NCBI GenBank assembly: GCA_964597315.1
Contig: CAZQXD010000018.1
Span: forward strand, 1,678 to 65,677
Length of the DNA: 64,000 nucleotides
Reading direction: 5' to 3'
From: an uncultured Candidatus Competibacteraceae bacterium
GTDB lineage: Bacteria > Pseudomonadota > Gammaproteobacteria > Competibacterales > Competibacteraceae
Below, piece after piece: positions 1 to 64,000 of this stretch. The translations under genes were made by a program, and so were the position numbers. Every line of letters starts with the position of its first letter. Position 1 is the stretch's first letter. Under the pieces are notes generated by a model, which did not search any database, was not told where the DNA came from, and saw only the letters and a list, made by a program, of their open reading frames with translations.

Positions 1-1046
1 CTCAGAATAGTGGCCAGGGCGCGTAGTTTAGCGGTGGTGGCATGGGCGATACCTCGGGCGCGACGGTGAGCCTGCATAGCCCGACGGCCTTCGGGGCTTT
101 GGGCCGATTTCATAACGAAACGGTTCCAGCCGGTTAGGGAGCCCAGACGGATATGGTTAGCCCGTAGAAAGTCGTTCCGCTCGGCCATGGCCTGGCGGTA
201 TTCCTCACGCTCTTGTTGGGACAGCTCAACAAAGCGAGGACGGATTTCGAAGGGCGCCAACACTGTCCCGGCCAATTCTTCAGGATGTTTGCGATAGACC
301 GTGGGGCCAACCAAATCCACTAGATCCAGGTGTCGGCCATCGCCGCGTTCGGGGGTGGCGGATAAGCCTAGCCGGTATGGGGCTAGGGCAAACTCGGCGA
401 TTACTCGATAAAATTCCGAGGGCAGATGATGGACCTCATCGAACACAATCAACCCATAGCGGTTGCCCAAACGCTCCATGTGTCGGGCGGCAGAATCGTA
501 AGTGGCTACGGTCAGTGTGGCAGGTTCGTGATAGCCGCCCCCCACCAAGCCGATTTCCCGGTCTGGGAATGCCAGGCGCAGCAGTGCGTACCACTGATGT
601 AGCAGGTCAATGGTAGGTACGGTAATCATGGTGTCCCGCGCGGCCCGGGCCAGGGCCAGAACCCCCACCAAAGTCTTGCCAGCACCGGTAGGCAGCACTA
701 TCACGCCCCGGCCACGCGCCGCCCACCAAGCGTCTAAGGCCGCATTCTGGTGGGGGTAAGGCTCTAGGGGTAGAGCCGGGTTCAGTTCCAGGCGGCCGTA
801 ACGGGGAGCCTGGTTACGGGCCAACAGCCCCCGTAGCAGACCGATCACTTGACCGTAGCCATGTGCCGGTGCGCGCCAAGCGTCCACCCGAGGATCATAT
901 CGAAACCAGTTGGAGAGACTCGGGGGCAGGGAAGGGCAGTCTTCCAAAAGCAGCGTACCCCGGTCGAAACGCAGACGGGCGGTAACGAGACTTGCCGACT
1001 CCAGCCGGTATAAACCGGAGGCGTCGCGGATACTGTCGGAGCACAT
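1..1046 (-). CDS. SF2 DEAD/DEAH-box helicase (SSL2/XPB-like); C-terminus runs off the left window edge
   Basis: Absent from the ORF track because it is open at the window edge. My reverse-strand translation from the ATG at 1046 gives MCSDSIRDASGLYRLESASLVTARLRFDRGTLLLEDCP... It has Walker A 'ARGRGVIVLPTGAGKTLVGVLALA' (about 640-719) and motif II 'LIVFDEVHHLP' (about 425-460). Confidence 0.8.
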   Translation of the reverse strand, partial: MCSDSIRDASGLYRLESASLVTARLRFDRGTLLLEDCPSLPPSLSNWFRYDPRVDAWRAPAHGYGQVIGLLRGLLARNQAPRYGRLELNPALPLEPYPHQNAALDAWWAARGRGVIVLPTGAGKTLVGVLALARAARDTMITVPTIDLLHQWYALLRLAFPDREIGLVGGGYHEPATLTVATYDSAARHMERLGNRYGLIVFDEVHHLPSEFYRVIAEFALAPYRLGLSATPERGDGRHLDLVDLVGPTVYRKHPEELAGTVLAPFEIRPRFVELSQQEREEYRQAMAERNDFLRANHIRLGSLTGWNRFVMKSAQSPEGRRAMQAHRRARGIAHATTAKLRALATIL

Positions 1047-1077
1047 TGGAGCTACCGTGGCGGAAATATTGGTTAGC

Positions 1078-2367
1078 CTACACCTGATGGTACTGTCGGC
1101 GTACGCGAATTACCCGCCCTTGGCGTTGCACCTCGAAGCTCCAGGATTGTTCCACCAGGGCAGTGAGCCGCCCTCTACCGCAGTGGGTTTTATGAAACTC
1201 CTTGCGCTCTCTAGATAGCCAACGACCCATGGCCAGGACCGTGGTCCAGCCGTCGGACTCGGCGGTGGCGTCCACCGCCTCGATAAGCGTGGCAGTCACT
1301 TCATTATTCTGGTCAGGGTCCAGATTCTGGTCAGGGTCCAGCGAGGTTGGCGTAGGACTCTCCACGCCCGGAGCTACCGGATCAGCCGCTGCGGGCGGCG
1401 CGGATTGTACTTCTGAGTCGGTCAAGGGGGACTCAGTTGCGAAAGAGAGCGACGTGTCTTTGTCGAGTCTAAACCGGTCACCCTCTACCACCACTTCAGG
1501 CAAGCGGGCCAGCTTGCGGCTGATCCGACCCTGTTTGCAATGGGCCTCGTAGAAGTCCGGTCGGTGCTTCATCAGCCAGTTGGCCACAGCGGAAACGCGG
1601 GCTGAGCGATGTTTGCCAACCACTGCCTGAGCGGCTTCCAGCAAGGGGGCCAGTTCCGCCACCGTTGGCTCGGGGGTCAGGTCCTGGGTCCGGGCAGTCT
1701 CCACCGGCTTTGATGCCGGTGGAGTTTCGGTGGGGGCTTCCGGCGTTGGCGGGATTTCCGGCGTGTGTCCCTGCTGGGGTTTGTCTGCTGACGCCGCGCT
1801 CTTGGGAGACCGACTGCGCGGTTTAGGTGATGAGCGTTTGGGACGAGCGGAGGGTAGAGTCTTGCGCTCATCCTCCATGCCCTCCTCGCGGCGGTCACGA
1901 ACCGCTGGGTGGGTATCGGTTCCCAAGCTCTCGAACCTGTCGAAGCAGGCACGGAAAGCCGTGTTGGTCTGATCGGTGCCGAAGCCGAGTACGTAGACTC
2001 CCGCCTCTCGCAGGGCCACCACCAGGGCCGCCATGTCGGCGTCGCCGCTGGCCATCACCACGGCGTCGGGTTGCTCATCAGCCAATAGGCGCATGATATC
2101 CACGGTCATGGCCACGTCCACGCCGTTTTTTAGGTTGGCGATGGCGAAGTGGTGAAATGGACGGATCGCGGACCTGATCAACGCCTCGCGCCATACTTGG
2201 ACGTAGCGGCGTGACCAATCCGCGTATGCTCGGCGTACAGTGACATGGCCCAGACTTTGAGCAGCCTTGAGCAAGCGATCCAGGTGTTCGGGCTGAATAT
2301 TTTCGGCGTCGATCAGCAAGGCGACGCGCTGGAAGCGGGATAGGGGTTCGGTAAGCGTCATGAACAT
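1078..2367 (-). CDS. NYN (LabA-like PIN-fold) domain protein with a Pro/Ser/Lys-rich linker and two OST-HTH/LOTUS-like C-terminal modules
   Basis: N-terminus RVALLIDAENI...NGVDVAMTVDIMRLL...VVMASGDADMAALVVALREAGVYVLGFG fits the NYN/LabA pattern. Two modules (...VSAVANWLMKHRPDFYEAHCKQGRISRKLARLPE... and ...VLAMGRWLSRERKEFHKTHCGRGRLTALVEQ...) look like OST-HTH. I chose the start at MFMT (2367) rather than the track start at 2469. The stop is 31 nt upstream of the helicase ATG. Confidence 0.75.
   Translation of the reverse strand: MFMTLTEPLSRFQRVALLIDAENIQPEHLDRLLKAAQSLGHVTVRRAYADWSRRYVQVWREALIRSAIRPFHHFAIANLKNGVDVAMTVDIMRLLADEQPDAVVMASGDADMAALVVALREAGVYVLGFGTDQTNTAFRACFDRFESLGTDTHPAVRDRREEGMEDERKTLPSARPKRSSPKPRSRSPKSAASADKPQQGHTPEIPPTPEAPTETPPASKPVETARTQDLTPEPTVAELAPLLEAAQAVVGKHRSARVSAVANWLMKHRPDFYEAHCKQGRISRKLARLPEVVVEGDRFRLDKDTSLSFATESPLTDSEVQSAPPAAADPVAPGVESPTPTSLDPDQNLDPDQNNEVTATLIEAVDATAESDGWTTVLAMGRWLSRERKEFHKTHCGRGRLTALVEQSWSFEVQRQGRVIRVRRQYHQV
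1306..1341. repeat. Perfect 18-bp tandem duplication (attctggtcagggtccag x2) inside the NYN gene linker
   Basis: Read directly from the sequence. On the minus strand it encodes LDPDQN LDPDQN. Confidence 0.85.
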
Positions 2368-2531
2368 TCCATCGACAGTGAATTGTCGGCTAGTACAGAA
2401 AAACTTAATTCTAAACCCATTTTCAGAAATCGGTGGATATGAAGGTTGGAATAACGAAGCAGCGGCCAACCAGGGCGGCTGGGCAGGGGACGGATGACAA
2501 TATTAGATCTCAGTACAGTCGCTATGAGTAG

Positions 2532-2723
2532 GACAAGCTGAGAAACCTACCCGCTGATCAATTTCGTCGAACCTGTGGCGTGGAGCCGACCACCTTCGAC
2601 GCGATGCTAGAGGCCCTGCGGGCAGTCGAACAGCGAAACCGTAAACTGGGCCGTCCCCCCAAAAGGGCCTTAGAAAATCAGTTGCTGCAGTTTGCGTATC
2701 AACATGATTGCAGCGATCCATAA
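2532..2723 (+). pseudogene. N-terminal HTH remnant of an IS5-like (HTH_Tnp_4 / DDE_Tnp_4-type) transposase
   Basis: In-frame translation between stops gives DKLRNLPADQFRRTCGVEPTTFDAMLEALRAVEQRNRKLGRPPKRALENQLLQFAYQHDCSDP*. This matches the usual '...EFRRLTGV..STFE.M...L........GRP..L..EDQLL..L.Y' N-terminus of these transposases. No DDE catalytic part follows. Confidence 0.55.
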
Positions 2724-2815
2724 CTTCGAAATCGCCCTGGCAGCATGGCTTTTTCGTGAGGTCTATTGGGGATGATCCGTTATACTTTCGGGCACTGTCC
2801 CCTGGGAGTCCGGTT

Positions 2816-3187
2816 ATGCCTGACGCCAAAAATGTACTCGGTATCGAGTTACAAGTTTGTTGCACTTCCCCCATGACCGGCTTTTTTCGCAATGGCTACT
2901 GCCACACGGGACCGGATGACCTGGGGGTGCATGGTGTCTGTGTCCGGGTGACCCGAGAGTTTCTGGCGTTCAGCAAGCAACGGGGCAACGATCTCAGCAC
3001 ACCGGTGACTGCGGCGGGTTTTCCCGGCCTGCGACCGGGTGACCAATGGTGCCTATGCGCCAATCGCTGGCGGGAGGCCCTGGAAGCGGGAGTGGCGCCA
3101 CCGGTGATTTTGACCGCCACTCACGCGGCGGTGCTAAATCATGTGAAACTCGCGGACCTCAAGCGGCACGCTCTGGATCTCTGTTAA
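2816..3187 (+). CDS. DUF2237 family protein
   Basis: MPDAKNVLGIELQVCCTSPMTGFFRNGYCHTGPDDLGVHGVCVRVTREFLAFSKQRGNDLSTP...PGDQWCLCANRWREA matches the conserved DUF2237 pattern. I chose the ATG at 2816 inside track ORF 2708..3187. Confidence 0.8.
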   Translation: MPDAKNVLGIELQVCCTSPMTGFFRNGYCHTGPDDLGVHGVCVRVTREFLAFSKQRGNDLSTPVTAAGFPGLRPGDQWCLCANRWREALEAGVAPPVILTATHAAVLNHVKLADLKRHALDLC

Positions 3188-4347
3188 TTCTGATCGTTCA
3201 GACGCGCCGCTAGCTCTGACAATTTCTGGGCCTGTAGGCCCGTCGCTTTTAGCCAATCCAGTACCGGTTTAGCCATCCCTGGTTGCCCGGCTGCGAGCGC
3301 GGCTTCCAAAACAATCCGGGCGTCGGCTGGTTCCCGCTGTATCGTCCAATTCCGAAGGGCCAGTTCCAGGGCCTGTTGTGGCTGCTTTGCAAATTCCAGG
3401 GCAAAACGAGCCTCGGCCCCCAAATGCAAGCTGCCGCCTCTGGCGCGGTTGGCGTTGAAGCGAGCCTCCAGAGTGCGCCGGTGGGCTTCCAAGGCCGGGT
3501 CCCGCAAGTGCTGCTCGGCTAGAGCCAGACGCAACAGCAGGGCATCGGCGCGGGACTCATCCTTCAGCAAGGCTCGGACTTCCTGAGCGCGGTCCCTATC
3601 CAGTAAAAAATCGGCATAAGCCCCCAGCAAATACACATCCCGAGTGCCCACGGCCAGGGCATCCTTGAAGTGCTGCTCCGCCCGAGCATACCATCCTAGC
3701 CGCTCGGCGATTTCTCCTTGCAGCGTCAATGCCCAGACCCGCGATTCCGGCGCTGCGTCCGATGCCCGCGCCAAGGTGGTGGCCAATAGCCGGTAGGCGG
3801 GTTCCGCCCGCCCACTGAGACTGGCGGGACCCGCCATACAGGCGGCAGCCGCCAGTCCTGGAGCCAGTCGCAATAGCGGTCGACAACTGGCCAGGGCGTC
3901 ATCATGGCGGCCCCGCACCGTCAGCACCACCGCCTGGGTCAACCAGGCTTGGCCATTCCGGGGCCGCAGGGCAAGAAGATGATCCAGGTCCGCCAAGGCG
4001 CCCTGAAAGTCATGACGGTTCTGGCGCAGGGTAGCCCTCAGCAACAGCACCCCGGGAGGCGGCTCCTCCGCTTCCCACCAGGGGGCCAGGACCGCCTGTG
4101 CGTACCCGTAGTAGCGGGGGTCGGCCTCGGCGCGGCCAAGCTGGATATAGCGGCGGGCCAGATCCAACGCCAGGTCCAGATTATCCGGCTCCAAGGCTAG
4201 TCGTTGGCGCAGAGGCCGGAGATCGCCCAGTCTGGAGTCGGGATTGGGCAGCCGTTCCAGCACCTCGTTGTCGGTGGTGGGCAGATGGGGTTCGGCGGTG
4301 GCCATCCAAGGCAGCACCGCCAACAGCACAAGCAGCACATAGCTCAT
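3184..4347 (-). CDS. Secreted tetratricopeptide-repeat (TPR) protein
   Basis: Signal-like N-terminus MSYVLLVLLAVLPWMATAEP. Repeated Ala/Leu/Arg-rich TPR-like helices run through the rest. It starts 5 nt after the upstream gene's stop. Confidence 0.7.
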   Translation of the reverse strand: MSYVLLVLLAVLPWMATAEPHLPTTDNEVLERLPNPDSRLGDLRPLRQRLALEPDNLDLALDLARRYIQLGRAEADPRYYGYAQAVLAPWWEAEEPPPGVLLLRATLRQNRHDFQGALADLDHLLALRPRNGQAWLTQAVVLTVRGRHDDALASCRPLLRLAPGLAAAACMAGPASLSGRAEPAYRLLATTLARASDAAPESRVWALTLQGEIAERLGWYARAEQHFKDALAVGTRDVYLLGAYADFLLDRDRAQEVRALLKDESRADALLLRLALAEQHLRDPALEAHRRTLEARFNANRARGGSLHLGAEARFALEFAKQPQQALELALRNWTIQREPADARIVLEAALAAGQPGMAKPVLDWLKATGLQAQKLSELAARLNDQN

Positions 4348-4351
4348 GGCG

Positions 4352-5077
4352 TCAGCTTCCCGTAGTGCGCCGGGCCGTCATACCCAGCAGGCCTAATCCC
4401 AGTATCAGGCTCAGGGCCGTGGACGGGGCGGGCACCGCCACCGAGTCCAGGGCGAAACCGAGATTGGCTTGGCTGAGGGCCTCGGCATCGGGATCGGCGG
4501 TGCTGCTGCTGGATAGCAGGATCTCCAGGGTGCCGGTAGCGCCGGGGGCCAGGTTGATGGTGTCGGAGAACGTCTGGGTGAGGCTGTCGGCGTCAGTTAG
4601 GGTCAGGGTACGGTTGAGCAGAGTCAAGCCACCGCCCAGTACCTGTAAAACCAGTTCAGTGAAAACGCTGCCGTTACCTATAAGCGAGCCATTGCCGTCG
4701 AAATCCAGTCGCAATTGGGTGGTGGGGGTCAAGGCGGTGAAGTCCCCGGAGAAGCTGGCAACGGAGTCAGCGGTGGCGGATTGGTCCGGTGGGATCACAG
4801 AGGCGCCGGTGGTGACGGTCAGCGCCCCGGTCTCGGCGGTGGCCAGGGCGGTGGCGGAACTGCCATTGAGGGAAGTGACTGTCGCCCCTTGGCCAATGGG
4901 CAGAACCGAGGGTGGGACCGAATCGGTAAAATCGTCTTGGAGCAGGGTGAGAGTATCGTCCAATACAGTGACGGCATCCACGACAGTATAAGTCTCAGTA
5001 TCGAAAGCGATAGGTAGGGCGTGCAGGGTAGGCGATGCAAGCCCCAGGGACAAGCCGAGCAATAGTGTCTTGTGCAT
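4352..5077 (-). CDS. Secreted Thr/Ser/Leu-rich protein with a PEP-CTERM-like C-terminal sorting signal
   Basis: Signal peptide MHKTLLLGLSLGLASPTLHA. C-terminus ...SVAVPAPSTALSLILGLGLLGMTARRTTGS has a VPxP motif, a TM helix and a basic tail. RBS AAGGGGA lies upstream of the ATG at 5077. Confidence 0.6.
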   Translation of the reverse strand: MHKTLLLGLSLGLASPTLHALPIAFDTETYTVVDAVTVLDDTLTLLQDDFTDSVPPSVLPIGQGATVTSLNGSSATALATAETGALTVTTGASVIPPDQSATADSVASFSGDFTALTPTTQLRLDFDGNGSLIGNGSVFTELVLQVLGGGLTLLNRTLTLTDADSLTQTFSDTINLAPGATGTLEILLSSSSTADPDAEALSQANLGFALDSVAVPAPSTALSLILGLGLLGMTARRTTGS

Positions 5078-5125
5078 GATGGTTTCCCCTTATTGATAGG
5101 GCGTCCCTGCCCTGACTATAGCGGA

Positions 5126-6724
5126 TCAATCCTGGGGGCAAGTGCCCACACAGCCCAGTTCGGTCGGGTCCACATGACGGCTGTTGCGCCCGGAGTTGGC
5201 CAGACCCACATAGGGGAAGGTCTCGCGGTAAGGTGCATCGTTGGCGTTCACCCCATCGCCGATGCGGTTATGGGGGAAACCGCTGAAGCGGGTATCTCCT
5301 TCCAGAGCCTTGAGTACCCCAGCCACGGCGCGGGCAGCAATGTCGGTCACATCGTCGGACACCCGGCGACCATTGGGAAAACCCGCTGGGTCGTCGTTGC
5401 CAGCATCCCCATCCAGCAGTGTGAGCAGCCCCAACCGGCTACGTTGGCCTGCAGGCGTGGCGGGAATACCGGTATTCAGGCGCAGCAGGTCGGCCACCGG
5501 GCCGGTGGGCGTGCCAGGGGCGGCGATGGGGGGCAGGTACTGCACCAGGGGCAGCAGGTCGGTCCTGGGCGCATCGGGGATGGGCAGATTTTCCCGATAA
5601 ATGGCGTTCAGCACCCGGGCCAGTACCGGGTCAAGGGCGTAGTTGGCGAACTGACTGTCGTCCTTGGGCTGGCTCATGCTGAACTTGTCCTTGTCCCCGG
5701 TGCCGATGATGAGTTCATTGAACAGGGGGTTGGCCATGCGTTGGATCTGGATAAAATTCCTGGAAGTCAGCGCCCGACCGCCGGGCCGACTGGACAGCAC
5801 CTTGACCTTGGGTCGGGAGGTGGTGCCCCAGGCGCCGATAGTGGCTTGCGGTGCATTGGCGTCGTGGATCAGACCATCGGAAGTCAACAGGGTGACGGGC
5901 ACTTCGATGGCGATGGCATTGACATTGAAGCCGGCCACGTCATCGGCGGCGAAGTTGTTGATGTCGTCGGCATCCTGAGATTCATCGAGTATCCCGGGGA
6001 TACCAGTGCCAAAGGCGCTGGTACGGAAGTTCAGGGAGTCAAAGGCCGCGCCCAGGTCGATCCAGAATGGGTCGTCCACGGTGCCGGTGAACACCCTCAT
6101 ACCGTTGCTCAGATCATAAATACCCTGATCGGCCAAGGTTGGATAATCAGGCATGGTCCGGGGGCCGACGTTGGTGGGCACGGCGTATAAAGGCGTGGAA
6201 TTCAGTTGGGTGCGCTGGCCGTCCTTGACTAAGGTCACTGTGTAGGATTGGCGCAGACTCAGGCCCTCGGAACCGGAGCCGTCCAGGGCGGTGATGGCCG
6301 GCGGCACGATTGGCGTGCCCGGGGGCACCGGCGCGGCGGAGTTGTCTGGAGCGTCCAGGCCAGCGCCGGCGCCCACAAAACTGGTGAATACGCCAGGCAG
6401 GCGGATTTCGGTATTGAAGCGGAACTCAAAGCTGACATCGGCCCTGGCGTCTTGGTCATTGTCCACATTGATGGTGTAGAGGATCTCTGGATCGAAGGGG
6501 TGATAGTTGGGACCGTTAGAGGATTCCAACAGCGGGTCCACGTTCAGAATCAGCGTCACTTTATTAGGATCGTCGTAGCTGACGAAAGCAAAGAAATCAG
6601 TGATGTCGGCCTTATGGTCCAGGGCGGTGATAGGCGCTTCGCGGTGGTTGGCCGCTTGGGCGGTGGTGACTAGGGCGGTGGCCACTGCCGCCGCCAATAG
6701 AGTGTGTGACAGTTTTTTCTCCAC
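5126..6724 (-). CDS. DUF4331 domain-containing secreted protein
   Basis: The hallmark 'HREAP' motif sits just after the signal peptide (LVTTAQAANHREAPITALDHKADITDFFAFVS). I chose a GTG start at 6724, preceded by GGAGGA with a 7-nt spacer, instead of the track start at 6808. Confidence 0.75.
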   Translation of the reverse strand: MEKKLSHTLLAAAVATALVTTAQAANHREAPITALDHKADITDFFAFVSYDDPNKVTLILNVDPLLESSNGPNYHPFDPEILYTINVDNDQDARADVSFEFRFNTEIRLPGVFTSFVGAGAGLDAPDNSAAPVPPGTPIVPPAITALDGSGSEGLSLRQSYTVTLVKDGQRTQLNSTPLYAVPTNVGPRTMPDYPTLADQGIYDLSNGMRVFTGTVDDPFWIDLGAAFDSLNFRTSAFGTGIPGILDESQDADDINNFAADDVAGFNVNAIAIEVPVTLLTSDGLIHDANAPQATIGAWGTTSRPKVKVLSSRPGGRALTSRNFIQIQRMANPLFNELIIGTGDKDKFSMSQPKDDSQFANYALDPVLARVLNAIYRENLPIPDAPRTDLLPLVQYLPPIAAPGTPTGPVADLLRLNTGIPATPAGQRSRLGLLTLLDGDAGNDDPAGFPNGRRVSDDVTDIAARAVAGVLKALEGDTRFSGFPHNRIGDGVNANDAPYRETFPYVGLANSGRNSRHVDPTELGCVGTCPQD

Positions 6725-6848
6725 GATGAGATCCTCCGGGGTGGCTTCGATGCTAGTGTTCTGGAAGCGCGGAGGAATCCACGCTTCCTGACCTTCTATG
6801 CGAAGCACTCGGAGGCGTGGATGCAGGAGAGTTAAAAAAAATTGAACT

Positions 6849-8762
6849 TCAATCCTCCAGATAGGTATAGCCTTGCAGGCCCGCCTCTAACTCGGCCAGA
6901 AAGGCGTCGCGGCGGGTTTTGCCCAGATCGGCTCGGGTGATTTTCTCCCGGTAGGTGGCCAACAGGGTCTCGGGTTCATAGTGGACATAGCGCAGCAGGT
7001 CGGCCACGGTGTCGCCGTGTTCCGGCTCCACTAAGCGATAGCCGCCGCCTGCCGTCAGTTCCACGTTGACCGCATCGGTGTCGCCGAACAGGTTGTGCAT
7101 ATCGCCCAGGATTTCCTGATAGGCGCCCAGCAGGAAAATCCCCAGCAAGAAGGGCTCGCCGGCATGATAGGAAGGCAGGGGCAGGGTGGACTCCACGCCC
7201 TCGCTATCCACATAGTGTTCGATGCGCCCGTCGGAGTCGCAGGTCAGGTCCTGCACCAGCACTCGGCTTTCCGGGCGTTCGTTGAGCCGATGCAAGGGCA
7301 TGATGGGAAAGATCTGGTCGATGGCCCAGACATCGGGCATGGACTGAAACACCGAGAAGTTCAGAAACAGCTTCTCGGCCAGCTTGTCGTTGAGTTCGTC
7401 CAGCAACTCCCGGTGGGCGCGGCTGGCCAGGTTCAGTAGCGGCTGCACCTTGCGGCAGATGCCATAGTACAGATGCTCGGCCCTAGCCCGCTGCTCCAGA
7501 CTATGTACCCCGTGCAGGTACATGCCCTGGGCTTCGGCCAGCCAGTGAGCGGCGTCGTGGTAGGACTCCACCGCCGTCACCCGGGAGACCTCTTTGTAGA
7601 CTTCGTACATATTGCGCAGAATCAGCGGCTCGTCTGGCGCTGGCGGCGCCAGGGCGTTGCCGCCCGGGGATTGTTCGTGGTCGATGATATTGCTGATCAG
7701 CACCGCGTGATGGGCTGTGAGCGCCCGGCCCGATTCGGTGAACAGGTGCGGCTGGGGCAGGCCCTTCTCAGTACACACCTCCCACAGGTAATGCACCACG
7801 TTATTGGCATACTCCTGGACGCTGTAGTTCATGGAGCATTCCCGGCGGGAGGCGGTGCCTTCATAATCCACGCCTAGGCCGCCGCCCACGTCCACCACCC
7901 GAATTTTGGCGCCCAGCCGGTGCAGTTCCGAAAAAAACCGACCTACCTCCTTGAGCCCGCCCTGAATGTCCCGGATATTGGCCACCTGGGAACCCAGATG
8001 GCAGTGCAGCAGGGCTACCGTATCCAGCAGGCTTTCGGCGCGCAGTCGCTCCAGAGCCTCCAGCACCTGGCCAGCGGACAGGCCAAACTTGGACTTTTCG
8101 CCGCCGGTGTCTTGCCACTTGCCCACCCCCATGGACGCCAGCCGCACCCGGATGCCCAGTTGCGGGCGCACCCCCAGGGCCGCCGCCTCGGCGATCACCA
8201 GATCCAACTCCGAGAGCTTTTCAATGACAATGTAAACATCCATTCCCAGTTGCTTGCCGATCAGAGCCAGACGGATGTATTCCCGGTCCTTGTAGCCGTT
8301 GCAAACCACCGTACCGCCGTCCCGGCTCAGGGCCAGCACCGCCATCAGTTCCGGCTTGCTGCCCGCCTCTAGGCCCACCCGGGAATTGCCGTGGCCGAGA
8401 ATTTCTCCCACCACGCCGCGCTGCTGATTGACCTTGATGGGATACACGGCCGTATAGCGGCCCTGGTAGTTATAGTCGCGAATGGCGGTGGTGAAAGCGT
8501 TGCATAGGGTGTCCACCCGCTCGTGGAGGATATGATTGAAGCGCACCAGCACCGGCAGGCCATAACCCCGGGTTTGTAAGTCACCGGCCAGGGCGTGCAG
8601 GTCGATGCCTGGATAGTCTGGATCGCTCAGGGAACGGGCGCGGATTCGGCCTGCGGGGCTGATGTCGAAGTGACCGCCGCTCCAGCGGTCGATGTTATAC
8701 ACCTCACGGGCGTCGTCCACGGTCCAGCCAGGTTGATCGCTGTGCTTGTCGTTCACGGGCAA
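6849..8762 (-). CDS. speA: Biosynthetic arginine decarboxylase
   Basis: 637 aa. The N-terminus ...WTVDDAREVYNIDRWSGGHFDI... and the PLP-dependent decarboxylase body are typical of SpeA. Confidence 0.93.
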   Translation of the reverse strand: MPVNDKHSDQPGWTVDDAREVYNIDRWSGGHFDISPAGRIRARSLSDPDYPGIDLHALAGDLQTRGYGLPVLVRFNHILHERVDTLCNAFTTAIRDYNYQGRYTAVYPIKVNQQRGVVGEILGHGNSRVGLEAGSKPELMAVLALSRDGGTVVCNGYKDREYIRLALIGKQLGMDVYIVIEKLSELDLVIAEAAALGVRPQLGIRVRLASMGVGKWQDTGGEKSKFGLSAGQVLEALERLRAESLLDTVALLHCHLGSQVANIRDIQGGLKEVGRFFSELHRLGAKIRVVDVGGGLGVDYEGTASRRECSMNYSVQEYANNVVHYLWEVCTEKGLPQPHLFTESGRALTAHHAVLISNIIDHEQSPGGNALAPPAPDEPLILRNMYEVYKEVSRVTAVESYHDAAHWLAEAQGMYLHGVHSLEQRARAEHLYYGICRKVQPLLNLASRAHRELLDELNDKLAEKLFLNFSVFQSMPDVWAIDQIFPIMPLHRLNERPESRVLVQDLTCDSDGRIEHYVDSEGVESTLPLPSYHAGEPFLLGIFLLGAYQEILGDMHNLFGDTDAVNVELTAGGGYRLVEPEHGDTVADLLRYVHYEPETLLATYREKITRADLGKTRRDAFLAELEAGLQGYTYLED

Positions 8763-8975
8763 GGCCCTCCTAGCAGCGTCGGTTGGGAACCCGTCGGTGC
8801 GGGTTTGGGCGCAGTTTAGTGGAGCATGCCCGCCCCTATCTACCTTTAGCTATTACGGATTGGCTGTGTCGTTGCAAAGCCGTTCCGGGTTCCCGGCGCC
8901 GCTGCCGATGCACCGACCAGATCGGGGCGGGCGGGAAGAGATACCCGGTCCCCCTGGGGATATGCCGTGACCGCT

Positions 8976-9003
8976 AAAAAAAAACAGGCGCCCGAGGCGC
9001 CTG
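8976..9003 (-). terminator. Rho-independent terminator downstream of the second P-II gene
   Basis: 8-bp GC stem caggcgcc/ggcgcctg (8985-9003) with a 3-nt loop. A run of 9 T follows on the minus strand (8976-8984). Confidence 0.8.
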
Positions 9004-9027
9004 CTGGTCGTGGGCTACCGGTGTTTG

Positions 9028-9384
<357 letters not shown>

Positions 9385-9560
9385 TTATAAAGCCCGTATC
9401 AGTGATTCCCGCTGACTATAGCCGAAATCCGGCCCGGCAGCGATAGCACCGCCCGAAGCCGATTTGAAAGCGGTAGCCGCGCTCATCGTGTAGGGAAATA
9501 TCCAGACCCTGGGCCTTCTCTTGTGGCGTAACCCGCGACCCCACTCACACAGCCACCGTC

Positions 9561-9588
9561 ATAAAAAACGGGCGCCGCAGCGCCCGTT
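9561..9588 (-). terminator. Rho-independent terminator after amtB
   Basis: 9-bp stem aacgggcgc/gcgcccgtt (9567-9588), followed by TTTTTT on the minus strand. It lies 27 nt after the amtB stop. Confidence 0.8.
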
Positions 9589-9614
9589 AGGGTGATTAAG
9601 GAATAATGCTGAGA

Positions 9615-10871
<1,257 letters not shown>

Positions 10872-10894
10872 GGAATTGAACCTCTCGTCTTATG

Positions 10895-11362
<468 letters not shown>

Positions 11363-11420
11363 TTATTTTATAAATCAGTAGATTGATTTGTTCTTGTAAG
11401 GAGAGTCGGGTTTTTGCGGC

Positions 11421-11467
11421 GCACCAAAAAGTGCGCACCAAAAAGCAGCATGCACTCTATTTGTGCA
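11421..11467. promoter_or_regulatory. Candidate NtrC-type enhancer sites
   Basis: Dyads GCACCaaaaaGTGC (11421-11434) and TGCACtctatttGTGCA (11451-11467) resemble TGCACC-N5-GGTGCA. They sit upstream of the sigma-54 element in the glnK/ubiK divergent region. Confidence 0.4.
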
Positions 11468-19936: not shown

Positions 19937-22900
19937 GCGCCAAGATTGGCTCGCAGTAGCGGCTCCAGGGCCGCCGCCGGACTGGCTTGTCCAAACAAAA
20001 ACCCCTGACCTTCCCGGCAGCCCTCGGCACACAGGAAGCGGTGCTGTTCCTCGGTCTCCACCCCTTCGGCCACCACCCGCAGTCTAAGGGTGGTGGCCAT
20101 GGCGATAATGGCTTTGACGATGGCGGCATCGTCGGCTTCCCGAGGAATATCGCTGACAAACGAGCGGTCGATCTTCAGCCCGTCGATGGAGAACCGCTTA
20201 AGGAAGCTCAGGGAAGAATAACCGGTGCCGAAATCGTCAATGGTGACGCTCATGCCCAGACGACGGAACTCATCTAGCAACAGACGGGTGCTTTGGGGGG
20301 CATGAATCATCATGCTCTCGGTAATCTCCAGTTCCAGCATCGTTGGCTCCAGCCCGGTTTCTTCCAGAATGGCGGCAATCTCCCGGCCCAACTCCGGGCG
20401 GCGAAACTGCCGTGCCGACAAGTTCACGGCAATCCGGGGCAAGGGGATGCCGGCGTCGCGCCAGGCTTGGGCTTGCTGGCAGGCGGTCTTGAGCGCCCAA
20501 TCCGACAGGACACCGATCATTCCGGTTTCCTCGGCCAGGGGTATAAACCGACTGGGAGCGACTAGCCCCAGTTCGGGGTGATGCCAGCGCAGTAAGGCTT
20601 CCACGCCGCTGATCCGGCCACTGGCCAGATCCACCTGGGGTTGGTAGTACAGTTCAAACTCTTTTTTCTCCAGAGCCTGGCGCAGACTGTTGCTCATCAC
20701 CAAGGACTCAAAGGCTTGAGCATCCATTTCCGTCGAGAAGAACCGATGACCATTGCGCCCCTCCTGCTTGGTCTGGTACATGGCGGCATCGGCGTTTTTC
20801 AGCAGAGTTTGCACATCACGACCGTCTCGGGGGTAACAACTGATGCCGATGCTGGCGGAGATGTAGACCAGATGCCCAGCCAGTTGAAAAGGTTGGGACA
20901 GGGTGGTGATCAGTTTGTGGGCGATGGCGGCGCCGTCTTGGGGATCGTTGAGGCTGTCCAGCAGCAGGGTAAATTCATCACCCCCCAGACGCGCCAGAGT
21001 GTCGGTTTCCCGCACGCCCTCGGCCAGCCGCTCGGCCGCCGCCTGCAATAGCTGATCGCCGATGGCGTGGCCCAGGGAGTCATTGATGGTCTTGAACCGA
21101 TCCAGATCGATAAACAACAAACAGACCAAATAGCCATGGCGGTCGGCCCGGGCCAGAGCCTCTCGGCAGCGAATTTGAAACAGCGCCCGGTTGGGCAACT
21201 GGGTGAGGGGGTCATGGTAGGCCAGAAAATCCAGCCTCGCCTCGGCCTGCTTACGTTGTGAAATATCGGTGAATACGCCGACGTAATGGCTGGTCTGATT
21301 ATCCAAGTCCTTGACGGCGCTGATAGCCAGCCACTCCGGAAACACCTCGCCGTTTTTGCGCCGGTTCCAGATCTCTCCCTGCCAGTGGTCGGTATCGTTC
21401 AGGGTCTGCCATAGCCGGGTGAAGAATTCCTGGTCATGGCGCCCGGAGGCCAGAAAACTGGGGTCCCGGCCCAAGGTTTCCTGGGCGCTATAGCCGGTGA
21501 TGGCGGTGAACGCCTGGTTGACAGAGATGATACGCCGCTGGCGGGTGGTGATCATGACGCCGTCGGCGGTGCTTTCCAGGGCCTTGGCGGCCAGTTGCAA
21601 CTCGGCTTCGGCCTGTTTGCGCTCGGTGATATCGATATACGAAGCCACTTGACCGCCCACCGGCAGCGCGCTGCAACGAATCTCGATGATCCGGCCATTG
21701 GGGCGGACATGCTCCAGGTGTTTGCCGGCCTGGCTGCGCAGATAGCCTAGCCAGGCCCGTACCGCAGCTTCGGGGTCCCGGAGCGGTCCAAACTCACCGT
21801 TGCGGGCCGGGCCAACCAGCAGTTCGGCCAGGGGGCGGGGGTTGCTGCCGGGTGCGAAAGGCACTTCGAACAACTCCGCGAAACGGTGATTGTAGAGTAC
21901 CAGCCGCCCGTCCCGGTCGATCAAGGTGATGCCCTCGCCCATGTTATCCAAGGTGGCCTGAAGAAACGCGGATTTCTGGCGTAGGGCCTGATTGGCGGTG
22001 GTGATCTCGGCGGTCATGGCGTTGAACGAGTCGATGAGGCTGCGCAACTCTCTGGGCAGCAGCCGACTGGACTGGGGCCGTGGACCCGGGCGGCCGGAGG
22101 CCATGGCCCTGGCCGCCCGGGTCAGTTCCCCTACCGGGTGGGCCAACAGTCCCGCCAGCCACCAGCCCAGCACCACCGCGATCAGTATCCCCAGTATCAC
22201 GATCCCGGCGGTGATACCCAGTACCTCCCGGACCTGTTGCTTTAGTTCAGCCACCGGTTGGGGCACCATCACGCCCCAACCCACGCCGTCCACCGGGGCA
22301 AAGCCCGCCACCATGTCCATTTCCACGGCCGGGGAATAGAAAAATGCGACCCCCGATTCGCCCTTCAGCATCTGCTGGACCGGTTGCAAGGCCGATAAAT
22401 CCCGCATCCCGAGGCGCCATTCCTCCCGGGGGTGGGCCAGTACCCGCCCGTGCTGATCCACAATAGCGGCGTGGCCCTTATGGCCGAAAGTGATGGCTTG
22501 TTGCAGGGTCACCAGATAGCGGGTATCCAGGGCGCCTATGGCTAGCTGATTTTCCGCCACGGGCTTTACTAGGTAGACCGCGGGCTGACCACGGCTGTCG
22601 GGAAGAACGCCGGTAAACGTGACTCGGCCGGATTGAGCCACGGTGGCCAGTTCGGTCATCAGCCGTGGCGGTATCCGCCGAGGGGCACGCGAGGTCAGGC
22701 TGTCCACCCGCCGCAGCACGTTGCCGCTCGTGTCCACCAGGCACAGATGCAGAAAATGCAGGTCTTGTATCAGCCGGGCCAGGTTGGGATCGGCGTCGAC
22801 ATTCGAGGCAGAAGCGATGGCAAACTCGAAAACAGCTTTGACATCAGTTAAATAACGACCTATGGCGCGGGTCAGATTGTGGGCCATGATGAGATGTTTT

Positions 22901-23031
22901 TCCTTGACCGCCGCTTTTTCCTTTTCCAGGGCGGGCTGCTCCACCCAACTGATATGGAACAAGACGGGCGTCAAGGCCACCAGCACAAAGCCCAGAAACA
23001 ACAGATGATGAAGACGGATCGAGAAGGACAT
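19933..23031 (-). CDS. Membrane sensor with periplasmic domain-HAMP-PAS-PAS-GGDEF-EAL (c-di-GMP turnover)
   Basis: Two TM segments flank a periplasmic domain of about 270 aa. Motifs RLGGDEFTLLL (GGDEF), GVEALLRWHHPELG (EAL) and DDFGTGYSSL are intact. Start at MSFSIRLHHLLFLG (23031). Confidence 0.88.
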   Translation of the reverse strand: MSFSIRLHHLLFLGFVLVALTPVLFHISWVEQPALEKEKAAVKEKHLIMAHNLTRAIGRYLTDVKAVFEFAIASASNVDADPNLARLIQDLHFLHLCLVDTSGNVLRRVDSLTSRAPRRIPPRLMTELATVAQSGRVTFTGVLPDSRGQPAVYLVKPVAENQLAIGALDTRYLVTLQQAITFGHKGHAAIVDQHGRVLAHPREEWRLGMRDLSALQPVQQMLKGESGVAFFYSPAVEMDMVAGFAPVDGVGWGVMVPQPVAELKQQVREVLGITAGIVILGILIAVVLGWWLAGLLAHPVGELTRAARAMASGRPGPRPQSSRLLPRELRSLIDSFNAMTAEITTANQALRQKSAFLQATLDNMGEGITLIDRDGRLVLYNHRFAELFEVPFAPGSNPRPLAELLVGPARNGEFGPLRDPEAAVRAWLGYLRSQAGKHLEHVRPNGRIIEIRCSALPVGGQVASYIDITERKQAEAELQLAAKALESTADGVMITTRQRRIISVNQAFTAITGYSAQETLGRDPSFLASGRHDQEFFTRLWQTLNDTDHWQGEIWNRRKNGEVFPEWLAISAVKDLDNQTSHYVGVFTDISQRKQAEARLDFLAYHDPLTQLPNRALFQIRCREALARADRHGYLVCLLFIDLDRFKTINDSLGHAIGDQLLQAAAERLAEGVRETDTLARLGGDEFTLLLDSLNDPQDGAAIAHKLITTLSQPFQLAGHLVYISASIGISCYPRDGRDVQTLLKNADAAMYQTKQEGRNGHRFFSTEMDAQAFESLVMSNSLRQALEKKEFELYYQPQVDLASGRISGVEALLRWHHPELGLVAPSRFIPLAEETGMIGVLSDWALKTACQQAQAWRDAGIPLPRIAVNLSARQFRRPELGREIAAILEETGLEPTMLELEITESMMIHAPQSTRLLLDEFRRLGMSVTIDDFGTGYSSLSFLKRFSIDGLKIDRSFVSDIPREADDAAIVKAIIAMATTLRLRVVAEGVETEEQHRFLCAEGCREGQGFLFGQASPAAALEPLLRANLGA

Positions 23032-23259
23032 CGTGGCCCCGGCTGATTGGCATTGGCGTTGCTGTAGGCGGATACGCCTCACAAGCATGTATGGTCCGAA
23101 GGATCCTTGCCCGCACAAATATTCCGTCAGCGGCTCCGTATCGGCGGCCTAGGTCGCGCCGAGGGTTGGGAACGGTGCCTTAGAGTATAGAAACCGCCAA
23201 AAGCAGGCCACCTGTGTCAAATCCTATCATTTGTGTGATCAGGAATGTGTACTCTGAAG

Positions 23260-23484
23260 CTAGTGCAGTTCCCGCAGGCCATGGGGGGCGCTGATAAAGC
23301 CCTGCTCGATACTCTCTAGAAATAATTGCCAGTGGTCTTCCTGGGCCGGCTGGCCAATAATTTTGACGTGGCGGCGGCCAAGCCGATTTTCCGTGACCGA
23401 TACCGTGGCCCGCCGCAGCCAGTGTTCGCCGCCGTGCATGCCGCCATCATAACTGAATGAGTAATATTTAGTTTTCATCTTCAT
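23260..23484 (-). CDS. Small hypothetical protein (72-74 aa)
   Basis: GGAGG lies upstream of the tandem ATGs (MKMKTKYYSFSYDGGMHGGEHW...). It sits in a locally AT-richer patch. No recognisable motif. Confidence 0.35.
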   Translation of the reverse strand: MKMKTKYYSFSYDGGMHGGEHWLRRATVSVTENRLGRRHVKIIGQPAQEDHWQLFLESIEQGFISAPHGLRELH

Positions 23485-23835
23485 GCCTCCATTGGGTGGA
23501 CAGGACCCGGAGAACGCTGTTGGTGATGACCACCACGAAACGCCGTGGCAACCTTGATACTCTTTATCGCAATTCGCATTGCATTTTGCATCGGAAAATG
23601 CCGCGATGGTGTCGTGTGCGATTCACCGTTCTAGGTCTTGGTATAAGACAAAGCAATGATCATGCCGTTTTTGTGAAAGTCTCAAAAAAATATTTCCAGA
23701 CTGACGCTAAAGTCCTGAGACGGACCGCCGACATAGGGCTTGCTACCCGACGGGTGTGGTCCGCGACGGAGGAGGAAGTGGACCCATTGGCATCTTGGGC
23801 AACCCGCCGGGCAGTGTGTGACAGGCCAGTCTTTT

Positions 23836-23863
23836 ACCCGCCCCCCGCGGCGGGTTTTTTTTT
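23836..23863 (+). terminator. Strong Rho-independent terminator with no upstream plus-strand gene
   Basis: 7-bp stem acccgcc/ggcgggt with a 6-nt loop, followed by 9 T (23855-23863). It lies 45 nt upstream of the creA start. Confidence 0.8.
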
Positions 23864-23907
23864 GCCGCTATACTTGAGCGTATTCAATTTCATTGTGGAG
23901 GGCAGCC

Positions 23908-24390
23908 ATGGGTGGCAGGCGGCTGAGGGCTGTACTAGTGGGTTTGATGGCGGTACTCGCCTGTGAGGCCGAGGAAATTGGCAGCGTGGACACCAAGTTC
24001 AATCTCATTGGTCCTGATCATAAAATCGTCATCGACGCTTTTGACGACCCCAAGGTAGACGGGGTGACCTGCCATGTAAGCCGGGCCAGGACTGGGGGTG
24101 TCAAAGGCGCCTTAGGACTGGCGGAGGACACCTCCGATGCCTCCATCGCCTGCCGCCAAGTGGGGCCGATCCGCTTCAACGACAAACTCAAGGATGGGGA
24201 GCGGGTATTTCAGGAACGGCGTTCCCTGCTGTTCAAGACCCTTCAGGTGGTACGCTTTTATGACCGCCAACGCAACACCTTGGTCTATCTTAGCTACAGT
24301 GACAAGGTCATTGAGGGTTCTCCCAAAAACTCCATCTCTACCGTGCCCCTCATGCCCTGGCCCAAAGCGGACCCCCCCAGGCCAGATTGA
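23908..24390 (+). CDS. creA: CreA family protein
   Basis: ...[67 protein letters not shown]...[21 protein letters not shown]... matches CreA. GGAGG lies before the ATG at 23908. Confidence 0.85.
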
Positions 24391-24421
24391 CCCCCTGTCA
24401 AAATAATATGAGGACACGTTA

Positions 24422-24715
24422 ATGACCAAGCTACTGGACCTGGGGGTGACCCTGGCGATGATGATCCTGGCCTTGGGCGTGGTTGCTTATGCCCAGTGGG
24501 GCGCGGCCCGCTACACTCGCAGTAGCGCCCGAACCGTGCTGCTCAGTGTCGCGCAGATTGCCTTGGGCGTGGTGCTGGGTTGGCTGGCGGTGCGCTTTTC
24601 GAGTACAGACGGCGTTAGCGCCGTTTTTGCTTTCGTTTTGGCCTTCAGTCTGGCCCATCTGCCGGGCGCCTTGGTGGTGCTGGTCCGTCATGGGTTGGGC
24701 TGGTTGCGGGGCTAA
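24422..24715 (+). CDS. Small integral membrane protein (3 predicted TM helices)
   Basis: Hydrophobic segments LGVTLAMMILALGVVAY, LLSVAQIALGVVLGWLAV and VFAFVLAFSLAHLPGALVVLV. No family recognised. Confidence 0.5.
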   Translation: MTKLLDLGVTLAMMILALGVVAYAQWGAARYTRSSARTVLLSVAQIALGVVLGWLAVRFSSTDGVSAVFAFVLAFSLAHLPGALVVLVRHGLGWLRG

Positions 24716-24769
24716 GGCCCGCTACCGTTCAATAGCTCCGAGTCACATAAACGGCGAACGGCCTAGGCC

Positions 24770-26236
24770 TTAAGCCGCTGTCACTTCAAACAGTCCGTAG
24801 CCATGGCCCGGCAGTTCCAGGTTCAGCTCCTCGGTCGGCGCCTCCAAGGATGGACAGTCGTTCCCCAGCAGCTCCCGCGCCTGCCAGCGTCCCTCCGAGG
24901 CATCCGGGTCCGGGTTCAGCCGACAGCGGGCCGGTTGAGGGGACAGATTCACCACCACGAGTCGGCGTTCCTCTCCCAGGGTCCAGGTGTGGGCGATCAG
25001 ATCCCCATGACTGACATCCCCGGGCCGGGCCTGCTGGGCGTCCAGCAGCCGCCAGCGACCCCGATGGAATACCGGCTGGATCAGCTCCGCCAGCAGCCGC
25101 TGGTAGAACGTCTCCAGTGCCGGGTCCGTCGGTTCCGCCTGGCGGCGGGCCAATTGCACCGGCAGCCGCCGCCGCCAGCCCTGTAACTGACCTTCGTGGA
25201 CCAGCCGCAGGCCCGGCAGGGTAAGACTGAGCAAGGCGGCAGAGCGGTTGCGCTGGGGACCGAAGGCGGTGGCCGCCCGTTGCTCGTCGTGGTTCTCTAC
25301 GAAGCGGGCCAGGCGTCGTTGATAGCTCCAGTCCGCTAACAGGTGCAGTCGCACCGGGGTGGCGTTGCCCTCCCAAAGCCGGTCATACAGGCGCTTGTCG
25401 TAGGTATAGTCGAAGCCCATTTGCTGCAAGTCCCAGCCCATATCCCAATAGGCTTCCGCCAGCATCAGAAAACCCGGGAACCGGGCCTTGATGTCGGTGA
25501 TGGCGGCGGGCCAGAACTCCGCCCAGGGTGGGTCGAAGGCGCCGCCCCAGGTGCGTGAAAACACCTCCCGGTTGACCAGCATGGCCATATCGCAGCGCAG
25601 CCCATCGCAACGTTCGGCCACCGCCAGCAATTGGTCGGCCATGGCCCGGCGGCAGGCGGGGGGGCGAAAGTCTACTTGTACCGTGTCGGTCCAACCGGAA
25701 AAGTAGGGGTCCCGGCCATGGGCGAATACCCGTCCGCCCTGTTCAAAGTAATTGTGGGGCTGGCGGTCCAGGTATTCCCGCCCGCCCTGGACCAGGCGCT
25801 CCGGGTGGGTGCTCACCCAGGGGTGGTCTCGGGCCAGGTGATTGGGCACGAAATCCAGGATTAGTCGTAAACCCAGTGCCCGAAGCCGGCGGCGCAGGGT
25901 GGCCAGGGCGGTATCACCCCCCAGTTCCGGGTCCACCTGGTAGTCCAGCACCGCGTAGGGAGAGGCAATGGTGTCCGCGTCGGTATGGTCGGGTAGGGCC
26001 TCCCGGTAGCCCGGTTGCAGCTCCGGGTGGGTGCGGGCCACCTCCCTGGCTGCGGGGCTACGGCTCCACACCCCCATCAGCCAGACCCCGTCGAAACCTA
26101 GCCCGCCCAGTCGTTCCAACTCGACGTCGGGAATATCGGCCAGAGTCAGGGGACGGCCGACGGCCTGCTGCTGTTCGCGCAGCCAAACCCAGGTGTTGAT
26201 CTCATAGAGGGTAGGGTGAGGGGGCCAAATATCCAT
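24770..26236 (-). CDS. GH13 alpha-amylase-family glycoside hydrolase
   Basis: All four GH13 conserved regions are present: LILDFVPNH, DGLRCDMAMLV, LMLAEAYW and FVENHDE. Confidence 0.85.
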   Translation of the reverse strand: MDIWPPHPTLYEINTWVWLREQQQAVGRPLTLADIPDVELERLGGLGFDGVWLMGVWSRSPAAREVARTHPELQPGYREALPDHTDADTIASPYAVLDYQVDPELGGDTALATLRRRLRALGLRLILDFVPNHLARDHPWVSTHPERLVQGGREYLDRQPHNYFEQGGRVFAHGRDPYFSGWTDTVQVDFRPPACRRAMADQLLAVAERCDGLRCDMAMLVNREVFSRTWGGAFDPPWAEFWPAAITDIKARFPGFLMLAEAYWDMGWDLQQMGFDYTYDKRLYDRLWEGNATPVRLHLLADWSYQRRLARFVENHDEQRAATAFGPQRNRSAALLSLTLPGLRLVHEGQLQGWRRRLPVQLARRQAEPTDPALETFYQRLLAELIQPVFHRGRWRLLDAQQARPGDVSHGDLIAHTWTLGEERRLVVVNLSPQPARCRLNPDPDASEGRWQARELLGNDCPSLEAPTEELNLELPGHGYGLFEVTAA

Positions 26237-26238
26237 TA

Positions 26239-26448
26239 GCGTGTGTATGCCTCGGTGACGTAGCGCCGCAGCGCGCGGTGACTGTTAAACAGGACGGCGT
26301 TCTTGGTGATGGCGTGTGTCGCGCCGCAGGTCCCTGCCGTCTCCAAAAGACGCGGCGGAGCGTTCGAGACCCGGGCGGTGTTCATAGCATAGTCGGGAAT
26401 AAGGAGCATGGGCGGGATCTCCCTCAATGCATCCCAAATGCGCTGCAA
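26239..26448 (-). pseudogene. Decayed C-terminal remnant of an alpha-glucan (GlgP-type) phosphorylase
   Basis: The translation ...MLLIPDYAMNTARVSNAPPRLLETAGTCGATHAITKNAVLFNSHRALRRYVTEAYTR* parallels the phosphorylase C-terminus (...FLEDYDM.LAR....PRRPLEASGTSGMKA..NG.L ... F...RM..EY....Y). It has internal deletions and has lost the PLP lysine. Its TAA overlaps the GH13 ATG (TAATG). Confidence 0.45.
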
Positions 26449-26491
26449 TCCTACACACGCATTGACTCGCCGGACGCCCAGGGGCGTGGTC

Positions 26492-27949
26492 TCAAGCCCC
26501 CGCTGCCCCCTGGCGTCGCAGGGCGCGGCTGGCAAAGGCCGCCAGATCCCTGAATACCGGCTCCAGGGACGCTTCCCGCTGGGGTTCCGGTTGCGCCAGC
26601 AGGGTGTCGATGCGGGCTTCCAGGTCCTGGGCTTCCCCGGGTTCGCCATGGGGCGCCAGTTCCGCCAACAGCGTTCGATGCACCCCTCGGCGTTCCATGA
26701 CCTCCATGCCGTCCAGCATCTGGCGGTGGCTGGTCCCCTCCCAAATGGCCAGAATCATGGCTTCCCGCAACCAGCGTTCTGCGGGATACTCTCCCAGCAC
26801 GCCCTGCCCCCCGTGGACCTCCATGGCCCAACGGGCGGTATCCACAGCGAAATCGGCTGTCCAGTACTTGGCCAGATGGGCCAGCAGTCGGAAGCGGTGA
26901 TAGTCCTCTTGATAGGGGGGGTTCTGGCGCCACACTGTCTCCAGCCGATCTACCGCCGCCCAGGCCAGGGCGCTGGCGGCCTCCAGGTTGGCGGTCCGGT
27001 CGGCGAACTGGCGCGCCAGCAGGGGGTGTTCCAAGATCGGTCGGCCAAAGGCTACCCGCTCCCGGGCAAAGACCAGGGCTTCGGCCATGGCGCGCTGGGC
27101 CAGAGCCACGCTAGCCACAGCGTTGGCCACCCGAGACAGGTTCAGAACCTCCAGAATCATATACACGCCCCCCTGCTCCGGCCCCAGCCGGTAGGCTTCG
27201 GCATCCCGTAACTCCACCTCTCCGGTGGGCACCGAGCGAGTGGCGATCTTGTCTTTGAGTCGGCGCACCTGATAATTGAGTCGGCCCTCGCTGTCATGGC
27301 GGCCCAGTACGAACAAGGCCAAGCCCAGCACCCCGGATGGCGCTCCCTCGGGACGGGCCGCCACCACCGCCACCTCGGCGCCGACGTTGGAGCAAAAATA
27401 CTTGTCGCCGGTCAGCCGCCAACGCTCCCCATCCCGGCGAGCCACGGTGGACACATTGGCGCCTAAGTCAGAGCCGCCGCGAATCTCGGTCATCCAGGTG
27501 GCCCCCTGCCACACGGTCTCGTCGCGGCGCAGTAGCGGCTCCAGAAACCGCTGTCTAAAGTGGGCATCCCCGTATTTATCCAGGGGGGCGGCGGTGGACA
27601 GGCTGACCGTATAGGGGCAGTACAGGCCGGGGTCAAAGAAGGCCGTCACATAACCCAACCGGTAAGCGGCGGCCAAGGAGTCGCTAAAGGCCAGCCACAC
27701 CGCCCCGGCTCGATAGCCGGCCAGCAACAGCCGCTGATAGTCCGGGGGATAAAGTAACTCGTCCACCCGCCGCCCGCCTCGGTCATGGTGGCGCAGCCAG
27801 GGGGTGCCCAAGCGGTCCACCGCCTCCGAGATAGGCATGCCCTCCTCCCGCCACCAGCGGGCGTAGTCGTTCAGCCCGGCCTGGTCGGGCAAGGCGCTCA
27901 GCTGGGCATCCAGAAAGGCCACCGGGGAGGTCAGGATATCCAAATTCAT
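26492..27949 (-). CDS. Acyl-CoA dehydrogenase family protein (AidB-like)
   Basis: 485 aa. The middle and C-terminal ACAD-like regions (...GATWMTEIRGGSDLGAN...GDKYFCSN... and ...EVHGGQGVLGEYPAERWLREAMILAIWEGTS...) fit the family. Start at MNLDIL (27949). Confidence 0.78.
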   Translation of the reverse strand: MNLDILTSPVAFLDAQLSALPDQAGLNDYARWWREEGMPISEAVDRLGTPWLRHHDRGGRRVDELLYPPDYQRLLLAGYRAGAVWLAFSDSLAAAYRLGYVTAFFDPGLYCPYTVSLSTAAPLDKYGDAHFRQRFLEPLLRRDETVWQGATWMTEIRGGSDLGANVSTVARRDGERWRLTGDKYFCSNVGAEVAVVAARPEGAPSGVLGLALFVLGRHDSEGRLNYQVRRLKDKIATRSVPTGEVELRDAEAYRLGPEQGGVYMILEVLNLSRVANAVASVALAQRAMAEALVFARERVAFGRPILEHPLLARQFADRTANLEAASALAWAAVDRLETVWRQNPPYQEDYHRFRLLAHLAKYWTADFAVDTARWAMEVHGGQGVLGEYPAERWLREAMILAIWEGTSHRQMLDGMEVMERRGVHRTLLAELAPHGEPGEAQDLEARIDTLLAQPEPQREASLEPVFRDLAAFASRALRRQGAAGA

Positions 27950-28515
27950 GGCGCCGTCCCCTCGTCCAATTGCCCCAGACTGAAAAACACTCCCCCGCTC
28001 CACACCCCGTATTCGCGCCGACCGTTACTAAGGCGCTCATCCCCCCGTTCGATCAATTCCAGGTACACCGCCCGGGAGATCAAGGCCCACAGTTGGCCCC
28101 GCACCCGCACATAGGGGGATGGTTCGCCATTCTTGGCGAAGGTGACTTCGATGGGATGGTCGGGACCGGCGAGTACCCGGTCTCCCAGGTTGGTGGTAAA
28201 ACGCAGTCGTTGCTCCCGGCCCGTGCCCTCCACATCCAACAGCACCGCCAGAAACGGCGCGTCCTCCACCTGAATGCGCCATTTCTCCACGGGGGTCAGC
28301 AAATAATGGTGGCCATCCGGGTCCCGGCGCAGAATGGTAGAAAACAACCGCGCCAAAGATGCTCGGAGGATGGGCTGGCCTTCGTGGTACCAGGTGCCGT
28401 CCCGGGCGATACGCAAATCCATTTCCCCGGATAGAGGCGGGCGCCAAGACTCCACGGGGGGTAGGCTTTGGCCCTGGACTTGAGCGGCCAGGGTCGCCGG
28501 ATCGGGTTTCGCCAT
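27946..28515 (-). CDS. DUF1285 domain-containing protein
   Basis: ...DLRIARDGTWYHEGQPILRASLARLFSTILRRDPDGHHYLLTPVEKWRIQVEDAPFLAV... fits DUF1285. Its stop overlaps the ATG of the downstream ACAD gene (ATGA). Confidence 0.78.
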   Translation of the reverse strand: MAKPDPATLAAQVQGQSLPPVESWRPPLSGEMDLRIARDGTWYHEGQPILRASLARLFSTILRRDPDGHHYLLTPVEKWRIQVEDAPFLAVLLDVEGTGREQRLRFTTNLGDRVLAGPDHPIEVTFAKNGEPSPYVRVRGQLWALISRAVYLELIERGDERLSNGRREYGVWSGGVFFSLGQLDEGTAP

Positions 28516-28853
28516 GGGGTCTCCCGGGCAAATGAACTCGGTTAAAATAATAGGGTGATTTTTTGGGTCTTACAGGACTATAGCCCCACTGTAGGCGCAA
28601 CCAGGGCCTCGGGATAGCGGAATAGAGCGTTACAGAACACCGCTCAACAGGATAATCAATTATACAAAAAATTTGTCCTAAATAAGCTGGCCTCAATCCA
28701 CCAGGGCGGCGCCACGCCCAAACCTATACGCGGTAACGGCGTAGGCATCGCTCTTCGTGAGCGAGCCAAACCCCGGCTCTGTCAGAGGTCCGGCATCTGC
28801 GGACCCGGGGTGGCCGTAGGTTGTCTATAGTCGATAATCCATGGAGACCACCC

Positions 28854-29669
28854 ATGCAGCGCCGTCTGTTCCTCGTTGGCTTAGCTTTGTTGCCGCCGAC
28901 CCTAGCCCTGGCCGCTCCCAAAGCTGAATTGTGGCCCCGCTGGACCGCCCACGACCCCCGCTCCACCCTGAGCGTTGACCACGGTCTCTGGGACGGGTTT
29001 TTGGGCCGCTATGTGCGTGTCAGCCCCGACGGCATCAACCGGGTGGGCTATGCCGGAGTGAGGGCAGCTGACCGTCAGGCCCTGGACGCCTATCTGGGGA
29101 CCTTGCAACAAACCCCGGTCAGCCGCCTAGCCCGAACCCCGCAGCGGGCCTTTTGGATCAACTTGTATAACGCCCTAACCGTACAAGTCATATTGGACCA
29201 TTACCCGGTGCGCGGCATCCGCGATATCGATATTTCCGGCTTTTTCGCCGACGGCCCTTGGGGTAAAAAGTTGGTGACGGTGGAGGGCGAAGCCCTCAGC
29301 TTGGACGATATCGAGCACCGCATCCTGCGGCCCCTTTGGCAGGACCCTCGCACCCATTACGCCGTCAACTGCGCCTCCCTGGGCTGCCCCAATTTGCAGG
29401 CCCGGGCCTATACCCCCGAGAACCTGGAAGGTTTGCTGGAAAAAGGCGCCCGAGACTATATCAACCATCCCCGGGGCGTCCAGGTGCGGGACGGTCGACT
29501 GATCGTGTCCAGTCTCTATGCCTGGTTCCAGGCCGATTTCGGAGGCGACGAGACCGGGGTGATAGAGCATTTGCGCCAGTACGCGGCCCCGGAATTACGC
29601 CGTCGATTGGAGACGGTAAGTCACATTGACGATGACGCCTATGATTGGTCCCTGAATGACTATCGTTGA
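28854..29669 (+). CDS. DUF547 domain-containing protein (secreted)
   Basis: Signal peptide MQRRLFLVGLALLPPTLALAAP. The core is ...RAFWINLYNALTVQVILDHYP...LSLDDIEHRILRP...DPRTHYAVNCASLGCPNL... GGAGA lies before the ATG at 28854. Confidence 0.8.
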   Translation: MQRRLFLVGLALLPPTLALAAPKAELWPRWTAHDPRSTLSVDHGLWDGFLGRYVRVSPDGINRVGYAGVRAADRQALDAYLGTLQQTPVSRLARTPQRAFWINLYNALTVQVILDHYPVRGIRDIDISGFFADGPWGKKLVTVEGEALSLDDIEHRILRPLWQDPRTHYAVNCASLGCPNLQARAYTPENLEGLLEKGARDYINHPRGVQVRDGRLIVSSLYAWFQADFGGDETGVIEHLRQYAAPELRRRLETVSHIDDDAYDWSLNDYR

Positions 29670-29710
29670 ATCCAGCGGCGCCATGGCCCGCCGGTTCGCC
29701 CTGCTGTGGC

Positions 29711-30790
29711 TTACCGCGTTGGCATTAGTCCGCACTGGCGCAGCACCACCTGCCAGGCTTGGGTATGGCGCTGGGTGGCCCGCCGGAAACGCTGCCAGAG
29801 TCCGGTCTGCGTATCCATGGCCAGCATTCGTGCGTGATAGACGGCGAAACTCGGGGGCGGTTCCACGTTTTGCATGTGGATCAACCCATTGATGGCCGTT
29901 AGCCAGGCTTCCCCTTGGCGGTGGACCTGGGAGAGATAAGGCCGCACCCGACCGGCGTAAAACTTGACGAACACCGTATGCAGAATTCGGCCCCGCTCGC
30001 TGGGCTGCTGACGAAAACAAACCGGCCGCGTGTCAACCGCCGCCTCCAGGGCTGCCGCCGCCCGCTCCAGGGTATCGCTGAGCAGGGCCAAGGCATGCAA
30101 CAGCCGACCGCCGTATTGCTGTAACTGCAAGGTGTAGTACTGGGATTCCAGGTCTTCTAGGGAGAGTGTCAGCGTCGGTTCTCCCAGCCGTCGGCCCAGG
30201 CTGTTGAAATAGTTTAATGCCTGTAGGGAATTAACAAAGGCGGTGTCCTCCGCCGGTTCCAGGGGGGGTACCGCCAGGCTGAAGGCTTTTTGCATCTCCG
30301 GGCTAGCGAGGGTGGCGTTCCAGAAGACCCGGGCCAGGTTGTCCGCCTTGATGGCGATGATCTGATCCAGTTCCATCAGCAACTCCGGGTCCGGGGCGGG
30401 TTCGGCGGCCAGTCGGGCACGGCAGGCGGTGGCGCTTTGTAGAAACCGCAACTCGTAATCCAGTCGTCGAGAGATGGGCATGACGCGGCCCAGAATGCTG
30501 TTGCGCTCGCTAATGACGCTGAACAACTCGCAACCATGAAGCTGAAAAAACCTGACAATACCCAGGCGCAGGTCCGCCAGGGGCAGGGAACGCTCCCGAG
30601 GGGAAGGGTAGACGGCCAGAATCGGCGGATCGGCGGCGGACCCATGCGCGCCGGAGGCGTTGCCTACCCGGTACACGTAGTCTTCCAGCAGACCTTCGGG
30701 CGATTGGGCAGCGCCGCAGCCGCCGGCCAGAACGACTGCCAGGGGCAGCAACCACGAAGAGCGGAACCAAGGGGGAAATACAGGGCGCAT
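29711..30790 (-). CDS. Putative lipoprotein (DUF3080-like)
   Basis: MRPVFPPWFRSSWLLPLAVVLAGGCGAAQSPEGLLEDYVYRVGN... has lipobox LAGGC. The DUF3080 assignment is from memory of the family pattern only. Confidence 0.5.
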   Translation of the reverse strand: MRPVFPPWFRSSWLLPLAVVLAGGCGAAQSPEGLLEDYVYRVGNASGAHGSAADPPILAVYPSPRERSLPLADLRLGIVRFFQLHGCELFSVISERNSILGRVMPISRRLDYELRFLQSATACRARLAAEPAPDPELLMELDQIIAIKADNLARVFWNATLASPEMQKAFSLAVPPLEPAEDTAFVNSLQALNYFNSLGRRLGEPTLTLSLEDLESQYYTLQLQQYGGRLLHALALLSDTLERAAAALEAAVDTRPVCFRQQPSERGRILHTVFVKFYAGRVRPYLSQVHRQGEAWLTAINGLIHMQNVEPPPSFAVYHARMLAMDTQTGLWQRFRRATQRHTQAWQVVLRQCGLMPTR

Positions 30791-31029
30791 GATGTGCTGA
30801 AACCGAGCCTGATAGAGGTGACGGTTGCTTTGACCCAACCTGGGAACAATGGTGCGCTGCCAGCCGGGCGATTGTAGATCCTACATAGACGCTGCCACTG
30901 GAAGCCGTTAAGGTTCGCCATTGGTCGAGAAATAAAACCGCAACCATATGAAACTAATAAGTTAAATAAAATGGCCCGTGGTTTGCATAAAGTGTTGGCC
31001 AGTGTTTTTTCAACGCCCTTGGAGTTCCC

Positions 31030-31395
31030 ATGAAAAAAGCCTTGTTCTTGAGTACCGTGCTGTTGGTCGCCACACCGCCCCTGGTCTTGGCCGCCGATGC
31101 CGCCGAGCCTGAAAAGCCGGATTATACGGCCCAGGATACTGATCCCCTGGGGGCCACCCCCCGCCCTGGTATCAATGTAGATACCGAACTCCAGGCCGGA
31201 CAAGCCGCCGATACGGATGCCTCCCCGGATTACCAAGGTGATGCAACCGACCCCCAAGGGGTCACCCCTCGCCCTGGTGTCAATGTGGATATGGAGCCTC
31301 CCCAGGACGTCGAGTCGGCTATCGACCCATTAGGTAGCCCAGCCGACCCGGATACCAGCATCAGTACCGGCACCGGCGCTGGCGCCGGGGGTTGA
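31030..31395 (+). CDS. Small acidic Pro/Asp-rich secreted protein with an internal duplication
   Basis: Signal peptide MKKALFLSTVLLVATPPLVLA. Repeats are PDYTAQDTDPLGATPRPGINVD and PDYQGDATDPQGVTPRPGVNVD. Gly/Ala tail. Confidence 0.5.
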   Translation: MKKALFLSTVLLVATPPLVLAADAAEPEKPDYTAQDTDPLGATPRPGINVDTELQAGQAADTDASPDYQGDATDPQGVTPRPGVNVDMEPPQDVESAIDPLGSPADPDTSISTGTGAGAGG

Positions 31396-31617
31396 AGGAG
31401 CGGGACAATCGACTTCCCATCACGGCCGCCGGTTCCTCCGGCGGCTCCCTCCCGCCTCCCGGACTGCAAATAGCGTGGGCAAAAACTGCACCGCGACTGC
31501 GCGATTGAACTATTTTTAAAGCGGGTCCTTGGCGCCCCTGGATATAAAAACCACACCGTAAATTGCCTAAGTCAGCATGATTTTCAATACTTCCACCTCG
31601 GGTTTAGGAGGATACGC

Positions 31618-33603
31618 ATGATGCGCGGTAAACGCTGTTATCTCAGCTTCTGCATTCTATCGATCTTGGCCAGTAGCGCCGTCTCCCAGGAACAAGCCGT
31701 TTCTCCAGAACAAGCCGTTTCCCAGGAACAAGCCGTTTCCCAGGAACAAGCCGTTTCCCAGGAGCAGGCCGGTGCCGCGCAGGCCGGTGCCGCGCAGGCC
31801 GGTGCCGCGCAGGCCGGTGACGCGCAGGCCGGTGCCGCGCAGGCCGGTGACGCGCAGGCCGGTGACGAGGCCGCCGAACAATTGAATGCCCTACGGGGCG
31901 AGCTGGAACAGGCCCGCCAGGACAATCAAAGCCTCCAAGCCCAGGTGGAGGAAGCACAAGGCAAACTGGAGGCGGCGGGTGTCCAGAGCGAAACCAGGAC
32001 CGCCGAGCTGGAGCAGCGCATCCAGACCCTGGAAGCCGAGCGCACCGCCCTAGAGACGGAGCGGGAAGCCGCCCAAGCCGAAGCCGAGAGTCTACGTGGC
32101 GAACAGGAGGTGGCTCGGGCAGAGGCCCGGATGATGCATGAGGAGCAGGATGCCCGCTTGCGGGAACTGGAGAACGCCAACGCCGCTTTGATCGAGGAAC
32201 GGGACCGCCTGCAAACCGAACTGGATACAGCCCGTCAGCAAGGGGAGCAGGCCAGCGCCCAACTCCAGTCCGCCCAAGCCGAGTTGGATACAGCCCGTCA
32301 GCAAGGGGAGCAGGCCAGCACCCAGCTCCAGTCCGTCCAAGCCGAGTTGGATACAGCCCGTCAGCAAGGGGAGCAGGCCAGCGCCCAACTCCAGTCCGTC
32401 CAAGCCGAGTTGGATACAGCCCGTCAGCAAGGGGAGCAGGCCAGCGCCCAGCTCCAGTCCGTCCAAGCCGAGTTGGACACCTTGCGCCAGGCCGGCGAGG
32501 ACGCCCAAAGCCAGGGGCAGGCGCTGCAAGCCCGGGTGGCCGAGTTGGAAGCTCAGTTGCAAGAGGTGGCGCAGGCGCGGGATACGGTCCAGTCCCGGTT
32601 GGAGGACTTGGCCCAGTCCAATGCCGATCTTGCCCAGGAGCGGGATACTCTCGCCAACCAACTCGGCGATATGCGCCAGACCGTGGGTGACGCCCATGCC
32701 GAGGTGCAGGATTTGCAGAATAACCTCAAATCCGCCCAAGAGCGGGTTTCAGCATTGGAGCAAGACCTGGACGCCACCCGCCAAGCCCAGGACGCCGCAG
32801 AGCAGGCCCGCCAGGATTTAGCTCAGCAACTGGCGGACAGCAACGCCCAACTGGAACAGGCTCAGGTGGAGCGGGTCAAGCTGGACGGAGAGTTGGCCGA
32901 ACTGGCTAAACAGCGGGATGCGCTTTCCGCCGAGCGGGACCAGTTACAGAGCCAAGTAGACGGTGAGTTGTCCGAGCTGACTCAACAACGGGACGCCCTG
33001 ACCGCCGAGCGGGATGAATTGCAGGCCCGGTTGGAGGAGGCAGCGGCGGCCCGGGATGAAGCCAGTCAATCCCTGGAAGCCAGCCGGGTCAATCTTGGAG
33101 AGCGGGACCAGGAACTGGAGGCTTTGCGCCAGGAGCGCACCGACTTGGCGAGCCAGCTTGAGGCTATACAGCAGGATCGGGACGAACAGGATCGGCGGGC
33201 GACCGAGGTCCAGGGGCAGGCCGATACCCTGAGCGCGGAACGGGATAGCCTGCAACAACAGCTACAGGCGCAATCTGGGGAAGTGGATACCCTCAATCAG
33301 TCTCTGGCCCAGGCGCGGGAACAAATCGCGGACCTGGAATCCACCCTGGCGGCTACCCGACAGCAGCTTGGGAGTATGCTGGAAACCACTCGCGGCCAGC
33401 TCGACGCGGCCCAGGCCGAGGCCGAACAATACGCCGGGGCCCGTGGCAGTTACACGGTGCAGCGGGGCGATAGTCTGTCCTCCATCGCCGTGAAGTTCTA
33501 CAAGGACAGCATGCAATGGACCCGGATCTTCGAGGCCAACCAAGAGACCCTTCCCAACCCCGACCTGTTGGAACCGGGCGTCCGGTTGATTATTCCTCAA
33601 TAA
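31618..33603 (+). CDS. Long coiled-coil protein with N-terminal signal/anchor, tandem peptide repeats and a C-terminal LysM domain
   Basis: AGGAGG RBS. The N-terminus is hydrophobic. About 550 aa are Q/E/A/L-rich heptad-like sequence. The C-terminus [50 protein letters not shown] is a canonical LysM. Confidence 0.8.
31687..31758 (+). repeat. 18-bp in-frame tandem repeat x4 (caggaacaagccgtttcc; QEQAVS)
   Basis: Read directly from the sequence. The copies are near-perfect. Confidence 0.9.
31765..31866 (+). repeat. 15-bp in-frame tandem repeat, about 6.8 copies (gcgcaggccggtgcc/ggtgac; AQAG[A/D])
   Basis: Read directly from the sequence. Confidence 0.9.
32218..32484 (+). repeat. 63-bp in-frame tandem repeat, about 4.2 copies ([21 protein letters not shown])
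   Basis: Copies start at 32218, 32281, 32344 and 32407, with a partial copy at 32470. They differ by only 1-3 nt. Confidence 0.9.
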
Positions 33604-33609
33604 GCTCAC

Positions 33610-33640
33610 GCCCCGGCCAGGTGATAGACCTGGCCGGGGC
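33610..33640. terminator. 12-bp GC-rich hairpin between the convergent LysM gene and gdhB (likely bidirectional terminator)
   Basis: Stem gccccggccagg / cctggccggggc with a 7-nt loop. No clear U-tract on either side. Confidence 0.55.
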
Positions 33641-33678
33641 CGTCTGATAGGGCTATTGCGCCACGCCCTGGCGGCGGA

Positions 33679-36600
33679 TCAATCCCCCTGTAAAAGCCCC
33701 CCCGTCTCCCGAAGAGCCACCGACAGCATGGCCAGATCCGGCTGACCGGCAGAGCCTAGATCGGCGAACAGGCTTTGCACTCGCTCCAGCCCGACCCGGT
33801 TGCGCTCCAGCCAAGCATCGAGCCGGGCCTTCGGCTCCTGGTCGGTATCGGTCTGGCGCAGCACGGTGGCGGCCAGTCCCCGTTGCTGTTCATAGAGGTT
33901 ATTGAGCAGCGCCGCCTTGGCCTGATCCTGCCAATGGTTGGCGGCGGGCAGGTCGATGATGGCTCGGTGCAGCCAGTTCAGACGCAGTCGGCTGACCGCT
34001 CCGAAGTAGACCTGGGTCACGGCCTCCACAGACAGTTCCGCCTGGTTGGCCACCTCGATAATGTCCAGCGCCGAGTACAGCTTGTTCAGGCTGGCCACCC
34101 ACTGGGCGAGTTCTTCCGGCACGCCGGTCTCGGTGAGGGTGCTGATCTCCCGGCCCATGGCCTCGGCCTCCTGGGGGGGCAGCAGTCCCGGCAGTTCGTC
34201 GGCCAATCGGGTGATGCCGCCCCCGAACTGATCCACCGTCGCCTGAATATCCAGGGGGGGGCGGCGGTTGCGAAGCAGCCACAAGGAGGCTCGTTCGATT
34301 AGGTGACGGCTGGCGAAGTTCATATCGATCTGGACCTTGGCCGGGACTTGATTGTCCAGGGCTTCGATGTTGGCCCATAGCTCCCTGGCCCGGTACATCT
34401 CCCGGGCTGCGGCATAGGCTCGGGCGATGTCCGGGGCCGATTCGCCGGTGTCCTTGAGCTTGAACACGAACACGCTGCCCATGCGGTTGAGCATGCTGTT
34501 GGTGATATAGGTAGTGATGATTTCCTTGCGCAGCCGATGACTCTCCATGGCCGGCGCGAAGCGGGGAGAGAGTCGGGGCGGAAAGTACTGGGCCAGCTCT
34601 TTTTGCAGATAGGGGTCGTTGGGGATGTCGGAGTTGACCAGTTCCTCGAACAGGGTGATTTTACTGTAAGCCAGCAGCACAGCCAGTTCCGGGCGGCACA
34701 GCCCCTCCTTGGCCGCCTCCCGCTCGGATAGCTCTTCATCCGAGGGCAGGTACTCGATTTCCCGGTTGAGCTTGCCCGCTTTCTCCAGGCGGCGGATGAC
34801 CCGGGCGTGTTCCCCCAGCATTTGGCCCGCGCGGCTGGCGGTGGCGCTGATGGCCTGGGTTTGTAGGTAGTTGTGGCGCAGCACCAGGTCGGCCACCTCG
34901 TCGGTCATATCCGCCAGCAACTGGTTGCGCTGCTTGAGGGTCATATCCCCGGCGTCCACGGCCTGGTTGAGGAGGATCTTGATATTGACCTCGTGGTCGG
35001 AGCTGTCCACGCCCCCGGAATTGTCGATAGCGTCGGTGTAGATATGTCCACCCCGGCGGGCGAACTCGATGCGTCCGAGCTGGGTGAAGCCCAGATTGCC
35101 CCCTTCCCCCATCACCTTGCAGCGCAGATCCCGGCCATTGACCCGCACCGCGTCGTTGGCCCGGTCTCCCGCGTCGCCATGGGTTTCATGGGCGGCCTTG
35201 ACATAGGTGCCGATGCCGCCGTTCCAGAGCAGCTCCACCGGGGCTTTGAGAATCTGGTGGATCAGTTCGTTGGGGGTGAGTTTTTCGGCCTGGATGCCCA
35301 AGGCCTCTCGGGCCTCGGCGCTCAGAGTGATGGACTTCAGGCTACGGGCATAGATGCCGCCACCCTTGGAGATCAGGTCTTTGTTGTAGTCCTCCCAGGT
35401 GGAACGGGACAGTTTGAACATTCGCTCCCGTTCCACATAGGTGGTCTCCGGGTCCGGGTTGGGATCAATGAAGATATGCAAATGGTTGAAAGCCGCCAGC
35501 AGCTTGATATGTCGGGACAGCAACATGCCGTTACCGAACACATCCCCGCCCATGTCGCCGATGCCCACCACGGTGAAATCCTCGGCCTGGATGTTCTTGC
35601 CCAGTTCCCGGAAATGGCGCTTCACCGACTCCCAGGCGCCTCGGGCGGTAATGCCCATTTTTTTGTGGTCGTAACCCGCCGAGCCGCCAGAGGCGAAGGC
35701 GTCCCCCAGCCAGAAACCGTAGTTGATGGCGATGCTGTTGGCCAGATCCGAGAAGGTGGCCGTCCCCTTGTCCGCAGCCACCACCAGATAAGGATCATCA
35801 TCGTCGTAGCGCACCACCCGGGGCGGCGGCACCACCTGGCCGCCCACCAGGTTGTCGGTGATATCCAACATGCCGCTGATAAAGCTGGTGTAGCAATGCA
35901 CGACCTCTTGCTGCAACGCTTCCCGGCCACCGGTCTGGGGCGGGCGCTTGAGTACGAAACCGCCCTTGGAACCCACCGGCACGATCACCGCGTTTTTGAC
36001 CATCTGAGCCTTCATCAGGCCCAGCACCTCGGTGCGAAAGTCCTCCCGCCGGTCCGACCAGCGCAGCCCGCCCCGGGCTACCGGGCCGCCCCGTAGATGA
36101 ATGCCCTCGGTGCGTGGGGAATAGACGAAAATCTCGAACATGGGCAGGGGTAGAGGCATCTCCGGGATGCGCGCCGGGTCGAATTTAAAGGACAGATATT
36201 CCTTGGCTCGTCCGTCCTCGGTGACCTGGAAGAAATTGGTGCGCAACGTGGCCTGGAGTACCGCGAAGAAGCGGCGAATAATGCGGTCCTCATCCAGATT
36301 GCTCACCTGGTCCAGGGCTTCTTCGATGTTCACTCCCAAGGCCGTGGTGCGTCGGCCCGAGTCCCCCTGGGCCAGGTCGGGGTCAAAGCGGGCATGGAAC
36401 AACTCCGCCAACATGCGGGTGATATGGGGGTGGTTGTTCAGGGCCTGTTCCATATAAGCCTGACTGAATGGGGCGCGGGTCTGGAGCAGGTATTTGCAGT
36501 AGGCCCGCAGCATCACCACATCCCGCCAGTCCAGGCTGGCGGCTAGCACCAGTCGGCTGAAGCCGTCGTTCTCCATATCGCCGCCGCGGATTCGGGCGAA

Positions 36601-38514
36601 AGCCTCCTGGAAAATTTCCCGCACCTGAGCCACCTCCACCCGGATGCCATGGTCCTCCTTGAGGTCGAAATCCAGAATCCACAACCAGCGCCCATCGGAC
36701 AGCTCCAGTTCATAGGGCCGGGCGGTGAGTACCCTCAAGCCCAGTTTTTCCAGCATGGGCAGAGCATCGGACAGGGGCATGGCCTGCTCGCGACCGAACA
36801 CTTTGAAGCTCAGTCGCTCCTCCGGGTCCTCCAGAGGCCGATACAGGTGCATTTCCAGGGGGTTGTCGGGGCCGAGCTTTTCCAGGCGCAGGATATCCCG
36901 CACCGCAGTGCGGGCGCTGAAATCTTCCCGATAACCGGCAGGAAAAGCCTGTCCGTAGAGGTTGAACAGGGCATTGCTCGACTCCTCGCCCACCTGTTCC
37001 AGTAGCTCATGTTCCAGGCGGTCGGCCCAGGACAGCATCGCCTCCCGCAGTTTGGTCTCAATCTCCGGGACGGAATAATCGGGAATCTGACCGGGCTGGG
37101 TGTAGACGGTGATCAGCACCCGGGCCAGCACGGTTTCGGAGAAATGCACCGCAAACTCAGAGCCGGTGCCGTTGAAAGCCTCCATCAGAATGCTCTGCAT
37201 CCGGATACGCAGTTCGGTGTTGTAGCGTTCCCTGGGCACGTAGACCAGGCAGGAGAAGAAGCGCTCGAAGGCGTCCTGACGCACCAGCAGCCGCAGCCGC
37301 TGGCGCTCCTCCAGGTGCAAAATGCCCAGAGCGATGTCGTGGAGTTCGGCCACCGTGGCTTGGAACAGTTCATCCCGGGGGAAAGTATCCAGAATATGTT
37401 GCAGGGCCTTGCCCGTATGGCTGACCGGCGCCAGGTTGGCGCGCTTGAGTACGTTCTTGATCTTGGATCGCAGCAGGGGGATATGACGGGGGTTGAGGCT
37501 GTAAGCCAGAGAGGTATACAAACCCAGGAGCCGCCACTCGCCGATGACCTTGCCCTGGTCGTCAAAGCGCTTGATACCGATGTAGTCTAGATGAGCGGGG
37601 CGGTGTACCGTGGAGCGGGTGTTGGCCTTGGTGAGGATCATAATCTGGGGGCTGACCGCCAACTCCCGTTGCCGCTCGGAGATGATGGTGGTGTGTTGGG
37701 CCGCGTGGTGGATATTCTCGTCGCGCAGAATGCCCAGGCCCGACGCCTTATCGGCCTGGAGCGTCAGTTGCTCATCTTCGACGATCAGATCGTAGCGGCG
37801 GCTACCCAGCAGGGTGAAATGGTTATCCAATACCCAGTTCAGATAATCTTGGGCTTCCTTGATCTCTTCCTCGTCGGCGGGCAGCTTGGCGGGGTCCAGG
37901 CCCTGGATGATCTCCAGCAGCCGCTGGCGCATGGGCTGCCAGTCCTCCACCGCCGCCCGCACATCCCCCAGCACCCGGAGCAGGTCGCTTTTGAGACCGT
38001 CCAGCACCTTGGGATCGGTTTGGTTGTCCACTTCAAAGTGCATGACAGCTTCGGCGATGGCGGTTTCGCTGTCCGCGTCTTCAGACACGAGTTCCAGTAA
38101 CCGGCCCTTGTCGTCCCGGGCCACCTTCAGCACCGGATGGATGATCCGGTGCAAGGTCAAGCTGTGGCGGTTCAACTCCATGCTCATGGAGTCCACCAGG
38201 AACGGCATATCGTCGGTGACGATTTCCACCACGGTGTGGGTGGACTGCCAACCGTGTTCGTCGTAGGTGGGGTTATAGACTCGGATGGTGGGTTTACCGG
38301 GGCTACGCTGGCGCATGAAATTCCAGTGGGCCAGCACGGCGCCGTAGAGGTCTTCCCAGTCCGTCTCTAACAGGTCTTCGGGGGCCACATCTCTATAGTA
38401 CTGATGGGTGAACAGCGCCGCCATGGCTCCGGTGGGTTCGGGCAGCCGCTCCTTCACAGTCCTGGTGATCTTGTCAATTAGCTGGGATTTTTTCTCAACC
38501 TGCGTCGTGGGCAT
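33679..38514 (-). CDS. gdhB: Large NAD-specific glutamate dehydrogenase (about 180 kDa GdhB type)
   Basis: Single 1611-aa ORF. Its size and conserved central catalytic region (...VPVGSKGGFVLK...DKGTATFSD.AN...) are typical of Bac_GDH. Confidence 0.93.
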   Translation of the reverse strand: MPTTQVEKKSQLIDKITRTVKERLPEPTGAMAALFTHQYYRDVAPEDLLETDWEDLYGAVLAHWNFMRQRSPGKPTIRVYNPTYDEHGWQSTHTVVEIVTDDMPFLVDSMSMELNRHSLTLHRIIHPVLKVARDDKGRLLELVSEDADSETAIAEAVMHFEVDNQTDPKVLDGLKSDLLRVLGDVRAAVEDWQPMRQRLLEIIQGLDPAKLPADEEEIKEAQDYLNWVLDNHFTLLGSRRYDLIVEDEQLTLQADKASGLGILRDENIHHAAQHTTIISERQRELAVSPQIMILTKANTRSTVHRPAHLDYIGIKRFDDQGKVIGEWRLLGLYTSLAYSLNPRHIPLLRSKIKNVLKRANLAPVSHTGKALQHILDTFPRDELFQATVAELHDIALGILHLEERQRLRLLVRQDAFERFFSCLVYVPRERYNTELRIRMQSILMEAFNGTGSEFAVHFSETVLARVLITVYTQPGQIPDYSVPEIETKLREAMLSWADRLEHELLEQVGEESSNALFNLYGQAFPAGYREDFSARTAVRDILRLEKLGPDNPLEMHLYRPLEDPEERLSFKVFGREQAMPLSDALPMLEKLGLRVLTARPYELELSDGRWLWILDFDLKEDHGIRVEVAQVREIFQEAFARIRGGDMENDGFSRLVLAASLDWRDVVMLRAYCKYLLQTRAPFSQAYMEQALNNHPHITRMLAELFHARFDPDLAQGDSGRRTTALGVNIEEALDQVSNLDEDRIIRRFFAVLQATLRTNFFQVTEDGRAKEYLSFKFDPARIPEMPLPLPMFEIFVYSPRTEGIHLRGGPVARGGLRWSDRREDFRTEVLGLMKAQMVKNAVIVPVGSKGGFVLKRPPQTGGREALQQEVVHCYTSFISGMLDITDNLVGGQVVPPPRVVRYDDDDPYLVVAADKGTATFSDLANSIAINYGFWLGDAFASGGSAGYDHKKMGITARGAWESVKRHFRELGKNIQAEDFTVVGIGDMGGDVFGNGMLLSRHIKLLAAFNHLHIFIDPNPDPETTYVERERMFKLSRSTWEDYNKDLISKGGGIYARSLKSITLSAEAREALGIQAEKLTPNELIHQILKAPVELLWNGGIGTYVKAAHETHGDAGDRANDAVRVNGRDLRCKVMGEGGNLGFTQLGRIEFARRGGHIYTDAIDNSGGVDSSDHEVNIKILLNQAVDAGDMTLKQRNQLLADMTDEVADLVLRHNYLQTQAISATASRAGQMLGEHARVIRRLEKAGKLNREIEYLPSDEELSEREAAKEGLCRPELAVLLAYSKITLFEELVNSDIPNDPYLQKELAQYFPPRLSPRFAPAMESHRLRKEIITTYITNSMLNRMGSVFVFKLKDTGESAPDIARAYAAAREMYRARELWANIEALDNQVPAKVQIDMNFASRHLIERASLWLLRNRRPPLDIQATVDQFGGGITRLADELPGLLPPQEAEAMGREISTLTETGVPEELAQWVASLNKLYSALDIIEVANQAELSVEAVTQVYFGAVSRLRLNWLHRAIIDLPAANHWQDQAKAALLNNLYEQQRGLAATVLRQTDTDQEPKARLDAWLERNRVGLERVQSLFADLGSAGQPDLAMLSVALRETGGLLQGD

Positions 38515-38754
38515 GCTTTACCCTCCCCGGCGTGTTTGGTGGCTTTTGTCGGTGGTTATGCGGTTTCACAAGTCTAGACGAGGATTGCCGGAAGGTGCCC
38601 CAAAGGAGTGCGGGTGGGGTTAAGTCCCACATTCTCGAATCTGACGGAGTTACTGTCGGCCCCCCCACCCATAGGTTTAGAGAACCGGGGCAGGCAGGAG
38701 GGCGGCGCGCTCGCCTTCAGCACCCTGATGGCGGAGGCTCGTGGCTCATGCTGG

Positions 38755-39657
38755 TTAGGCGAGCAGCCGGTCCCGGGCCTCTCGGTATTTTGCGGCGGTC
38801 TGCTCGATAATCTCTGGGGGCAGCCGTGGCCCCGGCGGGGTCTTGTCCCAGTCCAGGGTGTTCAGAAAATCGCGTACGAATTGCTTGTCGAAGCTGGAGG
38901 GGTTGCGCCCTGGCCGCCAGGTGTCGGCTGGCCAGAAGCGGGATGAGTCGGGAGTCAGGGCTTCGTCCATCAACACCAAGTCGCCGGACTCGTCCAGCCC
39001 AAACTCAAACTTGGTATCGGCGATGATAATGCCCCGTTCAGCGGCATGGGCGGCGGCCTCACGGTATAGGCGCAGGCTCACCTCCCGCACTTGGGACGCC
39101 AGTTCCGCGCCTAACAGTGTCTCGGTATGGGCGAAATCCACATTCTCGTCGTGGTCTCCTAGGGCGGCCTTGGTGGAGGGGGTGTAGATAGGCTCGGGCA
39201 ACCGATCGGCAAGCCTCAGACCGGGGGGCAGGGAGATGCCGCAGACCTGGCCTGAGGCTTGATAGTCCTTCCAACCGGAGCCGATCAGATAGCCCCTGAC
39301 GATGGCCTCCACCGGCAGACCCCGCAACCGCCGGGCCACCACCGCTCGACCCCGCACTCGGTCCTGTTCGGTGGCATCGGGCAGGGCCTGTTCCAGGTCC
39401 AGCCGGGCCAGGTCCAGGTGATTGGGGACGATGGAGTGGGTTCGGGCAAACCAGAAATTGGATACGGTGGTGAGCACCGCTCCCTTGCCGGGGATGGCAT
39501 CGGGCAGCACCACATCAAAAGCGGACAGCCGGTCGGTGGCGACGATCAGGATATGCTGGTCGTCCACCCCATAGACATCCCGTACCTTGCCACGATAGAC
39601 CAGGGGCAGGGCGTGGAGATCGGAATCAGCGAGTAGGGTAGGAGAGGGCATGGGCAT
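38755..39657 (-). CDS. purC: Phosphoribosylaminoimidazole-succinocarboxamide synthase (long form)
   Basis: ...[45 protein letters not shown]... is the typical SAICAR synthase N-terminus. Confidence 0.93.
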
Positions 39658-39658
39658 A

Positions 39659-40261
39659 TCAGTGAGCGGGGTCTCGATGGAAAACTTCCACCAGGGCCGG
39701 TGGCAGGTTGCCCCAGATGAGCTTGGCGAAGATACGTCGGAAATGGGGAGGCAGGCGGTCGGAAGTGCCTCTCAGATTATAGGTGTACTGGATCAACAGG
39801 CCATGATCCCCCAGCAGGGCGTCGAACTGCTCGCCGATGGCCTGGGTGATGGCGGGTTTCAGGGAGCGCAGAGGCAGGCTGGAGACCACGCCGCGCACCG
39901 GCCGGTCGATGGCCTCCAGAATGTCCCCCAGAACAGCGGCGTCTCCCTGGATGATCCGCAGGTGCGGAAACCGCTTGCATAAATGACCGGCCAGTGCCGG
40001 GGACCGCTCCACCACCACCAGATCCCTGGCGGGGATACCCCGTTTGATTAGGGCATCGGTAACCACCCCGGTGCCTGCGCCCACCTCCACCACCAGCCCT
40101 TCCCGGTCCAGAGGCACCTGCCGGGCCATATGCTGGGCCAGTAGCGTGGAGCTAGGACAGGCCGCTCCCACGGAACGGGGGTCTAGGCACAGCTCCCGGG
40201 TAAACAAGGCCAGCGGTGAGTTGCTGGCTTCCCGCACCAGTTTTTTCACGAAGAGTTGCAT
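39659..40261 (-). CDS. Class I SAM-dependent methyltransferase (phospholipid N-methyltransferase-like)
   Basis: SAM motif I is [16 protein letters not shown]. Start at MQLFVKKL (40261) inside track ORF 39659..40423. The stop lies 1 nt before the purC start. Confidence 0.68.
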
Positions 40262-40372
40262 AGGGTTCCTGGGGGGTGTCAAAAAAATTCGCTTATCATA
40301 GCCTTGCACCGGCTTGGGTAAAAGCATAGCGGCGCTTTTTCCGAACGATAGCTCGTTGAGGATGCTAACAAC

Positions 40373-41035
40373 ATGAATTTTCCCGTCGGCCTGCTTCCCT
40401 CCGCCGTCCATTGGGTCGCCCATCTGGGTTGGCTACTGGTCCTGGCCGTGGCTATCCGGTACGCGCCCTGGCGGCGCTTCGTCGAGAGCCGCCATCAGCA
40501 TGTGTTCCTAGGAGCGATGGTGGCCCTATTGTTACTCTGGCGTTTCGATGCCAGCGTTACCCCCGGGCTGGGATTTCATTTTCTGGGGCTGACGGTGTTC
40601 ACCCTGATGTTCGGCTGGTCCCTGGGGGTGGTGGGCAGCGGTTTGGTGATGCTGGGTTCCACTTTGGCCCAGGGCGGCGGGCTTGAAACCCTATCTTTGA
40701 ACGCCCTGGTGCTGGGGGTGCTGCCGGTGACGGTGAGCTACGGTTTCTATTATGCGGTACAGCGCTGGCTGCCCCATCACGTCTTTATTTACATCTTTCT
40801 GGATGCCTTTCTGGGGGCTATCGTGGCCGCTGGGGTCACGGTGCTGGCTCTGGTCTGGGTGCTGGTGGCCACTGATACCTATGGCTGGTCGCGCATCGCC
40901 CAGGAATACCTGCCTTTTCTGCCCTTGTATCTGTTTCCCGAGGGTCTGCTCAACGGCATGCTGGCCACGGTATTCGTGGGTCTGCGCCCGGAGTGGCTGG
41001 CCACTTTCGACGACGATTCCTATCTCAAACCCTAA
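40373..41035 (+). CDS. Polytopic inner-membrane protein (6-7 TM; CbiM/ECF-permease-like, uncertain)
   Basis: 220 aa and highly hydrophobic. The family call is tentative. Confidence 0.55.
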
Positions 41036-41159
41036 AACAGCCTGCTTGATTCGGATCAAGGCTCACGAAGATGGATTTCGGCTAGACTGTATACGCCGTG
41101 TATCCCGGGGCTGGTCGTTCCCCCGTTTTCCGGCACAACCCACGCATTGGAGTCAGCTC

Positions 41160-41465
41160 ATGAGAAGAACGCTGGTGATATTGATGGCGCTGGGCATCGG
41201 CGCCGCCGCCCATGGGGCCGATCCAGAGGCCGGTAAGGCCGCGTCCGCCACCTGCACGGCCTGCCATGGCGCCAACGGGGTCAGCAACAACCCCCTGTGG
41301 CCCAATCTGGCCGGTCAGAAAGATCAATACCTGATCAAGCAGATGAAGGCTTTCAAGTCCGGTGAACGCAAAGACCCGCTGATGAGTCCCATGGCCGCCC
41401 CCCTGTCCGACGCGGACATCGAAAATCTGGCTGCTTATTACAGCAGTCTGCCCGCCGGCGGCTAA
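41160..41465 (+). CDS. Monoheme class I c-type cytochrome
   Basis: Signal peptide [19 protein letters not shown]. Heme motif CTACHG. Met ligand region [13 protein letters not shown] lies before the ATG at 41160. Confidence 0.85.
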
Positions 41466-41475
41466 GTCTGCCTTG

Positions 41476-41505
41476 GCCCGGCCACCCTCTGGCCGGGCAT
41501 TTCTC
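41476..41505 (+). terminator. Terminator hairpin after the cytochrome c gene
   Basis: Stem gcccggcca/tggccgggc with a 5-nt loop, followed by aTTTcTc. Confidence 0.55.
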
Positions 41506-41594
41506 AAAACCATGGTTTGAATCCCCCATCCGCCCCAAATGGTATGCTTGCCTTTTATTGTCAGCCGGTCGGTGGGCCGCGGGAGTGACACGAC

Positions 41595-42404
41595 GTGAAC
41601 TGGTGGGGAAAACTACTGGGCGGTGTGGTGGGCCTGACCTTGGGCGGCCCTCTGGGGGCGCTGCTAGGGGTGGCCATCGGCCATGCCATGGTGGACCGAA
41701 AGCCCCGGTTGACCGGTCCCGAGACCCTGGACCCCGGCGCTCGGGAGCGGGTGCAGGCGGCGTTTTTCACGGCCACTTTTTCGGTGATGGGACACCTGGC
41801 CAAGGCCGATGGCCGAGTCTCGGAACGGGAGATCGCCATGGCTCGGGCGGTCATGGCCCGGATGCAACTAAACCCCGAACAAAAGCAGGCCGCCATTGCC
41901 CTGTTTCGCCAGGGCAAAGCGCCGGACTTCGACCTGGAAGCTGTGTTGACCCAGTTTCACTGGGAGTGTCGGGATCGGCCCGAATTGCTGCGCATGTTCA
42001 TCGAAATTCAGCTCAACGCCGCCTATGCCGACGGGACGATGCACGACCAGGAACGGGAGCTATTGTTGCGGATCTGCGACCGTTTGGGAGTGGCGCGGTT
42101 TCAGTTCCAGATTCTCGATGCCCTGTTCCAGGCTCAGCAGCGGTTCGCCGGGACGGGGAGCGGTGGGGCAGGGCCACGCCCGGCCCAAGAGCCGAGCCTG
42201 GAGGACGCCTACCGAGTGCTGGGGGTGGAGTCCTCGGCCAGCGACGCCGAGGTCACCCGAGCGTACCGGCGGTTACTCAGCCAGCACCACCCGGACAAGC
42301 TGGTGGCCCAGGGTCTACCCGAAGAGATGATGAAGCTAGCCACCGAAAAAACCCGGGAGATCAAGTCCGCCTATGAGCAAGTCAAGGCGGCGCGGGGGCT
42401 GTAA
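41595..42404 (+). CDS. djlA: Co-chaperone DjlA
   Basis: N-terminal TM helix MNWWGKLLGGVVGLTLGGPLGALLGVAIG, a TerB-like middle region and a C-terminal J domain (...AYRVLGV...AYRRLLSQHHPDKL...). GTG start. Confidence 0.85.
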   Translation: MNWWGKLLGGVVGLTLGGPLGALLGVAIGHAMVDRKPRLTGPETLDPGARERVQAAFFTATFSVMGHLAKADGRVSEREIAMARAVMARMQLNPEQKQAAIALFRQGKAPDFDLEAVLTQFHWECRDRPELLRMFIEIQLNAAYADGTMHDQERELLLRICDRLGVARFQFQILDALFQAQQRFAGTGSGGAGPRPAQEPSLEDAYRVLGVESSASDAEVTRAYRRLLSQHHPDKLVAQGLPEEMMKLATEKTREIKSAYEQVKAARGL

Positions 42405-42580
42405 GGGGAGGGCGGGACAGCCTGACCCGGGGCGCTTTCGTGGCGCCCGGCGCTGATCGAGCCGATCCGGCGGATACGGGCAAAACGGTGTCTAATTACC
42501 GCGTAATCAGGTAAATTCCTCCTCTTCAAATCGGTTGAGCGCCCGACCGCTCGGGGGCGTATGGCAAGGGGTTTTGACCT

Positions 42581-43255
42581 ATGGTGGATTACCGGATCGC
42601 GCCGTCCATCCTGTCGGCGGACTTCGCCCGCCTAGGCGAAGAAGTCGATAAGGTGCTGGCCGCCGGCGCGGACATCGTCCACTTCGATGTGATGGACAAC
42701 CATTATGTGCCCAATTTGACCATCGGCCCGCTGGTCTGCGAGGCTCTGCGCAAGCACGGCATCAGCGCGCCCATTGACGTACACCTGATGGTCAAGCCGG
42801 TGGACCGTATCATCCCCGATTTTGCCGCCGCTGGCGCCACCTATATCACTTTTCACCCCGAGGCCAGCGACCATATCGACCGCAGTCTGCAACTGATCCG
42901 CGAACAGGGCTGCAAGTCAGGCTTGGTGTTCAATCCCGCCACCCCTCTGGACTGCCTGCGCTACGTCATGGACAAAGTGGACATGGTGCTGCTGATGTCC
43001 GTCAATCCCGGTTTCGGGGGCCAGAAATTCATCCCCGCCACCCTGGACAAACTGTGCGAGGCGCGCCGGTTGATCGACGCCAGCGGCCATTCTATTCGCC
43101 TGGAGATCGACGGCGGTGTGAAGGTGGACAACATCCGGGAGATCGCCCAGGCCGGCGCCGATACCTTCGTGGCCGGCTCGGCCATCTTCAATACCCCTGA
43201 CTACCGGGCCACCATCGCCGCCATGCGCGCCGAATTGGCCCAAGTGGAACGCTGA
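42581..43255 (+). CDS. rpe: Ribulose-phosphate 3-epimerase
   Basis: [17 protein letters not shown]...[21 protein letters not shown]... is canonical Rpe. Confidence 0.95.
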
Positions 43256-43932
43256 TGTTCCAGGGTGTCGAGGCGGTGTTTTTCGATCTGGACGGCACCC
43301 TGGTGGACAGCGTGCCGGACCTGGCGGTGGCGGTGGACACCATGCTGACCCAACTGGGCCTGCCCCCCCGGGGCGAGGCCAAGGTGCGGACCTGGGTAGG
43401 CAACGGGGCGCGGCTGCTGATCCGCCGGGCCTTGGCCGACCATATGGCCGGAGAGGCGCCGGACGACCTCTATCAGCGGGCCTGGCCCCTGTACCGAGCC
43501 GCCTATCTGGACCACATCTGCGTCGCTTCCCGGCTCTACCCAGGGGTGGTCGAGGGGCTGGAACAGCTACGGCGCGGGCGCTTCAGGATGGCCTGCATCA
43601 CCAACAAGGGCGCTGAGTTCACCCTGCCCCTGGTGGAACGGTTGGGTCTCATGGGATACTTTGATACCGTGGTGGGTGGAGAGTGCGCCCCCAACCGCAA
43701 ACCCGCTCCCGACGCCCTGCTGCTGGCCGGCCAGCGGCTGGGTCTGTCCATGGACCGGGTGCTGATGGTGGGGGACTCCATGAACGACGTGGGCGCCGCC
43801 CGCAACGCCGGTTGTCCGGTGGTGGCGGTGCCTTATGGCTATAATCACGGCCAGGATATCCGCGAGGCCCGGCCCGATGCGGTGGTGGAGACCATCGCCG
43901 AACTGCCCGCGCTGCTAAAGAAGGCTGTCTGA
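43255..43932 (+). CDS. gph: Phosphoglycolate phosphatase (HAD family)
   Basis: HAD motif I is VFFDLDGTLVDS and motif IV is MVGDSMNDVGAARNAG. It sits in the conserved rpe-gph-trpE position. Confidence 0.9.
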   Translation: MFQGVEAVFFDLDGTLVDSVPDLAVAVDTMLTQLGLPPRGEAKVRTWVGNGARLLIRRALADHMAGEAPDDLYQRAWPLYRAAYLDHICVASRLYPGVVEGLEQLRRGRFRMACITNKGAEFTLPLVERLGLMGYFDTVVGGECAPNRKPAPDALLLAGQRLGLSMDRVLMVGDSMNDVGAARNAGCPVVAVPYGYNHGQDIREARPDAVVETIAELPALLKKAV

Positions 43933-44064
43933 ATGGACCTGACGATCACTTCCAGACTGTTTCCGGGACGCATAGGCCCGGGTTGCCGATGGCGTCCCTA
44001 GCCCGACCGCAACCCGTGGGTCCGACCATTCATTCGTTTTGGAACATTGCGAAGGCGTCAGCAT

Positions 44065-45602
44065 ATGAAACCCGAACAATTCGCCAGCCTGGCCGAGCAG
44101 GGCTATAACCGCATTCCCGTATTCCGGGAGGTCTTGGCTGACCTGGACACCCCCCTGAGTACCTATCTGAAACTGGCCGACGGTCCCTATTCCTATCTGC
44201 TGGAATCGGTGCAGGGAGGGGAGAAGTGGGGCCGCTACTCCATCATCGGCCTGCCCTGCCGTAAGGTGTTGCGGGTGCGCGGCCACCACATCACCCTGGA
44301 GAATGCCGGGGAGATTGTCGAGCGCGTTACCGTGGCCGATCCCCTGGCCTGGATCGAAGCCTTCCAGGCCCGCTACAAAGTGCCCGTGGCCGGGGAGGGC
44401 CTGCCCCGCTTCATCGGCGGCCTGGTGGGCTATTTCGGCTACGACACCATCCGCTATATCGAGCCGCGTCTGGCCCATTGCCCCAACCCCGACCCCCTGG
44501 GCACCCCGGACATCCTGCTGCTGGTCTCCGAAGACGTAGTGGTGTTCGACAATCTGGCCGGCAAGCTGCACATCATCACCCTGGTGGACCCGGCCCTGGA
44601 ACGGGCCTACGATAAGGCCCAGGCCCGCCTGGAAGGGATCGTAGAACGCCTGCGAGGCGCCCGGCCCGAATACCGCCACAGCCATGGTCGGGAGCGGGTA
44701 GGGGAGGAGGACTTCGGCTCCAGCTTCAGCCGCGAGGGCTACGAGGCGGCGGTGGAGCGGATCAAGCACTATATCGTCGAAGGGGACTGCATGCAGGTGG
44801 TGCCCTCCCAGCGCATGTCCATCCCCTTTCAGGCCGCCCCCCTGGACTTGTACCGGGCCTTGCGCAGTCTCAACCCCTCTCCTTATATGTATTTCTTCCA
44901 TCTGGAGGATTTCCATATCGTCGGCTCCTCCCCTGAGATCCTGGCCCGGCTAGAGGACGGCACGGTCACCGTGCGACCCATCGCCGGCACCCGGCCCCGG
45001 GGGGCCACCGAGGCCGAGGACCAGGCCCTGGAGCAGGACCTGCTGGCCGATCCCAAGGAACTGGCCGAGCATCTGATGCTCATCGACCTAGGCCGCAACG
45101 ATGTGGGCCGGGTGGCCCAGACCGGCAGCGTCCGGCTCACCGAAAAAATGGTGGTGGAGCGCTATTCCCATGTCATGCATATCGTCTCCAACGTCACCGG
45201 CCGGCTCAAGCCTGTTAAACTGTCGCATGTCAAGCCATACTTGCGACTGAAGAATCCGGGCTCAAGCCGGGGCTGACCGCCATCGAGGTGCTGCGGGCCG
45301 CCCTGCCCGCCGGCACCCTCTCCGGGGCGCCCAAGATCCGGGCTATGGAAATCATCGACGAGCTGGAGCCGGTCAAGCGGGGTGTTTACGGGGGCGCGGT
45401 GGGCTATCTGTCCTGGTCGGGCAATATGGACACCGCCATCGCCATCCGCACCGCCGTCATCAAGGACAACACCCTGTATATCCAGGCCGGGGGCGGCATC
45501 GTCGCCGACTCGGTGCCAGCCACCGAATGGGAGGAGACCCTCAACAAGCGTCGCGCCATGTTCCGGGCCGTGGCCATGGCCGAGCGGGGGGTGGATCGAT
45601 GA
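44065..45602 (+). pseudogene. trpE: Anthranilate synthase component I with its reading frame interrupted by a 56-nt insertion
   Basis: Frame A (track 44047..45276) reads ...[19 protein letters not shown], then an aberrant tail [20 protein letters not shown]. Frame B resumes ...[50 protein letters not shown]... through to 45602. Deleting 56 nt gives a continuous TrpE of about 493 aa. Confidence 0.85.
45213..45268 (+). other. 56-nt insertion in trpE: a 46-nt AT-richer core plus the second copy of the 10-nt direct repeat GGCTCAAGCC
   Basis: The direct repeats are at 45203-45212 and 45259-45268. The core is TGTTAAACTGTCGCATGTCAAGCCATACTTGCGACTGAAGAATCCG (21/46 GC) and contains the inverted repeat GTCGCA-N14-TGCGAC. 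Confidence 0.85.
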
Positions 45603-45630
45603 ATACCTTATTGACCGACAGGGGTGCGCC

Positions 45631-46209
45631 ATGCTGCTGATGATCGATAACTACGACTCCTTCACCTATAACCTGGTCCAGTACCTGGGGGAACTCAAGG
45701 CCGAGGTGGCGGTGTACCGCAACGACTGCATCGGCCTGGAGGAGATGGAGGCCCTGCACCCGGAGCGGATCGTCATTTCCCCCGGGCCGTGCACCCCCAA
45801 CGAGGCGGGTATCTCGGTGGAGTCCATCAACCACTTCGCCGGCCGGGTGCCGATCCTGGGGGTCTGCCTCGGGCACCAGAGCATCGGCCAGGCTTTCGGT
45901 GGGCGGATCGTTCACGCCCGGGAGATCATGCACGGCAAGACCTCCCTGATCCACCATAAGAATAGTGGCGTGTTCCAGGGCCTGCCCAATCCCTTCCAGG
46001 CCACCCGCTACCATTCCCTGGTCATCGACAAGCACAGCTTGCCGGACTGTCTGGAGGTCACCGCCTGGACCGAGACCCCGGCGGGAGAACTGGACGAGAT
46101 CATGGGGGTGCGCCATCGGGAGCTGGCCGTGGAGGGGGTGCAGTTCCATCCCGAGTCCATACTCACCCCTCAAGGTCACGATCTGTTGGCCAATTTTTTA
46201 AACTCATAA
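45631..46209 (+). CDS. trpG: Anthranilate synthase component II (glutamine amidotransferase)
   Basis: [23 protein letters not shown]...[15 protein letters not shown]...VQFHPES is a class I GATase triad protein. Confidence 0.95.
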
Positions 46210-46232
46210 CAAGCCATCCGGGGAGAGCTACC

Positions 46233-47249
46233 GTGGATATGCAAACAGCCATCCGTGCGGTCACCGAGGGCCGCGACCTGTCGGCTGCGGACATGACCGA
46301 GGTGATGCGCGCCATCATGACCGGCAACGCCACCCCAGCCCAGATCGGCGGCTTTCTGGTGGGGCTGCGGATCAAGGGCGAGACCGTGGAAGAAATCGCC
46401 GCCGCCGCCAAAGTGATGCGCGAACTGGCCACCCGGGTAAACATCACCAGCCCCCATCTGGTGGATACCTGTGGCACCGGTGGGGACGCCGCCGGCACCT
46501 TCAACATCTCCACTGCCAGCGCTATCGCCGCCGCCGCCGGCGGAGCCAAGGTAGCCAAGCACGGCAACCGCGCCGTGTCCGGCAAAACTGGCAGCGCCGA
46601 CGTGCTGGAGGCCGCCGGGGTGAAGCTGGACCTAGCCCCGGAGCGGATTGGCGCCTGCATCGAGGAGGTGGGGGTGGGGTTTCTGTTCGCCCCCCTGCAC
46701 CACGGCGCCATGCGCCACGCCATCGGCCCGCGCCGGGAGATGGGGGTACGCACAATCTTTAATGTGCTGGGGCCGCTCACCAACCCCGCTGGAGCGCCCA
46801 ACCAGGTGATGGGGGTATTCGCCGCCGCCTGGGTGGAGCCTCTGGCCCAGGTGCTGGGCCGACTGGGCAGTCGCCATGTGCTGGTGGTCCATTCCGAAGA
46901 CGGTTTGGACGAGATCAGCATCCAGGCCCCCACCCGGGTGGCGGAACTCAAGGACAGGGAGGTGCGAAACTATTTCATCACCCCCGAGGATTTCGGCATC
47001 CAGCGCCACCCTCTGGAGACCATCAAAGTAGCCGACACCGCCCAGAGCCTGGCCATGATCCGCGAAGCCCTGAGCGGTCGGCCCGGTCCGGCCCAGGATA
47101 TCGTGGCCCTCAATGCCGGGGCCGCCCTGTATGTGGCTGGGCTGGCTGACACCCTGGCCGCGGGCGTGGAACTGGCCCAGGTCCGCATCGCCGACGGTTC
47201 GGCGGCACGGGTATTGGAGCGGTTGGCAGCCTTCTCCCAACAGGCGTGA
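46233..47249 (+). CDS. trpD: Anthranilate phosphoribosyltransferase
   Basis: ...[20 protein letters not shown]...[19 protein letters not shown]... The start is GTG at 46233 or ATG at 46239. Confidence 0.94.
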
Positions 47250-47253
47250 CACC

Positions 47254-48063
47254 ATGGCCGACACCCCTGATATCCTCAAAACAATCCTGACCCGCAAGGC
47301 CCAGGAGATCGTCGAGCGCAGTCAACGCCTAGGCATCCGCGAACTGGCCGCTCGGGTCCAGGACCTACCCGCCCCTCGGGGCTTCGTGGCTGGCCTCCAA
47401 GCCCGGGTCACGGCGGGCCGACCAGCAGTGATCGCCGAGATCAAGCGGGCCTCCCCTAGCAAGGGTTTGTTGCGCGACCCCTTCGAGCCGGCGGCCATCG
47501 CCCAGGGCTATGCCGCCCACGGCGCCGCCTGCCTGTCGGTGCTCACCGACCGGGAGTTCTTTCAGGGGGACGATGAACACCTGCGCCAGGCCCGGGACGC
47601 CTGCCCGCTGCCGGTGCTGCGCAAGGATTTCACCATCGATCCCTACCAGCTCTACGAGGCTCGGGTGCTGGGGGCCGACTGCATCCTGCTGATCGTGGCC
47701 GCCCTGGGGGACGCCATGCTGGCGGAACTCCACGGTCTGGCCCGGCATCTGGAACTGGACGTGCTGGTGGAAGTCCATGACCGGGAGGAACTGGAACGGG
47801 CCTTGGTCCTGGACCTGCCCCTGGTGGGCATCAACAACCGAAACCTGCGGACTTTCGAGACCCATCTGGACACCACCCTGGAATTATTGAACGCCATCCC
47901 TGGGGATTGCCTAGTGGTCACCGAAAGCGGCATTCACGCCACCGAGGATGTGGCTCTGATGCGCGGCCATGGGGTCCACGCGTTTTTGGTGGGGGAGGCG
48001 TTCATGCGCGCCCCGGCCCCGGGCGAAAAATTGGCCGAGTTGTTTGCCGATCTCACAAGCTAG
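47254..48063 (+). CDS. trpC: Indole-3-glycerol phosphate synthase
   Basis: [19 protein letters not shown]...[14 protein letters not shown]...LSVLTD..FFQG...LRKDF... Start ATG at 47254 inside track ORF 47113..48063. Confidence 0.94.
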
Positions 48064-48074
48064 GAACAAGTACT

Positions 48075-48506
48075 ATGAAAGCACGGGTAAAATGGGTGGA
48101 GGGGATGACCTACCTGGCCGAGTCCGACAGCGGACACGCTCTGGTGATGGATGGCGCCCCGGAACTGGGTGGTCGCAATCTGGGGCCGCGGCCTATGGAA
48201 ATGCTGCTGCTGGGCATGGGCGGCTGCACCGCCATCGACGTGATCCATATCCTCAAAAAAGCCCGCCAGGAGGTCAGCGACTGCGTGGTGGAGCTGGACG
48301 CCGAGCGGGCCGAGACCGAACCCAAGGTGTTCACCCGCATTCGGGTGCATTTCGTGATCAGCGGCCGGGGGCTGAGTGAAAAACAGGTGGATCGGGCTGT
48401 GACTTTGTCCGCCGAGAAATACTGCTCGGCCTCCATCATGTTGGGCAAGTCCGCCGAGATTTCTCACACTTTCGAGATTCGCGAGGCCGATTCTCAAACC
48501 CAGTAA
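48075..48506 (+). CDS. OsmC family protein
   Basis: ...[24 protein letters not shown]...[10 protein letters not shown]... shows the two conserved Cys of the OsmC/Ohr fold. Confidence 0.82.
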
Positions 48507-49132
48507 GTGGTCCGGGTCATCACCTGGGAAGCCGCCCGCATCGCCAGCCGCACCGGCAGGGGCAGCCTGGCGCCCCCGGCCTCCAGGGCGTGGGTGGCGT
48601 GGCGGGCCTCGTCTTCCTTCATCTGCGCCAGAATGGAACGGCTCTTGTGGTCTGTATCCGGCAGCCGCCGCAAATGCCCCTCCAAGTGGTTGACCACCTG
48701 CTGTTCGGTCTCCGCCACGAAGCCCAGGCTCCAGCGGTCTCCAGCCTTGCCGGCCACAGCGCCAATGGTAAAAGCGCCGACATAGAACAAAGGGTTGAGT
48801 AGGCTGGTGCGCTGGCCCAGCTCCTGGACCCGCTGCTCACACCAGACCAGGTGGTCGTTCTCCTCGGCGGCGGCCTGCTCCATGCGCTGGCGCACCCCAT
48901 TCAGCCGGGCGGTGAGGGCCTGGCCCTGATAAAGAGCCTGGGCGCAGACCTCGCCCGTATGATTGACCCGCATCAGCCGCGCCGAGCGTCGGCTTTCCTC
49001 GTCGGACAGTTCCGCTGGCTGCTCCGCTGGATGGGGCCGCCCGGTGTCGGCCGGTTGCCCGAACACGGTGCGGACCATCTGATCAAGATTGATCAGCAAG
49101 CGGTCGGCGGGCGAATAGCGGCGTGTGTTCAT
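48494..49132 (-). CDS. coq7: Demethoxyubiquinone hydroxylase (Coq7 family di-iron monooxygenase)
   Basis: ...[23 protein letters not shown]...[12 protein letters not shown]...[14 protein letters not shown]...EDEARHA... are the di-iron EXXH motifs. Start at MNTRRY (49132) after GGAGA. Confidence 0.85.
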
Positions 49133-49350
49133 GAAATCTCCTCTGGCATCGACCGCTATAGGCGCGGCCATAGTCTTGTAAAACCGGCGGCGCTTAGGTA
49201 CCATCGCGCTCTTTCCAAGAGTTTGGGTCGCCTCGCGAACGCGTGGCGCTGCCCGTAAAGCCGATGGAAGCCTAGCAAAGCGCTCATTGGGCAGGCCAGT
49301 ATTTCAGGCTTTCCCCGGTGGGGGAAGTTCCAGATCAGCAAGGTATTGTG

Positions 49351-49779
49351 ATGAAAACGTTCAGCGCAAAGCCGGCCGAGGTCAAACGTGATTGGTACCT
49401 GGTCGACGCCACAGACAAAACTTTGGGGCGCCTGGCCACCGAAATCGCGCGCCGCCTGCGGGGCAAGCACAAAGCCGTCTACACTCCCCATGTGGACACC
49501 GGCGATTATATCGTGGTGGTCAATGCCGAGAAGATCCGGGTCACCGGCAATAAACTGACCGACAAGGTCTATTACCGGCACACCGGCTATATCGGCCATA
49601 TGAAATCCATCACCCTTGAGAAACTGCTCCAGCAAGCCCCCACCCAGGTGCTGGAAACGGCGGTCAAGGGCATGATGCCCAAGAACCCCTTGGGCCGGGC
49701 CATGTTTCGCAAGCTTAAGGTGTTCGCCGGACCCGACCATAAGCACATCGCCCAGCAACCCCAACCGCTGGAACTGTAA
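49351..49779 (+). CDS. rplM: 50S ribosomal protein L13
   Basis: [61 protein letters not shown]... Confidence 0.97.
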
Positions 49780-49809
49780 GCCGGCTCCACACGACAGGCA
49801 CGAGCAACC

Positions 49810-50202
49810 ATGGCAGAGACACAGTATTACGGTACCGGTCGGCGCAAGACCTCAACAGCGCGGGTATTCCTGCGCCCCGGTGCGGGCAACATTAAAATCA
49901 ACGGCAAGACCCTGGAGCAGTATTTCGGGCGTGAAACCTCCCGCATGGTGGTGCATCAGGCTCTGGATGCGGTTGACATGGGTGACAAGTTCGATCTATA
50001 TGTGACCGTCAAGGGCGGTGGCAACACCGGTCAGGCTGGCGCCATCCGCCACGGCATCACCCGGGCATTGATGACCTACGACGAAAGCCTACGCGGCCCC
50101 TTGCGCAAAGCCGGTTTCGTCACCCGTGACGCCCGCGCGGTGGAACGCAAGAAAGTTGGCCTGCGCAAAGCCCGCCGCGCCACCCAGTACTCCAAGCGGT
50201 AA
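49810..50202 (+). CDS. rpsI: 30S ribosomal protein S9
   Basis: ...[24 protein letters not shown]...[18 protein letters not shown]. Confidence 0.97.
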
Positions 50203-50211
50203 CGGTTTTCC

Positions 50212-50285
50212 TGGGGGATCGTCTAGCGGTAGGACTACGGACTCTGACTCCGTCAACCCAGGTTCGAATCCTGGTCCCCCAGCCA
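50212..50285 (+). tRNA. tRNA-Gln (anticodon CUG), CCA encoded
   Basis: Hand-folded cloverleaf: acceptor TGGGGGA/TCCCCCA, D arm GTCT-AGCGGTA-GGAC, anticodon arm ACGGA-CTCTGAC-TCCGT, T arm CCAGG-TTCGAAT-CCTGG, then GCCA. Confidence 0.88.
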
Positions 50286-50295
50286 TTACTAAGCA

Positions 50296-50326
50296 AAGGG
50301 TTACATCGAAAGATGTAGCCCTTTTT
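50296..50326 (+). terminator. Rho-independent terminator after tRNA-Gln
   Basis: 12-bp stem aagggttacatc/gatgtagccctt (one G-U pair) with a GAAA loop, running into TTTTT. Confidence 0.75.
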
Positions 50327-50737
50327 ACTTTCAGGATCACAGCCTTCCGAAGTTGGGCGGCAGCCATAGTCTGGGGCCACGCCCATGAAGCCCTGGATGG
50401 GGATTAGAGTGTTGTCCATGTCGTAGATAGCCGTGGGTGGTCCATGAATATTGTTCGGAGGCGGTGGCATGCCCCTCCCTGGGGGTGGGTGTGGGTTACC
50501 GAGCAAGACGTCAAACCCGGCGCGGTGGGCAGTTTAGTTAGGCGACGTGTGGAGGCAGGCCCCTCTCGCGGCGCAGGCGGGCGTTCTCGGCCTCCAGGCC
50601 CACACCTTTCGGCCTTGGCCGCCACCACTCAGCTGGACAAGGCGCCTTTGGGAATCTCAAGTCGATGGGTCGCTTCGCCCTAGGTTCTGTTGACATTGCC
50701 AGGCTCCCTCTGTACTTGCAGAGGTTTTTTGAGGTGA

Positions 50738-50887
50738 GCCGGGGATAGCGGTGCCCAGTGGCGTCTGTTGCCGACCGCTTTGGGGAACTGGAACAGTGTG
50801 TTCAAGCACTTCTCGCGCTGGAGCGCGTATGGCGTCTGGGCGAGCTTGTACCGCTTCGTTGCCGCCGATCCGTCAACTATTATTTAA
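50738..50887 (+). pseudogene. N-terminal fragment of an IS5/IS4-group transposase (DUF4096-type)
   Basis: The translation between stops gives [49 protein letters not shown]. This matches the conserved '..G.PWRDLP.RFG.W.SV..RF.RW...GVW' motif. No DDE domain follows. Confidence 0.55.
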
Positions 50888-50952
50888 GCGAATGATTCCG
50901 CATCGCCCCCGGGGCGACGCGGCGCCCACCGCTAAACCGACGGAGGCTCGCC

Positions 50953-51648
50953 ATGAACCCACAACCCACGTTTTCCATCCAGGCCCTGGAACTGGGACCC
51001 ATGGAGAATTTCGTCTATCTGATCCATGACCGCGCCAGCCACCGGGCGGCAGTGGTGGACCCGGCGTGGGATGTGTCCGCCGTGCTGCGCCTGGCCGAGG
51101 GGCAGGGGGTGACCATCACCGACATCCTGCTCACCCACAGCCACCATGATCATATTAATGGAGTGGAGGAGCTGCTCGAGGCCACGGACGCCCAGATGCA
51201 CCTGCTCAAGGCCGAGGCCCGGTTCTGGGGCCGCTATCTGGACCTGCCCACCCTGCATCATGGGGGTGATGAAATCCAGTTGGGCGAGACCCCGATCCAG
51301 ATTCTGCACACCCCCGGCCATACCCCGGGATCGGCCTGTTTTCATCTGGGGGATAAAGTGATCACCGGTGACACCCTGTTCGTGTTCGGCTGCGGGCGCT
51401 GTGATCTGCGGGGTGGGGACCCGGAACAGTTGTTCGATACTTTGCGCCATCTGTCCCAGGACCTGCCGGCGAACACGGTCATCCACCCCGGCCATAACTA
51501 CGGCATCACCCCTACCTCCACGCTGCTAGAGCAGATCAACGGCAACCCGTTTTTGCATTTTCACGACAGACCCGGTTTCGTGGAGTACCGAATGCACCTG
51601 CATGACCGACCCGAACCCTATACGGCGGTGGTCCGCTCGGAGTCCTGA
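50953..51648 (+). CDS. MBL-fold metallo-hydrolase (glyoxalase II-like)
   Basis: The THSHHDH motif, plus downstream ...HTPGHTPGS... and ...HPGHNY... Confidence 0.85.
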   Translation: MNPQPTFSIQALELGPMENFVYLIHDRASHRAAVVDPAWDVSAVLRLAEGQGVTITDILLTHSHHDHINGVEELLEATDAQMHLLKAEARFWGRYLDLPTLHHGGDEIQLGETPIQILHTPGHTPGSACFHLGDKVITGDTLFVFGCGRCDLRGGDPEQLFDTLRHLSQDLPANTVIHPGHNYGITPTSTLLEQINGNPFLHFHDRPGFVEYRMHLHDRPEPYTAVVRSES

Positions 51649-51994
51649 GGGCGGCGAATCAACGGGATGCCGACAATGTCCTGGTGGTCTGCCGTTGCCA
51701 GTCCCGCCGCTCGACCGGCGCCCGAGGTCTGGCCGTTTCGCACTGACAGCCCAGCTTTTTGTGTGATTATTGATACAGCTTAAAACGTCGAATGGAGGTA
51801 GACGAACGCTGTGAAGAGTTGTTAAACTCCCCCTCACTGTTGCAGAACAGCAACAAAAATTCAAATTTGTGTTTTTTTTGAGAATGCCAGTTGCATTTAT
51901 GCTCATAAATAGGTATAAATACAACCAACGCGAATCAAGACTTTTCCATTAGCACTTTGTTGTAACTAAACAACTTAAACTTAGGAGTCATGTA

Positions 51995-52960
51995 ATGAAC
52001 AAGACTGCTGTAGCTCTCGCGGTGACCGGCGCCCTGGTGGCTGTTTCCGCTCAGGCCGAAACCACCCTGTACGGTTCCGCCCGCGTTTCCGTGGACTACC
52101 AGAAGGCCGATGTCCTGCGTCTCAACCAGATTGGGGACGTGGTCGACATTTTCGACGACGGCGTGTGGGACGTGGTGAATAACTCTTCCCGTCTGGGCGT
52201 CAAGGGTTCCGAAGATCTGGGTAATGGCCTGTCCGCCATCTACCAGTACGAGTTCGGCGTTGATGCTGCTGATGGCGGCAACTTCAACTCCAATCGCCCC
52301 CGGGTGCTGGGTCTGAAGGGCGGTTTCGGCACCATCAGCCTAGGTAACCAGTGGAGCCCCTACTACAACGTCGCCGGTCTTACCGACGTGTTCAACTCCG
52401 GTAAGTCCTTCGCCAACTACCTTGGCCCGTTCCGGACTTCCAGTTCGTTGCTGTACACCACCCCCGACCTCAGCGGCCTGAGCGCTCAGGCGCTGATCCA
52501 GATGGACGGTGTGGCCGGTGAGGACAGCGCCGACGAGTGGCAGTTGAACCTGAAATACGACAACGGTCCCTTCACCGCCGGCGTGGCCTACCGTAGCGTC
52601 GAGACCACCGATGTGGACGGCTACACTGTGGGTCTGGGCTACAACGGTGGCAACCTGTCCGTGGGCCTGACCGTGGAGCAGGTGGACGACGTGGCCGACG
52701 ATTATTTCGGTGTGGTGTCCTACGCTTTCGGCGCCAACATCATCCGTGTCGCTTACGGCCAGGTGCAGTTCGACGACGGTTCCGACGAGGACGTCAACCA
52801 CTACCTCCTGGGCTTCCAGCACAACCTGAGCAAGCGCAGCCGGATTTGGGTTGAGTACATCGGCTTCAACGGTGATGATTTCGAGCTGGACGAGCCCAGC
52901 ACCATCAACTTCTCCGGCGACTCCGACGCCATCTCCATCGGTATGCGCCACGACTTCTAA
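51995..52960 (+). CDS. Outer-membrane general porin
   Basis: Signal peptide MNKTAVALAVTGALVAVSAQA, then ETTLYGSARVS. Alternating beta-strand pattern. C-terminal ...ISIGMRHDF. A long AT-rich leader/promoter region lies at 51760-51994. Confidence 0.85.
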   Translation: MNKTAVALAVTGALVAVSAQAETTLYGSARVSVDYQKADVLRLNQIGDVVDIFDDGVWDVVNNSSRLGVKGSEDLGNGLSAIYQYEFGVDAADGGNFNSNRPRVLGLKGGFGTISLGNQWSPYYNVAGLTDVFNSGKSFANYLGPFRTSSSLLYTTPDLSGLSAQALIQMDGVAGEDSADEWQLNLKYDNGPFTAGVAYRSVETTDVDGYTVGLGYNGGNLSVGLTVEQVDDVADDYFGVVSYAFGANIIRVAYGQVQFDDGSDEDVNHYLLGFQHNLSKRSRIWVEYIGFNGDDFELDEPSTINFSGDSDAISIGMRHDF

Positions 52961-52984
52961 GTCGCCTCGCAATCGCTGGTATCC

Positions 52985-53017
52985 AACGGGCGCCCCAAGG
53001 GCGCCCGTTATTTTTTT
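52985..53017 (+). terminator. Rho-independent terminator after the porin gene
   Basis: 11-bp stem aacgggcgccc/gggcgcccgtt with a 3-nt loop, followed by aTTTTTTT. Confidence 0.85.
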
Positions 53018-53676
53018 CAGGGCATGATTTTGCGCACCCCATCGGCGCCGCCCAGCAACAGCACATCCGCTGGGCGCAGGGCGAACAGGCCCACGGTGAC
53101 TACGCCGGCGATATTATTCAACTCCGCCTCCAACTTGGCCGGCTCCAAGATTTTCAGGTTATACACATCCAGGATCAGATTGCCGTTGTCGGTGATAGCA
53201 TTCTCCCGCAGCGTCGGCTGACCGCCCCGCTTAAGCAACTCCCGGCCCACATGGCTGCGGGCCATGGGAATCACCTCGACGGGCAGGGGAAACGTCCCCA
53301 GCACGTCCACCAGCTTGCTCTCGTCGGCAATGCAGACAAAAGTCTCGCTGGCCGCCGCGACGATCTTCTCCCGGGTGAGCGCCCCGCCGCCACCCTTGAT
53401 GAGTTGTAAGCGGGGGTTGGACTCGTCGGCCCCGTCCACATACAGGGGCAACTCACCGGCGGCGTTTAGGTTCAGCACCGGGATGCCCAGGCGCTTGAGG
53501 CGTTGGGTGGAGGCTTCCGAACTGGACACGGCGCCATCAATACGGCCTTTGATCCGGGCCAGGGCATCGATAAAGTAGTTGACTGTGGAGCCGGTGCCCA
53601 CCCCCACTACCATATCGGTTTCCACATAGTCCAGGGCCGCCTCGGCGGCGCGTTTTTTCTGTTCGTCTTGGGACAT
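53017..53676 (-). CDS. rpiA: Ribose-5-phosphate isomerase A
   Basis: [40 protein letters not shown]...LYVDGADE....[14 protein letters not shown]... Start at 53676. Confidence 0.93.
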
Positions 53677-53755
53677 GGCCTGGTTCCTCTTGCAGTGCGC
53701 TTGCCGGCATGGTATGGGAACGGGGCCGATCCCCGGCCCCGCCTGAACTGACACT

Positions 53756-55288
53756 GTGGATACTATGCAACACTACCTAGAAAAAATCCTTACCGCCCGG
53801 GTCTACGACGTAGCGGTGGAGAGTCCCCTGGACCCCATGGCCCGCTTGTCCCGGCGTCTGGACAACCGTGTCCTGCTGAAGCGTGAAGATCTCCAGCCGG
53901 TGTTCTCCTTCAAGCTGCGGGGCGCCTATAACAAGATTGCCGGTCTGCCCAAAGAGGCCCTGGACCGGGGGATTATCTGCGCTTCGGCAGGCAACCACGC
54001 CCAAGGGGTGGCCCTGGCGGCCCAGCGGCTGGGGGTCAGGGCGGTGATCGTCATGCCCCGCACCACCCCGGATATCAAAGTGGAAGCGGTGCGCAATCTA
54101 GGGGGTGTGGCCGTGCTGCATGGAGATGCCTTCGACGAGGCTTATCAGCATGCTAAGCAATTGGAGACCGAGGAAGGGCTGACCTTTATCCACCCCTACG
54201 ACGATCCCGCTGTCATCGCCGGCCAGGGCACGGTCGGTCTGGAAATCCTGCGCCGCCACCCGGACCCCATCGAGGCCATTTTCATCCCCGTGGGAGGCGG
54301 CGGTCTGCTGGCCGGCATCGCTGTCTGCGTCAAGTATCTGCGCCCGGACATCAAAATCATCGGCGTGGAGCCAGATGAAGCCGCCTCCATGCACCAGGCC
54401 CTCAAGCACGACCGGCGGGTGCTGCTTGACCATGTGGGCATCTTCGCCGACGGGGTGGCGGTGCGCCAGGCCGGGGAGGAGACCTTTCGCATCGCCCGGG
54501 AGACCGTGGACGAAGTGGTCTTGGTCTCCACCGACGAAATCTGCGCCGCCATAAAAGATATCTTCGACGACACCCGCTCCATCGCCGAACCGGCCGGCGC
54601 CTTAGGGGTGGCGGGTCTCAAGAAATATGTAGCCCGGGAGGGGTTGCGGGGGGCCAATCTAGTGGCGGTCAACAGCGGCGCCAATGTCAATTTCGACCGC
54701 CTGCGCCATGTGGCCGAGCGGGCCGAGCTGGGGGAGCGTCGGGAGGCCCTGTTCGCGGTGACCATTCCCGAACGGCCCGGTAGTTTCCGGCAGTTCTGCG
54801 AGTCCATCGGCCAGCGCCAGATCACCGAGTTCAACTATCGCTATAACGACAGCCGGGCGGCCCAGATATTCGTGGGTCTGCAATTGTCCGGTGGGGAGAG
54901 CGAGCGAGAGCGGATGCTCCAAGTATTGCGCGACCAGGATTACCCGGTGTTGGATATGACCGACAACGAGATGGCTAAACTCCATGTGCGCTATATGGTA
55001 GGGGGGCATGCCCCAGGTATCCGCGACGAGTTGCTATACCGATTCCAGTTCCCGGAGCGGCCAGGCGCCCTGCTGAAGTTCCTCACCGGCCTGGCCAAGG
55101 GCTGGAATATCAGCCTGTTTCACTACCGCAATCACGGCGCCGACTATGGCCGGGTGCTGGTGGGCGTCCAGGTGCCCCCGAAAGAGCGGGACGAGTTCGA
55201 ACACTGTCTCAAGGTGCTGGGCTACGAGTACTTTCCCGAGACCGGCAATCCCGTCTACCGGCTGTTCCTGGACGGTCACGGGGATTGA
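53756..55288 (+). CDS. ilvA: Biosynthetic threonine ammonia-lyase
   Basis: PLP lysine region ...[19 protein letters not shown]... and two C-terminal ACT-like regulatory repeats. The start is GTG at 53756 or ATG at 53765. Confidence 0.92.
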
Positions 55289-55291
55289 ACC

Positions 55292-55750
55292 TCACTCCAA
55301 GCCCAGAATATAAGCCCATTGTTCCGGGTGGACCGGCATCACCGACAGCCGGTTGCCCCGCTTGAGTAGAGCCAGGCCGTCCAATTGGGGATGGGACTTG
55401 AGTTCGGCCAGGGTGATGACGCGACGTAGCTTGCGCGACAGCCGGATATCCACCCGGTACCAGCGGGGCTGGGCCGGGTCGCTTTTGGGATCGTGGTAGG
55501 GGCTGTGGGGGTCGAAGGCGGTGCTGTCTGGATAGCCCGCCCGCACCACTTCGGCGATGCCTACGATGCCCGGTTGTTGAGTGTTGGAGTGATAGAAAAA
55601 CACCTGGTCCCCGGCCTTGACTTGATCCCGTAGCCAGTTACGGGCCTGATAGTTGCGTACCCCGTCCCAGGGTTCGGTGGCGTCGGGCCGGGCCGCTAGG
55701 TCGTCGATGCCGAAGGTCTCGGGTTCCGATTTGAACAGCCAGTACTGCAT
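55292..55750 (-). CDS. EVE (PUA-like) domain protein
   Basis: MQYWLFKSEPETFGIDDLAARPDATEPWDGVRNYQARNWLRDQVKAGDQVFFYHSN... is the canonical EVE N-terminus. Confidence 0.8.
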   Translation of the reverse strand: MQYWLFKSEPETFGIDDLAARPDATEPWDGVRNYQARNWLRDQVKAGDQVFFYHSNTQQPGIVGIAEVVRAGYPDSTAFDPHSPYHDPKSDPAQPRWYRVDIRLSRKLRRVITLAELKSHPQLDGLALLKRGNRLSVMPVHPEQWAYILGLE

Positions 55751-55752
55751 GC

Positions 55753-56364
55753 TCAGTCCAGGGGAAAGCCCGTATCACCCGAGTATAGGGCCGCCTCGGT
55801 GGCCACGCCATCCAGGGGCACATCCCAGGACTGGCGCTCCAGTGCGGCCACCTTTTGAACCTCATAGGCCAGTCCCAGCAGATGAGGTTTGTGCAGGTGA
55901 TTGGGGGTATTGAGAAAAGCGAAAGTTCGGTCGTAGAAGCCGCCACCCATACCCATCCGGGTGCCCCGGTCATCGAAGGCCACCAGCGGCAGCAGGACCA
56001 GGTCCAGTTGCTGGGGGGGCAGCAGGTCACCGCTCGGCGCCTGCGGTTCGGGGATGCCGAAGTGGTTGGGGGTCATGGGCGTGTCGGCGTCATAGGGGGC
56101 AAATAACAGATGCACCGGCGGGTTGCCGATGAGTACTGGCAGATAGATACGTTTGCCCATGGCCCAGGCCCGCTCCAGCAACGGCGCCGGGTCCAACTCC
56201 CCATCAAAGGCCAAATAGGCGGCGATCCGCCGGGCGCTTGCGAATAAGCGCAAACCCGCTACCCGGCGGGCTACCCCATGGGCGGCGGCATGGCGTTGGG
56301 AGTCATGCAACTGGCGGCGGCGAGCGCGAAGCTGGCGGCGTAGCGGGGTGGAGGGGGCTTGCAT
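55753..56364 (-). CDS. ygfA: 5-formyltetrahydrofolate cyclo-ligase
   Basis: ...LRRQLRARRRQL... N-terminus and ...GMGGGFYDRT... motif. I moved the start to the ATG at 56364, because the longer track ORF (to 56409) overlaps the 3' end of 6S RNA. Confidence 0.8.
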   Translation of the reverse strand: MQAPSTPLRRQLRARRRQLHDSQRHAAAHGVARRVAGLRLFASARRIAAYLAFDGELDPAPLLERAWAMGKRIYLPVLIGNPPVHLLFAPYDADTPMTPNHFGIPEPQAPSGDLLPPQQLDLVLLPLVAFDDRGTRMGMGGGFYDRTFAFLNTPNHLHKPHLLGLAYEVQKVAALERQSWDVPLDGVATEAALYSGDTGFPLD

Positions 56365-56373
56365 ATATAAAGA

Positions 56374-56572
56374 GGGCATCCTCCGCCTGTGCCGTTTAGG
56401 GGCCATCACCCTTGAACCGGACGGTCCAAGTGGGGAATTCCGGCTGGCGTATTAGGCTTTCCGCTACAAGGCGGACCTGCACACAACGCCAACAAACTCG
56501 TTCCCCGGGTATAGTCAATTTAGGATCAAGGGGTATACCCGGCCCATTGGGCGAACACTACAGAGGATGCCC
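56374..56572 (-). ncRNA. ssrS: 6S RNA
   Basis: It sits between zapA and ygfA, the conserved gammaproteobacterial position. The 5' GGGCAUCCUC pairs with the 3' GAGGAUGCCC to close the stem. Internal segments GUUCGCCCAAUGGGCC and GGUUCAAGGGUGAUGGCC resemble E. coli 6S (GUUCGCAAGCGGGCC; GGUUCAAGGGUUACAGCC). Confidence 0.78.
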
Positions 56573-56581
56573 ATAACGAAA

Positions 56582-56896
56582 CTATACTTCCATTTGGGGG
56601 GTATTGTTAAGGGTTGCGTCAAGTTTGTCGGTCAGATTGTCGATGCGCCCACATAGATCCTGGTCTTGATGGTTGCGTTCCTGGCGGTCACGCAGGAGGT
56701 CATGGACAATATTCAAGGCTGCCATGACGGCGATGCGCTCCGTGCCCAGCACCTTGCCTCCGGCGCGAATTTCCAGCATCTGATCATTCAGGTAATGGGC
56801 TGCCCGGAGCAGGGCTTCGTGCTCCTCGGAGGGGCAGGCCACCCGGTATTCGCTATCCATAATCTGCACGACCACCGGGGCTTTGTCATCGCTCAT
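56582..56896 (-). CDS. zapA: Cell division protein ZapA
   Basis: MSDDKAPVVVQIMDSEYRVACPSEEHEALLRAAHYLNDQMLEIRAGGKVLGTERIAVMAALNIVHDLL... Start at 56896. Confidence 0.85.
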   Translation of the reverse strand: MSDDKAPVVVQIMDSEYRVACPSEEHEALLRAAHYLNDQMLEIRAGGKVLGTERIAVMAALNIVHDLLRDRQERNHQDQDLCGRIDNLTDKLDATLNNTPQMEV

Positions 56897-56897
56897 A

Positions 56898-57125
56898 TTA
56901 AGGCTCCAGGGCTTTGAGGCGGGCGACCATGGCTTCGATGCGCGCTCGCGACAGTTCGTTTTTCTCCAGCAGCTCATTGCGCTCGGCGGTGAGCGTCGTG
57001 TGCTGTTGGCGCAGGTCCTGGTTCTCGTCCCTCAGCCGGTCACAGAGCTGAATCAGTTCTTCCAACCGGACTTCCAGTCTGTCCAGGGCAAGGGCGGCCT
57101 TGTTGTTGGTGGGCTCGGTTTGCAT
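56898..57125 (-). CDS. Small coiled-coil protein upstream of zapA (TIGR02449 / ZapB-like)
   Basis: MQTEPTNNKAALALDRLEVRLEELIQLCDRLRDENQDLRQQHTTLTAERNELLEKNELSRARIEAMVARLKALEP is one continuous heptad coiled coil. Its stop abuts the zapA ATG (TAATATG). Confidence 0.6.
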   Translation of the reverse strand: MQTEPTNNKAALALDRLEVRLEELIQLCDRLRDENQDLRQQHTTLTAERNELLEKNELSRARIEAMVARLKALEP

Positions 57126-57234
57126 GAAAATCACTATAGATCGCCCTCCCCAGGCGGTCAATGCTAGGATGAAGCTGCTATCCTGCCTTATGTGCGGCCC
57201 CACCGGAACCCCCGCTTGGGCTGCGGAGACCGAC

Positions 57235-57813
57235 ATGAACGCCAGCCCCGAAATCCCCGAGTTTGCCCGTATCGACCGCTTGCTAGGCCGCATCGGTAAT
57301 CCCTCCGACCCGGCGGAAATCCACGGCCTGCTATGCGGCATCTACTGCCTGCGAGGCGCCGTCGGTCGTGATGTGTGGATGCTTCAGGTGTTGGGCGACG
57401 GCTATCAAGAGGCCAGCCGAGAGGAAACCAATATACTCCTGGAACTCTTTGAGGCCACCACCCGTCAATTCAACGATACCGACCTGGGGCTGGCGCTGCT
57501 GCTCCCGGACGACGACGAACCCTTGAGCGAGCGCGCCGATTCCCTGGGTGAATGGTGCCAGGGCTTCATGGCCGGACTGGGACTGGGCGGGATCGATTCA
57601 CGCCAGGATCTGTCCGCCGAGGTACAGGAGTTTTTGCGGGATTTGCTGGAAATCTCTCGCCTGGAGTTCGACACCGACGAGGTGGACGAAAGCGACGAGA
57701 CGGCCTATGTGGAGATCGTCGAATACGTGCGCATGGGCATTCTGCTGGTCAACGAGGAACTGCGCCACCGGCTACGGGAACCCGCCGGTCCCGGTTCCTC
57801 CCGAATCCACTAG
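57235..57813 (+). CDS. ygfB: UPF0149 family protein YgfB
   Basis: ...SDPAEIHGLLCGIYC...EWCQGFMAGLGL...EFLRDLLEISRLEF...EIVEYVRMGILLV... GGAGA lies before the ATG at 57235. It occupies the conserved ygfB-pepP-ubiH position. Confidence 0.8.
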   Translation: MNASPEIPEFARIDRLLGRIGNPSDPAEIHGLLCGIYCLRGAVGRDVWMLQVLGDGYQEASREETNILLELFEATTRQFNDTDLGLALLLPDDDEPLSERADSLGEWCQGFMAGLGLGGIDSRQDLSAEVQEFLRDLLEISRLEFDTDEVDESDETAYVEIVEYVRMGILLVNEELRHRLREPAGPGSSRIH

Positions 57814-57829
57814 AGAAGACCGATATTTC

Positions 57830-59146
57830 ATGTTCGCCAACGCCATACCCGCCGAGGAATTCGCCGCCCGCCGTCAGGCGCTGCTGGAGCGCATGGAGCC
57901 GGGTAGCATCGCCCTGCTCCCCGCCGCCCCAGAACGCCAGCGCAACCGGGACGTGCACCACCCCTATCGCCAGGACAGTGATTTCTATTACCTCACCGGG
58001 TTTCCCGAGCCCGAGGCTCTGGCGGTGCTGATACCCGGGGCCGATCAGCCCTATGTGCTGTTCTGCCGGGAGCGGGACCCCGAACAGGAAACTTGGAACG
58101 GCCGCCGCGCCGGCCAGGGGGGGGCGGTGGAACATTACGGGGCCGACGTTTCCCACCCCATTACCGCCCTGGACGAGACTCTGCCCACGCTATTGGAGAA
58201 CCGTCGCCGAGTGTATTGCGCCCTGGGCTATGACCCGGATTTCGACAATCGGCTGCTGGGCTGGGTCAACGCCGTGCGGGCCAAAGTCCGCACCGGGGTG
58301 CGCTCACCCCGGGAGTTGGTCTGCGTGGAGGAGTTAATCCACGATCTGCGCTTGCGAAAAAACGCCCCTGAACTGGCGGTGATGCGCCAGGCTGCGGAGA
58401 TCTCCGCCGAGGCCCATCGACGGGCTATGCAGATATGCAAGCCGGGGCTAACCGAATACCAGATCGAGGCGGAGATCCTCCATGTCTTCGCCCGCCAGGG
58501 GGCCGGCTTCGCCTATCCGTCCATCGTCGGCGGCGGCGAGAACGGCTGTATCCTCCATTACACCGAGAACAGCGCCGAACTGCGGGACGGCGACCTATTG
58601 CTGATCGACGCGGGTGCCGAGATGGACAACTACGCCGCCGACATCACCCGCACCTTCCCGGTCAATGGCCGTTTCTCCCCGGAGCAGAGGGCGGTTTACG
58701 ACGTGGTGCTGGCCGCCCAGAAGGCCGCCATCGCCACCGTCATGCCCGGCCATACCTGGAACCAGCCCCACGAGGCGGCGGTGCGGGTGCTGACCGAGGG
58801 CCTGGTGGACCTGGGCTTGCTCCAGGGGGAGTTGGAGGAACTCATCGACGCCGAAGCCTACAAGCCCTTTTACATGCACCGCACCGGCCACTGGCTGGGC
58901 ATGGATGTTCACGACGTGGGCGACTACAAGATTGACGGCCACTGGCGCCAACTGGAACCGGGCATGGTGCTGACCGTGGAGCCGGGTTTGTATATCGCCG
59001 CTGGCGCGGACGGTGTGGACCCACGCTGGTGGTCCATGGGTATTCGCATCGAAGACGACGTGCTGGTCACCCCCGAGGGTTGCCAGGTACTCACCTCCGG
59101 GGCGCCCAAGGACATTGAGACCATCGAGGCCCTGATGCGGGGTTGA
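57830..59146 (+). CDS. pepP: Xaa-Pro aminopeptidase
   Basis: ...YRQDSDFYYLTGFPEPEA...LLLIDAGAEMDNYAADITRTFPVNG...HRTGHWLGMDVHD...LTVEPGLY...GIRIEDDVLVT are the M24B metal ligands. Confidence 0.93.
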   Translation: MFANAIPAEEFAARRQALLERMEPGSIALLPAAPERQRNRDVHHPYRQDSDFYYLTGFPEPEALAVLIPGADQPYVLFCRERDPEQETWNGRRAGQGGAVEHYGADVSHPITALDETLPTLLENRRRVYCALGYDPDFDNRLLGWVNAVRAKVRTGVRSPRELVCVEELIHDLRLRKNAPELAVMRQAAEISAEAHRRAMQICKPGLTEYQIEAEILHVFARQGAGFAYPSIVGGGENGCILHYTENSAELRDGDLLLIDAGAEMDNYAADITRTFPVNGRFSPEQRAVYDVVLAAQKAAIATVMPGHTWNQPHEAAVRVLTEGLVDLGLLQGELEELIDAEAYKPFYMHRTGHWLGMDVHDVGDYKIDGHWRQLEPGMVLTVEPGLYIAAGADGVDPRWWSMGIRIEDDVLVTPEGCQVLTSGAPKDIETIEALMRG

Positions 59147-59148
59147 GC

Positions 59149-60360
59149 ATGAACCGTTATGACCTGCTGATCGTGGGCGGTGGCCTGGTGGGGGCCGCCC
59201 TGGGTTGCGCCTTGGGGGACCGGGGGCTGCGTATTGGCCTGGTGGAGGCCCATCCCTTCAGGGCCGACAGCCATCCCGGTTACGACGACCGCACCCTGGC
59301 CCTGTCCTATGGCAGCCGGCGGATCTTCGAGGGCCTGGGGCTGTGGCAGGCCCTGGCCCCGGAAGCCACTCCCATTCAGGCCATTCATATCTCCGACCGG
59401 GGCCGACCCGGCATGGCCCATCTAGATGGCGCCGGGCAAGGGGTGGAGGCTTTGGGCTATGTACTCACCGCCCGGGTCATTGGCGCGGCGCTGCTGTCGC
59501 GCTTGGAGCGGCTGCCGGGGGTGGAGCTGTTGTGCCCCGCCAGCTTGGAGGACTTGACCCTGCACTCTGAGGCGGCCCAGGCCGAGGTCATCCTGAACGG
59601 CCAGTCCGTGAACCTGGAAGCCCGCTTGCTGGTGGCCGCCGACGGCGCCCGCTCCCGAGTCCGCCAGCGGCTCGGCATCGAGGCCCTGCGCTGGGACTAC
59701 GGCCAGGCGGCGGTGATCGCCAACGTCAGCCCCGAACTACCCCACCGCAACCGGGCCTTCGAGCGCTTCACCGAGGCCGGGCCGGTGGCCCTGCTGCCCC
59801 TGGGGGAGGACCGCTGCGCCGCCATCTGCACGGTGCGGGAGGCCGACCTGGAGTCTGTGCTGGCTCTGGACGACGCCGGTTTCGCCCGGCTGTTATCCGA
59901 CCGCTTCGGCGACCGGCTGGGGGCCTTCCTTAAGGTGGGTCGCCGTCAGTCCTATCCCCTGTCTCTGGTCAAGAGCCGGGAGCATATTCGCCACCGGGTG
60001 GCGGTGATCGGCAACGCTGCCCACACCCTGCATCCCATCGCCGGCCAGGGCTTTAATCTGGGGCTGCGGGACGTGGCGGCGCTGGCGGAACTGGTGGCCG
60101 ACGCCGCCGACGCCGACCCCGGCGCCCCGGCGCTGCTGGAACGCTACGCCCAGTGGCGACGCTGGGACCAGCGCCGCGCCATCGCTTTTACCGATGGCCT
60201 GGCCCGGCTGTTCGTAAACCCTCTGGGACCGGTGCGCCTGGCCCGTAACCTGGGCCTGCTGGCCTTCGATCTCGCCCCGCCCGCCAAGCGCTGGTTGGCC
60301 CGCCAGACCATGGGACTGGCTGGACGGCTGCCGCGATTGGCGCGGGGTCTGCCCTTATAA
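59149..60360 (+). CDS. ubiH: FAD-dependent ubiquinone biosynthesis hydroxylase UbiH
   Basis: FAD motif DLLIVGGGLVGAALG, then ...IGNAAHTLHPIAGQGFNLGLRD... It lies immediately after pepP. Confidence 0.87.
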   Translation: MNRYDLLIVGGGLVGAALGCALGDRGLRIGLVEAHPFRADSHPGYDDRTLALSYGSRRIFEGLGLWQALAPEATPIQAIHISDRGRPGMAHLDGAGQGVEALGYVLTARVIGAALLSRLERLPGVELLCPASLEDLTLHSEAAQAEVILNGQSVNLEARLLVAADGARSRVRQRLGIEALRWDYGQAAVIANVSPELPHRNRAFERFTEAGPVALLPLGEDRCAAICTVREADLESVLALDDAGFARLLSDRFGDRLGAFLKVGRRQSYPLSLVKSREHIRHRVAVIGNAAHTLHPIAGQGFNLGLRDVAALAELVADAADADPGAPALLERYAQWRRWDQRRAIAFTDGLARLFVNPLGPVRLARNLGLLAFDLAPPAKRWLARQTMGLAGRLPRLARGLPL

Positions 60361-60368
60361 GGAACGCC

Positions 60369-64000: not shown

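Follow-up and report, generated by a model that had tools for sequence, protein, structure and literature searches.

A trpE gene split by a 56-nt insertion whose 46-nt core matches an oxidase gene of an unrelated bacterium

Templated 'filler DNA' insertions form at double-strand breaks through NHEJ, alt-EJ or MMBIR, and have mostly been documented in eukaryotes and in bacteria bearing Ku/LigD. Transposases and integrases create target duplications of fixed length where the target is symmetric, as at the Tn10 hotspot NGCTNAGCN, and ~50 bp of Tn10 stay behind when it excises nearly precisely. Metagenome chimeras are typically single joins at common repeats or k-mers. SPDIR microindels are 3 to ~100 bp in length and derive from extragenomic ssDNA donors, with microhomologies that may hold mismatches (Harms et al. 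2016, as summarised in bioRxiv 10.1101/2023.11.22.568220). They are reported to arise by annealing of ssDNA at replication forks, to be suppressed by RecA, DprA and exonucleases, and to occur at above 1e-13 per locus in wild-type A. baylyi (bioRxiv 10.1101/2023.11.22.568220). Programmed translational bypass is known from T4 gene 60, where the take-off codon directly precedes a UAG stop and bypass is efficient only with a nascent-peptide signal and a take-off hairpin (PMC5462505).

The locus compared here with these systems is a trpE gene interrupted by 56 nt within a window of 64 kb, the whole stretch of DNA that was analysed. Its features are as follows (coordinates are those of the window).

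44065-45212, plus strand: 5' part of trpE, codons 1-382 plus 2 nt; the intact allele was called with the same start (L002 6811 = window 44065)
45201-45206, no strand: left palindrome arm CCGGCT, from a palindrome search
45203-45212, no strand: left copy of the duplicated target GGCTCAAGCC; its final GCC is equally attributable to the donor, which reads TCAGGCC followed by TGTT
45213-45258, minus strand: foreign fragment, antisense to nt ~600-645 of a FAD_binding_4/BBE oxidase gene; 46 nt, or 49 nt counting GCC 45210-45212
45259-45268, no strand: right copy of the duplicated target GGCTCAAGCC; single copy in the intact allele
45265-45270, no strand: right palindrome arm AGCCGG, predicted from the RNA fold to pair over the insert with 45201-45206
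45269-45602, plus strand: 3' part of trpE, out of frame with the 5' part, with the GGGIVADS motif; Pfam Chorismate_bind 171-257 of 257
45274-45276, plus strand: premature TGA ending the frameshifted 403-aa product, from frame translation
45870-45873, plus strand: two synonymous trpG differences, CTC GGG here against CTA GGC in the contig from SRR15635845; apart from the insertion nothing else differs in ~38.5 kb

A first-pass annotation, made from the sequence alone, had described a 10-nt direct repeat around a 46-nt core, and a sequence search bears this out. Exactly two copies of the repeat occur in the window, with a chance expectation of 0.27 copies anywhere in 64 kb, and the order across the insertion is CACCGGCCGGCTCAAGCC, TGTTAAACTGTCGCATGTCAAGCCATACTTGCGACTGAAGAATCCG, GGCTCAAGCC and GGGGCTGACC. 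The core was said to be about 46% GC in a GC-richer gene; it measures 45.7%, against 64% in the surrounding region. Also present in it, as noted before, are the inverted repeat GTCGCA (45222-45227) and TGCGAC (45242-45247), with 14 nt between and longer arms at 45222-45230 and 45239-45247, and a third TCAAGCC (45230-45236). Even with up to 3 mismatches allowed, the 64-kb window contains no second copy of the core.

Deletion of the 56 nt was expected to restore TrpE, and it does, giving an uninterrupted protein of 493 aa. This is identical to P0243, a protein called on independent assemblies, so the repeat-flanked insertion is not a chance pattern. The insertion shifts the reading frame, and the 403-aa product (P0165) lacks the last third of the chorismate-binding domain. 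Translation reproduces the predicted stop of the N-terminal frame at the TGA, which is reached after 20 aberrant residues, and corrects the length of the remainder downstream of the insertion from 112 codons to about 110 codons plus the stop. In Pfam searches the intact or repaired TrpE shows Anth_synt_I_N and a full Chorismate_bind domain (2-257 of 257, E=2e-96). The 403-aa product retains Anth_synt_I_N and Chorismate_bind positions 2-167 of 257, and the two pieces of the domain in the split allele (2-167 and 171-257) lie on separate frames. The closest TrpE homologues are ~82% identical and annotated as Competibacteraceae anthranilate synthase I.

An intact allele exists in the same strain. 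The exact 493-aa TrpE is present in two run-level (Logan) contigs, and one run-level contig (L002) is without exactly the 56 nt, being 100% identical over 7958 bp upstream and 99.96% identical over 4730 bp downstream. Contigs from SRR15635845 match the window exactly over ~38.5 kb save for the insertion and the two synonymous SNPs in trpG, ~600 bp downstream of it. The chance of SNPs falling this near the insertion is ~3%, which hints at a distinct local haplotype. The site is also empty in four related trpE genes from JGI metagenomes, and with the 56-nt gap absent from both the same strain and these relatives, the earlier idea of a bypass element loses support. Because the empty site in the same strain has identical flanks, the split allele is recent; on the reading preferred below, the split trpE is a fresh null allele, coexisting with an intact allele in the same strain background. 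The split allele and its truncated product were seen in one public contig only, the 66,660-bp NCBI MAG contig, and the contig index gave no match to either the 403-aa product or the C-terminal ORF of 104 aa. The 37-aa members of the P0165 cluster were considered as fragments of the junction and proved to be unrelated peptides.

The core has an identifiable source. All 46 of its nucleotides (49 of 49 with the adjoining GCC) are identical to positions 7657-7705 of contig L001, an internal coding stretch that is inserted antisense in trpE. The donor is an intact, conserved FAD_binding_4/BBE oxidase gene in an unrelated MAG (CAYULF010000020.1, "SRP334346_co1_107"), and the segment falls within the FAD_binding_4 domain of its protein, P0121, as assigned by Pfam. 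It is identical in three further contigs (L008, L009 and L005) and differs at 6 positions in relatives whose proteins are 89% identical; across the segment the donor's relatives vary at the codon level, and the neighbours of the donor gene are unchanged in four independent contigs. In a search of 185,579 GTDB species-representative genomes with exact 22-mers, the core had one other match, inside an intact conserved coding gene. It was not found in the viral contigs, plasmids or phages searched. A 14-nt match, AAACTGTCGCATGT, in nuoG of L001 was discarded as a chance match. Judged by sequence identity, the 56 nt combines a scrap of an unrelated bacterium's gene with a short repeat of the insertion site. 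Because the insert is a piece of the donor gene, its inverted repeat and third TCAAGCC are no more than part of donor coding sequence. The exact donor protein also occurs in run SRR15635858, and the recipient in runs SRR15635845 and SRR15635848; run numbering and the MAG name suggest that these runs belong to one study. A literature search found no papers on SRP334346 or the SRR accessions.

The two joints differ. At the left junction a microhomology lies flush with the joint, either GCC (P=0.025) or, over 7 nt with at most 1 mismatch, TCAaGCC against TCAgGCC (P=0.0019), and the further TCAAGCC inside the fragment has P=0.028. Since GCC is common to target and donor, the true target duplication is 7-10 bp. 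No microhomology was found at the right junction, where an ACCGCC match at a distance of 5 nt lacks significance (P=0.28); an 'extended microhomology' of TAACCGCC with TGACCGCC in the right flank was rejected at the same value. The intact target is a perfect 14-bp palindrome, CCGGCT-CA-AGCCGG, and the duplication is centred on it; only 34 palindromes of 6+6 nt with a 2-nt spacer occur in 64 kb.

We consider, with a probability of about 0.5, that foreign DNA was inserted by illegitimate recombination in a non-programmed event, giving a fresh null allele of trpE. An unrelated bacterium in the same community would have supplied the stretch of 46-49 nt, through copying or capture of its DNA, the piece being an internal, antisense part of the donor's FAD-binding oxidase gene. 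It would have entered the trpE of a Competibacteraceae-like gammaproteobacterium, duplicating 7-10 bp of a palindromic target, presumably through illegitimate recombination or a template switch assisted by microhomology. In this scheme, a 3' end reading TCAAGCC may have paired with TCAGGCC of the donor and primed the copying of 46 nt, after which the copied end would have been joined back, without homology, to the chromosome at a point 10 nt upstream. Such a resumption 10 bp upstream, in the same orientation, would come naturally to a break or fork in a cell and would be hard to obtain from free fragments in a tube. At all events, the 56 nt is a one-off mutation or a sequencing chimera, and not a mobile element or a ribosome-hopping signal; on the preferred reading it is a mutation scar without function, and nothing indicates mobility, recoding or selection.

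The size of the insert and the type of donor fit the published SPDIR microindels, which supports capture of foreign DNA. As in those, the insert is short and heterologous (46-49 nt, in the range of 3 to ~100 bp), has an identifiable ectopic and extragenomic donor, has one joint at an imperfect microhomology, and looks like a one-off, non-mobile mutation. SPDIR has microhomology at both joints, however, and because the right joint here has none, with microhomology at the left only, the trpE insert agrees with that definition in part. The usual outcome of SPDIR is replacement of a segment, whereas in trpE 7-10 bp of target are duplicated and no segment is replaced. SPDIR events are also extremely rare per cell, at the rate given above for wild-type A. 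baylyi, and the trpE case comes from an uncultured community and is known from sequence alone. Filler DNA offers a second likeness: the insert is a copied ectopic stretch with one microhomology joint and one blunt joint, and its short flanking duplication fits upstream re-priming or the fill-in of staggered ends, but its template is foreign DNA.

To a genuine insertion in situ, in which ~46 nt from a co-resident bacterium entered the chromosome of an uncultured Competibacteraceae under the guidance of microhomology (SPDIR-like, or templated at the palindrome) and donor gene, empty-site and mutant alleles coexist, we give a little less than an even chance. Against an event in vivo, only one MAG contig carries the split allele, trpE is intact in both of the run-level assemblies covering the site, and a trpE knockout would need an appreciable frequency in the population; moreover, an artefact would be just as likely to bring donor and recipient together in one data set. 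A real allele would be a rare natural record, resolved to its donor, of the incorporation of very short foreign DNA by illegitimate recombination. Demonstrations of such 'micro-HGT' come mainly from laboratory A. baylyi to date, and the allele would then bear on the contribution of extracellular DNA to mutation in dense communities. Since the same strain has an intact gene, users of the MAG should score neither loss of trpE nor tryptophan auxotrophy without read support.

Possible too, if on balance doubtful, is that no cell carried the allele and that a chimeric library molecule, made by a polymerase template switch (e.g. in MDA or library PCR), joined trpE, 46 nt of donor and trpE again before co-assembly. 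The insertion allele is found in one public contig only, neither gene fragment occurs in the contig index, and two independent single-run assemblies of the strain have an intact trpE. The foreign segment belongs to an organism sequenced in the recipient's own run series, the name of the donor MAG marks a co-assembly product, and a left joint with microhomology is what polymerase template switches leave; an allele private to one assembly is likewise a feature of co-assembly chimeras. Unlike the typical single join at a common repeat or k-mer, however, trpE would have needed two joins, 46 nt apart at the same locus and on the same strand, with resumption 10 bp upstream, and these would be hard to produce from free metagenome molecules. 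A microhomology of 3-7 nt would also be too short for annealing in PCR cycles.

Nor can the assembly graph have invented the joins. The intact window and 15 kb of donor DNA have no k-mer of 17 or more in common, and no common 9-mer lies within 100 nt either side of the junctions. Without a common k-mer of at least 17, the junctions must have existed in sequenced molecules, and an origin in the graph only is excluded. Metagenome assemblers normally remove low-coverage alternative paths, so genuine reads probably supported the path with the insertion. The co-assembly departs from the run-level contigs at the two nearby SNPs as well, suggesting that it follows a real second haplotype in this region. 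Gap closing in SPAdes works from a minimal overlap of 10 nt; donor and recipient 10-mers differ at 4 or more positions at either junction, so it cannot create these joins. Two laboratory routes were considered and rejected: restriction, fill-in and ligation (Hi-C-like) at two CCGG sites predicts junctions that differ from those observed, and Tn5 tagmentation, with its 9-bp duplication, finds no mosaic-end sequence at the locus.

Improbable, in our judgement, is an enzymatic integration: a dimeric enzyme acting like an integrase or transposase would have cut the 14-bp palindrome symmetrically, with a 10-bp stagger, and inserted a short, non-cognate fragment, the candidates being IS4-type transposases, casposases and off-target Cas1-Cas2. 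The exact centring of the duplication on CCGGCT-CA-AGCCGG speaks for it. The fragment, however, is an arbitrary internal gene piece without terminal inverted repeats or known transposon ends, and the microhomology of the left joint, together with the internal TCAAGCC, favours annealing over sequence-blind integration. To our knowledge, 46-49 bp with a 10-bp duplication matches no known Cas1-Cas2 or casposase geometry.

The reading of the insert as a MITE, or as the remnant of an almost precisely excised transposon within its target-site duplication, is essentially refuted and has very little probability left. It had been suggested by a 10-bp direct repeat, of a size typical for target duplications, around a short insert of lower GC with a small inverted repeat. 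The core, though, is not multi-copy, as had been supposed it might be: the single copy in the window has its only other exact match among the GTDB representatives in the donor gene, and the mobile DNA searched (viral contigs, plasmids and phages) gave none. Its inverted repeat is internal (45222-45230 and 45239-45247) rather than terminal, and the ends of the insert, TGTTAAAC and GAATCCG, show no complementarity. The proposal that a duplication with a tiny insertion made a fresh pseudogene is upheld as far as the 7-10-bp target duplication and the recent date of the allele are concerned, given the empty site with identical flanks in the same strain; its MITE-like or excision-footprint part falls, the insert being single-copy and a verbatim internal piece of another organism's coding DNA. 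A clean, repeat-flanked insert within a gene and with matching codons can, as a caution, resemble a recoding signal or mobile element and actually be a private scar from a neighbour's gene.

Least credible, with next to no probability, is programmed translational bypass, in which ribosomes would leave the message at CTC-AAG (45205-45210), pass over 56 nt and resume at the identical codons 45261-45266 to yield wild-type TrpE: the AAG is followed by CCT GTT AAA with the frame open for 20 codons to the TGA at 45274, and the gap is a random antisense scrap of a foreign gene, missing from the same strain and all relatives compared. The likeness to T4 gene 60 lies in a gap of similar length (50 nt in gene 60), identical flanking codons and potential RNA pairing; the differences are a take-off codon without a following stop and a gap that is not conserved and derives from a foreign gene. 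Hopping from AAG to AAG, as first proposed, is not sustained, its codon match being trivial, and the counter-point raised with it, that no stop directly follows take-off, is borne out by translation. A search of Rfam over 44000-46300, at E up to 10, gave just two chance-level matches. The matching CTC AAG codons on both sides are there because the target was duplicated in frame, so they have no weight as evidence of bypass. In favour of bypass, a predicted fold of -39.7 kcal/mol (z=-2.6) brings the two arms of the split palindrome together over the insert, a pairing to which the palindromic target itself gives rise.

The trpE gene is interrupted by 56 nt in the order ...CACCGGCC GGCTCAAGCC / TGTTAAACTGTCGCATGTCAAGCCATACTTGCGACTGAAGAATCCG / GGCTCAAGCC / GGGGCTGACC..., where GGCTCAAGCC is a 10-mer and TGTTAAACTGTCGCATGTCAAGCCATACTTGCGACTGAAGAATCCG a 46-nt core of 45.7% GC. 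The direct repeat reported in the first-pass annotation was confirmed, with no copies in the window beyond these two, and the core is single-copy there with up to three mismatches tolerated. The frame is broken, the upstream frame running through 20 aberrant codons to a TGA, and removal of the 56 nt regains one 493-aa ORF.

Features of the trpE–trpG locus (window coordinates)
45201–45212 and 45269–45270, palindromic target CCGGCTCAAGCCGG (intact-site numbering)
45203–45212 and 45259–45268, the two copies of the 10-mer direct repeat
45274–45276, TGA ending the 403-aa product
45870 and 45873, third-position synonymous changes in trpG, 3 nt apart and ~600 bp from the insertion

Intact TrpE covers positions 2–257 of 257 in the Pfam domain Chorismate_bind; in the split allele the 403-aa product reaches only as far as 167, with 171–257 falling in the downstream ORF. 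As written, this allele cannot give functional TrpE through ordinary translation. The insertion is a trpE null allele confined to one contig, genuinely in the sequence yet ordinary in kind.

An uninterrupted gene is present in the same strain. Logan run-level contigs from SRR15635845 and SRR15635848 encode a Gph protein identical to that of the window, and contig SRR15635845_926 matches the window at 100% identity over 7958 bp ending at 45212 and at 99.96% over 4730 bp starting at 45259, with precisely the 56 nt absent. The intact protein was found on two Logan contigs (22.6 and 32.5 kb), the truncated product on one NCBI contig only (66,660 bp), evidently the one from which the window was taken. 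Two more SRR15635845 contigs are 100.000% identical to window positions 14770–31737 and 55102–64000. Over the ~38.5 kb compared with contigs of this run, nothing differs apart from the insertion and the two trpG changes; at the latter the window has CTC GGG, the SRR15635845 contig has CTA GGC and related species have CTG GGC. In JGI metagenomes, four related trpE genes have the upstream 31 nt in common and all continue uninterrupted through ...GGCTCAAGCCGGGGCT... The nearest homologues of TrpE, at ~82% identity, carry the name Competibacteraceae. The insertion is private, recent and non-programmed, and consists of foreign DNA (or is a chimera). Four 37-aa peptides (MGGWKGRGLQG...) that are unrelated to TrpE fall into the same 90% cluster as its truncated and intact forms, which looks like a database clustering artefact unconnected with the locus.

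When the 22 leftmost nucleotides of the core were searched against 185,579 species-representative genomes, one match was obtained, contig CAYULF010000020.1 of the MAG “uncultured Hyphomicrobiales bacterium SRP334346_co1_107”. Over 49 nt, comprising the core and the GCC before it, this contig is identical to the window, and the match extends with one mismatch through TCAgGCC. The matching stretch is the interior of an intact minus-strand 504-aa ORF with FAD_binding_4 and BBE domains, whose neighbourhood, with a GCS2 ligase gene and a small lipoprotein-like ORF, is the same in four independent contigs. Relatives with 89% protein identity have 6 mismatches to the core, showing that the core is native coding DNA of the donor lineage; in the window it lies in antisense orientation. 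The inverted repeat and third TCAAGCC noted earlier are present, not as the signature of an element but as features of this coding stretch, and the proposed mini mobile footprint is instead a piece of another organism’s FAD-oxidase gene. Searches of viral contigs, plasmids and phages with the core gave nothing similar, nor did Rfam at the locus. On these searches, a MITE or excision footprint is effectively ruled out.

The donor’s exact protein was detected on CAYULF010000020.1 and in Logan run SRR15635858, whose accession falls in one series with those of the recipient runs. The donor MAG name marks the SRP334346 co-assembly, from which we infer that the window’s MAG also derives; a literature search for SRP334346 and the SRR accessions found no paper mentioning them. 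The donor MAG is labelled Hyphomicrobiales, but named homologues of its FAD oxidase (55–58% identity) are almost all Bacteroidota (Chitinophagales, Saprospiraceae, Flavobacteriales), and GC falls from ~59% to ~46% at 6000–7000 of L001, the sequence from the donor contig. The taxonomic label or binning of this contig may be worth checking.

At the left joint, recipient ...GGCTCAAGCC lines up with donor ...TTGTCAGGCC, with GCC common exactly and 7 nt common with one mismatch. This microhomology is flush with the joint (P = 0.025 for GCC and P = 0.0019 for the 7 nt, over donor positions), and an exact TCAAGCC also lies inside the fragment (P = 0.028). At the right joint, donor ...GAATCCG/TAACC (slash at the joint) passes onto recipient /GGCTCAAGCC with zero bases in common; read directly, the observed CCGGGCTC is not derivable from overlap with recipient CCGGCTC, and an ACCGCC match nearby is not significant. 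Without the insert, the target forms a perfect palindrome, CCGGCT-CA-AGCCGG (6+6, 2-nt spacer), one of just 34 of this form in the 64-kb window, and its centre coincides exactly with that of the 10-bp duplication. The palindrome may mark a site where hairpins favour breaks or pausing, may reflect symmetric cutting by an enzyme, or may be coincidental.

We favour insertion of foreign DNA in vivo, at a probability of roughly one half, while a chimera of library preparation or assembly is somewhat less probable. The intact window and 15 kb of donor DNA have no common k-mer of 17 nt or longer, and within 100 nt of the joints on either side they lack even a shared 9-mer, hence a de Bruijn graph could not have jumped between the genomes and the joints existed in the sequenced molecules. 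The two joints are 46 nt apart and the same locus and strand are regained 10 bp upstream, a return expected from a break or stalled fork in one cell and difficult with free fragments from a complex community in a tube. Illegitimate recombination, SPDIR included, typically involves microhomology of 3–7 nt. In SPDIR, intra- or extragenomic ssDNA produces microindels of 3 to ~100 bp (bioRxiv 10.1101/2023.11.22.568220). The nearness of the trpG changes, the sole other differences from the run-level contigs, has a chance of ~3% and suggests that the co-assembly tracks a distinct local haplotype. A chimera would account for an allele found in one assembly only, with intact trpE in both site-spanning single-run assemblies and the donor in the same read pool; moreover, in-vivo events of this type are very rare per cell (bioRxiv 10.1101/2023.11.22.568220) and the insertion wrecks a biosynthetic gene. 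If reads confirm the allele, it would be a natural SPDIR-like micro-acquisition whose donor is identified; failing that, it amounts to a blemish of the assembly, not to be taken as tryptophan auxotrophy.

Ribosomal hopping, suggested earlier from the matched codons either side of the gap, is extremely improbable; these codons arise automatically, as the target duplication itself contains whole codons. T4 gene 60 has a UAG stop right after the take-off codon and needs a nascent-peptide signal and take-off hairpin for efficient bypass (PMC5462505), whereas the trpE take-off codon has no stop behind it. The gap is missing from the same strain and relatives and is made of antisense foreign oxidase scrap, leaving no opportunity for bypass signals to evolve. 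The insertion is thus neither a mobile nor a recoding element. The predicted RNA fold of 45190–45290 (−39.7 kcal/mol, z = −2.6) is modestly stable because the palindrome arms pair across the insert: in the model, the split halves would form a stem, looping out the foreign fragment and bringing the duplicated codons together. This fold is a structural consequence of the target, and nothing points to a function for it.

Elsewhere in the window, a 661-aa ORF (31618–33603, + strand) consists mostly of tandem peptide repeats (QEQAVS, AQAGA/D and several copies of a 21-residue unit) with coiled-coil character and an ending that resembles a LysM domain. Run-level assemblies break inside it, SRR15635845_1664 ending at 31737 and SRR15635845_926 starting near 32448 (calculated).
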